Of a DNA stretch of 64,000 nucleotides, positions 1 to 64,000 are shown piece by piece; positions within the stretch are counted from its first letter, which is position 1, and each line of letters begins with the position of its first letter. The notes beneath the pieces were generated by a model. That model saw only the letters and a program-made list of their open reading frames with translations, did no database searches and was not told the origin of the DNA. Position numbers and translations under genes: made by a program. Source of the DNA: Fistulifera solaris (Eukaryota); assembly GCA_030295235.1 (NCBI GenBank), contig AP026164.1, positions 1,612,001 through 1,676,000 of the forward strand. Direction: 5' to 3'.

Positions 1-1183
1 TCTCGATTTTGGCCCGTGCCTTCGTTCCCACTTCTTTTATCTTCTCGCCTTTCTTTCCTATGACGATCAATTTTTGACTGTCTCGTTCAACGATCACAGA
101 GGCAGCAATCCGTGTCACGGGTTTGGAATTTCCCACATCACGAGGCTCTTTGAACTCTTCTATTTGAACTTCGCAACAATAGGGAAGTTCCTTGTTCAGA
201 CATTCAAAGAGAGATGATCGTATGATCTCCGAGGCAATAAACCTTTCCGTTCGATCGGTCAATGCTTCTTGATCATACAAAGGTGGACTTTGCGGCAGTA
301 GCGCTTTCGCTTCCTCATCGGTAAGGAATCGTACATTCGGTTTAGCATACATTCCGGGCACGGGTCTGCCCAATTCTCGCAATGACTCTGGAACGCCAGG
401 TCCTCCTACCAGTAAACGACGAAGAGCCACGACACCGGGATCATTGGGACCCTTACTAGCAGAACACGGAAGAATCGCCAACGCGTCGGGCAAAAGTTGC
501 CGCCAGATGGCCACCGCCTGCTCGACGGTTACCGATTTGTCCTGATTCTCCGGAGCTGTCACGTTTACCACCGAAGCCAGGTCAATCTTATTAATCACAA
601 CAATGGTTGGTTTCCCGCTGCGCTGAACTTTGGCAAATAATTCGTCGTCGGGTATGGGCGTACTGAAAAGATCCGTGACCACCATCAACACGTCGGCATC
701 CCGAAACGCCCCCACGACGGCCTCCATCATTCCCTCTTGTAGTTTATAAGAAGGAGTCGCAATAACACCCGGTGTGTCGACCAAACATACTTGACACGAC
801 TCGGTCGTCAACAATCCCAAAATGGCGTGTCGTGTCGTTTGGGGCCGCGCTGTCGTGATGCACAAATCTTCTTGCAGCAATGCATTGAGTAGAGTGCTTT
901 TCCCCATGTTGGGTGCACCAATGATACTAATGAATCCACAACGGTAATCTGTAAAATCTGATCCTTTGAGTCGGCCACTGTAATCAAATTGGGAATCGAG
1001 TTTTTCGAATAATAATTTGCCATTCTTGTTGATGGATATCTCTGGTTCTTTATCTTCATCTTCAGTAAGAGACTGCATATGGCGATAGGACCGTGATATT
1101 TGCTTCCAACCGATAGTGAACGAAGCTACCGAGGTGAGTCTCGCGGTCATAACAAGTAAATGCAGTATTTGGAGTGGCTTCAT
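1..1183 (-). CDS. era: GTPase Era, probably plastid-targeted (3' end runs off the window)
   Basis: Manual translation from ATG 1183: MKPLQILHLLVMTARLTSVASF (signal peptide plus ASF motif), then CGFISIIGAPNMGKSTLLN (G1), QTTR (G2), DTPG (G3), NKID (G4), and a KH-like C-terminus (EIPYCCEV, VERDSQKLIVIGKKG). Absent from the ORF track because there is no stop inside the window. Confidence 0.92.
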   Translation of the reverse strand, partial: MKPLQILHLLVMTARLTSVASFTIGWKQISRSYRHMQSLTEDEDKEPEISINKNGKLLFEKLDSQFDYSGRLKGSDFTDYRCGFISIIGAPNMGKSTLLNALLQEDLCITTARPQTTRHAILGLLTTESCQVCLVDTPGVIATPSYKLQEGMMEAVVGAFRDADVLMVVTDLFSTPIPDDELFAKVQRSGKPTIVVINKIDLASVVNVTAPENQDKSVTVEQAVAIWRQLLPDALAILPCSASKGPNDPGVVALRRLLVGGPGVPESLRELGRPVPGMYAKPNVRFLTDEEAKALLPQSPPLYDQEALTDRTERFIASEIIRSSLFECLNKELPYCCEVQIEEFKEPRDVGNSKPVTRIAASVIVERDSQKLIVIGKKGEKIKEVGTKARAKIE

Positions 1184-1892
1184 GATGATTCGTCGTGCTC
1201 AAGGAACAAGTGGAACGGAAATGGAAGAACCGCTGTCGCGTGGCAGATTGCGGGATCGATTATGAAACAGAAATATTTCTGCGTGAGTTTTCAGCGTAGT
1301 GGACTTCTTCTTTTCTGCTTTGTTGATTGTGAGGGTCGAGACTGTTCGGCTGGTGATGAAAGATGTGATGGGGGCGTCGAACATCAAACTCATGAAAACG
1401 TTTTGAACTCGTTTCTTTTGTAGGCGTTTTTGGTGGGTGGAGCAACGAGCAATAACAAAAGGGTAGGAGTTTCGCACTTGTTCCGTCCTACGCCCGTTGC
1501 GATAATTCGTTCCATGACGTCACAAGAAGATGTTTTTAAGTTATTCCATCCGGTAATCGCAGGAAAGAAGTAGACCCGTGTGTTGGTATGGTCATGGACA
1601 CAGTCATTCGTTCGCGGCAACGCAACGGATAGCCAAGGCGAACGTGCGGTGCGTGCGTTTCACCCTTGAACTATCGACGCTAAAGTAGCGTACAATCTTT
1701 TTCACTCGTACCAAAGGCTGCTGCGATGGAGGGCGAACGCCGAAGATTTTTCATCCAACTGCAGCACACGCCGCAGACCAGCAACAACACAGATGAAATT
1801 AAAAAAAGAGTCAAGGAGGTTGTAATACAAAAGCAAACAAAGATATATATATATTGACGTCTTTTGGGAATTGATTTACAAAAGATTAAGCG

Positions 1893-4800
1893 ATGGCAGC
1901 CGTTCCGCTCACCTTTAGCAATGTGCTAAACGTAAGTTCGTCCGTGCGATCTTTCGCCCCGTAGAGCATCTACGGCCGTGTTCGTACCTCCTCAACGGTT
2001 CACTGCCTCTACGAGATTGGAGTGAATTGCTTCTTCTGGATAGCAATTTATTGCAAAGAACTGTATTTTCTCTCGTTTCGATGATTGATGGGAGGTCGGA
2101 GACAATGAACTTTGCAAAGACTCAACTGCCGCCGCGGTAGTCATTCGCATTGGCTTGCTCGAACGGCCGATTGGATTGCCTTCGGATCGTCACAAATGCA
2201 TAATTTAAACTAACGCGCGTCCCTTTTCTTTGCTTACTTTAGCTTCAACAACTCGGCGTTCCGGAAACGAGCATCAAACATGGTCTTACGACTATGGAAT
2301 CCGATCGATGGATCATTAGCGTTGAGCCCAACAACCTGGTGATGGTAGACCTGTTAAACGGAGCGCAAGTCACGAGGAGGCCGATGGCCGCCGAGGCGGC
2401 TCTCATGAACCCGTCGCAGAATATTCTCGCTCTCCGATCGCAGAATAATTTGCAAATCTTCAACATTGATCAAAAAGCCAAGTTGAAAGCGCATGTCTTC
2501 CCGGAACCCATCGTCTACTGGAAATGGACCAGTTCGACCAACATTGGCTTGGTCACCGCTACTTCGGTGTACCACTGGTCACTGGAGGGACAGTCCCCGC
2601 CGGTCAAGGTCTTTGATCGCCACCAAAGCTTGGGAGGAGGCGTGCAGATCATCAACTACCGCGTCTCCCCCGACGGCAAATGGTGCTTGCTCGGTGGGAT
2701 CAGCGCAGGAGCCGGGGGCGTGGTCAATGGGAACATGCAATTGTACAACGTCGACAAGAAAGTCTCCCAGCCTCTGACGGGTCACGCGGCGGCGTTTGCC
2801 ACACTCAAGCTTCCTGGACGTGAAGAAGCCCAAGTGATTGTGTTCCACGAAAAGAAGCCCACCGGAGAACCGCCCAAGCTGTTTGTACGAGAGATTGGTC
2901 GTGACCCCGCCAAAGGTCCCGCCTTTGGTATTACGCCGGCCGACATTCCTCTTCCACCGGATGCCGCCAATGATTTCCCCGTCAGTATGTCGATCGATCA
3001 GAAGGACGAGCTGGCGTTCATGCTGACCAAGAGTGGATACCTCTTCATGTTTGACATTCACAGCGGAAAGACAGTGTACCGTGCCAAGGTCACTCAAGAT
3101 GTTGTGTTCACCACCTGTACGCAGGATTCGTCGGGTGCCGTCTTTGGTATCACGGTCCGCAAGGGAGATGTCTTCCGCTTGCAGCTCAACGGACAGGCTC
3201 TGGTGCCCTACATCCTGAACACTTTGCGTGACAATGCCCTCGCTCTACAACTTGCTGGCCGCTTGAATTTGCCCGGTGCCGAAAACCTCTTTGCCGCCGA
3301 GTTTGAGCGCCTCATGGCTCAGGGAAATGTGCAAGAAGCCGCGCGCGTGGTGGCTGGATCGGGCAGCGCGTTGCGGACTCCGGCGACCATTGCACGATTC
3401 CAGCAGATCCCCGTCCAGCCCGGACAAGTGCCTCCGCTCTTGCAGTACTTTTCGATTTTACTCGAAACTGGAAAATTGAACGAACAAGAATCCATCGAGG
3501 TGGCCCGTCCGGTTTTGCAACAGAACCGATTGCCTCTCATGGAAAAGTGGCTCAAGGAAGACAAACTTCAGGCTTCGGAAACTTTGGGTGATTTGATCAT
3601 GCCTTATGATGCCGGTATGGCGTTGTCGGTGTTCTTGCGGGCAAACTGTCACGCGAAAGCCATTCATTGCTTTGTCCAGCGCGGGGAGTACGACAAAATT
3701 GTTCCCTACGCGTCGAGCGTTGGCTTCACCATGGACTACTCGTCCATGTTGAACCAGTTGCTGTTCAACAACCCACAGGGTGCGCTCGACTTGGCCAAGG
3801 GATTGGTCAACGCGGAAGGTGGTCCGCTCATCGACATTCAGGCAACGGCGGAAGCCTTCTTGAGCAGTAACCGTATTCAGGAGACGACGGCGTTTTTGTT
3901 GGAAGCGCTCAAGGACAACAAGCCGGAGCACGCGTACTTGCAGACCAAGTTGCTCGAAATCAACTTGATTGGCGGTGCACCACAAGTCGCGGATGCCATA
4001 ATGCAGCAGGGTCTGTTGACTCATTACGACCGACCCCACATTGGAAAGCTTTGCGAGAAAGCGGGCATGTGGCAACGCGCGGCGGAGCATTACACCGAGA
4101 TTTCGGACATCAAGCGCGTTTTCAAGAACAGTCATCAGATGAGCCCAGAATTCGTTGTCAGCTACTTTGGCAACTTGAACCGTGAGCAAAGTGTTTCTCT
4201 TCTCAAGGATATGATGGGTCGCGGTCCTCAGAACATGCAAGTGTGCGTGGAAGTGGCCAAGAAGTATCACGAAGAACTCGGAGCTGGCGATCTTGTTCAA
4301 GTGTTTGAACAAAACCGTGCCACGGAAGGTCTTTACTACTATCTTGGAGCGGTTGTCAATGTCTCGGAGGATCCCTTTGTCCACTTCAAATATATTCAGG
4401 CTTCGTGTATGCTTGGGCAGTTCAAGGAAGCTGAGCGTGTGTGCCGCGATTCCAACATTTACAATGCGGAAGAAGTCAAGGAATACCTCAAGAATGCCAA
4501 ATTACCCGATCCGCGTCCGCTGATCCATGTGTGCGACCGTCATGATTTTGTCGATGAGCTAACGGAATACTTATACCTCAACAGCCTTTTGCAATACATT
4601 GAGGTCTACGTCACGAAAGTATCCCCGGGCAAGACACCGATGGTGATTGGAAAGCTTTTCGACCTCGGTGCAAACGAGGACTTCATTAAGCGTCTCCTTA
4701 TGGCAGTCGGCACCGCATGCCCTGTCGATGAACTCGTCGAGATGGCCGAGACTCGTAACCGTCTTCGCTTGCTTCAACCATGGCTCGAAGCTCGTGTGGC

Positions 4801-7443
4801 GACCGGAAGCACCGAGCCTGGAACGCACAACGCTCTTGGAAAGATCTACATCACTCTCAATCGCGATCCGAAATCGTTCTTGTTGAACAATATGTTCTAC
4901 GATCCAAAAGTCTTGGGTCCGTATTGCGAATCGCTCGATCCTTCTTTGGCCTTTATTGCTTACAAGAAGGGAGCCGGTGAATGCGATGACCAGTTGATCA
5001 AAGTATGTCACGACCACGGACTATACCGTGACCTTGCAAAGTACCTTGTTGAGCGCCAGGACCTTACGCTTTGGGGTAAGGTTCTCAACAAAGAGGAAGG
5101 CAAAGAGGACGAAGAAGACCCTCAACGGCGCCAACTTATCGATCAAGTCGTCGAATGGGCTCTTCCAGAGAGCACAAATGCAGATGAAGTTTCTTGCACT
5201 GTCAAGGCTTTCATGGCCGCTGATTTGCCAGCTGAACTTATCAACCTCCTCGAGCGAATTGTTCTGCAAGGTTCGGACTTTTCGGACAACAAAAACTTAC
5301 AGAATCTTCTCATTCTTACTGCCATCCGTGCCGATACCTCTCGTGTCGGGGGATACATTGATCAGCTTGACAACTTTGATGCCAAGGACATTGCGCTTAT
5401 CTGTGTGTCAGAGCAACACATGCTTTATGAAGAGGGTTTCAATATTTACGTTAAGTTTGCCAAGCCGGAGTTCACGCAAGACAAAGACGAGCAGGTTGAA
5501 ATGCAAGTTCTTGCTATGGGTGTATTGGTGGACTACTTGAAAGACCTCGACCGCGGTAAAACTTACGCCGTCCAATGCGAAGAGAAACCGGTTTGGTCGA
5601 AGCTCGGAAAAGCTCAGCTCGAAGGTAAACATGCCGCTGATGCAATTGAGAGCTTCATTAATGCCCAAGATCCCAGTGAATACGTCATGGTTTGTGCTGA
5701 GGCAAATGAAGCAGAAATCTGGACCGAGCTCATTCCATTCCTCATTATGGCTCGCAAGACTATGCAAGAGAATCTCGTTGACACTGAACTCATTTATTCG
5801 TACGCCCGAACAAACAACCTGACCGAGATGGAAAAGTTTGTCAATGGTCCGAACGTCGCAAATATCCAAACGATTGGCGACCGTTGTTTCTCCGAGAGTC
5901 TCTACCATGCCGCGAAGATCCTCTATATCAACATTAACAACAATTCCAAGTTGGCACTTTGTCATATTCAACTTGAAGAATACAGAGAGGCTGTTGATGC
6001 TGCTAAAAAGGCGAACAATGTTTCGACGTGGAAGGCGGTGTGTTTCGCGTGTTTGCGTGCCGACGAATTCAGATTGTCTGCCACCTGTGGTCTCGAGGTC
6101 ATCAAATATCCCGACCATGTTGACGATGTTGTGACATACTACTCCGATCTTGGCCATTTCACGCACCTTGTTTCTCTTTTCGAGCAAGGAATTGGTCTCG
6201 AGGATGCGCACATTGGAATCTTCACCGAACTGGGTGTCTTGTACACGAAGCATGTTCCTGAGAAAGTCATGGATCATTGCAAGGTCTTCTTCAGCAAGCT
6301 CAACGTTTCGAAGGTGGTTCGTGCTTGCGAGCGGGCACGTCTGTTCAAGCCGACTGTGTATCTATACATGCAAGATAAGCAATATGATAACGCTGTGAAA
6401 ACGATGATGGAGCGTGCCAACGCCTGGGAAAACGATCTCTTCTTGGATTCAGTCACTAAAGTCCGCAATGCAGAACTCATTTACAAAGCTGTTGGCCATT
6501 ATCTCACCTACCACCCTATGCTGTTCACCCGTTTGATGGAAGTTCTTGAGGAAACTGCAGATCACTCTCGAGTTGTCAGCCAATTGCGACGCACAGGTGA
6601 CTGGGCGCTACAATTGGGTCAATCTTACTTGAAGGCTGTACAGAAATACAACTTGACGGCTGTCAACGAAGCGCTGAACGAGGTACGTTTGCTTTTTTGT
6701 TTTGTCTTTGATGAACTCGGCAGGCACAGAACGACTCACAATTACTTGTCTTACAGCTCTACGTCGAAGATGAAGACTACACTAGCTTGAGAAAATCTAT
6801 TGACAGTTTCAACAACTTTAATATGATCGCGCTTGCTTCCAAACTTGCTACCCACGAATTGCTTGAGTTCCGTCGTATCTCCGCATACGTATACCGACGA
6901 AACAAGAAGTACAGTCAGTCGATTGAGTTGTCGAAACACGATCGCATGTACAAGGATTGCATTGACACGGCTGATGAATCTGCCGACGCTGAAATCATTG
7001 AAGGCCTTCTTCGGTTCTTCTGCGAAACATCCGAGAAAGAGTGCTTTTGCGCAGCGCTTTACACTTGCTTCACTCACATTTCACCCGATGTCGCACTTGA
7101 ACTTGCCTGGATCAATGGTTATCAGAACTTCGTCATGCCGTTCGTCATTCAGACTTTTCGAAGAACTCATATGCGCCTTAAGGCTCTGGAGGAACGCACT
7201 GCACCTCCGGCGGAAGCAGGAAATGCGCAAGATACCATCGCTGCTACGTACGGACAGCTCGGCGGATTTGGTTCGGGTGTTTTGATGTTGGAGAACGGCG
7301 GTCCCAGTTTTATGCCTCCGATGGGAGGTGGTGGTCTTGACATGAGTGGATTTGCTCAGGCACAGCCACAAATGATGGGAGGTATGCCGAACGGAGGCAT
7401 GCCGCATATGCAACCCGGTATGATGCCTGGTATGGGCATGTAA
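1893..7443 (+). CDS. CHC: Clathrin heavy chain, 3 exons (1893-1931, 2243-6682, 6757-7443)
   Basis: TMESDRWI, KLPDPRPLIHVCDR, LQNLLILTAIRAD and LLEFRRISAY are hallmark CHC segments. GT-AG introns 1932-2242 and 6683-6756 join the exons in frame. Confidence 0.97.
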
Positions 7444-7592
7444 GCAGGTAGTGTGACCAGCAAAAGCACTAACGTAGAAAGTAACTTGATTTAACAACCG
7501 AAAGAAGAAAGCTAGCTTGTTGACAGCTAGTAAGATGTTCTTATTATTTGCACTTGAATCGAATTATGAGCGCGATTAATCACCACTTCAAG

Positions 7593-8420
7593 TCATCGAG
7601 TGTCATCAAATTGATACAATTTGTGCTCCTTGATGTAGTTTAAGACCGACGGTGTAATCATTTGCGAAAGTTTGCTTTCATCTGAACATTGCCGTACCTG
7701 ACTACTCGAAACGTTCGTGAGTGATTCTACCTCGAGCAATTGCGCCCCCGGCATTTGTTGAACTTTTTCTTGTAACATGGCAATATCCGCGGAATGCCGA
7801 TGGAAGACCACGAAACGTCCCTGCAACAAGCCCAGCACGCGTTGACTTTCTTTCCATTTCCCTGCCAATAAATCCAAAAAAGCGTCCGCTCCTAAACAGA
7901 AGTAATACTCGACAGACGAGTTATCCAGGGACTGATAATATTCCATCAAGGCGGCGGTTCCCACAGAAACTTGAGCGGCTTCTTCTTCGGATCTAAGGCA
8001 TAGTGAGCGTAAGCGTAACCAACATGACTAGTTCGAGTACAGCGATGGACAATAACGACTTACAATCCTGCTACGGCGTGCCGCCATGATTGATATTCAG
8101 CATCCGACACGACCACTTTGGGAGAAAGATCCGCAAACGCTCGATGGCACATATTCCATCGATGTTCGAAGGATACCAGCCGTTGGCGTTTGTCCTGCAT
8201 TTAGTGATATTGAGCAAACTACTAGAACACGAAAAGGCAAGGCAAGAACAAATTAACGTACTTGATACGTATGCCGATACACGGGCAAAATGTGCACTTC
8301 ATCGAATAGGTCGACGAGAGCTTGAACGATGCCTACATGGCCTCCGTGTCCCGTTGGAGGATCGGCAGATAAGCCATATAAGGCAATGTGACGCATTTTT
8401 CGAGACGATGTATGTGTCAT
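7593..8420 (-). CDS. Nicotinate/nicotinamide-nucleotide adenylyltransferase-like (NadD/NMNAT, cytidylyltransferase fold), 3 exons
   Basis: Manual translation gives IALYGLSADPPTGHGGHVGI (HxGH-like), FCLGADAF and VSSSQVR. GT-AG introns at 8195-8261 and about 7993-8063. Confidence 0.8.
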
Positions 8421-8779
8421 GGGAGGATAAATGGGCGTTGACTCTTCTTCTTTTGACTTGACTCTCGTCTCCTACTATCTTTGTCGCCATCAAATAATAA
8501 TATCACTCGGTCCTCGGTCGTTTTTTCTCTTACGAAATGTTTCAACAACACGTTTGGAAGTAGTTTTGCACTTAATGGTAGACAGCGTTCTTTATAACCG
8601 GTACGATAGCAACTACTAAATGCTTTAACGTTAACCTTATTGTGTTCTTGGATTCTTATTCAGCACAAACGAAGCCGAAAAAGTGGCTGACCGTCATCCT
8701 CGTGCCTTTCATATTATCTTTCCTTCTTTTCGCATTGATACTGCGTAGCCTGGTCTCCTCTTTCCTCCATTTTTCGGCG

Positions 8780-9925
8780 ATGATAAAGGAGTTAAGTTCG
8801 TCAAGAGTTTTGAGTCGATGGTATCATCACAACAATATACTGTTCACAACAACAACAACAACAACAGCATGGCAACGGAATGGTTTTCGTCGTCCTCTCA
8901 CAAAACGCCGCCTGCTCTACACACCATCCGCTCGACAATTTTCTTCTACTGTAAAGAATTTTCTGGGTTCACCAATCACTTTTCAAAGTCCCTGGGACGC
9001 TACCAATTCATGGATCCGACCTCTCGATGATCACCCCGTACTCGACATGCAGAGTCGGCATCTTCTGCAGCTACTACAAGAACTGTATCAACACAAGCGA
9101 CCCCTAACTTACGATCAAGTCACCACCGATCGGTGCAATGCGATGTTGCACCACTTATTTTCACAAACAACGAATGACCGGGTGTTTCCTTACCCCGACC
9201 GATCCGATCGTGCGCACGCTGTATTGCAGGCGATGCAATGGTTCGAAGAATATCCTCACACAGACCGTCGACCTTGTGTGTGGCCGAATCCCGACCGAGA
9301 CACGTACCGCGCGGTCTTACATTTGGATTCTCGGACAGCCGGACCGGCCCGCATTCCGGAACGGGCCCTGCGGACGGTTTGGCATTTACAGCATTTGTAC
9401 GAAACGCGGGGACACGTGCAATTTAAGCCACACGGATTTCATTGGATGTGTGTCTTTTATGCATGGAAGGAATGTACCGATGACAATAAAGCGCAGCGGG
9501 CATTGGAATTGTTGTTTGAGTTGCGACTAGATGAACGAGTCGAATTGAATGATACGGTGTATTTGACGGTATTGCGATTGTGTGCCGCGTCCCCCAACGA
9601 AACGACGATAGATGGTGCGGTGCAGCTGTGGTCGAATCTCAAAGACCAGGTGCTGATTTCTCACTATTACAGTGCGTTCCTGCAAGTATTCCGGTACCTG
9701 CCCAACCAAAGGCGAGTGCCTTTATTCGAAGAGTGTTTTCAACAAGCCTGTCAATTTGGGAAGGTAAATCAAATTATATTGAACGAATTTCTTGTGCATA
9801 CAAAATGGCAAAGCTCAATTGCCAAGTATTTTGGAGAGTACCCCATTGCGGGCTTGCCACCGAAAGAATCGGTGCAGGTGTTGGTACGCTCCGTCCCGTC
9901 TTCCTGGATGCAAAACGCAGATTAA
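8780..9925 (+). CDS. Hypothetical helical-repeat (PPR-like) protein, probably mitochondrial
   Basis: Long ORF with an Arg/Ser/Thr-rich, acid-poor N-terminus. Degenerate PPR-like units (PDRDTYRAVL, HWMCVFYAW, DTVYLTVLRLCA). Confidence 0.55.
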   Translation: MIKELSSSRVLSRWYHHNNILFTTTTTTTAWQRNGFRRPLTKRRLLYTPSARQFSSTVKNFLGSPITFQSPWDATNSWIRPLDDHPVLDMQSRHLLQLLQELYQHKRPLTYDQVTTDRCNAMLHHLFSQTTNDRVFPYPDRSDRAHAVLQAMQWFEEYPHTDRRPCVWPNPDRDTYRAVLHLDSRTAGPARIPERALRTVWHLQHLYETRGHVQFKPHGFHWMCVFYAWKECTDDNKAQRALELLFELRLDERVELNDTVYLTVLRLCAASPNETTIDGAVQLWSNLKDQVLISHYYSAFLQVFRYLPNQRRVPLFEECFQQACQFGKVNQIILNEFLVHTKWQSSIAKYFGEYPIAGLPPKESVQVLVRSVPSSWMQNAD

Positions 9926-10321
9926 CAATCGTAGTGCTTCTGTTCACATTATTTTTACTTTTTATAGTTTTGATAGTTAAAAGAACAGATTACTGAGAGC
10001 GAATTGTCGAACTCCTGTGAGATATTCGACAGGACCCGTTTTCAAACCTTTCCCGGGAACCGGGACTTGGGATTTCATTCGCGTGTTGCAGTCTTGCCGA
10101 CGGCGTTTTCCGCCACTCGCGACTGACTCGCGACCCCGTCAGCCTACGTCATTATGGGCAGTCCCGAGCTAGATCTGCGTCTGCAGAAAAATCATTGATA
10201 CGCAGAATAACTTTGTTGCGATTCACAATAATTTAGACCAAAGATTACCATCGTTCCAAGCGAACCGCAAGAAGGATGCAGAAGGAAGTCGACCCTTAAA
10301 TAGAAGAGCAAGACGGATCAC

Positions 10322-11761
10322 ATGAAAACGAACAGGATGAAACGAGAATTGAAACGAGTTTGCTGTCTGTTGACGATGGTTCTGACCTCCACAGGTGCAT
10401 TCGTATCGGTGAATCGTCCTTCCCGCGTACTGCCATCATCAACAAACTCTTTGTCCGCGAAAGAGTCTCAAACTTTTCGAGATGATAGCTTTGAAAAATC
10501 AAGTATAGTTCAAAAGTTCTTTCCTTCCTCATCCGAGAAAGAGACTCCCGTCGAGAAGCAAGAGAAGGAAAGCAATGGTTGGTCCTTTAATTTTCTTCGA
10601 AGGAATAAAGAAACAAAGTTGGAAAAGTCCTCTTCTCAGACAGAAAAACGCTCTTCAGACAGGAAAAAGGGCGAAGAAAAGAAGAAGAAGAAGCAACCAT
10701 CTGAAACGAAGGCTCAAATGAAACCAAGCAACGATAAATCATCGTCCAAAGAGAAAAAGGAGGAGAAGAAGAAACGACAGGGAAAAGAAGCAAAGCAACC
10801 CCAGAAAGAGGAACGAGCTGAATCAAAGTCTTTTCCGGTTCGAAGCTTTGTCGGTGGTTTATTTGCTGGTGATGATACTGCCTCGGGTCAAACTGATACG
10901 AAGGAAGCAAAAGCAAGCAAACAACAAAAACAAAAGGATGAAAAGAAGGTAGGAACTCCATCTGAATCGAAATCATTTCCAGTACGGAGTTTTGTAGGTG
11001 GCTTGTTTACCGGCGACGATACCGCTTCGGGTCAAACTGATAGAAAGGCATCAAAGGCAAACAAACAACAACAACAACAGGAGGAAAAGAAGGAAGGAAC
11101 ACCAAACAGTAATTTCGTCAGAGGTCTTTTTTAACAAAGACGATGATACATCCAAAATAAAGAAGGAAGACTCTGATACGAACATTACTAGTGTTTTCAG
11201 TTCGGTTCAGCGCTTCTTTGGAGGGACGTTTTTGAAAACAACAGAAACGACAATCAAGAGCAGTGGGTTCCTGTTTTTCCCAAGACGCGCCTTTCACCGG
11301 GAGAAATCGTCCCTGCAACGATTGGTGGCATTGACCTTCTCGTGATTGCCTCAAAAGACGGGCGAAAGCTATATTGCATCGCCAATTCATGTTCTCACCT
11401 CGGAACGCCTCTTGAAACAGGCAAAATCGTTCGTCTTCCCGTGGAAGGAGCTGTCGACAAAGTAGATTCCAGTCGTCGTCCGACACTAACAGAAACTGAA
11501 GTGAGTGCAATACTGCAACAAGACGGCTTGGAAGACTGCATCGTGTGTCCCTTGCATCGAACAGCATTTGCACTGAAATCCGGTGAAGTGCGTGGTGAAT
11601 GGTGTCCGTATCCTCCCGTAGTGGGAAAGCTGGTGGGGACTGTCAAACAACCGACCGGCGTGGCTACGTTTGATATTCGTACCAAAGGAAAGCAGATTGA
11701 AGTGCGCATCAATTCTTTGCTCGACGAGCGGGACGAAAAATGGACGAATAATTCATCTTGA
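10322..11761 (+). CDS. Plastid-targeted Rieske [2Fe-2S] ferredoxin-like protein with a long charged N-terminal extension (two apparent homopolymer frameshifts, about 11130 and 11230)
   Basis: Signal peptide plus TGAF motif. C-terminal CSH...CPLH Rieske ligands and GEWCPYPP. Frames join if one base is corrected in each of two homopolymer runs. Confidence 0.75.
10820..11041 (+). repeat. Intragenic duplication of a 26-codon unit (10820-10897 and 10964-11041)
   Basis: ESKSFPVRSFVGGLF[A/T]GDDTASGQTD occurs twice, 144 nt apart. Confidence 0.9.
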
Positions 11762-11959
11762 AGCATAGAGTGATGCGTCCGTCTTGCTCCAGAAACAATG
11801 CCTCGGGACACCCTCTTTACACAGAATTCCACGATTTGCTAGAAACAAACTAATAATAGAGCTTCAGTAATTAAGTATCATTGTGTTAAAATCTAAGTCG
11901 CGGGGGTTATCTAAGCACTTTCTTTGTCTAACTCAAGATCCGCAACTTTGCCAGGTAAC

Positions 11960-12724
11960 TTATATGAACTCAGAGGAAGCTTCGACCACTTCTTCCTTAA
12001 TGTTCGGTTCCGGCTTCGCATCAAAATCACTCGGCATTTTAATGTTCGATTTGAATGAACCCTTGGACCGCATCCAGTAAAGCGCACCCGTCACACTGAC
12101 AATCAAGCACACCACAACAATCCCGAAGATGGCACCACCGGAAATACCTTCCTTCGCTGGCGGCCCAGGAATCGCATAAATTGGTTCTTCCACTGGACGA
12201 CTGCCTTTTTCGTATTGACAGTGCCGTCCTTCCCAATTCTCGTCGCAATCGCACAACGGATGATGTTCACCGGGCTTCACCATCCTGTTGCAAGTACCCC
12301 CGTTCGTACAGAACGCATGCACCGAGTCGACTTTCCCAATTTCACACGACACTTGCGCCGCAAATTCGCATTGATGCCCGGCGTACATTTTCCCTCCTTT
12401 CTTGGCACTCGAGCAATCGCACGTCCACTCTTGCGTCTCGGAATTTTGTTGACATTTGCCACCGTGCAGACACGAGCGTGCCCCGTCGGGACTGACGGTA
12501 TCGGGACAAATATCGAGTCGAATGGAACAATCGTCACCATCAAAGCCGTCATTGCAAATGCAGCGTTCCGTGCAGTTGTTGCCACAGGATTGCGTATCGA
12601 GACGGCATCGTCCGTGCGCCCCGCATCCGTACGCGATGGTGCCGCAGGCTTCGTCTTGTCCGGACGTGACTATTAACAAAGTAGTAGAGACGATGAGGAA
12701 AAGAAAGGACCAAGTGGAATGCAT
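11960..12724 (-). CDS. EGF-like-domain single-pass membrane protein
   Basis: Signal peptide, three Cys-rich EGF-like modules (CxCxxGxxGxxC) and a TM segment GAIFGIVVVCLIVSVTGALYW. Confidence 0.8.
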   Translation of the reverse strand: MHSTWSFLFLIVSTTLLIVTSGQDEACGTIAYGCGAHGRCRLDTQSCGNNCTERCICNDGFDGDDCSIRLDICPDTVSPDGARSCLHGGKCQQNSETQEWTCDCSSAKKGGKMYAGHQCEFAAQVSCEIGKVDSVHAFCTNGGTCNRMVKPGEHHPLCDCDENWEGRHCQYEKGSRPVEEPIYAIPGPPAKEGISGGAIFGIVVVCLIVSVTGALYWMRSKGSFKSNIKMPSDFDAKPEPNIKEEVVEASSEFI

Positions 12725-12831
12725 GATAGAAAAGAACTGAATGAATAAATCGTAAAAGGAATCAATGTTTGTTTACGCCACGTCTCTACCTGGTAGTTTT
12801 TTTTGTGCGATGAAGGGTGCACAGTGCACAC

Positions 12832-12868
12832 AAAACGAAAACGAAAACGAAACGAAACGAACGAAACC
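12832..12868 (+). repeat. Degenerate (AAAACG)n microsatellite upstream of the EGF gene
   Basis: aaaacgaaaacgaaaacgaaacgaaacgaacgaaac is visible in the sequence. Confidence 0.7.
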
Positions 12869-13200
12869 AAAGTTGCGTTGTGGCGGCCAACGGAAACAAA
12901 ACGGCGGAGTTTTTCCGTAGGGTTGGTCGAAGGACGAACGGCTATATTGGATGACGAGTTCAACTAAAACGAACGGTGAACTTGAATGAAGAAGGAATGA
13001 CGACGACATACTTTGTCGGACTGGTACCTCATGTTCTTCAATCATCGCACCGGTTTAAAAGACGTGTTTGCACCGTTTAATAGCCGACATTAATAAAGAC
13101 TATGACAAGGATGGGGTCATTATTTTTGAATAATCCCTCAACTCAACATCATCAATATCTTCATTGCTGTTTTTCGTTACCAGTATATACAGAGAACAAC

Positions 13201-14853
13201 ATGTTCAATTCTACAGGACATCATCGACAACGCAATGCTCTGCCACGGACTCATTCGAGTGGCAGCGTCGATGTCGATGCTTCCCCCAAGCGAACAAAAC
13301 GAGTCCGACGACCTCCGCTTCCTCCTTCTCCTCCTCGCAACTCTCCGATCCTGTATTGGGTTTTAGGAATTGGTGCGACGCTCTGTATGCTGGAATTTTA
13401 TTATCTAGTGCAATACGTCGTTCCGCATGGCAAAGAGAATAAGAGGAAAATGGACAACCATAACAACAATCCGCAACCCAACTTCTTACGAGTCGTTCCC
13501 GATGTTGTACCTAAAGCAGAAGAGGAAATCGATGACGGTAACTTAATACCCGGGGACCATGAAGACTTAGATCAAACAATCCATAAACCCAAATCTATTT
13601 TTGGTGCTCCAGAACTCGACCACCCACTCGCATTGGATCATCCCATTTCTCCCCATCAACCAGGGCAGCATCCAGCGGAACCCGAAAATCCGGTCGCCGA
13701 CGAAGACTCCTCTCCGGATAGCACCGGAGAAGATGAAGAAGAAGAAGCAGCAGTAGAAGCATCTCCCAATACATCCGCACAACTCAATGTATCACTCAGT
13801 GCCGGCAAGGAACCACTCATTGCGTTATTGCGCGACGCGGGTGTCCAAGTCGATGACGAAATTGTCGAACGACTACCCACGTGGCAACAAGTTGCCGATT
13901 TATACGGGAGTGAACCCGTGATTTTTGGATTGGAGACTTGCCAGAAATTTCAAACCGAAAATGGTGATCCGGCCGATCATTTTGTGTCGACAGCCGGGAC
14001 CTTTAACACGGGCACGAACCTCATGGCCGAATTGTTGATTCACAATTGTCATATGCCCGCCAGGATGAAAAAGTACGGACATCGGAATCGCGGTGTGCGA
14101 TGGCAAGTGTTGTGGGAAAACATACTCCGGTGGGTGATGAAGACTTTCGTTTGCATCATCGGACGTATAACGATACGATGAATGCCGAAGACATTTTCCC
14201 CGCGGTGACGGTCCGAGATCCTTTCAAGTGGATGCAGTCGGTACGTAGCACCTGCGCGAGAAAAAGCAATTGGTTTTGAGGGGAAAGGATAGTCACTCAC
14301 GCACAGATATTACGCAATATTCGACAAAATCCAGATGTGCCGTCACAAATACGCCGCCCATTGGCATCACGATGACGCTCATTGTCCGAGTTTAATTCCC
14401 AACGCGGCCGACATTGCCAAATATCACCATCTAAGATCCGAAGAAACAATTCCCGTCCTTGTTCGGTACAAAGAATTCGACAAACACCATACCAGTATGG
14501 TCGATTTTTGGAACACTTGGTATCAAGAATACGTGCAAGCCCCGTTTCCGCGTTTGATTGTTCGTTTCGAGGACATTATCTTTCATCCCGTTGAAGTGAC
14601 CAAGATCGCTTGTGAATGCGCGGGAGGTCAATTGAACGACGGGAAATTTCGCTATCAGGTCGAATCCGCAAAACGGGGTACCGCACACGGGAAACAAAAG
14701 ACTTCGTACGTGGATTCCTTGATCCAATACGGCAGTGAACAGGGACGGTACGATGGCTATTCGGCCGAGGATTTAAAATTTGCGCAACAACATCTGGATC
14801 CGGAACTGATGAAATTGTTTGGTTACAAACTGGCACCCACTAATCTTTCGTAA
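13201..14853 (+). CDS. Type II membrane sulfotransferase-like protein (intron 14241-14334; apparent G-run frameshift near 14115)
   Basis: N-terminal TM anchor and acidic stem. AGTFNTGTN (5'-PSB-like), WGKH, VRDPFKWMQS (3'-PB-like) and IVRFED motifs. Confidence 0.6.
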
Positions 14854-15136
14854 CAGCCTACTAGCCTCGTTGACTCGACTTTGGTGCCAATCATTCCAAT
14901 TTTTTCACGACTGGAAATTCATCACACTAGCCTTGCGTCTGTCCGTATATATGATGAAAGCGACAACGGAGTAGTCTGCGTATGCAGTATACTCTTTACG
15001 AGATACAAGGAACACTCCAAGCAACGACAGTCATCCGATCCGACCAACATATACTTGTAATTATTTAACAAGCAAATCATTCCCTTAAAAGCAATCCAAT
15101 TTAATTTTGCACTTTTTCAAATTAAATCACACAAAC

Positions 15137-16510
15137 ATGTCGTTTGCTCCACGTGGCAGTGGACGATACAGCGACAACAATTACCGCGGAGGAGGAGGAG
15201 GCGGAGATAACAACTATCGCGGCGGTGGCAGCAATTATCGCGGCGGCGGACGCTCGAGTTCACGCGGTGGACGCCATTCCTCCCGGGGCAGTGGCGGCCG
15301 AGGACGTAGTTCGGGACGATTTCCACCGAATACTCCCGGAAAAGTGTCACAAACAGCATTGTTTTGGCCTTGCTTGCATTTCACGCAAACGGGTAATTGT
15401 CGAGATGGCGACAATTGTACCTTTTCTCATGTTGTGCAATTATTTGGGAATGTGGATGCAGCTGGGGCACCTCTGAAACCACAACCAAAACAGCCTTCGG
15501 GTCAATTTACGGACAACACCAATACGAAAGGGTCCGTTTCTTCCATCGCAATTTGGGAAGATCAAGGCATCAAAATTTTTACGGGAGGATCGGATGGCTT
15601 TTGGCGTTTGTGGAACACGGCTGGAGGGCAATTCCAGCAATCCTTTGAAAGCAACATGAACGGAAAAGTGAATTGTCTTGCAGTTGTCAACAACTTTTTG
15701 TTTTGTGGCTTTGAGGCGGTCACACGCGCTTTTCCCATGGCATCCACGGGCTTGGTTCACGCGTGGAACTTGCAATCCCCCAACAATCCCCCCGTGGAAT
15801 TCCAATTGCATCCTAATCTGGTCCCTTATGCGCACAACACGGCAGTTTCCTGTCTCGCCGTCGATCCTACTACTATGCAAGTCGTTTCGGGCTCACAGGA
15901 TGGTGCCATTCGTGTCTGGAAACTCGACACTGCCAACAACACGTTTGGAGTCAGTCAACGCTTGGACGGACACGCTCGACAAATCACCGGCCTGGTGCCG
16001 TTGCCTCAACAAGACTTGCTGTGGAGCAGCGGTATTGACGGTTGCATTCGTATTTGGAAATTAAGTACGGGTGAATGTCAATTCAGTATCACCGCCGGCG
16101 GACACACGCACGCCGTGACCGGCCTGCAATTGTTTCAAAGCACCGCCGGAAGTTTCATTTTGAGTTGTTCGCTGGATAGTACCATCAAAGCGTGGAACGC
16201 CTCGACGGGCGAATGTGTCATGTCCGAAAGTCACGACGAAGGCATCACCTGCATGACCATTGGTGCCAATCAACAGGGTCAACCACTGTTGTTGATTGGA
16301 TTGGAGAGTGGGATTATTCAATGCCGCAACTTGGTGCAAACACCCAAAGTGAATGCGTTTGCGCTGTTGTGGACGCTGGATGCAAATTTTTCTGTCTCTC
16401 ATGGCGCAGCGGTTCGTTCCGTTACGAGTGGTCCATCGGGGACCTTTTATACAGGAGGTGACGATGGGAAAATGTTGGTATGGCAAATAGGTGATATGAA
16501 ATTGACGTAA
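15137..16510 (+). CDS. RGG-rich / CCCH zinc finger / WD40 protein (ZFWD-like)
   Basis: N-terminal YRGGG repeats, CLHFTQTGNCRDGDNCTFSH (C-x8-C-x5-C-x3-H) and multiple GH...W WD40 repeats. Confidence 0.85.
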   Translation: MSFAPRGSGRYSDNNYRGGGGGGDNNYRGGGSNYRGGGRSSSRGGRHSSRGSGGRGRSSGRFPPNTPGKVSQTALFWPCLHFTQTGNCRDGDNCTFSHVVQLFGNVDAAGAPLKPQPKQPSGQFTDNTNTKGSVSSIAIWEDQGIKIFTGGSDGFWRLWNTAGGQFQQSFESNMNGKVNCLAVVNNFLFCGFEAVTRAFPMASTGLVHAWNLQSPNNPPVEFQLHPNLVPYAHNTAVSCLAVDPTTMQVVSGSQDGAIRVWKLDTANNTFGVSQRLDGHARQITGLVPLPQQDLLWSSGIDGCIRIWKLSTGECQFSITAGGHTHAVTGLQLFQSTAGSFILSCSLDSTIKAWNASTGECVMSESHDEGITCMTIGANQQGQPLLLIGLESGIIQCRNLVQTPKVNAFALLWTLDANFSVSHGAAVRSVTSGPSGTFYTGGDDGKMLVWQIGDMKLT

Positions 16511-16593
16511 TATACTAAGATTAAAAAATTTGAAAAGAGTCATTATAAAAAATCGTTTTGATGCGACCTATTTTTGATTTCGTCGGCACCTCT

Positions 16594-17574
16594 CTAGTTA
16601 TCAGTCTGGCCGGATAAAACAACCTCCCGAAGATCCCGCAAACATTGCAAACTCGTTTCGAGTGGCATCCCATCCACTGTCATTTCCACTTGTCCCGAGA
16701 CTCCATCGCGACAACCTTGTTGAATGCAGCGTTGCAGCAACTCAACTTCTTGTTCCGGTGTCGGCACACAATCGATCCCAGCCAAAAGTCCTGTCGCTGC
16801 GGCGAGGGCATAAGCACCCCAATTGGAAACACTGGCCGCAATCAAGTAGTCCGCTGGTACGATACATGCTACCGAATTCAATATTTGTGGCGTCGCATGA
16901 ATTTGTGACAAGACTTTCCCCATACCCATTTCGTTACCCCCATCTCCAATGGCAATGAATGGAACATTCCTTGCTTGCACTTCATGTACCAAATGGTGCA
17001 GTGGTGCTACCAGTCCTTCCATATCGATCCCCCGCATCGTGTAGCACTTTCCATCTACCGCTGGTCCGGCACGTTCACACGCCAAGAGCAAATCGCATTT
17101 CGACGCCAGTGTGGCGAGTCTTTGATCATCTTCCCGCGTCATGCTGGCTGGGAAACACTCCAAAACAACCGATGGTAAATGTTGTAAAGCCGCACGAAAG
17201 ACGTTTTCATTGCATTCATCTGTGACGACCGTCGTCCGACAACCCAATGCCTGGGCCGTTTGGGCCAACGCCGCGGTCCCCGGAGGACCGTCCGTTTCGG
17301 TGGGTGGTGTGTGCTGCACACAACAGGGAAATCCACTGAGTATGACAACGTGTTGAGAGGGTTTCATGTGCGCAAAGCACTCCGCAGCATGCTGCAAATC
17401 GTCCGGTACAATGAGAGCTTCCATGCCGCGGTGGCCGGCGTCGGTGCCGATGATGGTTTGCAGTTTCTGTATATGTTGACGATGCCTTGCAGATGACATG
17501 ATGACCAATGAAGATGCTGCTTGAAAGGATAAGATAGCGATAACAATGAAAAATCGTCGAAGAATTGAAAGCAT
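16594..17574 (-). CDS. D-glutamate cyclase-like (DUF4392) protein with N-terminal signal peptide
   Basis: ETDGPPG, ERAG, IGDGGNEMGMG and ASVSNWG motifs. Confidence 0.8.
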   Translation of the reverse strand: MLSILRRFFIVIAILSFQAASSLVIMSSARHRQHIQKLQTIIGTDAGHRGMEALIVPDDLQHAAECFAHMKPSQHVVILSGFPCCVQHTPPTETDGPPGTAALAQTAQALGCRTTVVTDECNENVFRAALQHLPSVVLECFPASMTREDDQRLATLASKCDLLLACERAGPAVDGKCYTMRGIDMEGLVAPLHHLVHEVQARNVPFIAIGDGGNEMGMGKVLSQIHATPQILNSVACIVPADYLIAASVSNWGAYALAAATGLLAGIDCVPTPEQEVELLQRCIQQGCRDGVSGQVEMTVDGMPLETSLQCLRDLREVVLSGQTDN

Positions 17575-17996
17575 GATGAAACGCAAGAAGATAATGCTTT
17601 TTATGAACGCCAATACCAGTAACAAAGAAAAAAAAAACAAAAAAAGTTTCGAAGATCTTCTCACAAATTTCCGGGACTGGGATCTCGTGAGTCGTAGAAG
17701 AAAGGGAGCCTAATTAAATTATTTAGTACGGAGTGATGAATAACCAAAGATTTGTATGCAAGAAAGTGTTCATTCTGACACCCGTTTGCCTTCAAATACC
17801 AGGGCATTGCGTTCTTTCTTAACACTCTGTCTCATTTCCGAGGATCGTTCCGAAACTATTCACAAGGCTTTTATATCTCTTCATTGCTGTTCAAACCAAG
17901 TGAAATAATCATGTGTAAAGCAAAATGACGGCGGCACGAATGGAGTGGAGGCTTTGCCTCCGCGACCCTTATTTTCTTCATTTTCCGTGAACAAGG

Positions 17997-19491
17997 ATGA
18001 TGTTGCTTTGGAAAAGTGTTGTGCTCTGCTGGTGGGTAGCCGGATCGCATGCCATGAACACCTATGGCGTGCATTCGCGAGGTACCGGTGCGGGAGTGAA
18101 ACCCGTGATCTTTCCGACGTATGGTCCCATTCCAACGAAAGCGCCCAGTCTTAGCACGACGGATGTTCCTACCCCGAAAGCACCTACGGATCCAGCACCA
18201 AGTTTGATTAGTCAGACCCCAGCGCCTTTGCCGAAAGTATCGACGCATCCAGCACCAAGTCTTATGGTGCAGACACCGGCTCCTACCCTCGGAGCACCGA
18301 TGCATCCACCATCAAGTCCTGCTACACAGACGCCATCCTCTACCCCGATAGTCTCGACAGATCCTTCGATGTTAAGCGATTCTCCTACGATCCTTCTCCC
18401 GGACGAAATCACCTCTCCTCCTGCTTTGGAACCGACGACTGTTTCGGAGTGCTTGGCCCGAGCGCGCAATGAAACCGATCTCGCTCGCTTGGCCTTTCTC
18501 ATCAACTTGACTCTGGATCTTTCGGACGACGTTCTCACATTCGTGATGCGTTTGAGAGACTTTTTGCAAACGTTCCTGGCGACCGCTTTGTTGGGATGTG
18601 GTCTACGCCGTCCTGTGCTGCCGATTCGAGACGTTCAATTCGATCTCTCTATCAAGAATACGACATCAGGTACGTAATAGCTTGCTTTATTTCCTTATTG
18701 CTCCTGCCTCTGTCTCATTTTTGATTGTTCTAGACACTTCGTGTACCAACTGCACCGAAATTGCGATTCAAGTTGATATTTATTACGAAGATGGATGGAA
18801 TGTATCTGGCATTGACAAGTATCTCTTTGAAACATTGGCGTTGCATTGCTCGCGCATTGCGACGCTTGCCGGAATAGAAAAAATTTCGGACGGGTGTCGT
18901 TTCATGAGTATTTTGGGGCCGGATGGTACTTGGAAGTTCTTGGAAAATTTGCTGAATCCACCCCAAGGAACGACGGAGAACGATCTCGTCGTCGAGAAGG
19001 ACAGTATTTCGCCGTTGGGTGTCACGGCACTTTCTCTCAGCGTCTTGGCGATCGCTGTGGGCGTCATCTTCGCCATGAGACGCCGAAATCATGGCGAAGA
19101 ACTCGAAAAAGACGATGCCTGCGTGAAAGATGTGGAGCATGGGAGTGATGATACAGGATCGTTGGATCACTCTCCGGAAGGAAAATGCGAGCCGAGTGCT
19201 TCTATGGCGGACTTGAAAGGCTGCTCGGAACTAAGCGCTATCACCGGCTCTCAGTTGCGTTTTGTCACTGTGATTGAAGAATCCGATTCGGTCGACAGTA
19301 ACTGGAGTGGTGTTAGCAGTAAGCAACGTAGTCTTGCATCGTTTCACAGAGGTTTGACCGGCTCGGCGCTTTCGGATCCCAAATTTATCACCCTTTGTCA
19401 CCCCAGACGGATAGCAACACCCACATCTCGGAAAGTACGGGTCGATCTTCGGTTCGAACGCATCGGTCCCCCTGACACGGTTAGTCTTTGA
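17997..19491 (+). CDS. Hypothetical single-pass membrane protein with Pro/Thr-rich stalk (intron 18670-18733)
   Basis: Signal peptide, PTxAP repeats, and TM LGVTALSLSVLAIAVGVIFAM followed by RRR. The GT-AG intron joins two ORFs. Confidence 0.65.
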
Positions 19492-19828
19492 GACCTTTTT
19501 CTTTCTTGAATGAGGCGATGCGTTACTTGCGAATTTAAGTTTGGCTATAAGCGCTATAGTTTGACTCGACTTTTTCTCCTTTCTATTTGAGTTCTCCGGT
19601 TCTCCGCAAGCCATAGCATGACCGCCTGTCTGTGTACCGTTCATGACACGCTTAGGTGACGCAAGGATGACGTACCATCGCGAGCATCACTCTCCCCACG
19701 TTGCATGCAAGCGTACACATTGGTCCAGACTCCAATCCCAGGTAACGATTTCAACGCGAAAAGGCACGGGGAAAGATTGCGGCGGCCATCGGAAGGTTAC
19801 TACAACGTGTTGTGTTGAAAAAACAACC

Positions 19829-21817
19829 ATGGTGCTTCGTACCGCTCTTCTTGCCGCTTCGAGGCGACTTGCCTCTTCCACTGCCGTCAAGGTATGTATC
19901 GAAAGAATTTGAATGAATGTTGTGGCGAAACACGTCGAGGAGTAATAAAAAGAGACGCAAATCGGTGCTGCGGTTCGGTCCTCCGTTGAGTCATTTCTCC
20001 ATCCTTTCAAGCGGCGATCGGCTGATTCTTTTTGCAAAGTAGCACATTATTTTACTGCTATTACAATTATATGGAAAAGATATGTTGCAGCGCATGAATT
20101 GCACGTAAATCCCATGGTCTTGGAGATACCAGCGGTCGCCGATGCGGCAAGTTGGTGACTTGTTGCGCGAAAGATTCCGGATTCCGTCGTATTCATTCGC
20201 TTTTGTTGCTTCTTTCCGAAAAAAAATACCAGCAACTCACCCTTGTTTTCATTTTCATCAGGCTTCCCGTCCGACTCTTGCCTCGTCTCGTGGTCTTGCC
20301 ACCCAAACACTGGAGCTATCCACTTACCTCGAGAGCAAGATTGGAGGTGTTGGAGGTGCTGAGGAAAAGAAATATGCCGAAACCGGAGCAGTCATCTCTG
20401 TAGGAGACGGTATCGCTCGTGTTTATGGTCTTTCGAATGTACAGGCCGGAGAGATGGTGGTATTTTCCGCCGGACTTCGTGGTATGGCTCTGAACTTGGA
20501 AGAAGACAACGTCGGTGTGGTCATTTTCGGTGATGATCGTGAAATTTTGGAAGGAGATACTGTCAAGCGTACAGGTGCCATTGTCGACGTTCCGGTAGGT
20601 CCGGAGCTCTTGGGACGTGTCGTGGACGGCATCGGACAGCCCATTGATGGAGGAGCTAGTCTGGACAAGTGCAAGCGTTCGCGAGCCGAAGTTAAAGCCC
20701 CGGCATCATCCCCCGTGAGTCTGTGAAGGAACCCATGCTTACCGGCTTGAAGGCCGTCGATGCCCTCATCCCCATTGGTCGTGGTCAGCGTGAATTGATC
20801 ATTGGTGATCGTCAGACTGGCAAGACCGCCATTGCCATTGATACCATCATCAACCAGAAGACCAAAAAGGAACCCTTGGCTTGCATTTACGTCGGTGTCG
20901 GACAAAAGCGTTCTACCATTGCTCAACTTGTTGGACAGCTGGAGGAGCGTGAGGCCATGGACAACTGCATTGTTGTGGCCGCCACTGCCTCCGACTCTGC
21001 TCCCCTTCAGTTTTTGGCCCCTTACACTGGATGCGCCATGGGCGAATATTTCCGCGATAGCGGCAAACACGCTGTGATCTTTTATGATGATCTTTCCAAG
21101 CAGGCTGTTGCTTACCGTCAAATGTCTTTGCTTCTCCGTCGTCCTCCGGGTCGTGAGGCTTACCCTGGAGACGTTTTCTATTTGCACTCTCGTCTTTTGG
21201 AACGTGCTGCCAAGATGCACACTACCAACGGAGGAGGTTCCTTGACCGCTTTGCCTGTCATTGAGACTCAGGCTGGTGATGTGTCCGCTTACATCCCTAC
21301 CAATGTGATTTCCATTACCGATGGACAGATTTTCCTCGAGTCCGAACTCTTCTACCAGGGTCAGCGCCCCGCCATCTCCGTCGGTCTTTCGGTAAGCCGT
21401 GTCGGTTCCGCTGCCCAGTACAAGGCCACCAAGGCCGTTGCCGGTACCATGAAGCTCGAGTTGGCTCAGTACCGTGAAGTCGCTGCCTTTGCCAAATTCG
21501 GATCGGATCTTGACCCCGCCACGCAACAGCAGCTCAACCGTGGTGTCCGTCTGTACGAACTTTTGAAACAGGGACAATACCAGCCTTACGAACCCGAAGA
21601 AGTCGTTGCTTCTCTCTTCATTGGTGTCAAGGGATATTGCGATCGCATTGACGTGGAGCACGTTCAAGCGTTCGAAGCTGCTTTCTTGAAACACATGAAG
21701 GGTGCTCATGCCGGACTATTGAAAGAGATTGTCGACTCGGGATACAAGTTTGACAAGCCCATTGAAGAGAAGATGCACGCCATTGCTGAGGCTTTCACAA
21801 CTGGATTTACGCCCTAA
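19829..21817 (+). CDS. atp1: Mitochondrial F1 ATP synthase subunit alpha, nuclear-encoded (exon 1 19829-19891, intron 19892-20261; apparent C-run frameshift near 20700)
   Basis: Presequence [17 protein letters not shown], then [19 protein letters not shown] (Walker A) and [24 protein letters not shown] is restored by adding one C. Confidence 0.95.
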
Positions 21818-21944
21818 ACTAGAGAAGGCTTCAATTGATAGCGGAGTGCTTAGTCTTACAATTTTGTTCTAGTCTAGTTGTATGTGCACTTCTATGGCCA
21901 CTGTCATGAAACTATGGTGATACTCTGAAAAAGTTCATGGTCAC

Positions 21945-23498
21945 TTAACTTTCTCCCTCGATCTCTTTTTCAGACATATCTCCAACTTCATCCAGCAATC
22001 CAATAAAGGGAAGGGGGAAGATCGAGCTCAAGCTACAAAGGAAGATGAGAGGAGCTAAATTGGTAAAGTCGTTTTCCGTCACTCCAAAGACTTTGGTCAG
22101 CAGCGCACCAATTTCGGTTCCTGCCGTTCCTGCTCCGTTGAAGATGGACATCAATGTCGCAAACAGGACCGCTTCGACTCCCGGCGGGCAGAGCCGTGCC
22201 GCTAGGACGAGCGTCGGAAGAAACGCCATTTCACCCAAGGCCGCCAAGATGACATCATCTCCGTATATGAGTGCAGTATCCGGAATGCCAAGTTCACGAT
22301 TGACGTGTGTGACCAGTAAAATTGGTATCAATCCCAAGGGGAAGGACGCGACCGATGACCAAAAAAGAATGTCTTTGATTTTGACTGTTTTCAAGTACTG
22401 ATTGTACAACCAAACACCTACGAGACTCGCAGCAGCTGTCACAAGACGGACTCGTCCCAAAAATTCGGGTCCTAAACCCAAGTCATTGGAAAGAAAAAAG
22501 AAAAAGGCTCCATCCGCTGTTGGAGTTGCTTGCCATAAAAAGAGAAACAAAGCGGGTCTCCAGATTGCTTTTTGACTCAATGCTCCCCACAACGCGTCCA
22601 CTTGAACCTTGACGCCTCGTATGAAATTATCTTTTTGCACACTTGGCTCCACGCGCTTATCTTCTACCCCGAAGGCAATGAGAGCCACCAAGAATGGAAG
22701 TACTGCCGTAAGGGCAAAGACTTGTCGTACCGTCATAACTTCCAATAACGACCCCGAAAAATACGCCGAAATCAATCCACCCGTCGCCGCGGAACCCCAA
22801 CACAGCGACTGTAGACCTCCTGCAATTGCTGGATCATTGGATTCACGTGTTTTGGCTACCACAATCCCATCTGCCACGACATCAGCCATAGCAATACAGC
22901 CCGATGCCACCAACAATGCGACCAAGGTCCCTGTAATCGAAGTCGATGAGGGAAGACCTTCCCAAAATCCACTGAATCCCAAAATAGTATAAGCCGATCC
23001 TCCCAAAAGACCCGCCAGTATCAAATACGATTTTCGGCGGAACCCCAACAGAGGAAAGCCATCACTCAAAAATCCATAGATGGGTTTAATCGTCCACGGC
23101 AGCACAAACAATCCCGAGAGTGCCGACAATTCGGCCGGTCCTAGATGTAATTCATCTTTTAGTAGATATGATTGTGCCAAGCGTGCGAGGCCCAGCGCTC
23201 CTTCGACAAAATAAATGGTAGCAATCGCGACAATTTCGGGGGTGATGGTCATGCCAAGAATATGGAACGAGTTTGGTTCCGTAGACTGTAGTATCACGTC
23301 GGCTGTGCTCGTGGTACTACTGTCTTTTAAGTCACTGGAAACGTCGATGAGAGATGTCGTGGATGATGATTCTTCGGATGATTGCAGAAAGAGACGACGA
23401 GGAAGACGATCGAGTCGTCCTCGGTGTGTGATGGGTACCAACGAATGGGCCAGTTTTACGGATGAGATCGCCGCAATCAGCATGAGTTTACGACGCAT
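21945..23498 (-). CDS. Folate-biopterin transporter (BT1/FBT, MFS), probably plastid
   Basis: LPWTIKPIYGFLSD, GFRRKSY, AGGLQSLCW and ARLCPPGVEAVLFATLMS. Signal peptide plus Ser/Thr-rich transit-like region. Confidence 0.9.
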   Translation of the reverse strand: MRRKLMLIAAISSVKLAHSLVPITHRGRLDRLPRRLFLQSSEESSSTTSLIDVSSDLKDSSTTSTADVILQSTEPNSFHILGMTITPEIVAIATIYFVEGALGLARLAQSYLLKDELHLGPAELSALSGLFVLPWTIKPIYGFLSDGFPLLGFRRKSYLILAGLLGGSAYTILGFSGFWEGLPSSTSITGTLVALLVASGCIAMADVVADGIVVAKTRESNDPAIAGGLQSLCWGSAATGGLISAYFSGSLLEVMTVRQVFALTAVLPFLVALIAFGVEDKRVEPSVQKDNFIRGVKVQVDALWGALSQKAIWRPALFLFLWQATPTADGAFFFFLSNDLGLGPEFLGRVRLVTAAASLVGVWLYNQYLKTVKIKDILFWSSVASFPLGLIPILLVTHVNRELGIPDTALIYGDDVILAALGEMAFLPTLVLAARLCPPGVEAVLFATLMSIFNGAGTAGTEIGALLTKVFGVTENDFTNLAPLIFLCSLSSIFPLPFIGLLDEVGDMSEKEIEGES

Positions 23499-23841
23499 TG
23501 TGATAGTATTCTTTGTGCACTTCTTCCTAAGGTTACTTTCTTTTTTCAGTAATGTTTCCACTTTTGGAAGGTTCGTATCATTCTCCATCGAGTGAATTTT
23601 TTTTGTTGCATTCGAAAAAAATCATCGACGACGATCGCGTTTTTTCCTTAAAACGGGATCTAGTCTTTCCGGTACTCACTTCTTGTACTAGCGGAAGCTG
23701 ACGTCATTAACTTCCTTGCAGTTTCTGTGTTTTTTCCTTTTTTCCGCTCGAACACACCCATTTCATCAATTCTAAGTAGTAGACGTACAAGTACCTGGTA
23801 TTATTTATTTCTTTTCCTGCACCCCTCATATTCGTTCTACC

Positions 23842-24288
23842 ATGACAAAACTACAGAGCCTACTTTTGATTGTGAGTTTTTTCTTCGAACACAACCAGGC
23901 GTGGGTCCTTCCCTCGACCTTCCGACGATCGACGACGCGATTGTCCGTCGTCGAAAGTGTCTCGGTCGAATCTTTGGTCGACCACGAAACCGTCGGTACG
24001 GAATTGTCGGGATCGATCCAACGGTGGCTCGATGCCGAATGGATGCCACAAGACGTCCACAGACAAATGGGAGAATCGTGCAAATTGTCGTATCTCAAAT
24101 GTCGTCAAACGGGAGAACATGATTTGATGACGATCATGACGACAGTGGTCGGTGACTTGGAAGAAAAATGGCAAGAGTACGACAAAGATGCCTTTGTGGG
24201 GCCTTGGGATATTACGAATTATGTATCGGACTTTTTGACGGAACGGGCTGGTTTAGAACGATGCTCGTGTTCGTCTCAAATCTATTAG
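23842..24288 (+). CDS. Conserved-hypothetical-type small protein, probably plastid
   Basis: Signal peptide ending in AW, transit-like segment, and a compact domain (WLDAEWMPQDVH, DAFVGPWDITNYVSD). Confidence 0.6.
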   Translation: MTKLQSLLLIVSFFFEHNQAWVLPSTFRRSTTRLSVVESVSVESLVDHETVGTELSGSIQRWLDAEWMPQDVHRQMGESCKLSYLKCRQTGEHDLMTIMTTVVGDLEEKWQEYDKDAFVGPWDITNYVSDFLTERAGLERCSCSSQIY

Positions 24289-24404
24289 AATGAATAATTA
24301 ATTGTTCTATTTGCGATACTGTCAAAACGTATCCATAAACAGTGTGCCTCACGGCTCGTAAACTCTTTTTTTCTACATCTTAGAATTGATGCATATTTAA
24401 GGTT

Positions 24405-26728
24405 TTAAAAGTGAACCGACTTTCGAGAAAAAAGGGCTTTGATGCCGCGCCTCTTTGGAACTCTCAGATTGTTGGCTTCCTGAGTATTGGGCAATTCAAG
24501 CTTCGGATGGGCGGGCCTTTCCTTGGCAGATTCTTGATACACCGGATGACCGATGGGGCATTCCATCCATCGGTGTTCTTCCTCCGTCAATGAATTGGAA
24601 ATGACCTCAAGTTCATCCAGGATTCGGTCAAACGAAGGACGGCGATCGGGATCTCTCGTCCAACACTTTCCGATGAACGAACTAATAGAATCAGGGACGC
24701 CAGATGGGAATGGTGGACGTGCATCATTCATGGCGACGGCAGCGGCCGCTTCAATTTGCGACATGTTCGCAAACGGTGATTCACGCGACAGAAGCTGCCA
24801 AAACAGTATAGCGGAGGAGTAAACGTCAGCCGTTTGTGAATACGTTTCATGTCGAATCACTTCCGGAGGCATCCATCGATAGGTACCGGTTTCGGCGGTT
24901 GGATCCTGGTCACCTGCGTTGTTCGACTCGGTAGCAACACCAAAATCCGTTATCTTGACCGAAAAATTTCCCGATGAAACCACTCCATCGAGAAGAATAT
25001 TCCCGGGCTTGATGTCTCTATGAATGATACCTTTGTTGTGCAAATAGCTCATACCTTTTGAGATGCTGGATGCCACATGAAAGAAAAAAGTTACGGGGCG
25101 TGCATTTCTGCAGTGCGACGGACAAATCGCCGGCATCGCAGTATTCCAAAACAAGACAAAACGTTAACGGACTCGGATGGTACACCGAGCCTAGCAGACG
25201 AATGATGTTAGGATGATGCAATTTTTGCAGTGCCTGGACTTCTTTCCGCCAGCCATCGAGGCCCATTTCTGTGATGGAAGCGACTTTCACTGCCACATCG
25301 AGGCCACTCCATCTAGCTAGATACGTGGTTCCTGCTGCGCCTTGTCCTATGCGTTTCTTGAATTGAACTTCATAAAGATTGATTTCCCATTCTTTCGATG
25401 CTGGTGCTTTTGAAATTTCCTGTAACAATCCGTCAACTCCTTTCGCGATATTTTCGACCTCAATCTTTACTCCGTTCTGACGCATTGCTTTCGTCGATTT
25501 ATCGTCAGGTACTTCACCCGAGAGGACACTCAGTAATCGCCCCTTCACTTCTTCAGGAGATAGACTTTCTATGACACCCTTCAACTTTGCATGCGAGATT
25601 ACATTGAAAGCGAGGTCAAGCACGTTGTTAATTCTGGACGAGTTCCCAATGCTGTTCTTCACTGCGGTAGAATCGACGTCAGAAAGCACCGTGCAGTGTT
25701 CTATCTCTTCCACCAAAAGCAATTCCATCGAATGTAGCTTATTCACATAGAGTGATGTGAGATTCCACAACTTGTTTTCATTGTATTGTGATCTTAATTG
25801 CCCAAGTTCCAAGCCATTCAGAATCGCGCGTTGCAATTGTTGCATTTGCGGCGGCATTGTGATAACTTCTCGCACCAAATCGTGTAGCGTCCCTTCGGGT
25901 AGTTGATTCAGTTCTTCTTGTTGACTGCGCTGATTCTCCGCGGTCAAGACCAAGTCATTCATCAACATTCGCGACTCGGTATCCTCGGCGGCTAAAATGG
26001 AAGACAGAGTAGCACGTTCCACTCCTGCGGCTTCTTTCAGTCGTACAAATACATCGAGCAAGTTGACTAGCTGCAATATGTTGCTTTCCTGCGTTTCTTC
26101 GACGACGGGTGTTGTTGACGGGACATCATTCCTACGGTGGCCGAACAAGCCTTGCAGCCGAACATCCTCCTGAAACACCAAATCGACGAAGCGATCCTGG
26201 TGGATCGCATCAAACGATAAAGACCGAACACGTGTCGGTCGGCGATTTCCCAAACAGCCATTTCGTTCGGAGTCGTCTGCGTTAGATTCGCCAAATGCTG
26301 ATAGGATGACACGCGCGATCCGAAGCTGTCTTTCTTTGCAACGACTTGAATGACGATTTGGTTTTTTTATGCAATGAACGTTGAAAAGAGGTGAATTTGA
26401 GAATATACTCGTGATGAACGTATTGAATCAGTGTATTGTAACTGAGTAGCAATTTGTGAAATCCACACGTCGATGGCAGAGCCTCCAAAGGCAAGGTGCT
26501 ACGAATTTTCCCCAATACATGCGATGCCGTCGGATCCAGATTGTCTTTCAATCGTAAAATGGCTTGATCGGTGTCTCTCCGAGCGGGTACGAGCACGGAT
26601 AGCTTACGGGTAGGATGAGCCCGAAAGGCACAGGACGCCCCGCGTTCTTTCTGCAAGCAATAGACCAACCGCAAGATTTTCCGTAGAACGACCGAATCAA
26701 TCGCTGAAGTCTCGTTGCTTTCTTTCAT
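24405..26728 (-). CDS. NIT-domain (nitrate/nitrite-sensing) plus TKL/STY-like protein kinase, about 773 aa after correcting two homopolymer indels (26362-26368 and 25084-25089)
   Basis: N-terminal VYCLQKERGAS and RLKEAAGVERA match the two NIT signature helices. The C-terminal kinase has GQGAAG, VAVK, HRDIKPGN, DFG and TAETGTYRWMPPE. Removing one base from each run gives one open frame. Confidence 0.8.
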
Positions 26729-26857
26729 TTTAGAGGAGTAAAGAAGTTTGTGAAAGGATTACCAGAATTTATCGGCAGGAATGATTTGATTTTCGCACCT
26801 TTAACAATATAATTTTAACAAAACAAATAAACGCTTTTTCATTCCGACGGCCGGCAG

Positions 26858-27276
26858 TGTTGTGATTTCACCCCGAACTTGACGTCCGTATGGTATTTAA
26901 CCCTACGATGCTATTCAGTCCAGTTCAAGTCAAATGGAATCGGAAGACAGTAATTTGTTCTCAAACAGTCTATCTTTACTTTTTACGTCAACAGGATTCA
27001 TCCGAATTAATGCGGCGACCAGAGTCGGCATTGCCTTCGGCTGAATCTGTCTTTCGAGCTTTCCCAGCCACCAGATCTGCCCAAGTTACACACGTGGCCG
27101 GTTTAGTCCTTACCTGACTACTAAATGCACTTACTTGCTTACTAGCTTTCTTCTTTGTAGACTCGCTACCTCCACGCTGAAACTCTTTACCAGCTCCGTT
27201 GTCGTTAGAGATAGATGTGACGTCATACTGCGCGGGATTCAGCCCATCCGGGAGTCGCTCGAAATAATCTCCAACA
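26858..27276 (-). repeat. 3' LTR (419 bp)
   Basis: Identical by eye to 32722-33140. Preceded on the element strand by a purine-rich PPT-like GAGGAGCG (27277-27284). Confidence 0.95.
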
Positions 27277-30200
27277 CGCTCCTCGACTTCGAGGGGCGGG
27301 ATCTCGTGCAGCGAATCGACATGATTGTACCCTAAAATGACATCGCGGAACTTACGGAACAAACTCCCATTTAATGGCTTGGTGAAGAAGTCGGCCAGCA
27401 TTACTAAGGTTGGACAGTGACGAATAGACACGTCCAAGTCCCGGGTTCTATCCTTGATCCAAAAATACCTGATATCGATGTGTCTAGACTTCTGACCAGC
27501 CGACAGTCGCCCGTTCTTTTCCATTCTAATTGCACTCTCATTGTCCTGTTCAAAGATCACTTCAGTCATCTTGTGTCCCTGCGCTTCCATGAACAATTTA
27601 ACCCAAACTGTATGCGGTAAATAATCGCTCGCTCCTACCAATTCCGCCTCAGTCGAACTCCTGGTATTTAACTTCTGCTTTGTTGACTTGCAGACTAACC
27701 CACCTCGACCAAACGACGTTATCCCTCCAGTATGGCTCTTCATGTCGGGATGCACAGCAAAAGCAGCGTCGACCCAAGAGCGCATTTTGTTTAAACTGTC
27801 GGCTCCCATCGTATACGTCAATTCCAGCGTCCCTTTCACGTATTCTAGCACCCGCTTGAGTTTATTCTGGTCCTGCTTTGTACTTTTTGTGACTCGGGTG
27901 CACAGGAAAGACACTGGTAATAAAATATCCATCCTCGCTCTCACTGCTATGTAAAGTAGTTTGGCTACCACGCTCCGGAAAACATCGAATTCATCTCCTT
28001 CCAGGGCCGGCGACGCCTCGTCTATGTCAAACAAATTACTTTTCGCAGGAGTTGTTGCTTCCTGCGTGATCCCAAGTTTCGACTCGTCAATGCTCTCTTG
28101 CAAATAGTCCCTCATTTGTACCACCACGGTGTTGTTCGTTTGGAACTCGATGTCCATTCCCAAAAACTTATGTTTCATCCCTCTCGTGACAGACATTTTT
28201 CCAAATCTACCTTCAATGTCCTCAATTACTGTTGTTACAACGTTGGGATCAACATGGGAGACCTTCATATCATCGACATACCAAGCAATTGTGCATTGCT
28301 TTCCATTGATCGTTTTGTTGGCAACGCAGGTGTCATAGGGATTGAGTTCAAAGCCCATGTCCTGGAGCGCGCCGGCAAACATTTCGTACCATAGTAAAGC
28401 ACTACATACACATCCATATAGAGCCTTCCGTAGCTGGACGTACAACACTCTTTTCCCCCCTTCGACAGCAACGAAAGCTTCATACTTCGGATTCATTTTG
28501 CACATGATGTCGACCGACTCTCCGGTGAATTTTAACAAAGTGAAATCCTTCATGTTTGCTTTCAGATACGCACCCACAACATCCGCTATCGCTACGTCCC
28601 GTCCTTCATGAGCGTCAACAATCAACGACAGCAAAGCGAATCCGTCGACACGGTGGGTGACGCCGTTTGCGATTTTTCGTATAAGTTCTTTTGCACGCTG
28701 CCATCGGCTACAGTGCGACCTTTGATGCGGCCATCTCTTTTCTTTGTTACCAGGTTAATGGCTCGTAGCGCTTCTTTCTTTTGCTGTCGGGTCAAAGATT
28801 GTGCCTGCATCGCCATGAACACATCGAGGTCGTCGAGTTGCGCAAACTCTTGCATGAGTGCCTGTATTGCGTCATCTCCGTACAATTTGATGGCAGCTTT
28901 GGCAGTCAGTTGAGCGAACACTCTTCCGAAAATGATCTTCTGCAGTTGTTTCATGTTCATCTTCCCTTGGTCGGTGGCCGTGTTCAAAACCGCCTGCACG
29001 AGAACTGTTTGCAACAGCACCTTTGGCGTTTCGTACGCCTTCGTGCTGTGTGGTTCATCCATCGCTTCGGCAAGTCTTGTGGGTGCCCGAATGTGGTTTC
29101 TGTCTCTGAGTTGGTATCGCGATTCAGTTCCTTGATTGGTATAAAAATCGGCCTCTGGTTCCTTTTCCTCATTTTCGGCCGCTCCTTCGTGTTCATCGAG
29201 TAGTTCGGTTGCTTCAATCAAAACTTCCGGCGCTCCTTGGTCTTCAACGAATGTGTTGGTGTTCTCTTCCGTGTCATCCGACGCTCCTTCTTCTTCATCA
29301 ATTTCGTTGTGTACTGTAAAGTCGGTTTCATTTGCTGCATCGTCGATCAGATTGTCGCCGTGTTGGACGGCTTGATCTTGGTCTTGAAAGTCGGCTTGAT
29401 CTTGGTCTTGAAAGTCGGCTTGATCTTGGTCTTGAAAGTCTTCGTCTGGGTCTTGGGATTCGGTTTGAAATCCGTCGTTGTCTTGGTCTTGCAGATCTGT
29501 GTCTGTGTCTTGAAGATTGTCGTTATGCTGATCTGCGTCTGTGTCTTGAATGTCGTCTTGAATGTCAAACTTCGCTCCTTGATCCGTGTTTGGAAGCAAA
29601 AACGGATCATCGACTTCATCGGGAAATGGAAGATAGACTTGCTCTGGGTCGCCCCACTCAACAATCAACCCAGTCGTCTGAATGAGAGGTTGATTGTCGG
29701 CCTGTGCCAGACGATCCATTTGGGTAAGAACCGAATCGTGAATGTGACAAAGGGTCCATTGGTGACGAACGATGACCTCTCCGGATGCAAGAGAGAGGAA
29801 ATAGTATGCGCCTCCGTGATTTCCTGTAGAACAGAGAGCAATGGCGCCCGTGTGTGCGTGATCGGGGAGTGTTGCTAGGTGTCGGTGCGTCAAAAACCTG
29901 TGCCGTATGAACCGAATTCGATACGTAGCTTGTTGTAGTCCGGAGGCGGTGATCCCGTCATGATGGTTTCGGGTGATAGGTCGTCCGATACTCCATACTT
30001 CCACGGGAAAACGTTGAGCCAGTGCACCACATTCATCATGAGGTGCTGAACAAAACGCAATGGGTAAGCGCGTGTAGGGCAGGCCATGGATAGTCGTGCG
30101 TGCCCGCTCCTTGATGGTCCTATTGGAGCGCTCAATTTCCGGTAATGCGCGTGTTGGGCGACAATATCCAAGCGGACAGGGCCTATGTCGTCCCGCAGGC

Positions 30201-32322
30201 AGGCAAACTTCGTTGTCGCCGTGGATAGCTGTCACTGGGAGTCCACGGCTTTTGTAAATCTCAAAGAGTCGGACGAAACTCCTTGAGCATGGTGGCCTTT
30301 TGTCTGTTTGGGACGGGGGCGATGGTGCGCCATCCAATAGCGCGAGAAATCGTCGTTATAAAAGGTATTTTGTTCACGAAAACGAAATCGACTGCGAGCG
30401 TAACATGGTTGTGGTGCAATAAGATGGATCGCGGCACCGGAATCGCTGTAAGTGTGGGAACATGCTCCGGTGGCGGTCCTGCTGTGGTAGTGCCTTTTAA
30501 ATGGGGAATATCTGGCCCGTGATATGGCAATGGCTCGCCGAGCATCGTCAACCGTCACGGGACAGTTGTGGACGCGGTTTTTGCGCAACCAAGCTTCAAA
30601 TGCCCTCATGCCGGGTCGTCCGACAATCCGATATAACCTGCAGCGCCTCGTCGGCTTGCTGCACTTGGCGTGGTCGTAAATAGTTTTTATTTGCTTCTAC
30701 AGTTGTTACTAGGGTACACGGCGTGTAGGCTTAACAGTGTTGCTATTGTTAGGCTTGAAAACATATAAACCAGACTCCTGTTCGATGAATTTCATTGTCG
30801 AACCATCTTTGCGATGTACCAACAGAGCTAGTTCTTCTTCAGTATCTAGGGTGACACGACACACCTTGTTGACATCTTTCATTGAGAGGATATTTGCAAT
30901 CGACTCGGGGTTAAACCACACCGTTCCTAGGTTGGGAAACTTCGCCAACCATGTATGAGTCCTGATAACCCCCATTCGTCACCGGCCGTAGTACTTCATC
31001 ACTTTTGCGGATGTTGTAAAGATACTGGGGGTTGTTAAACACCGACACGGTCGATTGTGTGTCAAGTAGAATCCATTCATTGCTGATACAATGGTCACAA
31101 TTTCGACTTCGCCTGTGTTAGAACGTAAGCATGTTGCAAAAGAGTTGTTCCGCGGTTGTTTGGAAGGGTGCAGTTGCCTGCATAGTGTCCATACAAATTG
31201 CAGTTGTAGCAAAGTACGTCAGGGAAGACTCTGCCATCATTCCCGGTGACTACACCGTCACTGGTCTGGGCCTGGGTAAACGTAAAATTTCCTACGGTCG
31301 TTGCCTCCGCCTTCGGTCCTTGTTCCCGCGTCAGGTGTGCTGCGCGATGTTGCTGTTGTGCGGGAGGCGTTCTTTGGTACTTCATAAAGGTTCACCAGAG
31401 CAAAGGCCGTAGCCAAATCCGTCGGGTAATGATCATTTCCCTTGACATAGTCGTTCTTTAGTTCTCCGATAAAGCGTGCCGTATCTTGTTTTGTCGAGAC
31501 CTTGAATGAACACCGTTCGCGAGGGTGTATTCCAGGGCACCTTGTGCGCGAGCGTCCTCATCCCCGAGTGACTCTGGGACGTTTGTCCAATTTCCGCTTA
31601 AGTTTCCTCCACAGTGCTTCACAACGTCAGCCCAGGCCTTGAGCCTGTTCATGAAATCTTCCGGCGTTTCGTTCGCAGCTTGCTGACACGCAAAGAAGTT
31701 TTTCTTCGCTTCGATCTCGGAGACCATTGGGTTCTTCTTGTTGTCGTAGTTCATCGTTACTGCCTTGAGCTGTTGTAGCAACCACCACGCAGTCATGGGC
31801 GTCGAAGCGTTCTTCAAAACCTTCGACAGACTTTACTTTCGTTTGCATCGCCGGGCTGGTTTGCTCCCAAATCAAGTTGTGGAAAGCCACCAGGTTTGCT
31901 TGGAGTTCTCTTCTTGTTTTCGCGAATATCTTCAATTCTTCGTTCCGAATGGTAATGTCGCCGGCTGGAGCGCCTTCGGGGAGTGGCGCTGGCCTCTCGA
32001 CCACCGGTTGATTCATCGGGTCGGCAAATAAGCCGACATTTGCATGTACGTATCTTTGTAGTTTTCTTTCGCCACTGCCTGCAGCTTCGTCATGGTCTTA
32101 CTGTATTGTGTTCGGTCGTTGGCCTCTTCGGGCAACTCAAAAACATGGCCACCCATCGCCGTACTCGCTCCTCGGAACTTTGCTTTCTTCGCTTGACCTT
32201 GTCCTTTATGGTTCCGTCCTCCGTTGCCTCTTCCTCCGCGTCCGCCAGCGGCCCCCTCCGCGACCTCGTCCGGGGGTTCGGCTATCTGGTGCGCTTGCGG
32301 CATCAGGCACGGGCGAGGACAT
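26988..32322 (-). CDS. Copia gag-pol polyprotein, fragmented by many frameshifts; its stop lies inside the 3' LTR
   Basis: ORF fragments 32013-32303, 31627-32016, 31458-31817, 31095-31385, 30709-30975, 30232-30609, 28622-30337 and 26988-28634 tile gag to RNase H. The likely start is MSSPVPDAAS at 32322. Confidence 0.8.
29368..29440 (+). repeat. 3 x 24-bp tandem repeat encoding DFQDQDQA in the integrase-RT linker
   Basis: cggcttgatcttggtcttgaaagt occurs three times. Confidence 0.9.
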
Positions 32323-32331
32323 CTTGTTTGC

Positions 32332-32680
32332 CTAGGGTTCGTCTCGTCTCAGATGTTTTCGAAGTCTCCAGGTGTGGGTTCCGTTGTCTGTGATCACGTG
32401 TATTTTTTCGTTGTTGCTTTCGTCTACGTGATCCACCGTGGCTCTTCGCTCCTTTTCTGTTGTCCACGTCTCGCTTGCGTTGGCCGGACGCCCTGATCTT
32501 GTTTGTGATCCGGACTCGATCCGTCGGTCTGAGGCGACGATCTTCCTGACTTTGGTTGCGTTGCTGGGACCCGTCCAATTTGCTCAGAAGCGCGCTTTCC
32601 TCTTGATCAAGCTTCTTTCTGGTGATGTGGATCGTTTTGATTCGCTCAATGATGCCTTGGATCTCGTCAGGAGTTGTCAT
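32332..32680 (-). CDS. Small accessory ORF upstream of gag (coiled coil plus KOW/SH3-like beta domain; one apparent frameshift)
   Basis: MTTPDEIQGIIERIK...DRVRITNKIR continues in another frame as ERRATVDHVD..KIHVITDNGTHTWRLRKHL and ends at TAG 32332. Confidence 0.55.
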
Positions 32681-32721
32681 CCGCTGTCAGGGTCGTAAAA
32701 GTGCTTTTAATTCGGGATGAA

Positions 32722-33140
32722 TGTTGTGATTTCACCCCGAACTTGACGTCCGTATGGTATTTAACCCTACGATGCTATTCAGTCCAGTTCAAGTCAAATG
32801 GAATCGGAAGACAGTAATTTGTTCTCAAACAGTCTATCTTTACTTTTTACGTCAACAGGATTCATCCGAATTAATGCGGCGACCAGAGTCGGCATTGCCT
32901 TCGGCTGAATCTGTCTTTCGAGCTTTCCCAGCCACCAGATCTGCCCAAGTTACACACGTGGCCGGTTTAGTCCTTACCTGACTACTAAATGCACTTACTT
33001 GCTTACTAGCTTTCTTCTTTGTAGACTCGCTACCTCCACGCTGAAACTCTTTACCAGCTCCGTTGTCGTTAGAGATAGATGTGACGTCATACTGCGCGGG
33101 ATTCAGCCCATCCGGGAGTCGCTCGAAATAATCTCCAACA
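32722..33140 (-). repeat. 5' LTR (419 bp)
   Basis: Direct repeat of 26858-27276, upstream of gag on the minus strand. Confidence 0.95.
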
Positions 33141-33199
33141 GGCAGCGCTGATGGAATGAAATCTTCGTAACTACTTTATGGTCGGGGTTTAAATAACAA

Positions 33200-33207
33200 T
33201 GACGTCA
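33200..33207. promoter_or_regulatory. TGACGTCA palindrome (bZIP/CRE-type site) upstream of pyruvate kinase
   Basis: Perfect palindrome about 150 bp upstream of ATG 33355. Function is inferred only. Confidence 0.35.
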
Positions 33208-33354
33208 CCTAGATCCTGATTGGCTTATTTTTTGGATAACGGTATTGAATCTTCGCTTTCATCACACGTTTCGCGGCAACGCGCAAAAACCAATCAATCA
33301 TTTCCATTGAATGCTTTGCATTATTATTTACATTCGATTTCGATACGGAAGACT

Positions 33355-35046
33355 ATGATTTCGTCATTTCTTCGCTCGAAAACAGCAGCAGCGGCACTGT
33401 TCCGCACAAGGATCGCTGGAGTGTCACTATCTCGACAACTCCAGACGACCTCCTTTCATTTACCCAAACCAGCACCCACCACGAATCATGTCAGTACCTT
33501 GCCTTTGGTCAAAATGGTAGCCACCATTGGACCGACATCGGAACAGCAGGAACCATTACAAAAAGTAGTGAAGGAAGGAATGAAGATTATGCGTCTCAAC
33601 TTTTCGCACGCGACACCCGAAGAAGTCGAATTGCGTTGCACGAATTTGGCGTTGGCGCAGGTGAGTTGTTGTCGTTGTTGTCTGCGTACGTGCGGGCGTA
33701 CAAACGTTTGACTCCCCCCTTTTTCTTGACTCATTCTGACATGATAACGCGTTATTGCTTCGTTTTCATTTGATTGACTAGAAAACACTATTCGGTGCGC
33801 CTCTCCAAGACACCCGCGCCATCTTATTGGATACCAAGGGACCGGAACTTCGTACCGGCAAGCTAGCGAATGATGATACCGGTCATGCTACCATTCAGTT
33901 GAATCAGGGAGACACGATTACTCTTCACACGACTCCCTTGGAGGGTGGAAGCACGCCGGATGCCTTGTTTATTGACTACAAGTCCTTGCACAAGGCGCTG
34001 CAGCCCGGAATGACCGTGCTCTTGGATGACGGAGCTATCTCCTTGACCGTCCAATCGATTCATGGCGAAAAGGTCATTTGCACCATTGATAATACAGGAG
34101 ATCTGCGCAGTCGGGCGGGTGTCAATTTGCCCTTTGCGGATACCAGTGATTTACCGGCCATGTCGGAAAAAGACAAGGCCGACATTCGTTACGGAATGCA
34201 GGCTGCCGATATTGACTTTGTGGCGGCATCCTTTGTTCAAACTGCTGAGGGAGTGCAACAAATTCGGGCGCACATTGCCGAATGTGCTCGTGAATTGAAC
34301 TGGACGAAACCCTTACCACTGATTATAAGCAAAATCGAAACGTCCTTGGCGCTAAAAAATTTTGATGCGATTTTGGAGGCGAGTGATGCCATCATGGTCG
34401 CCCGTGGTGATCTCGGTGTGGAGATCCCGCTTTCGCAAGTTACGAACGCGCAAAAGAAATGGTGGCCGCCTGTAACGCCGTCGGAAAACCCGTCATTGTG
34501 GCCACACAAATGTTGGAAAGTATGACCAAGAATCCCCGTCCGACCCGAGCCGAAGTCAGTGATGTCACCAACGCCGTGTATGACGGTTGCGATGCCACCA
34601 TGACCAGTGGAGAGACCGCTAAAGGCAAATACCCAGACACGACAGTCCGTACGATGAACGAAATCATTGTTGCCTCGGAACGATACAGTGCCGCGGCACC
34701 CTTCCCGGTCGCCTCCAATGTGTGTTACGCCGCGGAATCCAGCGAGTACGCTCCCATGGCGCATGCCGTGTGCCGAGCGGCGCTTGAGCGTAATAGCGTG
34801 GCCATTCTTTGTTTGAACGCGGATATGGCCCCGATCATTGCCGCATGTCGACCTCATATTCCCGTTATTTCCTTTTGTACCTCCTCCAAACAAGCCCGTC
34901 AGCAGCAACTGTATCGTGCCGTTTTCCCCGTTGTAGAGAACGGCGTTACGATGGCGAATGCTGTCGAAAAGGCCGCCGCATTGGGATGGGTCCTGGAGAA
35001 TGACAGCTTAATCTTGGTGGATGGTACTACCATGAAATTCGTTTAA
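33355..35046 (+). CDS. PK: Pyruvate kinase with mitochondrial-type presequence (intron 33661-33781; apparent A-run frameshift near 34453)
   Basis: [43 protein letters not shown] and ATQMLESM...PRPTRAE. The N-terminus [19 protein letters not shown] is Arg-rich and acid-free. Confidence 0.95.
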
Positions 35047-35809
35047 TTTACAAAGTAGTAAAGATATTATAATGAAATAGAAAACGAGGCATTGCGGTAT
35101 CTAAAGTAGGCCTTTGGCGTTCCCGTAGTACTTTCGACAAAACTACTCAGCAGCGAGTGTACGTGTTGAAGATGTTGATCGTCGACAAGACTGGATTTCA
35201 GTCACGCTTCACAACACCAGCGGTTCACATATTGCATTATACGCACACGCCATCTTTTTAAATTAACCATGATTCTATTTTTAGTGAGCTGTCAATATGT
35301 TGCTTAGCTACATTTGCAATGATCATCCAAAAAATTGATCCCTCCTCGATCGATCCAATCAACTATATATTATAGTGCTGAATGTAGACGGAATTTCGCA
35401 AAAGACTGGAAATCCTGTCATGAGTCGAACAGTAAGTCAGCTGTCAGCTAGTTGTATGATTGCGTTTCTCGCCAGCACAACCTTATATTCCCACCAGCAG
35501 CTACTGGTCAAGCACGCATTGTCAAGAACCATTATTGATAGACTAGCTGCATGTGCGATGATCGGTTTAATCATACGCGATACGTGACTTTCACGGCGGT
35601 TGTGTTGGGAGTCAACGCCAACCTTAATATTGTTTTCACGATCCCAACAATATTGCGCAATCAACGCATTGGCGTTGCCTTGCAAAAAAAAACCATCAAA
35701 GGTACGGATGACTTATTAATTGAGATTCCAAGCATTTTCATTTCCAAGAAATAAGTAGTTTTTGCTAAATACATATCGTTTGATCTCTGCAAAAAAAGGA
35801 AATGAAGAG

Positions 35810-36443
35810 ATGAATAGCGCTTTTGTAACGGGCGGCATCGCCATTGTTCTTTTCGTTCGAATCATCATCGTTTGGGTCTTTCGATGCATAAGACGTCGAA
35901 CGGAAACGAATTCACCACCGCTCAAAACGCTAGTCATTTTAGGTTCGGGTGGTCACACCACCGAAATGTTACAATTGACGAAACAATTAAATCGGTCGTT
36001 TTATGCACCTGTGGAATATTGTCGCGCCACGACGGATACAACTTCCGTCATGCGGTTACCCGACCGGCTAGCCGTCGTACACACCATTCCCCCGCGCCCG
36101 AGAAGTGGGTCAATCCTATGTGACGAGTCTCTTTTCGACCATATACGCACAATGGCATGCCATGTTTCTCATTGCCAAGATCCGACCCGGTCTCATTCTG
36201 TGCAATGGCCCGGGAACGGTCCTACCCCTTTGTGTGGCCGCACTCTTTTGGCGTGTCGTAGGATGGTGTCCCGGACAAATTGTCTTTGTCGAGTCGTATT
36301 GTCGTGTCCAAACCTTGAGTCTGACGGGGAAATTGTTGTATTTCTGGGCGGACCTGTTTGTGGTGCATTGGGAGGAACTGCATCGCCAATATCCTAGATC
36401 GAAACTGGTAGACAGTTTTGTTCGACGCCAAAAAGACGAATGA
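35810..36443 (+). CDS. ALG14: UDP-GlcNAc transferase subunit ALG14 (apparent C-run frameshift near 36090)
   Basis: N-terminal TM, LGSGGHTTEM, IPRAREVGQS (after correction), CNGPGT and VFVESYCRVQTLSLTG. Confidence 0.9.
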
Positions 36444-36735
36444 GAAACCAAAATGGTGGCAAATGAGGTCAGAAAAACTGGAACTATCTACAACCGTAGC
36501 TTTCCTCTGAAGTCTTACAATCGCCTACGAGAATACGCTACACACGCATCCATACCGCTCAATTTACCTGAATTCGAGACAATCAGCAATTGTTGCATCC
36601 GTTTTTCGGGCGACCAGAAGTAGGAAAAGTACCTCTCAAGTAGACTCTTTAGCTACCAAAGGCTTTCGGGTATGCTAATATATTCGTTTACTAACAATTC
36701 AACCTCCTCATGTTATTTCTTATTCTCATTAAAGC

Positions 36736-37712
36736 TTATAATTTTGGTTGCAGACCAATGTCTCGTGCATACTTGTAACCAATATTTGCATCGTTCAGCA
36801 TCTGTTCCACATCTTGATAGGTGGGTCGGGACGGTAACGAACCCACCGGAATATAGGTTTCACCATCATCTCGCTCACAAAACACTTGCCAATCGGCTTG
36901 GTATGATTGCAACAAGCGGACATTGGCACCCCGACAAACGTATCCTTCCAAGGTATAAACGGGTTGGAATCCGGCGGCATTGAGTCGCTTCAAAACACTG
37001 CCCTTGCCACCCAAAAACGATGCCAAACCCGAAAGGAAACCTTCCCCTTGACTCGCGGAATCCAGTACATCATCAACCAACCGCCATTGAGGATTCATGA
37101 GAATGATGGTGGTGTCAGCATCATTCAGGGTGTCCATGATGTGGTCTTGTACCGTTTCTTGGGTCGGTTGCACCCAACACGCCATGGGGGGATCTTCCGT
37201 TTGCAACAATCCGACACCATCAACGCCACTTTCATCCACGGAACGATCTTCGGTGATGCGGGGTGGTAATCCAACATCTTTGGTATATTGTCGCAAAATT
37301 TCGGCACCCGTCGGTGCCGCCGAACGGTACAATTGCATGATTCCTCCTTGCCAGCTTTCGTCGTTCGGAACCAAAATGGAATTACCTCTACTAGTGCTGT
37401 CTTGTTCCCAGTATTTACCAAAATCAGCATTGTTGGCATCCCGAGGGAGTAATACTCGAATGATTTGTTTGGTACGTCCATCGGACGAGGCGAGTTTCAT
37501 GCAGGCGGCTACCTGACGGACCATTTCCTCGACACTGAGAGGGACCGTAAAGTCTGTCTTTTTCTACTATCGACGGTGGACGATGATTCTTCCGTTACAT
37601 CTAAGAGTAGAGTGGAGACCGATCTCGTGGGCGAAGGAACGAATGCACTCGCCGAAATGACGAGAAATTGGAAAAGAATGCAATGTAGGATCGTTCTTTC
37701 GGATGTCTTCAT
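36736..37712 (-). CDS. Plastid-targeted DUF1995-like protein (apparent A-run frameshift near 37560)
   Basis: Signal peptide plus canonical ASAFVP. DESWQGGIMQLY, IILMNPQW and RPTYQDV segments. Confidence 0.6.
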
Positions 37713-38167
37713 GTTGTAAAGGATGCGAACATTAAACAACAATTACTAGCAAGAACAAGAATCTTTTCCAAACAATGTCAAGATGAATGGAGTCACTTTG
37801 ATTCAATGATCGAGTTCGAAGACGTGTCAAAGACGAAATGCGAAATCAGAAAGAAAAACAAAGACGAGAAAATCATTATTATTTCATCATCGCAAACAGC
37901 GCATTCTCGTGAGGGTGACGTAAGCATCGATACACGAGTATGCACGACTAACGACGGATACCTGTCCGACAAATTTCCGATACGTCAGTCGATGACGCTG
38001 TTGGTTGGCGGCAAACCGCGAAACGAAGCGGAGAACCACATGATGCCCAGACGCGTGTAAAAAGATAAATAAATAATAAACGAACCAAGTCGTCCGCGTG
38101 GTTGACAAAAGATCCAGTCGACAACCATAACAAACTCGTTCGGTTCGTTTGTTTCAAACAATTGACC

Positions 38168-39083
38168 ATGCACATTACCAAATCCGCTCTTTCCTTCCTT
38201 CTCCTCGCGACTCGAGCTACGGCTTGGACGGCGCATGGTCTTCCCCGTGGTCGATTCTTGATCGGCCAGTGGCAAGCGGTGGCCGGTATTTCCACCGACG
38301 TGGTCGGTCAAGAAAAAACCGAAAGCTTTCGACTGAAATTCAAGGAAGGTGACAAAACTCTTTCACCGTGGCATGATATTGATCTTTCGAATGAGGATGG
38401 ATCATTCAACATGGTAAGCAAACATATATATTCTTTGATACAAAAAGTCGTTGCGATTTCGATTTATCCAACGCCGGCGGCTCACGGAATCATCTGTCCT
38501 GTTCAATTAGGTGGTCGAAATTCCCAAAATGACCCGCGCCAAGATGGAAGTGGCCACCAAAGAGGAAGGCAACCCCATTGCTCAGGACATTAAGAAGGGA
38601 AAACTTCGTGACTATCACGGACCCATCTTTTGGAACTACGGATGCCTTCCGCAAACGTGGGAAGATCCGGGTGTCAAACATCCCGAATTGGGATGTTTCG
38701 GTGACAACGATCCCATTGATGTGGTCGAAATTGGATCGTCGGCTTTGGCCATGGGTAGCGTCAAATCGGTCAAACCGTTGGGTGTGTTGGCCATGATTGA
38801 TGATGGCGAGTTGGACTGGAAGGTTTTGGCCATTGCCACCGATGATCCGCTCGCGAAAGAATACAATGATATCAACGATGTCCCCGAGTCAATCAAGGCG
38901 GGTATCCGAGAATGGTTCCGCTGGTACAAGACTCCGGATGACAAGCCCATCAACGAATTTGGTTTCGACGAGAAGTTCCTGGACAAGGCGGAAGCCATCA
39001 AGGTGATTCATGAAACACACGATGCCTGGAAGAAGCTCATGGCGGGTGAAACGGATGCCGGAAAGCTCTGGACTGGAAAGTAA
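38168..39083 (+). CDS. PPA: Soluble inorganic pyrophosphatase (family I), probably plastid (intron 38414-38510)
   Basis: SPWHDI, NYGCLPQTWEDP, GDNDPIDVVEIG and DDGELDWK. Signal peptide ending in AW. Confidence 0.93.
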
Positions 39084-39378
39084 ATTTATAGAATATTACT
39101 TGTACAACTGGCTCTTGGGTCGATCTTTTTTTTTAATTAGAAACTAATGTGATTGCCGGGTTTTCAGCACTATATACACTGGTCGATCTGGAATTGCCCC
39201 GTTTTTCTCTTCCAGTTATGTTGGAAACATAGGGAAAATAAATTTTATGAAAAAGTTGCGGCCTGATGTGAAGGTAGCATTCATTGTTGGCAAACCGTTT
39301 GTTGTGATGCGATCAATCGTTGGAGAAAGAAAATCTTGGCTTAGATACAACATTGTCGACAGGCGAAGAGTCACGCCC

Positions 39379-40047
39379 TCAGACCCCAACTGCATCACCT
39401 GGTGCTGGGATATAGACATCTTCAACACGTCGCGGTGGACGAGACGCCGAAGGATTGTGTTTTGCCATATTATTGAACAAATTCATTCGCCGGCTTATGG
39501 AGCCTTTCAATGGATGAGCTGTTTGTATTGTAGTACGTCGACGAAAAGCTGCAACAAGAAGTGCGCTCACAAGGGCTGCAGCACCAACTAGTCCAATGAT
39601 GACACCAACTTCCGAACGAACATCCGAAACGGCTTTCCCATTATTCTGTGACATTCTGTTGCGGGAGCCCGTCGAACTCGATGAGCTGCCACCTCCACTA
39701 TTCGACGCATGGTTGCTGCCCCCGCTAAACGATCCCCCACTACTGCTGCCCCCGCCAGATCCGCTGGATGATGATGAACTACTCCCGCTCGATCCTCCAC
39801 CACTGCTTCCTCCACCACTTGACGTTCCGCCTCCGCTGGAACCAGAACTATTTGGGGGCGGCTTGGGACGACTGTCGTGCTCTCCTGTAGTACATTAAAT
39901 TCGGTTAGTCAGTAAAACTTAAAATGATAAAGGAAATTAAAAAAAAACTTACCGAGATTTCGCCTCAAATGACTCCTCGTTTCACTGAATGACAACCTAT
40001 GGAGGCATATTGAGCATAGAAGAAAAAAGACTTTTGGCTATTCTCAT
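39379..40047 (-). CDS. Small Gly/Ser-rich single-pass membrane protein, candidate silicalemma-associated protein (intron about 39885-39951; one apparent homopolymer indel in exon 1)
   Basis: Signal-like N-terminus, HLRRNL (RXL-like), poly-(GGSS) tract, TM GVIIGLVGAAALVSALLVAAF and cytosolic HPLKGSISRRMNLF. Confidence 0.55.
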
Positions 40048-41316
40048 TCCAAGAAGTTATGGAATACAATAAATACGAGTTTGATTAAATCTTCTAGATG
40101 ATAATCGTTGAGTTTCTGAAAGCAAGCAAGCAATTAAAAAAATCGGGCATCACTCGGATCAAACGCTTTTCTCCTAGTGAAAAAGTGAGCGTTCTTGGCG
40201 ATACGTTGAGTTGCACCATAGAAAAATCCTTTGTAAGTAGAATTTTCTGAACGACATAGTAGGTGCGCTCAAACCGTTCGGTATCCGTTGAGTAACGGGT
40301 GAGCTGCGGTTGATCGAAGTTAGGTCACCGATTGCCATCCGTACCAGGTAAGTACATTGTACAAAGGGACCACATTTCATGAGGGAGGTGAAAACTTTAC
40401 AACGACCCTCTTCATAGCGCACCCTTAAGCGTTTGTAGATACCTCACCAACGGCATGCAGTCTGGAAAGGAAGATGAACTGGAGTCGTAGACCCGTCACA
40501 TCAATAGGGTCTGTGTGGTTGTCTGAGACTAAATAACGGATAACGATTGAAACCGCGGGGCTTTGAGCGTCAATCGTCATTAAGCTTGCTAAAAGGGAAC
40601 GTCAACTTCTGTGCTGTTAATTTTTAAAAACATCTTCAGTTTTTGGATTGCGCTCTTGAAAAATTATACCAATCAACAAATCGATTCAATTAGATTTGAG
40701 TAACCGTAATCTCTTCTGGTAGTAGCTGCATCTTAGATTCCTGCTTTGTTCGACCCAATGCTTTCCCACTATGTCAGCCTGCTTTATCAAAAGTTTAAAA
40801 AGAATTAAAATAGGAGTGATAATTTTAGTCAATCAAAGGATCTCTATAAAAGTAGTTCTTACGAAACTGGTATCCGGTACAATAGCCTCATCCGTCCGTG
40901 ACTCGTCACTCGTGAAAGCAAACGGAATACGACATCGTCCGAACTGTACTCTTTGCAAGGTAATGGCGATTTATCACGTTTTATACCTAACATCAGGAAG
41001 AACCGCCAAAGTGTGAAGACGATATTATCTTAGCTCGCCTAGAGAAAGTCTGTTTTAACATTCGTTACTTGCAGCTAAACATTAAACTCTATTTAATGGA
41101 GGTAGTTATTTTGTATGAGCAATCAAGTACCAGACGAAATATCATTCCGACCGCGGTGCTCGCTTTCTCAACCTGATCGAGCATTTTTAGCGAGATGCCC
41201 ACAATCGCCACGGATCGGCGAGTGTGCACCTCTTCTTCATTGCAATCAGAAGACCAGCATTACAGCACAACAACGACGACTCGACAACAGAAAATCAATT
41301 GATCGGGGCATCAACC

Positions 41317-42273
41317 ATGGCCTCTACCATCGCAATGAGTAACAGTGGCTTGTGGCTACCTGGCGTTGCAAATACGAAAGAGGATAAGATCGAAAAATGG
41401 TGGGAAGTAAATCGCAAGCATGACCCCCCGCTTACTCGAGGCGCCACTCCGCTTGTCGAACGATGCATGCGAGTCTTAGGATGGAATGAGGTGTTTGCAA
41501 AGCGTACATTGAAAGGCTACAGACAATTCATGGAGTTAAAATCAGTGATGAACGATTGGCAGGCGACAAAATTAACCGCACCGCTCGCCATTCAGCAAAT
41601 GTGGGAACAGCACTTGCTGGACAACCTGAACTATACGGACGACTGCTTCCTACTCTTCGGACGCGTTATCGGTAACGATCCTGATGCTATTCTAAACGAG
41701 AGACTCACACTTGACCGTGTCAAGACTACCAAAATTGCATTCCAGGCACGATACGGTCATGACCTTGATCCGGAAGTGTGGGATTACGGTCATGCTGAGG
41801 TAGATGCTATCGACGGAGATGATCATGCCATGGCTGGTGTCCATCATCACCACCATCATGTACCATCGTCACCGCGCGGGCGTCTCCCAGTTGCAGGCGT
41901 CGCTCACGAAACTTCACCCAGAAGTCGGTCTCATATTGTCGCACCGTCGGAAGACGAAGCTGTGGAGAATACCCCCGCTCGACGATCGCTTACCAAGAAC
42001 CCACGATCGCCAAAGTCTCCACCCACCGGCAATGATCCCATTACAATTTTCCTGCGCGACTCTGCAAGCGGCGAAGAGACGTATTTTAGCTTGCGATACC
42101 GAAGCACACTCCGAATTGTTTTTACTGTCTTTGCCGAAAGAAAGGGTTTGAGTCAAGAGAATCTGAAGTTCGCCTTCAATGGACAAACTCTAACAGGATA
42201 CGAAACACCATACAGCCTTGGGCTGGAAGACCGCGCCCGCATTGATGTCACTGTTGGGATGCGAAGGGGATAA
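41317..42273 (+). CDS. Protein with GRDP-like N-terminal domain and C-terminal SUMO-like ubiquitin-fold domain
   Basis: YRQFMELK...IQQMWEQHLLDNLNY, a His-rich linker, and FAERKG...LKFAFNG...ETPYSLGLEDRARIDV. Confidence 0.65.
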   Translation: MASTIAMSNSGLWLPGVANTKEDKIEKWWEVNRKHDPPLTRGATPLVERCMRVLGWNEVFAKRTLKGYRQFMELKSVMNDWQATKLTAPLAIQQMWEQHLLDNLNYTDDCFLLFGRVIGNDPDAILNERLTLDRVKTTKIAFQARYGHDLDPEVWDYGHAEVDAIDGDDHAMAGVHHHHHHVPSSPRGRLPVAGVAHETSPRSRSHIVAPSEDEAVENTPARRSLTKNPRSPKSPPTGNDPITIFLRDSASGEETYFSLRYRSTLRIVFTVFAERKGLSQENLKFAFNGQTLTGYETPYSLGLEDRARIDVTVGMRRG

Positions 42274-42649
42274 ATAACTAAGTGGTGAAGCTTTTGGAGG
42301 AAATAAAACAGAACCGGCACCTCTTTTGAGTCATGAACATGAAGATATGTTCAGAATTGTATCGTAGTTTACGTAAATGCCTGAGGTGCATAGCGAGATA
42401 TTATTATTGATGTCAAATTGTCTAGTTTGTCATATAATTAATTTTGTAAGTTGCAAGGGAGAGACAAGACAGAGAGCTACGGGCGAAATAAATACTAAAG
42501 TGATGCTCCGTTTACCGTGAATGAAATTATTCATGAACAAGTCGTCAACATGAACTCGTTCTTTTCCCTATTATTTCTCGCATTTCGCTTTCTCATGTTT
42601 TTACGACCGTCGTCGTATTTTATCTCTTCTCATGAAAAATCAAGGTAAC

Positions 42650-43774
42650 ATGGCGAAAGCAACCAGTTTTCTATTATTCTTACATCTTTTGGAAGCCGCA
42701 AGTGGCTTTTCGGGATACCCAATTGGAAGTCACCGTCGACAAGGACGACAACGGCATTTCTCCAGCACACGTAATGATAATAATGCCAATGAAATTTTTG
42801 TTGTGAACTGGGAAGGTTGCATAGCCGATACAGTCGACTGGAGAATACGAGACGCGTTAGAAGTGGCCGCCACAACGTGGCCAGAAGCTGACGATTGCTT
42901 AGACCGCGACGATCAAATTTGGTTAGAAAACAAGCTGGCCGCTCTGGCTCATGTTCTGACGGCGACGAACGAAGATTTTTCGGTCGTATGTGAATATGCC
43001 CTAGCCGCTCGTCTGTTATTAGAAGAACAAGAACTTGATGGGGGTCGTTCGAACGGAAAGACGGGAAAATACGCAAGCAAGTATCATCCGCAACAAAAGA
43101 CAGAAATGAGTCGGGGACGGGGGAGTCGCCCATTAACTGTAGGTGAAGTTTCAGCAAACTGGAGACAAGGTGGTATGCTTCGTGATGCTCTGCAAGTGAG
43201 ATATCACTGTGACTATAAGGATCCGATGCCTGTTTTGCAAAAGAATGTGGAGCGTTTACGAGCCAAACAAGATTCAATGGTCCCTCGCCTGACTGATGAA
43301 GGCATTCCTGAAATACTGAATGCATGTCCACAAAAGCTTATTATCACAGTAGACCATGCGAGCGATTTAAACATAGCTGCCACTACGCTGAAAGCAACGG
43401 AATTGAAGTTCCGAATCGTGGAGGATGTTGCGGAGGCTTTTGAGTCGAAAAATGAGGCGGCGCTTCTAATAAGACGGCGCGAGACACTTGCTCAAATAAT
43501 GCAGCATGCTCCAGAGAAGTCGACAACATTTGTCATTGATTCTTCGTGGACAACTTTACAAGATAGCATTGACCTGTTCGGAGACAACATCCCGCGCTTT
43601 GGTAGTGTCGGCAAAAGCAACGTTCCTCATAAGAACCTTTCGCTGCAGCTGGCTAGTTGGGCGCGAAATACACATCCGTCTCAGCACGCTGCCGCTACAA
43701 TGAATGCATGGACCGGTCTTGTTGAATATACAGATTTCATCGAGATGCTATCGGCCCGAGTGACCAGTAACTGA
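42650..43774 (+). CDS. Hypothetical plastid-targeted protein, degenerate HAD-like
   Basis: Signal peptide plus ASGF. FVVNWEGCIADT resembles HAD motif I without the Asp residues. LQLASWA near the C-terminus. Confidence 0.5.
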   Translation: MAKATSFLLFLHLLEAASGFSGYPIGSHRRQGRQRHFSSTRNDNNANEIFVVNWEGCIADTVDWRIRDALEVAATTWPEADDCLDRDDQIWLENKLAALAHVLTATNEDFSVVCEYALAARLLLEEQELDGGRSNGKTGKYASKYHPQQKTEMSRGRGSRPLTVGEVSANWRQGGMLRDALQVRYHCDYKDPMPVLQKNVERLRAKQDSMVPRLTDEGIPEILNACPQKLIITVDHASDLNIAATTLKATELKFRIVEDVAEAFESKNEAALLIRRRETLAQIMQHAPEKSTTFVIDSSWTTLQDSIDLFGDNIPRFGSVGKSNVPHKNLSLQLASWARNTHPSQHAAATMNAWTGLVEYTDFIEMLSARVTSN

Positions 43775-43880
43775 GCACCGACGTTTGTTCCTTTGTACAG
43801 AGCTATTTTATAACCGCACCATGAAAACATTTTCGCAAAGCGGATTTTTTATAATTTATATTTTTCTATTGATTTAGAGA

Positions 43881-44217
43881 TTACTGTTGCCCTGCCGCCT
43901 GCATAGCCTGATGTTCCGCAAAACGTAGACCGACTCGTTGTGTCATTTTGACATATCGCGAGGCACAATGTTCCACGCAGCTGCTTTCGGACTTGTCTAA
44001 ACTCTTGGAGCGGAAGGAGGTTACGCAACCATCAAAGCATCTCATGACCAAATTATTGTACATACTTGAGGCGTGCGTGTGAGAGATGTATATAATTTTT
44101 TAAAATAATCATGAGAAAGCCGAGGACTTACTTTAAAGAGTCTTTCGTTTGCATCGCTTCCATTTCTTTCATAAAGGCTTGCTGTTGGTGCGGAGCTAGC
44201 TTCTGTATGGCTTCCAT
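43881..44217 (-). CDS. TIM9: Mitochondrial small Tim chaperone Tim9 (intron 44065-44131)
   Basis: MYNNLVMRCFDGCV...ESSCVEHC twin CX3C and QRVGLRFAE. Confidence 0.9.
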
Positions 44218-44610
44218 GGTTAATATTGATAGTGCACTGAATAAAAAAGGACTACAACAATTTGTTTTATGTACCAGGTATGCTTTAATGTCGACAACAA
44301 AATACGCCACTACGCAAAATAATGCGCTAGTCCGTTGCAAAAGGACCGTCTGTATGCCGCTAGAGGAAGCACCGTCCAACTTTCATGCAATTTGCGGACA
44401 GACAGATCGACCGCAGGCACGGCAGAAAAAAAAACCAACCGTAGAACTTCGCTTGTTAGCCAAAACATACTCCGTAATAATAATAGAAAAACGCGTTGCG
44501 AGTTGCGAGAGCTTTGCATCGCCTCTCATTGGAAGGAACGAAAGAAACGAAATTTGTTTCTTCTTTCAAACGCACATTCATCCGTTCCTTCGCTTGTTGA
44601 TGAAACAGAA

Positions 44611-45579
44611 ATGTCTAAGGAATTAAATGAATTGCAAAATGCCACCGTCGGCATGACGGTGGGAGTCATTGAGGTATGAATAGCTTGTTTTTCGACGAGA
44701 AGATTGGTTTCGGCTGATAACTCTCGCTCACATGGTTCGTCTGTCTAGGTGGTGATTCTTCAACCATTCAATTATTGCAAAAACATGGTACAGCAGAAAC
44801 AACCAATTCAAGTCGATCCGCGTGTCATGTACCGCGGAGTCGGCGCGAATATGGTCAACATGGGGCCCTGCACGATGATTCAATTTGCGATTGGCGGCAA
44901 ACTGAAACAATTGGTAGCCGGAGACTCGGATCGGAAGTTGACTTTGGCGGAAGAAATGGGTTGCGGAATTTGTGCCGGAAGTTTTTCCGCGCTGGTGGGA
45001 AGTCCCTTGGAGTTGATTATGATTCAGCAACAACGTAAGGGTGGCTCGACAGCTGCGACCTTTGCCAGTATTGCGACTCCCGCCAATTTCTATCGTGGTT
45101 TAATTGGAGCCGCTGTTCGAGAAGCCTTGTGGACTTGTGGCTATTTATCGATTCCTCCTATTGTGCGTAGCTATTTGATGGAAAATCATCCCGAACAGTT
45201 CCCCGATAACAACCGTGCTCGAATTCCTGCCGCGCTTCTCGGCGGTTTATTCGCATGCTATTTGACGCAACCCGCTGATACCATCAAGACCTGCTTACAG
45301 TTGAGTATCTTTTCGTATGAAAACTAAATGTCCGAGCCTTTATCGTTTTCTTCTCACCTTGATTCATGTCAATCACCTTCTCTCAGAGGTGATATCGAAC
45401 GCTCCGTGTATGGTAACTTCCGTCAAGCTGCGGCAAAGATTTATCAGGATAGTGGTATTCCCGGATTTTACCGTGGTGCCACCTTCCGTTATGGTCGAAT
45501 GGTGTGCGCTGTCTTTATTATGGATTACACAAAGGAATTCTTTAGCAAGCTGATGTACCCATCGGCTTTCCAAAAATGA
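44611..45579 (+). CDS. Mitochondrial carrier (SLC25), resembling stramenopile glycolytic-intermediate carriers (introns 44674-44748 and 45300-45386)
   Basis: Three carrier repeats (QPFNYCKN, SPLELIMIQQQ, QPADTIKT; YRG three times). The first matrix loop is very short. Confidence 0.85.
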
Positions 45580-46241
45580 GTGGGCCAGTATCCTGTTGTG
45601 TCCACAACTGCCAAGTAATGACAAGTCCCTGTTACTTTTCATTTAACCTTTTGTATCAATCATGATTCATTTACTTTTTCAAACCAACGCTGAGAAAATG
45701 CATCTGTTGCCCGTTCGTGATTAGTAGAGATGGACTATTTGTTGATCACTGCTTGTTGCTACTTTGCGTTTCTGATGAAAAGATGTGATCGATGAGCATC
45801 ATGGAAAGCACGGAGAGTGTCTACAATAAACATTGACCCTCTTTCCTCTCAAACTAGGAAAAACTGCCAGGTACTGGTACTTGTACAGCTTTAGAGATAA
45901 GGGGTGTAGATAGGCAGAGAAATAATATTCTCCGTGCGCACGACGTACCACATACGACTCAACAAATGTGTCGTGCGAACCGAAACGACAGCGCAGAAGT
46001 AACGTTTCCGTTATATTATTTAATGACATGTGTCTGTTGAGGAAAAACTTGGAGCGTTCCATGCTCATTTTTGTCGCCTCCGCAGATCATGACTTGAGAA
46101 AAGGAGTTCCTCTTCAAAGAACCGTGACAATTATAAACGCATCACACCCTTTGGCCCTTTGACTATTCTTTTATCTCCAGCTCGCGGTCCCTCTGGATAA
46201 GATTTGCATGATATTCTGATAGAAAAGGCTGAACTAGCAGG

Positions 46242-47912
46242 ATGGGAAATAAACAGTGCAAGGTAGTTCTCCGCGTTGATGAGCCCGAACGAATTCACCA
46301 AGCTGGGGATCGATTGTCAGGGCGCATCTACTTGAATGCTTGCAATAAAACAGATCTTACCAAGCTTCATGACATCCATCTTGTTTTGGAGGGGGTGGAA
46401 TATGTTGAAATCTCGCAGTCGAAGAAAGCCCATCGCCGAAGAAAAAAGGAGAGCCTGGATAATGACCTACCTATCATCGAACGAGAATCCAAAGTGTTAC
46501 GTCACAAAGTTCATTCCGTGGTCCAGCTGGACGGGAAATTGCGTCCAGGTCAGTATGAGTACCCTTTCCATCTTTGGCTCCCGAACGATCTACCAAGTAG
46601 CATGCCACGGATCAGATCACGAAAACGCAACTTTGCGGAGATCCGATATACGTTAACGGTGAATGTGTCTCATGTAGACTCCGTATCTTCAGCCGCGCAG
46701 CTCAGTGACAAACGAACGATTCACATTGCAGCACAAGCTCTTCCGCAAGGGCCTCCTATCGTGACAAGACCAGAGATTTATCCGGTGAAAATGTGCTCAT
46801 TCTTTCGACGAGGTTGTATTCAACTTGGTTGGGAAACACCCAGCGATGTGTGCGCGGCTGGCGGAACATTACCCGTCATCGTGTCTGGCTTCAACCAAAG
46901 TAGCTTGAATGTGCTTAAGATTTCAGTTAAGTTGATCGAGACTGTTGAGTTCTTTACAAGCAAAGAAAATTTAAGGAAAGTTGTTTCGAGATTGGTGACG
47001 ACAGAGAAACTATCGACTGAGGAACTTTCGTGGTGGCGTCCCCGTTACAAGCCTTCGACAGATGACTCATCAGGTGCTCCTCAGCCTCAAGTTATTCAGC
47101 TGTTTGTACCTTACGATGTTCGCGATTCGTACTCGGGAACTCTTATTAAGGTGAAGCATTCAATTGTTGTTGCAGTTGAAATGGACGGAGGCTTCATGTC
47201 AACTACCCCCGAGTCCGCTGTCCGCGTCAAAGTGAGACGAGCACTTAAGTCAGATGACGAAACCACACAAATTCCAATTTCTTACCCCATGAATCCAGAC
47301 TATCAGGACGATTCTTCCCCAAGCTACGACAACTCCGACACGTCTTCGGATTGCTCCTTATCGGATTGGCATCCTCATGTTGCTGAAGAAGTTACAGCGG
47401 TACCAATGGTGTCTGCTGTTTTGATTGATGAAGGTTGTGCGCAAAACAGTAGCTTGCCGATTGCTGCCGCCGCGATAGCTCCTCCCATAGTGGCGCCTTC
47501 TGCTCCAAGGGAAAGCCCCTCAAGAATGGTAAATCCTGCAGCGGTGAACCCCTCCATTTCTCAGCTTCACAGCATGATTGAAACACGCCCAGAAAATATT
47601 CAAGCTCTACTTAGTGATACATTGTGGAGTGATCTTGTTCGTAGATTGACGCCACGTGACTATTGTACAAGCATTCAAAAAGCTGGGCGGTCCGGTCCCA
47701 GCGTTGCCTTTACGCTGGCCCAATCCATGGGGTGCTCTTTCACCACTCGACACGTATTGGCAAGCATTTATGGTCTCTCGGATTCCACGATAAGGATGGA
47801 CGTTGTACTTTCAACGGCATCACTCGCGAAGGACATACTTCAGAACAGGGGATCGATCGAAAGAGAATTAACACCTGAAGAATTGTCTAATTTTCGAGCC
47901 GTCTTGGCTTGA
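46242..47912 (+). CDS. Alpha-arrestin-like protein
   Basis: GDRLSGRIYL, GQYEYPFHLWLPNDLPSS and AEIRYTL. MG start suggests possible myristoylation. Confidence 0.75.
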   Translation: MGNKQCKVVLRVDEPERIHQAGDRLSGRIYLNACNKTDLTKLHDIHLVLEGVEYVEISQSKKAHRRRKKESLDNDLPIIERESKVLRHKVHSVVQLDGKLRPGQYEYPFHLWLPNDLPSSMPRIRSRKRNFAEIRYTLTVNVSHVDSVSSAAQLSDKRTIHIAAQALPQGPPIVTRPEIYPVKMCSFFRRGCIQLGWETPSDVCAAGGTLPVIVSGFNQSSLNVLKISVKLIETVEFFTSKENLRKVVSRLVTTEKLSTEELSWWRPRYKPSTDDSSGAPQPQVIQLFVPYDVRDSYSGTLIKVKHSIVVAVEMDGGFMSTTPESAVRVKVRRALKSDDETTQIPISYPMNPDYQDDSSPSYDNSDTSSDCSLSDWHPHVAEEVTAVPMVSAVLIDEGCAQNSSLPIAAAAIAPPIVAPSAPRESPSRMVNPAAVNPSISQLHSMIETRPENIQALLSDTLWSDLVRRLTPRDYCTSIQKAGRSGPSVAFTLAQSMGCSFTTRHVLASIYGLSDSTIRMDVVLSTASLAKDILQNRGSIERELTPEELSNFRAVLA

Positions 47913-48079
47913 AGAATTAAAAACTTATACAGCGTTATGCGAATTAAAAGCTGTATTCATACATTCTTTCCAAACGATTAGTCAGGCTGCTGTTGCTTTT
48001 TGTTCAGGCATGGCCTTCAATGAAAAATAAACAAAGCTTTTGCAAAGTAGACGGTTCGATTATACCTGTTATTAGTTGA

Positions 48080-48810
48080 TTAACGGTTAGATTTCGAAAC
48101 ACGCTCGATTTCGTCCTTCTTCTTGATGGCATATGAGTTGGAAGAACCGCGAGCGGCGTTGATAAGCTCCTCAGCCAAGCACTCGGCCATGGTCTTGAGG
48201 TTACGGAACGACGCCTCACGAGCTCCAGTGGCAATCAAGTACAAAGCGTAGTTGACACGTCGGAAAGGAGACATATCGACAGCCTGACGACGCACAACAC
48301 CTGCACCACCAACTCGTGTCGAGTCTTCACGGGGTCCCGAGTTGATAATGGCATCGACCACCACCTGGACAGGGTTCTGGTCCGTGAGAAGATGGATAAT
48401 CTCCAAAGTGTGTTGAACGATTCTCACGGCCATGAGTTTCTTTCCACTGTTTCGTCCCTTGCGCATGAGGCAGCATACCAATCGCTCAACAATGGGGCAA
48501 GAGGCCTTGCGGAATCGCTTCTTTTGGTAGCGACCAGCTGTGTGGGGAAGGTAGGTAGCATGGTCTCCCTTGCATGCGATGTAATCCTGCCAAGCAAGAA
48601 AACTAAATTAGTTTTGCATCACAAATAAAAATGATTTAACATTCGATGAATAGATGATGCACTTACTACGAGGGAAATATCTCGGACTTCGATGTCATCG
48701 AACGACCACTTTCCGAACAATTTGACCTCGGTAGCACCGCTGGTGACAACAAATTCTTCCTCTTCGGCTTCGACTTCCTCGCCGACAGCAATTTCAGGTT
48801 CTTCAGCCAT
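48080..48810 (-). CDS. RPS5: 40S ribosomal protein S5 (uS7), intron 48587-48666
   Basis: [34 protein letters not shown] and [14 protein letters not shown]. Confidence 0.97.
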
Positions 48811-49010
48811 GTTTACTTTGTTATCGTTTCTTTGATCAAGATGATACGACCTTGGACCGCTTTTATTTTTCTCCTCATCGACTGTCAAACGTCGTGGTTT
48901 TGTTTTTTAGTAAAGGAGTAAGCGGCAACTGAAGCGGTACTCGCAGTCTGTGTGACGGTGCGTGCAATTTTTCCTCTTTCCTTTTCGCGGTTGGCGGTCG
49001 GTCCTGTCGC

Positions 49011-49036
49011 GAGTCCTGAGTCCTGAGTCCTGAATC
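49011..49036 (+). repeat. 7-bp tandem repeat (GAGTCCT) x about 3.5 upstream of RPS5
   Basis: gagtcctgagtcctgagtcctgaatc is visible in the sequence. Confidence 0.7.
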
Positions 49037-49246
49037 CCAAGTGCTAAACCTTAGCTCGCCGGAAATCCGATGTCAGATCTTTCCCAGTCGTTTCTATATT
49101 CAGATAGATTTGAGATCCAATTTTCGATGAAATCTATTGCGACGCACCCCCAAGAAGTCGTACAGACAACAGAACACAAAGGAGTTATTAGCTTAACATT
49201 TTGGAACATGAAGAACATGATAGTTGTCGAGAATTCGCTTTTAAGA

Positions 49247-50581
49247 TCAGATAACAGGAATAACATCATCGTTTCGGTCATTGCTATTTTGTGAAGCAGC
49301 ACGTGTTAAGTTTCGAAGCAAAATTGCAAAATCGCGGAGAGAGTCGTCTTCGGCACGAATCCCACTTTCCTCTCGTCCATATGTTTCGGCAGCCGCTCCA
49401 GTTCGTTGCACCTTCAGCATTCCCGTTTGTAAGTCTTCTAAAGAAATAGGACGTAATGTTTTAGATTCTTCATCCTCTTCTTCATCGTCACCAACTTCTC
49501 CCATCACACGTCGACGAGACATTTCGGCAGTGACTTCCTGTACCCGAACCATCGCTGCTGCCTGACACAACTCCTTCAAATCACTCCCTGAGTATCCAAC
49601 CGTTTGTTGCGACAGTGTACGGATGTAGTTTCTTGCCGAATCAGAGAGTGGCTCATCTTTTAACAGCAGCTCTAAAATCGATTGCCGGCCTTTTTGGTCC
49701 GGTAGCGGAACGGGGAAAGTGCGTGGAAGACGTCGCAGGATGGCGGTATCGATCAACTGAGGCTTATTGGTAGCTCCCAACACTAGAACACGATTCTCCG
49801 AAGAAGTTCCGATTCCATCCCAAAGAGTGAGAAATTCAGCCTTGATAGAATCCAGATACGCCGTTTCACTGCTACTAGCTTTCAAGAAAGTATCCAGCTC
49901 GTCAATGAACAAAATGGCCGGTTGCAGTTTTCGCGCGAGGGAAAAGGTAGCGGCCACCAGCTTGTTGGACTCGCCGACCCATTTTGACAAAATTTTGGAA
50001 AGCTGCAGCGGCAAGAAGACGGCTTCGGCTTCTTTCGCCACAGCCTTGGCTAGCATTGTTTTTCCGGTTCCTGGACGACCAAACAATAATATTCCTTTGG
50101 TGGGTTGACACAATTTCCCTTTGAATAATTCAGGCTTCAATAAAGGCAAGACAGCGAGCTGGTAGATTTCTTGCTTTGTCTCATTCAAACCACCAATATC
50201 CGCGAAGGAAACGTCGATATCATCGGGATCCAGTATTTCATCGGCCATGATAAGCTCATAATGCGAAAGAGTCGGAATTTGCAAGGAAGTGGCCCGTTTT
50301 TGTAAAATTTTCTGCAATCGTGCATTGACGCGTCCTTGTGAGGGTGCCTTGTCGTTGGGATCCGTCATGAGGCTCGAAAAGCGATTGGTCAAGTAGAGAA
50401 GCAAGTAGCCGCTCAATGTGGTGACGGTTAGTGTGTAAACTAAATTGATTCCGATCAAAAGCCAGTCTGCTTCTTCATTCTTGGCTTTCGGAGGAGGTTT
50501 CTCGGGCAAGAACGGTTCGAAAAGAGATGAAAGAAAGACTCCGAAGCGATCTATGATTGAGGAGGCGCGCTCTAGGGACAT
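49247..50581 (-). CDS. Membrane-anchored AAA ATPase, Msp1/ATAD1-like
   Basis: N-terminal TM, DIDVSFADIGGL, GRPGTGKT (Walker A), ILFIDE (Walker B), KAEFLTLWDG and AILRRLP. Confidence 0.85.
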   Translation of the reverse strand: MSLERASSIIDRFGVFLSSLFEPFLPEKPPPKAKNEEADWLLIGINLVYTLTVTTLSGYLLLYLTNRFSSLMTDPNDKAPSQGRVNARLQKILQKRATSLQIPTLSHYELIMADEILDPDDIDVSFADIGGLNETKQEIYQLAVLPLLKPELFKGKLCQPTKGILLFGRPGTGKTMLAKAVAKEAEAVFLPLQLSKILSKWVGESNKLVAATFSLARKLQPAILFIDELDTFLKASSSETAYLDSIKAEFLTLWDGIGTSSENRVLVLGATNKPQLIDTAILRRLPRTFPVPLPDQKGRQSILELLLKDEPLSDSARNYIRTLSQQTVGYSGSDLKELCQAAAMVRVQEVTAEMSRRRVMGEVGDDEEEDEESKTLRPISLEDLQTGMLKVQRTGAAAETYGREESGIRAEDDSLRDFAILLRNLTRAASQNSNDRNDDVIPVI

Positions 50582-51012
50582 GGTGAGTAATTGTCAAGGG
50601 TGCGAATGTATTGTATCAGGTAAGACCGTTGTTGAAGAAGTCAATTTAGCCGTCGCTTTTATACTTGATGCTAAGTAGCGTGCCGTTTTTGAAGTAACAT
50701 GCGACTCTGTGATTAGTTTGGAAAAATACCGGTGACGAATGAATGACAACAAGGACCGCGTATAAAAGAAGAAAACGACGAAAATGGCGAACGCGGAACA
50801 TTGAGAGTCGTTATACGGACAGACGCAAAAAATAGTCTTGACAGAAATGAGGAGTCACGACTGGCAAAAGCGATCATGAAAAATGCGAACCCCGACGAAC
50901 GCGAAGAATCTTTCGGTGACAGCAACAACAGCAACAATATGTTTTGCACCAGATCATCTCTTCTCACAAAAGTACAAACATTGAAATCAATAACAATATT
51001 CTTTTTGTCGAC

Positions 51013-53088
51013 ATGGAGACTGTATTGAACTCGAAACAAACCGCGCTAGTCTTTGGCGGCTCCGGTGAGCAAGGGCGCGCCGTGGTCGAAGGTTTGGCCT
51101 GTGCGGGCTTTTTCTCCCGTGTACGCGTTCGGTCATCAACACAGCGTCGAACAGCAGCAATACTTGACCGATGCATTGGGAGCTATCTTTTGGAAGGGGG
51201 ATCTTCAGAATCTAAATGATGTACGCCAGGTATTACAAGAAACACAGGCTACCGCCATCGTGCTCATTACTACCACTGATATCCCCTGTGATGGTTTTCA
51301 GCACGGCCGCCGCCGCGGAGTATCAAGTGATCGAATCCTTCTTCCGCTGTCTCAAAGAAGTATACGAGAAGGATAAGCTTCCTCGACATGTCGTCTTTAA
51401 CTGCCGGGATAATGTACAAGAAGAGGCGAAAGGATGGATCGATCCGCTCGATGACGGTAGTATTGTGCCCCATTTTAGCGCCAAAGGGCGTGGAGCGGCC
51501 TTTGCTCTCCGATTTTGGCCGACGTTCCGGACTTGAAGCTTACCTTGGTGACCATACCCTTTCTTTATTCCAATTTCTTGGGTTTCTTCTGCCCGCTTCC
51601 TGATGAGAGCCAGACACAATGGAATCTGTCGGCGTGTTTTGGTGACGGCAACAACAAAATCGACATGCTGGGTGCACAAGACCTTTCTATCCTTGTTCGT
51701 AAGTGCAATTGAATGATTTGTGAGTACTGAAAGCTGTTCTGGCTGACACTATCCGTCTTGATTTCTTGACAGCGAACATATTCGAAGAGCCAGAAAAGTA
51801 CGACAACCAGAACCTCCGGGTGGTGGGTCAACGGATTTCGATGGACGAAATTGCCTCCATGTTTGAAGATTTGTATGGGAAACCTGTCATTTACAATCCA
51901 CTGACCGTCGAGGAAGTATCGTCGATGGAGTTCGAAGGCGCAGCGGCGGTGGCGCAAATGTGTCAGTATTTGGGCGATGCTCGTCACCGCCCCCACGACG
52001 TAGAATTGACTCGTCAGATTCTGAGACAAGACCCACAACAATTCGAAGACTGGTTACTAACACATTCGGAGGCTTCGGCCTTTGTCAAAGCTGGTCTGAT
52101 AGAGGATGCGCCATCCATTGTGTCGGTGGCGGTTTTCGGAGCACCGTCCGTAGAAGCGACAAGTGTCGTGAAGGGGCTACTGTACGATGTCCGGAAGGAA
52201 TACGCGATCCGTATCCCAGTAAGCGATGTCAAGAATCAAGATGTGGTCGAACTCAGGGCACTTCATCCCGACCGTATTACAATTGTTCCAGTTGATCTAA
52301 ATGATACCAAATCTTGCCAAGCTGCGGTAGATGGTGTTCAAGGAGTTTTCTTGGCCACCCACTGTCTTTCCGAAGATTCCACGCCATTTGAACAAGAAGA
52401 GGAGCGAATATGCCGCGTCATTGATGCCTGCGAAGCAGCAAAGAGCGTTCGGCATCTCGTGTTCAGTACTTTTGAATCGGCCGAGTTGCTGAGTCACATG
52501 CAGGAGTTGGGACATTTTGAGCACGCAAGCGCGTTAGATCACTTTGATGCTCGTGCTCGATCAGCAGCGTATGCTAGAACAAGGAAACTTTCAGTTACGT
52601 ACGTGCTCTTGCCGTATTATACGGAACACTTCTTGAGCATGGTGGTGAAGCAGGCCGATTCTTCGGTGGTATTGAATGTCCCCAAGGACAAGCAAGATAC
52701 CAAAGTTGTTTGCATGAGTATCGATGATCTCGGTGTTGCCGTTGCGAATATTTTTGATAGTTATCAAGTCTATTCAGGCCATGAAATCGGGTTGGTCACT
52801 GACTTCGCTTCGGCAAACGATATCAAGATACTTATGGAGCAAATGATTCTAAAAAGCTCGGACGGGACAACGGTAAAAGAGGAAAAGATAACTGAAACGA
52901 TTACCCATCCGACGTACATGAAGGACTTTGGGCAGATGTTTGGTAACCTTGCTCACTCAGAAGCCGTGAAGCGCCGCCGTTCTGTTGCAAAGACATTTCA
53001 ACTCATTCCTTCGGCGCGCCCACTGAAGGAGTGGATCGAAATGAATGCAAATGATGAGTCGTTCCGCGAGAAGCTTGGTCTGCGGTGA
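51013..53088 (+). CDS. Tandem double NmrA-like (atypical SDR) protein (intron 51699-51772; several apparent frameshifts in 51100-51520)
   Basis: Domain 1: LVFGGSGEQG, VPHFSAK, PFLYSNF. Domain 2: VAVFGA, DGVQGVFLAT, HLVFST, DHFDAR. Confidence 0.75.
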
Positions 53089-53188
53089 ATATAGGTAGCG
53101 AAGACCACCGTGGAAAAAATCCAATGACTTTTCATCCATAATGAAAAATATAATCTACTATAGTCGTCTCTGATTAAGAATTAATGTC

Positions 53189-54725
53189 CTAAAATTTAGT
53201 AGAGTAGCTCGTCTCGGTATCAATCTGACCTCCGCTACGTGAGAAACCATTGAAAGTTCGCTTTCTCTTGTTTTTCTCCCTTGTAAAGTCTTTGCCGCGG
53301 ACTTGAAGGAGCTTCTCGCTCGCTTTAAGTCCAAAACCTGATTCTCCGAAGACGCCTTCATATGAGTTATCCGCCATGGCACCACCTTTTTCGACAGCAA
53401 CAGTGCCCCAGTGCTCGCTGTCGACACGTTGAAATGGCTTTCCTTTTGATAAAGCCTGGGCTCCGTCGCTACCTGGCGTAATAGCTATTTCAGCGGCTTT
53501 GACTGTTTTCGGGGTCCATTGGAGAGCTGCTTCGGCTGCTTCTTTAGCCTTTCGTTCTGCCTCCTTCTTTCTTGCTTGTGCTCTCTTTTTGGGCGTCGTC
53601 GTCGTCGTCGTCGTCTTCTGACTCCTCGTCAGAGGAGGAAGAGTCGTCACTAGAGCTATCGCTGTCGCTGCTGTCATCCGATGATGATGATGACGACGAT
53701 GAAGAGGACGATGAAGAAACATCGACCGACGAAACATCCGATACCTCCACATCACTCACATCACTGTCTTCGCTATTGTCGTCGGGGGAAACCTCCTTTA
53801 CTTCCAATTTCAGCTTCTTAGCGGGATTCATTGTGTTGGGAGATGATGCTTTGCGTTTGAAATTGTCGCTTTTATTGTCACTTTCTGAATCTGAGTCACT
53901 GTCGCTATCTGAATCGCTGGATGAGTCACTTTCCTCTGGAGCCTTTTGGTTTGCTTGCTTTTTGGGTGCTTTTTGCTCGCTTCCTGAAGACGATGAAGAC
54001 GAGGACGAGGAGGAGGACGAAGATGAGGACAACGAAGAAGCCTTAGCGCTAACTCTCTTCGAAACTTTCGTGTTGGCATTCTTCTTGGGTGGCTGCTTTT
54101 CGTCCTCCGAGTCACCATCATCCGAATCACCACTATCACTCGAGGAGGAAGATGATGACGAGTCATCCTTGACAGCCTTCGGTTGCTCCTTTTGGATAGA
54201 ATAACCTTTGCTTTCCTATCGTCATCGTCACTTTCAGACGAGCTGTCGCTCGATTCGCTGCTGCTTTCATTTTTCTTTGCTGAAGGATTTTGGATAGGCT
54301 TCTTGACCTCCTCCTCGTCTGATGACGAATCACTTTCGGACGAGGGAAGAAGAACTCGAGCTCACTGCTTTCTTAGTTGTCACAGGCTGGTCATTTTTAT
54401 TAGCTTTCTCGTCATCTGATGAGTCGCTGTCGGAGGAAGAATCCGACGACGACGACGATGATGAGGAAGAGTCTGTTTTCTTAACTGGTTTTGAGACGAT
54501 AGGTTTCTTCTCTTCTTCATCACTACTATCGCCACTGTCGCTACTGTCACATTTTGTAGTTCTACAGTAAGTCCATGATCCGAGTGGCAATGTGGACTTG
54601 ACAGTCCCGTACTTTTCTTTAATTTCCTTTTCCAACGCCTTGGCTGCCTTTTCAAATCCTTGTTCTTTCAGCAAAGCCATCATGGCCAGTGATTTTTGCA
54701 TTATTTCATCCTCCTTGACTCCCAT
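53189..54725 (-). CDS. Nucleolar phosphoprotein, Srp40/Nopp140-like (several apparent frameshifts in the low-complexity region)
   Basis: LisH-like N-terminus, alternating acidic-Ser and Lys-rich tracts, and C-terminal PFQRV...DNSY...RGKDFTREKNKRKR...STKF (SRP40_C). Confidence 0.85.
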
Positions 54726-55165
54726 CTTTAAATGTTTTTGGTTTCTTTGACTCGATAGAAAAATGTTCCTTGGTAAGAACATGCGCCTCAATAGGAGAGA
54801 AAACGAACAAAAGAAATAAGTTGAAAATGTGAGCGAAAGCAATGGCTGCGAGTGGCAGCGTGACCAACGGACAATACGGGACTCGATCAACATCATCGTT
54901 TTTTACTGATTACCGATTTACTACTAACGTCTGTAATGCTACCGCATGCGTTTCCTATTATTTGAAAAGAAACGAGCACCCACCGACCATGGCACTTCTC
55001 ACTTTGCCATAGGTAAGTTTTATCATAGATTGCATTTTTAGCAAGTTTTAGGCCAAAATAATGGCATAAAGACAACCAGTATTTTCTCACAACTGTCTTG
55101 ATGATTTTTTGCAGTCGGAAGTGATCAAATTTGAGTAAAAAACAAATAAAGACGCATTCATCATC

Positions 55166-55534
55166 ATGTCGTACGTTCCCCCCGTCAAAAAAGATGCCGC
55201 CGCTGCCTCAGAAGATCAGGTTGTGCACCGTATCCGTATCACACTTACTTCCCGTAACGTAGCCAACTTGGAGAAGGTCTGCGCTGACGTGAAGAAAGGT
55301 GCCGTTGACAAGAACTTGCACGTTTCCGGACCGGTGCGCATGCCCACCAAGCGCTTGGTAATTACGACTCGTAAGGCTCCCAGTGGTGAAGGTACCAACA
55401 CATGGGACCGTTTCGAAATGCGCATTCACAAGCGTTTGATCGATTTGCATGCCCCCAGTGAGGTTGTCAAGCAAATCACCATGATCAACATCGAGCCCGG
55501 TGTAGAGGTTGACGTGACCATCCAGGATCGTTAG
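55166..55534 (+). CDS. RPS20: 40S ribosomal protein S20 (uS10)
   Basis: [20 protein letters not shown] and [15 protein letters not shown]. Confidence 0.97.
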
Positions 55535-55678
55535 AAAAGCTAATGTAATATTAGTTCACGCTGATTGATGTGTTTCTTGTAACTATCTTGCAGTGAAATC
55601 TGATTGCATTCAATTCGTATTAAGTTTATACCATGAAAAGATTTCCTTAAAGAAGGAACGCCGATCATTTTACTATTT

Positions 55679-56731
55679 CTACCAATGCAAAAGCGCAGCT
55701 CCGGCTTGCATGTACGGATGTGCAAAGTAAGCAGCTATGGTACCTCCAACTACCAAAAAGTAAGGTCCGCGCAGGAACTCTTTGTAGTAATCCGGAGGGA
55801 GCTCCTGCCGTCCTTCCCATATCGCCTGAAATGGCACTACCGATGTTTTGCTCTTTATGTACTCAAAATCTTCCCCATGCCGTGTTTGTAGTCGTCGATC
55901 CCCATGATAAATGGAAAAGGCATGATGAGCGACCAGAATCGCGGACGCCGCTACCGCTGTCGATGTTCCTAACCACAAAGTATGCGCAAAGCACCAAACG
56001 AATTGCCCGATGGCTTGAGGATGCCGTGTGATTCGCGTAATACCCGTCTCCCACAAATGCAGTTGTGGTGGTTGAATCGCAGCAATTTCCAACAAATTAA
56101 ATGTACTCGGGTACAGGAACAAGAAAGAGATAAAGTTGGCGATCCAAAGCGCGGAATGAATCCCCGGCACTTGCGTAACATCCCAGTATTGGGTTCCTTC
56201 GTGTGCGTGATTGATAAAGTAAGAGATACAAGACAGTGCCAAGGGCAAACTAACCAAGGCAAACAACACCCGCCAAGCACGTGCTCCTACCACTGGTTCC
56301 GCGTACGTGCGCAACCCCGCCAAGCCCGAATGAAAGATGGCAAAGACCGATAACATTCCCGTGACGGTAACAGCCGGGTCAGTCGTTCCGAGACTTGACT
56401 GAATGATGTTGAGAAAGGCATCACCACCGTGTGGTCCCGAGGGCCAGAACCACACGTATGCCACCAATGCCAGGACGGTCCCGGTGGCGACGGAAAATTG
56501 AATCCATTCAGTCAAGGACTGTTCTTCCAAAGAAAAAGCCGCCGCATCGTCTCCGACAAGTTCCTTTGTTTCTTGTTGTTGGATTGAAGCGAAAAGTGAT
56601 GATGTTGTAGGAAATGTTCGACCGGTGATCGTTGTCGGCGGACAAGGATGAGTCGTCGGATGATGAGGTATAAAGGCCTCAGCCGTCAGAAAGGCTCGTG
56701 CTATGAGTGCCAAAAACAGAATACGCTGCAT
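55679..56731 (-). CDS. Z-ISO: 15-cis-zeta-carotene isomerase (Z-ISO, NnrU family), plastid-targeted
   Basis: Signal peptide plus AEAF. HSGLAGLR, FLYPSTFNLLE, ETGITRITRHPQ and HGDRRL. Confidence 0.92.
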   Translation of the reverse strand: MQRILFLALIARAFLTAEAFIPHHPTTHPCPPTTITGRTFPTTSSLFASIQQQETKELVGDDAAAFSLEEQSLTEWIQFSVATGTVLALVAYVWFWPSGPHGGDAFLNIIQSSLGTTDPAVTVTGMLSVFAIFHSGLAGLRTYAEPVVGARAWRVLFALVSLPLALSCISYFINHAHEGTQYWDVTQVPGIHSALWIANFISFLFLYPSTFNLLEIAAIQPPQLHLWETGITRITRHPQAIGQFVWCFAHTLWLGTSTAVAASAILVAHHAFSIYHGDRRLQTRHGEDFEYIKSKTSVVPFQAIWEGRQELPPDYYKEFLRGPYFLVVGGTIAAYFAHPYMQAGAALLHW

Positions 56732-57098
56732 GGTAGATTATCTTAAGTACACGGTTGAAAGCAAATGAAAGGAAGAAGATATTTAAATGTAATACTGATT
56801 TGACGAAAGATAATGTGTAGGAGTACTAGAGTCTACAAAGTTCAAGAGCCATTATTATCGTGAATTATTATCGTGATGTTCTTCGGTTCCATTATTATTT
56901 GGAGTGGTGAATGACGTACCTTTCGGCATTTTAGATGAGTACCGGTACGTGTTTTCACGATCCGAAAGATCCGCAAAGAGCGGCGCGGAAAAACGAAGAC
57001 CAGTCGCTTTTTGCGAAAAACCAGAAAAGATTGCAATCATCGGAGGATTACAAAAACGAGAGAGCTATTCTTTCGTCTTCGTTCTTACAAAGAGGAGC

Positions 57099-59584
57099 AT
57101 GCTTGTTTCCTTTCAACACGTTTTATCCTTTCTCATTTTTTCCAACATTGGCTTTCTCCGTTCCGCAACGGCCTTTTTGGTGAAGAATCATCATCGCCAA
57201 CCGTACTCTCGAGCTTTCTCGACTGCATATTCCTTAACGACACTCCGAGGCGGATCTTCCTCTTCCAGGAATTACTTCATGTCGACTACAGCCACACCTC
57301 CCGTCGCACGCCGCGATGAAGATGCCGTTTATTACACGGGAGTCGCTCCTCTGGGATGGGATCTGAAATATCCTCGACAGGGCATGAATTCGCAAGAACC
57401 GTTGCTCGATCCACCGGTGGCGACACCCAATCCTTACGGATGGATGCGAGACGACAAACGCGACAAGGAAGAAGTGCAGCAGCATTTGCGAGCCGAGAAT
57501 GAATACACACAAGCTGTCACGCAGCATTTGGAGGGACTGCGGGAAGAACTGTATCAAGAAATGTTGTCGAGTATTCAAGAGACAGATTACACGACGCCTC
57601 GTCCAAATGGGGAGTACAGCTATTACACACGCACGTTTCAAGGAAAATCGTACACGGTGCACTGCCGTGCGCCGCGTCCTGTGGAAGATGGACTCATTGA
57701 GTGGGATGGTCTCGCGGAAACTCCCATATTGCCAGGTGAACAAGTGGTGCTCGATGTCAACGAACTGGCGGAAGGAAAGCCGTATTGTTCGACGGGTACG
57801 GTCAAACACTCACCTTCTCATAAGCTTTTGGTGTATGCAGCAGATTTCAGCGGAAATGAAATTTGTCAATTGTTTGTCAAGGATTTGACCACCGGAGAAA
57901 TCGTTCATCAAGATGATGACTTGGAAATTTACGGGTCGTTACGATGGGGTGCTGATGATAATACCATCTTTTTCCTAAAAATGGATGAAACTCAGCGGCC
58001 GTATCAGCTTTATCGCCGTACGCTGGATGGTTCGAAACCAGACGAGCTTTTGATTGAAGAGAAAGATGAACTTTTTTGGATGGGATGTTCCAAATCTTTG
58101 GACGGGAAGTATCTCTTTGTGCAAGTGGAAAGCAAAGAAACAGCAGAAGTTCATTATCTGGATCTCCACGACGCGTCCTCCACCTTGCAATGTATTGCCA
58201 AGCGACGACCGAAGGTTCTGTACGACGTCGAACATCGCAATGGGAAATGGTGGATTCAGTCGAATGTAGGCGGCTTGCCCAATATGGCTTTGTTTACGGC
58301 TCCTGCTGTCGCCAACTGCAAAGACCAATGGAACCTGGTGTCAGTTAAAGGTGCTGATGGTTCCACGAGAACTGCTTTTGATGGAGGTTACGATCGTTCC
58401 CTCGACAGTGTCACCTGCTTCAAGGAACATGTTGTTGCATACGGTCGAGAAGGTGGTTTGCCTCGCATTTGGATTCTCAGTGTACCATCAGATGCAGACA
58501 GTCTCACTGAGTCGAACGATGCTGTAGTAGCCAAAAGATGGAAGCACTACAGTTTACTGAAGATGCTTACGATGTGAGTATGGGGTCTCATGCCGAGTTC
58601 GACACGGACCAAATGATGGCGGTCTACGATTCTCTTGTGACACCGTCGCAGTCGCTGGAAATCTCCATGGACGATACGAGTCAGCGCAAAGTGATCAAAG
58701 AGCGTCTAGTCCCTGGATATGACAAATCCTTGTATGGTTGCGAGCGGACGACGGTGACATCACGAGACGGGGTCACACAGATTCCCGTTTCCATTGTGTA
58801 TCGCAAAGATGTCATGGAGAAAGCGAAGAACTATGGTACTCCGGTGAACGTGCACTTGTACGGCTACGGCTCGTACGGTAGTTCTGTGGAAGCCGATTTT
58901 CGTGCCACGCGGCTCGCCTTGCTGAACCGGGGCGTCGTGTACGTGATTGCCCACATTCGTGGCGGTGCTGAAATGGGTCGGCAGTGGTACGAGGAGCCTA
59001 ACGGTGCAAAGTATCTTTGCAAGAAGAATACTTTCAACGATTTTGTCGATGTGGGACGGTGGTTGGTAGAGGGTCGCAAGCTAACAACGCCAAATCTGCT
59101 TTCGTGTGAGGGACGAAGCGCTGGCGGTTTGTTAATTGGAGCCTCAATAAACCAAGCTCCTGAGCTATTCCGAGCAGCGATTCTGGGGGTACCATTTGTC
59201 GATGTCTGCTGTACCATGGCAGATGCTTCGATCCCCTTGACCATTGTGGAATGGGAAGAATGGGGAAACCCATCGGAGGTCAAGTTTCACAAATATATGA
59301 TGGAATATAGTCCCATGGAGAATGTGCAACAAGGAAAAAAGTACCCAGCTTGTTTGTTGACTTGCGGTCTTCACGATCCCCGTGTACAGTTTTGGGAGCC
59401 TGCCAAGTTTGCTGCAACTTTGCGTCATCTTCAAGGCCCGGATTCTGGTCCAGTTTGTTTGAAAACAGACATGAGTGCCGGACATTTTAGCGCGAGTGAT
59501 CGATATAAGTATTTGAGAGAGCTGGCGTTCGATTATGCATTCTTGTTGGATCAGGTCGGACTCTACACGCCAAAGAAAGAATAA
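57099..59584 (+). CDS. ptrB: Oligopeptidase B (S9A), probably plastid-targeted (apparent A-run frameshift near 58535)
   Basis: NPYGWMRDD, YGYGSYG, GRSAGG (Ser), HDPRV (Asp) and AGHF (His). Signal peptide plus ATAF. Confidence 0.9.
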
Positions 59585-60422
59585 ATTAGATGACTAAAGT
59601 TAACGACAGAATAAAATTTAGCTCTAGAAAGCATTAGGTGAAACAGATACCTACTAGATCTGCCGACTGAAACTCACGTGATTTTTGCGCCCACGTCCCT
59701 CTAGAGAGACATATCTTTCTACGTTAGTTAGATCACACTCCTACTTTGTAAAAGTCCAAGTCTAGCTAGAGACGGTATTTCGGCAACACGTTCCGAGTCT
59801 GTCACCTGAATACTCGTCAAAGAAAATCTTCTTGGTACTTTTTTTGATGATGGTGTCTTGATTGTTCCCCGTAAAGACGCGGCATTTCTATGATGGCAGG
59901 TGATCATGATTTTTGTGAGAAAAGATTCGATTGATTCGAGATCCATCATCATAATCACCTGTGCTCTCTCTGTGACACGGCAGATCGGTTTTGTTCCGAA
60001 TGAATGCGAGCTCTACGTACATTCCCAATGACACACAAAATTTGAACCTCGTGCCTGGCTTGAATTTTCGTGGCGGCGAAGGAAATTAACTGTACAAATA
60101 AAATTAATACACTTATGTGTATAGAATCAACGTTTCTGCGACATCACGATTGATTTGAATTTTGGCTCTGTGCGTTAGCCAGAAATGTGACCCCCGGGGT
60201 GGTGATGGCCTATTGCCCCCACGGTCGATGCTACGAGCCACACAAAAGTTCCCCCATCTCGTGGTCCCCAATTTCTCGAATCGATCGTCGAACTTTTGCA
60301 TTGTTGTCTCTGCTGAGAAACCACAAATCATCGTTTGACACTTACATCAAAACTTCAAAACGAATTTACGGTATTAAAAGAAAAGGGTATGTTTATATAT
60401 AACAACCAGAAACAGACCCACC

Positions 60423-60668
60423 ATGACCACAGCTCACAACAAGCGAAGCCGGGATGTTGCCGTTTGTGCTCGTCCTCACAAGAAAGTCTTGCGCCGACTC
60501 TCTGTCTCGTTCAACGATAGTGTTGTGACACACCTTTTACCAAGTGTCACCCCCAGTGTGAAGCAAGTTTTGTTCTACAATCTCGACGACATCCGTCGTT
60601 TTCAGGAACAGGAGAAGAAACGTCAGGATGCCGAGGCAGCGCAACACTTGTTGCGCATGTTGGCGTAA
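60423..60668 (+). CDS. Small hypothetical protein with an RVxF-like motif
   Basis: 81-aa ORF containing RRLSVSFND...LFYNLDDIRRFQ, flanked by AT-rich UTR-like DNA. Confidence 0.5.
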   Translation: MTTAHNKRSRDVAVCARPHKKVLRRLSVSFNDSVVTHLLPSVTPSVKQVLFYNLDDIRRFQEQEKKRQDAEAAQHLLRMLA

Positions 60669-61172
60669 TACAGAACGAAAGATGTTCTCCGAGCGACGAT
60701 ATCGTTACTACTATTTGGTTTCCTCGAATTTTTCTGCATTTGCGCGTCGTCAAATCATTTGCAAGACACAAATGAAAATTACATTTAGACTATATTAAAT
60801 TATCATATCATGTTAATCTATTTTCCACAATCTTTCGTACGCTTCTTTTTGGAAACGGCATTGCTTACTTGAGATCCTTCTCCTGAATAGCATTTACAGA
60901 CATCAAACTCAGACTAGTCAAATCTTGTCATTGGCCATCAGTTGTGATGTGGATGATCGGCCCTCTAGCTCGGAAGGACGATATGAAAAGATTCGAAAAC
61001 GATTCCTAGTTCCTAGACAAGACACACGCCAGGCAGTCCTAAAGAGGAATTCGGAATTTTACAAATCATCAGAAAACCAAATTGTTGGCCCATTTTTCCA
61101 CATTTTTCCTCATCATTATTTATTATTATTTAATGAATTCGACATAGTGCTCCTGAATAAAACTTGCATGCC

Positions 61173-62264
61173 ATGTACATCATCACACGAGATTCTATTC
61201 CGCGTAACCTGCGACGTTGCATTGCGGGTTACGAAGCCTTGCTCCGAGCTTCAAAGCAATCATCAATTACCCGTCGTTCCTTTTCGGAACGAAAGGCAAC
61301 CGGACCGGAACGGCGTAGACGATTTTACGTTCATGTCGATGTAGTATCGTGTCCTCCGGTTTGGGAGGAAAGAAATAAGCTTCACAAAGACAACAAGTCG
61401 ATGCAAGAGTCTCCTATTTCGGCGGGGGTTGACAATACCGACAGTGCATCCGGTGTCGCTCGCGGCGTTGACAAGCAACAACAATCTCATACGCTCCAAT
61501 TACGCGTTCCGGGATCGCACGAACCACTGAAGAACCAACTAAATTGGTTTACGATTCGACTGGACGAACGCCCTTTGAAGACGCCTTTAGGACACCCCCT
61601 CGCCGTCCCCTCGGAGACTTTGGCGTACGCCCTCGCAGCCGAATGGAATTGTCAAGTTGTCGATGTCATTAATCCCACGCAAATGCCACTCATGACCTTG
61701 GTAGCTACTTCCATTGATCAGACTGCGCAGGCTACCGATTTTTATCAAAACAACATTCTGCGGTATCTGCGTACAGACACGGTCTGTTACTGGGCCGACC
61801 CTATGGAAGAACGCAGCATCCATCGTCGTCAACAATCGGCTTGGAAAGATGTACATGCCTGGATCACTGAATGGAGTGGAGGATACGCTCCCGGTGTCGC
61901 CATGGGGCACGCCGAAAGTATGCTTATGGCAAAACAGAAACAATTGCCCCATCCTCCCCAATTGCAGCAAGCCTGTCACAATCTGGTGCATTCGCTCGAT
62001 GCTTGGCATTTGACCGCGTTGCACGCCATGACGATTGAAACCAAAAGCATGCTGTTGGCAATTTTTCTGTTACTGAGTAAGAGCGGAAGTATTAAAGACG
62101 TTGCCGCGGCTATGGAAGCCGCACGCGTGGAAGAAGAATTCAACATTTCAAACTGGGGTCTCGTGGAAGGCCAGCATGATTATGATAGGCTTAACGCTTC
62201 CATTCAGCTTCATGCGGCAATGCTACTGAAAGATTGTTTGGCGGCGGATAATTTTTCGTCATAA
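61173..62264 (+). CDS. ATP12: Mitochondrial F1 assembly chaperone Atp12/ATPAF2
   Basis: RRRFY, LDERPLKTP, LAAEW, MPLMTL, TDTVCY and ARVEEEF...WGLVEGQHD. Confidence 0.92.
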   Translation: MYIITRDSIPRNLRRCIAGYEALLRASKQSSITRRSFSERKATGPERRRRFYVHVDVVSCPPVWEERNKLHKDNKSMQESPISAGVDNTDSASGVARGVDKQQQSHTLQLRVPGSHEPLKNQLNWFTIRLDERPLKTPLGHPLAVPSETLAYALAAEWNCQVVDVINPTQMPLMTLVATSIDQTAQATDFYQNNILRYLRTDTVCYWADPMEERSIHRRQQSAWKDVHAWITEWSGGYAPGVAMGHAESMLMAKQKQLPHPPQLQQACHNLVHSLDAWHLTALHAMTIETKSMLLAIFLLLSKSGSIKDVAAAMEAARVEEEFNISNWGLVEGQHDYDRLNASIQLHAAMLLKDCLAADNFSS

Positions 62265-62328
62265 AGTACGACAGACTAGTAGTGTAGTCACTTTAATTCT
62301 AGGTTAGTATAATCATAATGTGTGACCA

Positions 62329-64000
62329 TTAAGCCTGATCACTACGACGAGCATCTTCTACTAACATTTCGTGCCATATGTCAAAGGACCACAACCTTCG
62401 CTCAAAATGCGTAGCCATGATTTGCAAGGGTTGTCCATCCAAAAGTTCTTGAAGTCGGATAGCGCCTAAAACGGAACCGAGTTCCACCGAAAACTCATCA
62501 AAGTTGATGAGATGCTGAAGAAACTCAAATGTGTAAATTTTTGAACAATCCGTAACCGGTGTAGGACTGTTTTGCGAAAATAGTTTATCGAAAGCTTTCT
62601 TCCGAAAGCGGGCTCGTTGCATGGAAGACGTAGCATTCGACGTTTTGCCAAGAAGCGTTTTCGACTCTTCCTCTGGTTCCGATTGTGGGGCGTCAATTTT
62701 GGTCAGCGTCAATGAATCACTTTCCTCTACCACAAGGCACTGAGGAGTGCTGCCAAGGGGAGACATTGTAGAGGGATTTTTCGTGTCGATTTTGGCTTGC
62801 AGCTGTGGGGCAAAAAAACTTAGAACCTTTAACGCCCCGTTCAACATCCACTTCGGAGGCAATTTTCCACACGGTCGACTGAGCTCAAATCCCGTGAGAC
62901 ACTCAGTCCATCGAATATCCTTTCGAAAATGCCCACGAACGACAACTTGGTATCTACGGTTCATATTGGCAAAGTAGCCAATGGAGTCATCGTACTTTTG
63001 GGGCGTTGTTCCCTCGCTCTTTCTTAACCGAAGAAGCAAAGTTCCTTCAAAAGATCTGTGCAAAAGTCGGTCACTAAGCTTTCATCCGGTGTCTCATTCC
63101 CATTGTTAATAGGCAAAATCATACATTGGTCGCACATCATGACGTCGGGAGCATAACACGATCCTTCTGGCGATGATTCGGGAATTCCCCAATGTAACTT
63201 CAAATAAGTCGGCCATGTCAAAATTGATTTCTCGGCAGTCCATATGTATTCTGAGGATCCCGAAAATCGGATTCCTTTTATTTTCGTCCCACTTCCGGGT
63301 GTTGGGCGGAGCAGCAGCGGTCTCTGAGGCCAATGCTTCGGATCGAGCGCTGGTCTCGACTGCCTGCAGCAGACACACCGTTCTGATACGGATGGAAACC
63401 TTTCTAAATCTTCCGCAATCTCAATTTGTCCAGATGAATCCATTGTTTGTAAATGGATTAAAGTGCTATGTACATGTTGCTTTTTGGGTTTCGACGCGGG
63501 TGGTGGTGTTCCCTCGAGAATGTTATGACATCGGCTCTTGAACAGAGATTGCTGTAACGTCGATGGCGCCACCAAACGATCCCCCAAATCCGTGATATCG
63601 TCATCATCTTCGTCATCTCCCATCAACAAACTGGGTAATCCTTCTGCGAGTTGTGAAGCAAAGATACATTCAATAGACTCTTGTATTGTGGGATCATCCG
63701 GGAGAGTATTTTTTCTTTGATAAAGAGTATTCTCACCAACTGCATTAGATGATCCACATAGAAGTTCCAAGTAAGAATGCTGTAAAATAGCCGTCGCCCC
63801 GTTGAACGATGGTGCGTTTCGTATTTCGTCCTGACCCTTTGTATTGTCGTCGTTTCGATCTCCGGAAACTTTCGCTGTAGGAACGATCGTCGTCCGCATC
63901 ATGGCATCCGTCAAGTCTTTTTCAGTGTCTTCGGTCGAGCTCGTTTCTGCATCGATGCGTATACTGTGACGACTACTACTTCCACTTTTTCGTCTTCTCC
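62329..64000 (-). CDS. DUF1769-like domain protein (5' end runs off the window; apparent T-run frameshift near 63050)
   Basis: DF..DLFEGTLLLRLR, YFANMNRRYQVVVRGHF and YTFEFLQH. The frame stays open up to base 64000. Confidence 0.6.

Follow-up and report, generated by a model that had tools for sequence, protein, structure and literature searches.

Diatoms, which keep intracellular stores of nitrate, account for a large part of nitrate-based production in the sea. The kinases and receptors through which diatoms perceive nitrogen are listed only as candidates in the accessible text of PMC7408324. A minus-strand locus in a 64,000-nt stretch of Fistulifera solaris DNA (the window) raises the question of whether such a sensor lies here: does the locus encode an intact protein in which a NIT domain is joined directly to a TKL-type kinase, and could that protein respond to nitrate or nitrite? 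We judge the chances to be evenly balanced that it is an intact, probably expressed gene for a soluble, 774-residue, one-component signaling protein, a nitrate/nitrite-controlled kinase.

The coding sequence of the NIT-TKL kinase, delineated from ORFs, tblastn, and contigs, occupies 24405..26728 on the minus strand, is intron-free, and comprises 774 codons after correction, with the stop codon at 24405-24407. Three long minus-strand ORF pieces (26282-26758, 25018-26427, and 24405-25163) are visible in the window, and tblastn with an orthologue as the query resolves four collinear pieces in frames -1/-3/-2/-3. The frame breaks between them are three single-base homopolymer errors, two bases missing and one extra. 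Four public short-read runs, X1-X4, whose labeling as RNA is a guess, were compared with the window as contigs. At the first site (26335..26337, minus strand), which falls within the variable NIT loop, an A-run has three A in the window and four in the contigs; contigs of X1, X2, and X3 and one X4 contig put in a T (plus strand) behind 26334, taking the frame from -1 to -3. At the second site (26249..26251, minus strand), a G-run has three G in the window and four in the contigs, and the same set of contigs (X1, X2, X3, and one from X4) puts in a C (plus strand) behind 26248, taking the frame from -3 to -2. At the third site (25084..25089, minus strand), between kinase subdomains V and VI, a T6 run (A6 on the plus strand) is one base too long; one base at 25084 is left out in the contigs of all four runs, taking the frame from -2 to -3.

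All three indels are thus restored in 4/4 runs, and the contigs are otherwise the same as the window. The X1 and X2 contigs follow the window collinearly over 24353-26721 and 24343-26721, respectively, and the four in-frame window segments are identical to the deposited protein GAX20128.1 (P0239) at 770 of the 770 residues compared. Because the contigs restore the three sites and the segments match GAX20128.1, the gene is intact, and the three frame breaks are homopolymer errors of the assembly. Introns behind the frame changes are ruled out, as the contigs run collinearly across the coding sequence with single-base differences only. The original prediction had joined three ORF pieces into a protein of about 773 residues by two homopolymer fixes and had proposed that the indels be corrected with short reads. 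The three pieces are indeed present and the T6 repair on the kinase side was right; there are three breaks, the corrected length is 774 residues, and the other repair, at an A7 run, was placed at the wrong site, whereas the contigs of the four runs correct all three. Dropping one A from the A7 run (~26370) opens the frame but misreads ~35 residues of the variable loop; this repair is ruled out by the orthologue and the contigs, which put the shifts at 26334/5 and 26248/9. Single contigs span both the NIT domain and the kinase. A second, ~92%-identical copy is seen in run X4; 30 of the 39 coding-sequence differences listed between it and the window copy fall at third codon positions (binomial p 3e-8), the 39 being drawn from the 40 best-supported of 128 entries, with the remaining one outside the coding sequence.

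GAX20128.1 (Fistulifera solaris) is the same intact protein, deposited as "MAP kinase kinase kinase 9", and GAX13150.1 is its deposited homeologue; a Pfam NIT match is already present on both in the sequence collection. Given these two entries, the expectation that the frameshifts would hide the gene from annotation is not supported. The label "MAP kinase kinase kinase 9/11" in public records derives from kinase similarity alone, and as "MAP kinase kinase kinase 9" it conceals the sensor domain. For the window alone, the result is modest: the protein is already deposited, and the frameshifts are assembly errors.

The NIT domain (25693..26695, minus strand; residues ~12-346) is delineated by Pfam PF08376, a profile match to NasR (4akk), and a model of a homeologue. 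PF08376, a model of 239 positions with a gathering score of 24.9, matches piece 1 with 30.5 bits (profile 2-67, residues 21-77) and piece 2 with 27.3 bits (profile 111-238); the homeologues P0001 and P0002 reach 49.4 and 51.5 bits, respectively (E 1e-12 in the homeologue). When a profile of 17 N-terminal parts (A1) is compared with the PDB, NasR 4akk is the sole match below E 0.01 (E 1.3e-4), and both motifs are aligned. In a VIA search, an AF2 model of P0001 residues 1-347, taken from this 92%-identical homeologue and not from the window's own protein, overlays 4akk_B over both bundles with a Z of 22.0 and an rmsd of 3.3 Å for 239 residues, a match in which AlphaFold2 may remember 4AKK, the older of the two. 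The next-best structural match has a Z of 11.9. Foldseek against the PDB also ranks 4akk first with a probability of 1.00, yet with an E of 0.03 and a TM of 0.51, and nothing is found at E ≤ 0.001; the weak E-value arises because of the disordered insert described below. Bacterial NIT proteins form the nearest feature clusters in the ESM Atlas, at 0.89 against a bar of 0.9, which makes them a lead only; the structure entries, with TM below 0.3, are uninformative. A NIT homodimer prediction with a score of 0.00 and no controls speaks neither for nor against a dimer. The scores above the gathering threshold in both halves, the NasR profile match, and the model at Z 22 support the assignment of the N-terminal region as a true NIT domain, predicted to form two four-helix bundles. 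The original prediction had named this domain and had suggested an hmmscan with PF08376 and PF07714 and a structural comparison with NasR; the former finds both domains, and the latter places 4akk_B at the top.

The two signature motifs of the NIT domain read directly from the sequence where they had been placed. The helix-1 motif LQKERG (26639..26656, minus strand) carries Arg29, aligned with the Arg in NasR's LQCERG, and the helix-5 motif KEAAGVERA (26011..26037, minus strand) carries Glu238 and Arg239, which align with E175 and R176 of KELAGQERA in NasR. Across 47 full-length relatives, Q26, E28, R29, and G30 of the first motif and K232, E233, G236, E238, R239, and A240 of the second are invariant. 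A regular expression finds both motifs in 45 of 103 matches, many of the remaining ones being fragments. Between the two bundles lies a variable Ser/Arg-rich loop of ~85 residues (26098..26353, minus strand; residues ~126-211), which holds assembly errors 1 and 2. The loop is predicted to be disordered, with pLDDT below 50 at residues 126-146 and 148-211 in the NIT model and at 128-211 in the full-length model, and its alignment columns are poorly conserved and variable in length.

A linker (25369..25692, minus strand; residues ~347-454) connects the NIT domain to the kinase and contains a small conserved helical module at residues ~370-404 and a helix at 432-441 just before the kinase, separated by flexible segments. 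In the full-length model, the linker helices span residues 370-375, 380-389, 392-404, and 432-441, and pLDDT falls below 50 at 352-367 and 412-428. The TKL-type kinase domain follows (24609..25368, minus strand; residues ~455-707). Pieces 2 and 3 share it, and PF07714/PF00069 cover profile positions 1-95 and 103-259 across the frame break; in the homeologue P0001, the kinase profile is covered over its full length (E 6e-57). The VAVK Lys (25285-25287), HRD (25014-25022), and DFG (24939-24947) motifs and the activation loop TAETGTYRWMPPE are intact, and HRDIKPGN and the APE-like YRWMPPE can also be read. The intact-looking TKL kinase with TAETGTYRWM that had been described at the outset is therefore borne out, the motif being found in the third piece, and from its intact motifs the kinase is predicted to be catalytically competent. 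The nearest PDB kinases are MAP3K9/MLK1, MLK4, CTR1, MAP3K12 (DLK), ZAK, TNNI3K, TAK1, and B-Raf, with one EGFR entry also among the top matches; by these chain matches, the kinase is placed in the TKL group and is MLK/Raf/CTR1-like.

The MLK/Raf/CTR1 kinases (MAP3K9, MAP3K12, B-Raf, and Arabidopsis CTR1) are closest to the C-lobe of the diatom kinase, at E 1e-35 to 1e-21. They are without a NIT domain, whereas in the diatom protein Pfam finds only NIT and kinase. Their own regulatory parts, an SH3 domain and leucine zipper in MLK, RBD/CRD in Raf, and an EDR1-type N terminus in CTR1, are absent from the diatom protein. The C-terminal tail (24408..24608, minus strand) is mostly predicted to be disordered, with pLDDT below 50 at residues 740-774; it contains a family-conserved P-x-G-H-P-V-Y, present in the consensus of the 47 relatives, and finishes in the basic end FSRKSVHF. 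No transmembrane segment is found, the highest 19-residue Kyte-Doolittle mean being 1.38 as calculated for the 92%-identical homeologue P0001, in line with the earlier reading of the sequence. The full-length model (pTM 0.56) gives the domain anatomy and no trustworthy contact between NIT and kinase. The description of the protein as a soluble, direct NIT-TKL kinase fusion in a diatom is supported.

Similar proteins are found well beyond this locus. A threshold of E ≤ 1e-3 gives 526 matching representative clusters, and one of E ≤ 1e-30 gives 106. An HRD motif is present in 62 of the 150 clusters listed, and the remaining 88 have Pfam matches to NIT (46) and kinase (21) and to no other domain. 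Among the clusters listed, then, the kinase is the sole partner domain that the profile searches assign to the family NIT. The family occurs in Fistulifera, Seminavis, Mayamaea, Fragilaria, Thalassiothrix, Thalassiosira, Conticribra, and Corethron and also in one haptophyte transcriptome. The survey for the same architecture that had been proposed thus finds it across diatom genera, and, judged by these sequence matches, the NIT-kinase family is widespread in diatoms.

The architecture itself has been described before. Proteins comprising a NIT domain and a Ser/Thr/Tyr kinase, for which intracellular nitrate/nitrite sensing is proposed, are reported in Pelagomonas in the accessible portions of Guerin et al. 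2022 (PMC9481584) and PMC12054182, so that the novelty implied by the original prediction is not supported. As presented there, the NIT-kinases of Pelagomonas calceolata and of other pelagophytes and dictyochophytes resemble the diatom protein in placing a kinase after a soluble NIT domain, in being ochrophyte, and in their proposed role, a likeness drawn from the published architecture (PMC9481584). Further word-limited index searches brought in no Phaeodactylum, Thalassiosira pseudonana, or pelagophyte names, a result that carries no weight as to absence. The NIT-kinase design, on the evidence of the diatom matches, extends beyond pelagophytes and dictyochophytes. The literature searched, with subscription journals and supplements outside its scope, returned no paper on diatom NIT-kinases.

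Comparison with more distant systems shows which features are shared. Like the diatom protein, NasR of Klebsiella oxytoca (NIT-ANTAR, 4AKK) is a soluble one-component protein with its sensor N-terminal to its output, and the aforementioned fold match (Z 22.0) and aligned Glu-Arg motifs relate the two. The main differences are that the output of NasR is an RNA-binding ANTAR domain in place of a TKL kinase, that identity is 14-18%, and that the ~85-residue disordered loop is found only in the diatom protein. The NIT-guanylyl cyclases of placozoans and bilaterians likewise couple NIT to a eukaryotic signaling enzyme and, in the part of PMC7400543 available, conserve the two arginines. These cyclases differ from the diatom protein in being membrane proteins, with NIT between two transmembrane segments and cGMP as the output; the diatom protein is soluble, and its output would be phosphorylation. 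NarX/NarQ and McpN, which are PilJ/four-helix-bundle P-box sensors, are also helical-bundle receptors of nitrate or nitrite. They belong to another family, are periplasmic and membrane-anchored, and have histidine kinase or chemotaxis outputs; NarQ is among the weak structural matches of the diatom NIT model (Z 9.3), no better than unrelated helical bundles.

What would such a protein do? In the mechanism that we favor, nitrate or nitrite would bind at the invariant Glu-Arg pairs (R29, E238/R239), in the space between the bundles, and the resulting bundle rearrangement would be passed on via the final helix of NIT and via the linker. Autoinhibition of the kinase would thereby be relieved or imposed; the direction may resemble that of NasR, in which NIT holds ANTAR in check. 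The kinase could then phosphorylate targets of nitrogen metabolism. As described in the accessible text of PMC7496416, NIT autoinhibits ANTAR in NasR, and E175/R176 belong to the pocket proposed for nitrate. The same sensing hypothesis has been put forward for the NIT-kinases of Pelagomonas, the expression of which changes with nitrate according to the portions of PMC9481584 and PMC12054182 available. A nitrate/nitrite-sensing role for the diatom NIT-TKL kinase is plausible on this analysis. Because the family is conserved with a single architecture, the pocket-aligned residues are invariant, and NIT is wired directly to a kinase, the diatom NIT-kinases form a concrete nitrogen-sensor candidate, one that is cheap to test. 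A wider proposal, possible if somewhat doubtful, is that the NIT-TKL kinases supply diatoms, from radial centrics to raphid pennates, with their missing cytosolic receptor for nitrate/nitrite, a conserved one-component sensor that would convert internal nitrate pool size directly into protein phosphorylation, with nitrate reductase, NRT2, or transcription factors as possible targets; in this allodiploid, one homeologue would just have been rewired by an LTR retrotransposon, its main transcript being no longer able to encode the first sensor bundle.

The same protein might instead report on another signal, namely NO, NO-derived species, or nitrite produced by nitrate reductase, with the kinase acting in stress or NO signaling and not in the control of nitrogen assimilation. 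Platynereis NIT-GC1, whose NIT domain is the one eukaryotic example found with a functional test, produces cGMP on addition of an NO donor only with that domain, a response in which NO and nitrite/nitrate are not separable (10.1101/2023.08.02.551600), and the same idea is brought up by Moroz et al. for the NIT cyclases of animals (PMC7400543). The genomic setting agrees with such a role in that no nitrate-assimilation genes neighbor the locus within the 64-kb window. However, the residues aligned with the proposed oxyanion pocket of NasR, itself a nitrate/nitrite sensor, are invariant, and an informal reading of the alignments suggests no heme or metal site, which makes an NO-type signal unlikely.

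The long Ser/Arg-rich loop that splits the NIT domain invites a different proposal, in which NIT no longer senses a ligand and serves as a helical regulatory or oligomerization scaffold, the kinase being controlled by phosphorylation of the loop or by partners. Consistent with this idea, the matched NIT halves are much further apart in the diatom proteins than in the 239-position Pfam model, and some family members have scores close to the NIT gathering threshold (P0080, 25.2 bits) or under it. The residues that are invariant in the family are, however, those of the two Glu-Arg motifs of the proposed NasR pocket, which would not be expected for a mere scaffold, and loss of sensing is decidedly unlikely.

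A Copia-type LTR retrotransposon of 6283 bp (26858..33140, minus strand) adjoins the gene upstream, 130 nt from the ATG. Its LTRs (26858-27276 and 32722-33140) are 419 nt each, 100% identical, and of the form TGTTG...CAACA; a 5-bp target duplication, GGCAG, is found at 26853-26857 and 33141-33145, and the ORF at 26988-28754 carries RVT_2. An X4 contig (26656-26887) spans the boundary at 26858, as do contigs of X1 and X3. The contigs of X1-X3 start inside the 3' LTR and run into the gene, skipping a 77-nt stretch (26722..26798, minus strand) that has GT..AG ends on the gene strand and holds the annotated ATG (26726-26728), with a joint at 26721->26799; the X4 contig over 26656-26887 is unspliced. 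In the joined form, an in-frame TAA stands at 26815-26817 and the NIT domain is preceded by no ATG in frame, none occurring before residue ~157. That form lacks the annotated ATG as well and therefore cannot make the full sensor. That the copy is a disabled relic, a pseudogene or a gene damaged by the element that lies 130 nt upstream, whatever the family does, is suggested by the three frame breaks of the window sequence, the adjoining element with its identical LTRs and target duplication, and the skipped ATG with the upstream stop, but is very unlikely given that the breaks are absent from the contigs of four runs and from the deposited protein, that differences from the second copy fall mostly at third codon positions, that short alternative 5' ends are lost in contig assemblies, so that a normal start inside the 77 nt could be hidden, and that X4 has the unspliced form.

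At the other end of the intact gene, a probable 3' untranslated end (24343..24404, minus strand) may be placed from the ends of the contigs (X1 24353, X2 24343, X3 24343), which as contigs cannot prove an RNA end. Apart from the question of gene function, the LTR retrotransposon 130 nt upstream is very young.

The N-terminal domain of the 774-residue protein encoded on the minus strand at 24405–26728 is a true NIT domain, and this assignment is solid. The Pfam NIT model (PF08376, cut-off 24.9 bits) is matched above its cut-off by the first ORF piece at profile positions 2–67 (30.5 bits) and by the second at positions 111–238 (27.3 bits). A profile built from an alignment of the N-terminal parts of 17 family members finds only one PDB sequence with E < 0.01, that of NasR, the nitrate/nitrite sensor of Klebsiella oxytoca (PDB 4AKK, E 1.3e-4), and places the helix-1 motif opposite LQCERG of NasR and the helix-5 motif opposite KELAGQERA. 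An AlphaFold2 model of residues 1–347 of P0001, the 92%-identical homeologue of the protein (mean pLDDT 72.7, with a disordered stretch at 126–211), superimposes on both bundles of 4akk_B with a VIA-align Z of 22.0 (rmsd 3.3 Å, 239 residues; next chain 11.9), and Foldseek ranks 4AKK first with a probability of 1.00 and a TM of 0.51, at an E of only 0.03. Residues Q26, E28, R29, G30, R76, K232, E233, G236, E238, R239, and A240 do not vary in 47 full-length relatives. The NIT domain of the original prediction, including the comparison with NasR that it proposed, is thus borne out by Pfam, by the profile match to NasR only, by the modeled fold, and by the invariant motif residues. NasR E175 and R176, named in PMC7496416 (citing Boudes 2012) as residues proposed for the nitrate pocket, would fall on the ER in the second motif, assuming an inferred 27-residue offset of the PDB construct. 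An unusual feature of the domain is the variable, disordered Ser/Arg-rich loop between the two bundles (26098–26353, residues ~126–211), which contains the first two of the assembly errors described below. The family consensus of this loop has two semi-conserved R-x-x-S spacings, possible phosphorylation sites that could give a second regulatory input.

In the kinase domain, G-loop, VAVK lysine, HRDIKPGN, and DFG are all present, and kinase Pfam models match at positions 1–95 in the second ORF piece and 103–259 in the third. Because the Pfam matches are split across ORF pieces in this manner, the protein has a single NIT and a single kinase domain, each interrupted by a change of frame. Among solved structures, the C-lobe is nearest to MLK1/MAP3K9, MLK4, CTR1, DLK, ZAK, TAK1, and B-Raf; with the catalytic motifs complete, this similarity is consistent with the predicted TKL group, and the resemblance to MLK1/MAP3K9 and others accounts for the generic kinase name of the public entry. 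In a model of the full-length protein (pLDDT 76.1, pTM 0.56), the NIT domain ends at about residue 346–358, a small helical module (residues 370–404) is set between flexible stretches (352–367 and 412–428), a helix (432–441) leads into the kinase, and the tail is disordered from residue 740. No domains other than NIT and kinase are found by Pfam. Mean hydropathy over 19 residues peaks at 1.38, which argues against a membrane span, as had been predicted. The post-kinase tail (24408–24608) contains a family-wide W-x-x-x-P-x-G-H-P-V-Y stretch and a basic C-terminal end.

In the window, the gene is divided among three stop-to-stop ORFs on the minus strand (26282–26758, 25018–26427, and 24405–25163), which overlap one another in differing frames. 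The motifs LQKERG (26639–26656), KEAAGVERA (26011–26037), and TAETGTYRWM, the last followed by PPE inside the third ORF piece, are found where they were first read. The closest relatives in a large protein collection are intact NIT–kinase proteins of 772–774 residues, one of which is named Fistulifera solaris. With P0001 as the tblastn query, four collinear pieces are obtained: 26728–26324 (frame −1), 26342–26253 (−3), 26250–25081 (−2), and 25097–24408 (−3). The same three single-base differences from the window are present in contigs of four public short-read runs (X1–X4), all from one study with one organism code: an insertion behind 26334 (A-run 3 to 4 on the gene's strand), another behind 26248 (G-run 3 to 4), and a deletion at 25084 (T-run 6 to 5). 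Because these runs may share source material with the assembly, they do not count as independent evidence. The contigs of X1–X3 show no base substitutions relative to the window. These corrections agree with orthologues and with the deposited F. solaris protein GAX20128.1 (P0239, 774 residues), to which the four in-frame window segments, translated separately, are identical at 770 of 770 compared residues, a comparison that leaves out only four residues at the frame breaks. The frame changes are assembly errors, three in number by both the tblastn pieces and the contigs, where the original prediction had counted two; its repair of the T-run is correct, and that of an A7-run near 26370 is misplaced, with ~35 residues misread. 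Nor do the frameshifts hide the gene from annotation, as the gene is intact and its protein has a public entry, under a nonspecific kinase name.

The entire CDS lies within one contig in X1 and X2 and within two in X3, and the X1–X3 contigs end 52–62 nt beyond the stop codon. Because the X1 and X2 contigs span the entire CDS, separate sensor and kinase transcripts find no support. In X1–X3, a 77-nt stretch bounded by GT..AG in the gene's orientation (26722–26798) is skipped, which fits splicing, although the RNA label of the runs is only a guess; it is unskipped in X4, the largest contig set, which also holds the second copy. The annotated ATG (26726–26728) is inside the skipped stretch, and the joined form has an in-frame TAA at 26815–26817, no in-frame ATG before residue ~157, and a short upstream ORF that opens at 26842. 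A very young Copia-type LTR element on the minus strand (26858–33140, 6283 bp; RVT_2 and an LTR pair), with 100% identical LTRs of 419 nt, termini TGTTG...CAACA, and a 5-bp target duplication (GGCAG), ends 130 nt ahead of the ATG in the orientation of the gene, and the X1 and X3 contigs start within its 3′ LTR. The joined form may be an LTR-induced aberrant form, the main transcript, or a product of regulated intron retention; most simply, transcripts that start in the LTR or read through from it would be spliced at sites flanking the start codon and so lose it. Any normal transcripts with a short leader would drop out of contig assemblies. The element was inserted where only a short intergenic region had separated the gene from a divergently oriented pyruvate kinase gene (33782–34525, plus strand). 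Its pol frame is split into overlapping ORFs (26988–28754 and 28622–30355), which may be another assembly indel.

Run X4 also carries a second gene copy with ~92% DNA identity, in contigs placed on 24806–25147 and 26533–26639. Third codon positions hold 30 of the 39 listed CDS differences between the copies (p 3e-8), which come from the best-supported 40 of 128 rows; both copies are thus evolving under coding constraint. The second copy fits the other homeologue of an allodiploid genome, GAX13150.1-like. Its similarity to the window breaks off 13 nt before the ATG, at a loose end (26741).

A HMMER search of 1.84 billion representatives with the N-terminal profile yields 526 family clusters at E ≤ 1e-3, of which 179 reach E ≤ 1e-10 and 106 reach E ≤ 1e-30. 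The HRD kinase motif is present in 62 of the best 150 of these 526 clusters; in the other 88, many of them short fragments, Pfam identifies NIT (46), PK_Tyr_Ser-Thr (21), and Pkinase (20), and no further families at E ≤ 1e-5. The family occurs in multiple diatoms: F. solaris (both homeologues), Seminavis robusta, Mayamaea pseudoterrestris, Fragilaria crotonensis, Thalassiothrix antarctica, Thalassiosira spp. including T. oceanica, Conticribra weissflogii, and Corethron hystrix, several of the named members being complete ORFs from transcriptomes. The one named exception, P0231 (968 residues, with NIT motif and HRD), is from a transcriptome of the haptophyte Scyphosphaera apsteinii and points either to contamination or to a broader spread of the family.

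The architecture itself is not new, contrary to what was first implied, since both the design and a proposed role in sensing nitrate/nitrite inside the cell have been published for Pelagomonas calceolata, of a sister algal group, where NIT gene expression is reported to vary with nitrate (PMC9481584, PMC12054182, PMC4410273). Whereas homologues are described in that work as confined to pelagophytes, dictyochophytes, and one cryptophyte, the family described here has the same architecture in diatoms and therefore extends the published range. The animal NIT-guanylyl cyclases are another eukaryotic case (PMC7400543); for NIT-GC1, the one tested, the NIT domain is reported to be needed for the response to an NO donor, and the ligand may be NO, nitrite, or nitrate (10.1101/2023.08.02.551600). 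Diatom nitrogen-sensing kinases are presented as candidates only so far (PMC7408324), and no paper on diatom NIT-kinases was found in the literature searched. The diatom protein may sense nitrate or nitrite, and it is a directly testable candidate receptor kinase for nitrate/nitrite or an NO derivative.

No nitrate transporter or reductase genes are present within the 64-kb window. An NnrU-family gene (55679–56737, minus strand), whose plant and algal relatives are zeta-carotene isomerases, and an NmrA-like gene (51724–53088, plus strand) are located ~25–30 kb from the NIT-kinase, and nothing points to a link between them and the kinase. Overlapping ORFs in different frames are also observed for clathrin heavy chain (2243–6790 and 6715–7443, overlap 6715–6790), prolyl oligopeptidase (56877–58577 and 58511–59584, overlap 58511–58577), and an unnamed pair (17991–18677 and 18556–19491, overlap 18556–18677). 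Short homopolymers lie in two of these three overlaps, and the split genes may reflect homopolymer indels common in the assembly, or introns.

Follow-up and report, generated by a model that had tools for sequence, protein, structure and literature searches.

A diatom Ty1/Copia retrotransposon whose minus-strand DNA synthesis is probably started by Tf1-type self-priming

Introduction

To our knowledge, self-priming of reverse transcription has been proven for Tf1 of fission yeast only, and other cases are sequence predictions. The primer-binding site (PBS) of Tf1 pairs with bases 1-11 of the element's RNA, and the RNase H cleavage falls between base 11 and base 12 (excerpts of PMC7175516). According to the excerpted text of PMC6317226, self-priming is an established mechanism in Tf1, and there are predictions of it for the Tf1/sushi and Tcn1 groups and for the TAR lineage of plant Copia elements, the last after earlier predictions for Houba and Osr-1. 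By the criterion given there, a self-primer is a region of the LTR that can pair over 10 bp or more with sequence starting 0-5 bp after the 5' LTR. The fungal Copia element GalEa has a different arrangement, the Conserved Hairpin Site, in which a short palindromic sequence has its partner close by and for which the authors found no complement in the LTR (excerpts of PMC5445492). By a term search, the main text of the paper that defined the diatom CoDi elements is free of any discussion of PBSs or tRNAs (PMC2806351), and our full-text literature searches, which covered publications largely outside subscription journals, returned no report of self-priming in diatom Copia elements.

Here we describe an element on the minus strand of a 64,000-nt stretch of DNA (the window, meaning the whole stretch that was analysed). 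Judging from its sequence, it is a young diatom Ty1/Copia LTR retrotransposon whose minus-strand DNA synthesis is most likely started by Tf1-type self-priming; we put the probability of this reading at roughly 0.8. Two stretches are central to the argument: (i) the PBS where the 5' LTR ends, and (ii) a segment inside the LTR that is complementary to it, which we call the LTR arm. The mechanism is already known and has been predicted in plant Copia elements; the diatom Copia lineage would be a new case.

Results

A complete Ty1/Copia element

The element spans 26858-33140 (minus strand, 6283 bp). Its 5' LTR (32722..33140, minus, 419 nt, TGTTGG...CACAACA) matches the 3' LTR (26858..27276, minus, 419 nt) with 0 differences. 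These borders come from flank reading and direct comparison; an automated repeat search gave only 300-nt LTR copies. A 5-bp target-site duplication, CTGCC on the minus strand, flanks the element at 33141..33145 (upstream copy) and 26853..26857 (downstream copy). The 64,000-nt window holds no second copy. LTRs in the relatives described below have a median length of 307 nt (range 230-454).

The internal region (27277..32721, minus) carries a leader, gag with a CCHC knuckle, a protease/integrase region, reverse transcriptase (RT) and RNase H, with its frame broken in the window. An open frame at 26988..28634 (minus) encodes the C-terminal part of the RT (Pfam RVT_2, E 4.1e-12) and the RNase H region, and extends 289 nt into the 3' LTR. 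The LTR start falls within the codons of the conserved ..EERVG. A purine-rich stretch, GAAGTCGAGGAGCG, adjoins the 3' LTR at 27277..27290 (minus) and doubles as coding sequence for ..VEER; its position suggests that it is the polypurine tract. The 3' LTR copy of the LTR arm (26996..27010, minus) lies within the end of the polyprotein frame (..RRINSDESC, then the stop), and the stop codon itself (26988-26990) lies just past this copy, 20 nt after the arm start. Among 32 relatives, the stop is upstream of the LTR arm in 29 (median 33 nt before it) and inside the arm in three. The frame thus enters the LTR and stops near the LTR arm, and therefore most of U3 is coding. Between the integrase-like region and the RT, an acidic and poorly conserved stretch (29370-29470, minus) contains a 24-nt unit three times in tandem, encoding ..DFQDQDQA...

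The RT is of the Copia type: RVT_2 was found in all 10 of the proteins scanned, each time above the Pfam cut-off. Together with the TG..CA LTRs and the 5-bp target duplication, this gives the element the features of Ty1/Copia. An alignment of 42 polyproteins (A1) shows conserved residues D613, D670 and E706 with the D,D(35)E spacing of integrases, and these precede the RT (1162-1394), which is the Copia order; the integrase call is made by motif alone. With Pfam, no integrase family came up at thresholds as loose as E 5, and the sole hit of a profile search against the PDB was the CCHC knuckle of the polyprotein. We rejected membership in the Tf1/sushi group of Ty3/Gypsy elements, as the RT is RVT_2 and the D,D(35)E pattern comes before the RT, not after it.

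Among 6641 candidates, a protein search gave 1448 relatives with E values of 1e-10 or lower. The top relative, P0001, is labelled at its source as a hypothetical protein of Fistulifera solaris and is 100% identical to the frame at 26988..28634 over the matched part. The other named matches come from Fragilaria and Nitzschia, so that all named relatives are diatoms. Relatives extend down to approximately 30% polyprotein identity and occur in many aquatic metagenomes. Neither single-protein nor alignment searches of viral contigs returned a relative.

The LTR arm pairs with the sequence where the 5' LTR ends

On the minus strand, the 5' LTR ends in ...ATCACAACA at 32722 and is followed by TTCATCCCGAATTAA (32721..32707). 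The preliminary description of this DNA had read the junction in the same way. No TGG follows the 5' LTR in the window, and TTAATTCGGATGAA, inside the LTR at 32874..32861, is the reverse complement of TTCATCCCGAATTAA save for one extra C on the side after the LTR. ARAGORN found no tRNA genes in the window. The 14-nt complement given in that description, extra C included, is correct as far as it goes, and the pairing is one base longer, because T 32860 pairs with A 32722, the last LTR base. The whole duplex (32874..32860 with 32722..32707) thus has 15 pairs and one bulged C. We define the LTR arm, the proposed self-primer, as TTAATTCGGATGAAT (32860..32874, minus); this assignment is based on the pairing and on a homologous arm in 43 related loci. 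The PBS consists of A 32722 plus TTCATCCCGAATTAA (32707..32722, minus), with one C of the C-run at 32714-32716 unpaired.

The 16-mer made of the last LTR base and the next 15 nt has its reverse complement in the LTR at an edit distance of 1. When the LTR was shuffled, a distance of 1 or less was reached in 0 of 3000 shuffles and a distance of 2 in two. The minimum-energy RNA fold of 32880..32700 joins the two stretches (-46 kcal/mol, z -2.69), and 3 of 200 shuffles fold as well.

A second primer-like stretch, AGTTCGGGGTGAA, lies at the end of U5 (32731..32743, minus) and could form a local hairpin with the PBS, with 13 pairs (counting G-U) and a 9-nt loop in the window. Such a hairpin has 10-12 pairs in L002, L012 and L059 and is not conserved in the other 36 elements. 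We therefore rejected a conserved hairpin between U5 and the primer site: the mean longest stem is 6.2 pairs versus 5.9 in shuffles, and stems of at least 10 pairs occur in 4 of 40 elements versus 31 of 2000 shuffles.

The pairing is conserved with a drifting sequence in related loci

We scanned metagenome contigs with A1 and obtained 607 matched stretches, 537 of which encode relatives; the best 80 were kept, giving 78 loci. Many of these contigs present the element in circularly permuted form, so that an intact LTR is located between the pol end and gag. Sixteen loci have pol end, LTR and gag in one contiguous stretch; in every one of them, the longest inverted repeat is a perfect pairing of 13-16 nt in the same place, linking an internal LTR stretch to sequence that starts at the LTR end (..CAAC|A).

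We then scanned whole loci for perfect inverted repeats of at least 11 nt with arms 60-260 nt apart. Repeats were found in 49 of the 78 best-matching loci, and 43 of them are at the LTR end. The remaining six (L021, L039, L050, L054, L067 and L070) lie elsewhere in their contigs and were set aside; their arms are 11 nt long in five cases and 20 nt in L067. The 43 loci have perfect pairings of 11-16 nt with 39 different arm sequences. Among these 39, arms are 15 nt long in 28, 14 nt in five, 16 nt in four, and 13 and 11 nt in one each. The arms lie 88-205 nt apart (median 118), and the 28 arms of 15 nt differ from one another at 6.7 positions on average. None of the 39 sites begins with TGG.

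Judged from the boundaries of LTR copies, the last LTR base is where the right arm begins in L020, L052 and L072, and in L011 it begins one base later; two of the 43 loci (L017 and L048) are without the usual CA right at the arm. All pairs are Watson-Crick in the 43 conforming loci, and since the search was for perfect Watson-Crick repeats, this perfection and the lack of G-U pairs are partly methodological. The only departures from perfect pairing among the evaluable relatives and the window are L038, where the pairing is present with two mismatches, and the window itself with its one-base bulge. In three further loci (L004, L019 and L029), CAACA is followed by a site of similar kind, in contigs that start too late to include an LTR arm. 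In L039, L047, L050 and L073, no pairing with two or fewer mismatches was found in their limited upstream sequence, which may lack an LTR end. The other loci are without a junction of 5' LTR and leader, as judged by protein anchors and not each by eye.

Changes in one arm are accompanied by changes in the other. In close relatives (L045/L046, L006/L074, L013/L033 and L005/L018/L031), single-base differences are mirrored on both arms. We quantified this in A2, a MAFFT alignment of the window and 38 loci; L012 was excluded, as its region spans contig ends. In A2, 91% of the cells of the 15-pair helix are paired versus 60% in shuffles, and 164 cells are changed on both sides versus 47.5 in shuffles; 0 of 500 shuffles reached either value. 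The covariation score is 0.676 versus 0.160 in shuffles, and when the helix was slid along the alignment as a control, no position exceeded 54% paired or a score of 0.213. The unpaired cells stem mostly from rows that MAFFT placed out of register and from the window bulge. RNAalifold predicted this helix alone on A2, with 12 pairs that all show compensatory changes. A second helix beside the primer duplex, seen in the window fold, was not recovered by RNAalifold; the middle of A2 is poorly aligned, which makes this result uninformative. Of 1080 dinucleotide shuffles made from 27 upstream regions, seven had a longest perfect inverted repeat of 13 nt and none had one of 14 nt. The preliminary description had proposed covariation between the PBS and the LTR segment as a check on its reading, and the outcome is strongly in its favor, with compensatory changes across 39 distinct arm pairs. 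What we observed directly is the complementarity, the way it sits flush with the LTR end, and the fact that it is conserved with covariation.

A predicted transcription start directly before the LTR arm

The triplet directly before the LTR arm in the window is GCA (32875..32877, minus). In the 39 distinct relatives, this triplet is TCA in 29, TTA in three, ACA in two, GCA in one and other in four. CC follows the LTR arm in 23 of the 39 and in the window. The initiator consensus is YYA(+1), and the TCA or GCA before the arm resembles this motif. On account of this initiator-like triplet, we predict a transcription start at approximately A 32875, which falls within the range of 32874-32877 proposed earlier. 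The base at the predicted +1 position (the A of TCA) is unpaired in most elements.

One relative, L011, provides a hint of a real boundary at this point. The first base of the LTR arm is also the first base of its 5' LTR-repeat copy (118-228), and the 117 nt before the repeat are unrelated to the U3 of its complete 3' LTR (locus regions 1-240 and 6135-6515). L011 may be a copy without U3, or a chimeric contig.

The sequence upstream of the arm has other recurrent features. Many relatives have a short TGAG...CTCA hairpin 10-30 nt before the arm, with its 3' arm ending in the pre-arm TCA. ATGA and ATGAG words recur over the same 10-30 nt and may be polyprotein stop codons. We also looked for a TATA-like box in the 60 nt before the arm; AAATAG-like words recur there and overlap the polyprotein stop region, and we make no claim for them.

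Read-derived contigs and the surroundings of the element

We compared 27277-33400 with read-derived contigs of four runs from one study; such contigs show no molecule ends. A contig of run X1 that covers 29411-32751 differs from the window by 31 one-base gaps, at which the window has the extra base, and by eight substitutions. Nine of the 12 one-base gaps listed for X1 fall in runs of at least two identical bases. These one-base length differences are the likely reason why the polyprotein is split over several frames despite identical LTRs. An error in the length of the C-run at 32714-32716 is a reasonable guess for the bulged C, because every conforming relative is perfect.

Over 24405-27159, contigs of X2 (1753 nt) and X3 (2731 nt) join the 3' LTR to a downstream minus-strand gene, whose open frames at 26282-26728, 25018-25968 and 24405-25136 include the protein-kinase motif HRDIKPGNILL. 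Their LTR parts reach positions equivalent to 32974 and 33023, which are 100-150 nt upstream of the predicted start, and the two runs give no cover over most of the element interior. If X2 and X3 are RNA, these contigs may represent chimeric or read-through transcripts of LTR and gene, some of them covering the proposed U3. We dropped them as proof of a start upstream of 33023, as each contig comes with only one mean depth.

The X1 contigs also bear on copy number. Depth is approximately 20 inside the element, as opposed to approximately 50 in the flank. From 33150 onwards one X1 contig matches the flank, and ahead of that point it has sequence resembling, without being identical to, that below 26857. 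A second, diverged copy of the locus seems to be without the insertion (compared over 33141-33400 and 26700-26857). An X1 contig exits the outer LTR end (33141) into neither the local flank nor the element interior, and this loose end suggests at least one further copy or solo LTR elsewhere in the genome.

Discussion

A proposed self-priming cycle for the element

Self-priming would account for the pairing as follows. The transcription start, the cleavage and the copying-back are steps that we infer. Transcription would begin at the initiator-like site directly before the LTR arm (approximately 32875), and the first approximately 15 nt of the RNA would fold back onto the site approximately 135 nt downstream, starting at the LTR boundary. 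The element's own RNase H would then cut at the 3' end of the duplex, which is the 3' end of the LTR arm, and the freed 3' OH would be extended through U5 and R. Plus-strand strong-stop DNA would copy the short primer back, such that each round of replication renews either arm from the other. This proposed copying would explain why the arms in the relatives match perfectly despite a drifting sequence. The preliminary description had suggested tRNA-independent self-priming in a Copia lineage. The covariation supports that suggestion, as does the site itself, which differs in nearly every relative; as a type of priming in Copia elements it has precedent, having already been predicted for the plant TAR lineage (excerpts of PMC6317226).

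The alternative that survives best is that the pairing is a conserved RNA structure with a non-priming role, and that the real primer is something else. Such a structure could mask the primer site, act in dimerisation or packaging, or, by way of the 3' LTR copy of the arm, join the RNA ends and aid the first strand transfer. End-to-end pairing is possible in principle, with the LTR arm also present near the RNA 3' end (26996-27010). Covariation demonstrates pairing and not priming, and in the window the local hairpin between U5 and the primer site competes with the duplex. Against these points, no other primer site is visible, and the paired stretch has its start no more than one base from the LTR boundary, at the very point that the 3' end of a primer must occupy. 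The outer edge of the pairing coincides with the initiator-like motif, for which an element of general structural function would have no need. If selection acted on structure alone, some G-U pairs or mismatches would also be expected to remain, and the 43 loci are perfect, in part because perfect repeats were searched for. We consider a purely structural role unlikely.

It is far less probable that a host tRNA fragment or another small host RNA is the primer and that the LTR copy is incidental. The site in the window can be read as ending in a U-GAA stretch that, from tRNA geometry as we assume it, looks like part of an anticodon loop. Priming by half-tRNAs is moreover known in Copia lineages (excerpts of PMC6317226). 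What speaks against it is that the site has 39 different sequences, each matched perfectly by its own LTR, and because of this diversity a conserved host RNA cannot match all of them.

A chance match or assembly artefact, for which one could cite the many one-base length differences between the window and the read-derived contigs within the element, can be dismissed, as 0 of 3000 shuffles came as close and 43 independent contigs of other origin show the same feature.

Significance

We lean slightly towards a broader reading in which self-priming belongs to a whole lineage. A deep and widespread lineage of diatom Copia elements would have given up tRNA priming, with the first approximately 15 nt of each element's own RNA as the primer and with primer and site rewritten in every cycle; self-priming would then have arisen, or been kept, independently of Tf1/sushi and TAR. 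If this is true, each family carries a drifting and always perfectly matched 15-nt "barcode", and self-priming is a recurrent, perhaps ancestral, solution in LTR elements.

Self-priming by the element described here would matter in several ways. It would add a whole diatom Copia lineage to the predicted cases, with unusually clean comparative support in the form of 39 different, perfectly matched arm pairs, and it gives a precise and testable position for transcription start and cut. It would account for the failure of the usual PBS searches by tRNA match on these elements, which are abundant in the sea, and it offers a simple rule for placing LTR ends and the U3/R boundary in the annotation of diatom genomes. 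It would also provide a data point on which came first in LTR elements, tRNA priming or self-priming. We regard the advance as moderate, given a known mechanism with an existing prediction in plant Copia elements.

Comparison with known systems

The element resembles Tf1 and Tf2 of Schizosaccharomyces pombe and the sushi group in that the site after the LTR is complementary to the proposed start of its own RNA and no tRNA site is present. It differs from Tf1 in three respects: (i) Tf1 belongs to Ty3/Gypsy, whereas the superfamily here is Copia, with an RVT_2 RT and D,D(35)E before the RT; (ii) the duplex is 13-16 nt long, mostly 15, and usually includes the last LTR base, compared with 11 in Tf1; and (iii) base 1 pairs in Tf1, while the predicted +1 base here is mostly unpaired, with both start and cleavage being predictions in our case.

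Like the plant TAR elements (Houba and Osr-1), the window element and its diatom relatives are Copia elements predicted to self-prime, and they fall within the published definition of a self-primer quoted in the Introduction (excerpts of PMC6317226). The host group is different, namely diatoms, together with the metagenome relatives. With fungal GalEa they share a Copia affiliation, the lack of a tRNA-type PBS, and a conserved pairing at the LTR end (excerpts of PMC5445492). Unlike in GalEa, the partner lies approximately 118 nt upstream inside the LTR, and the local hairpin is not conserved.

The half-tRNA-primed Copia elements (Drosophila copia, Osser, Bryco and Bianca) likewise have a PBS that does not match a tRNA 3' end (excerpts of PMC6317226). 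We rejected assignment to this class, which is marked by a conserved PBS, on finding 39 different site sequences. In the half-tRNA-primed elements, as far as the excerpted text describes them, the conserved PBS matches an internal stretch of a tRNA, whereas in the diatom lineage the site is free to vary and has its match in the LTR of the same element.
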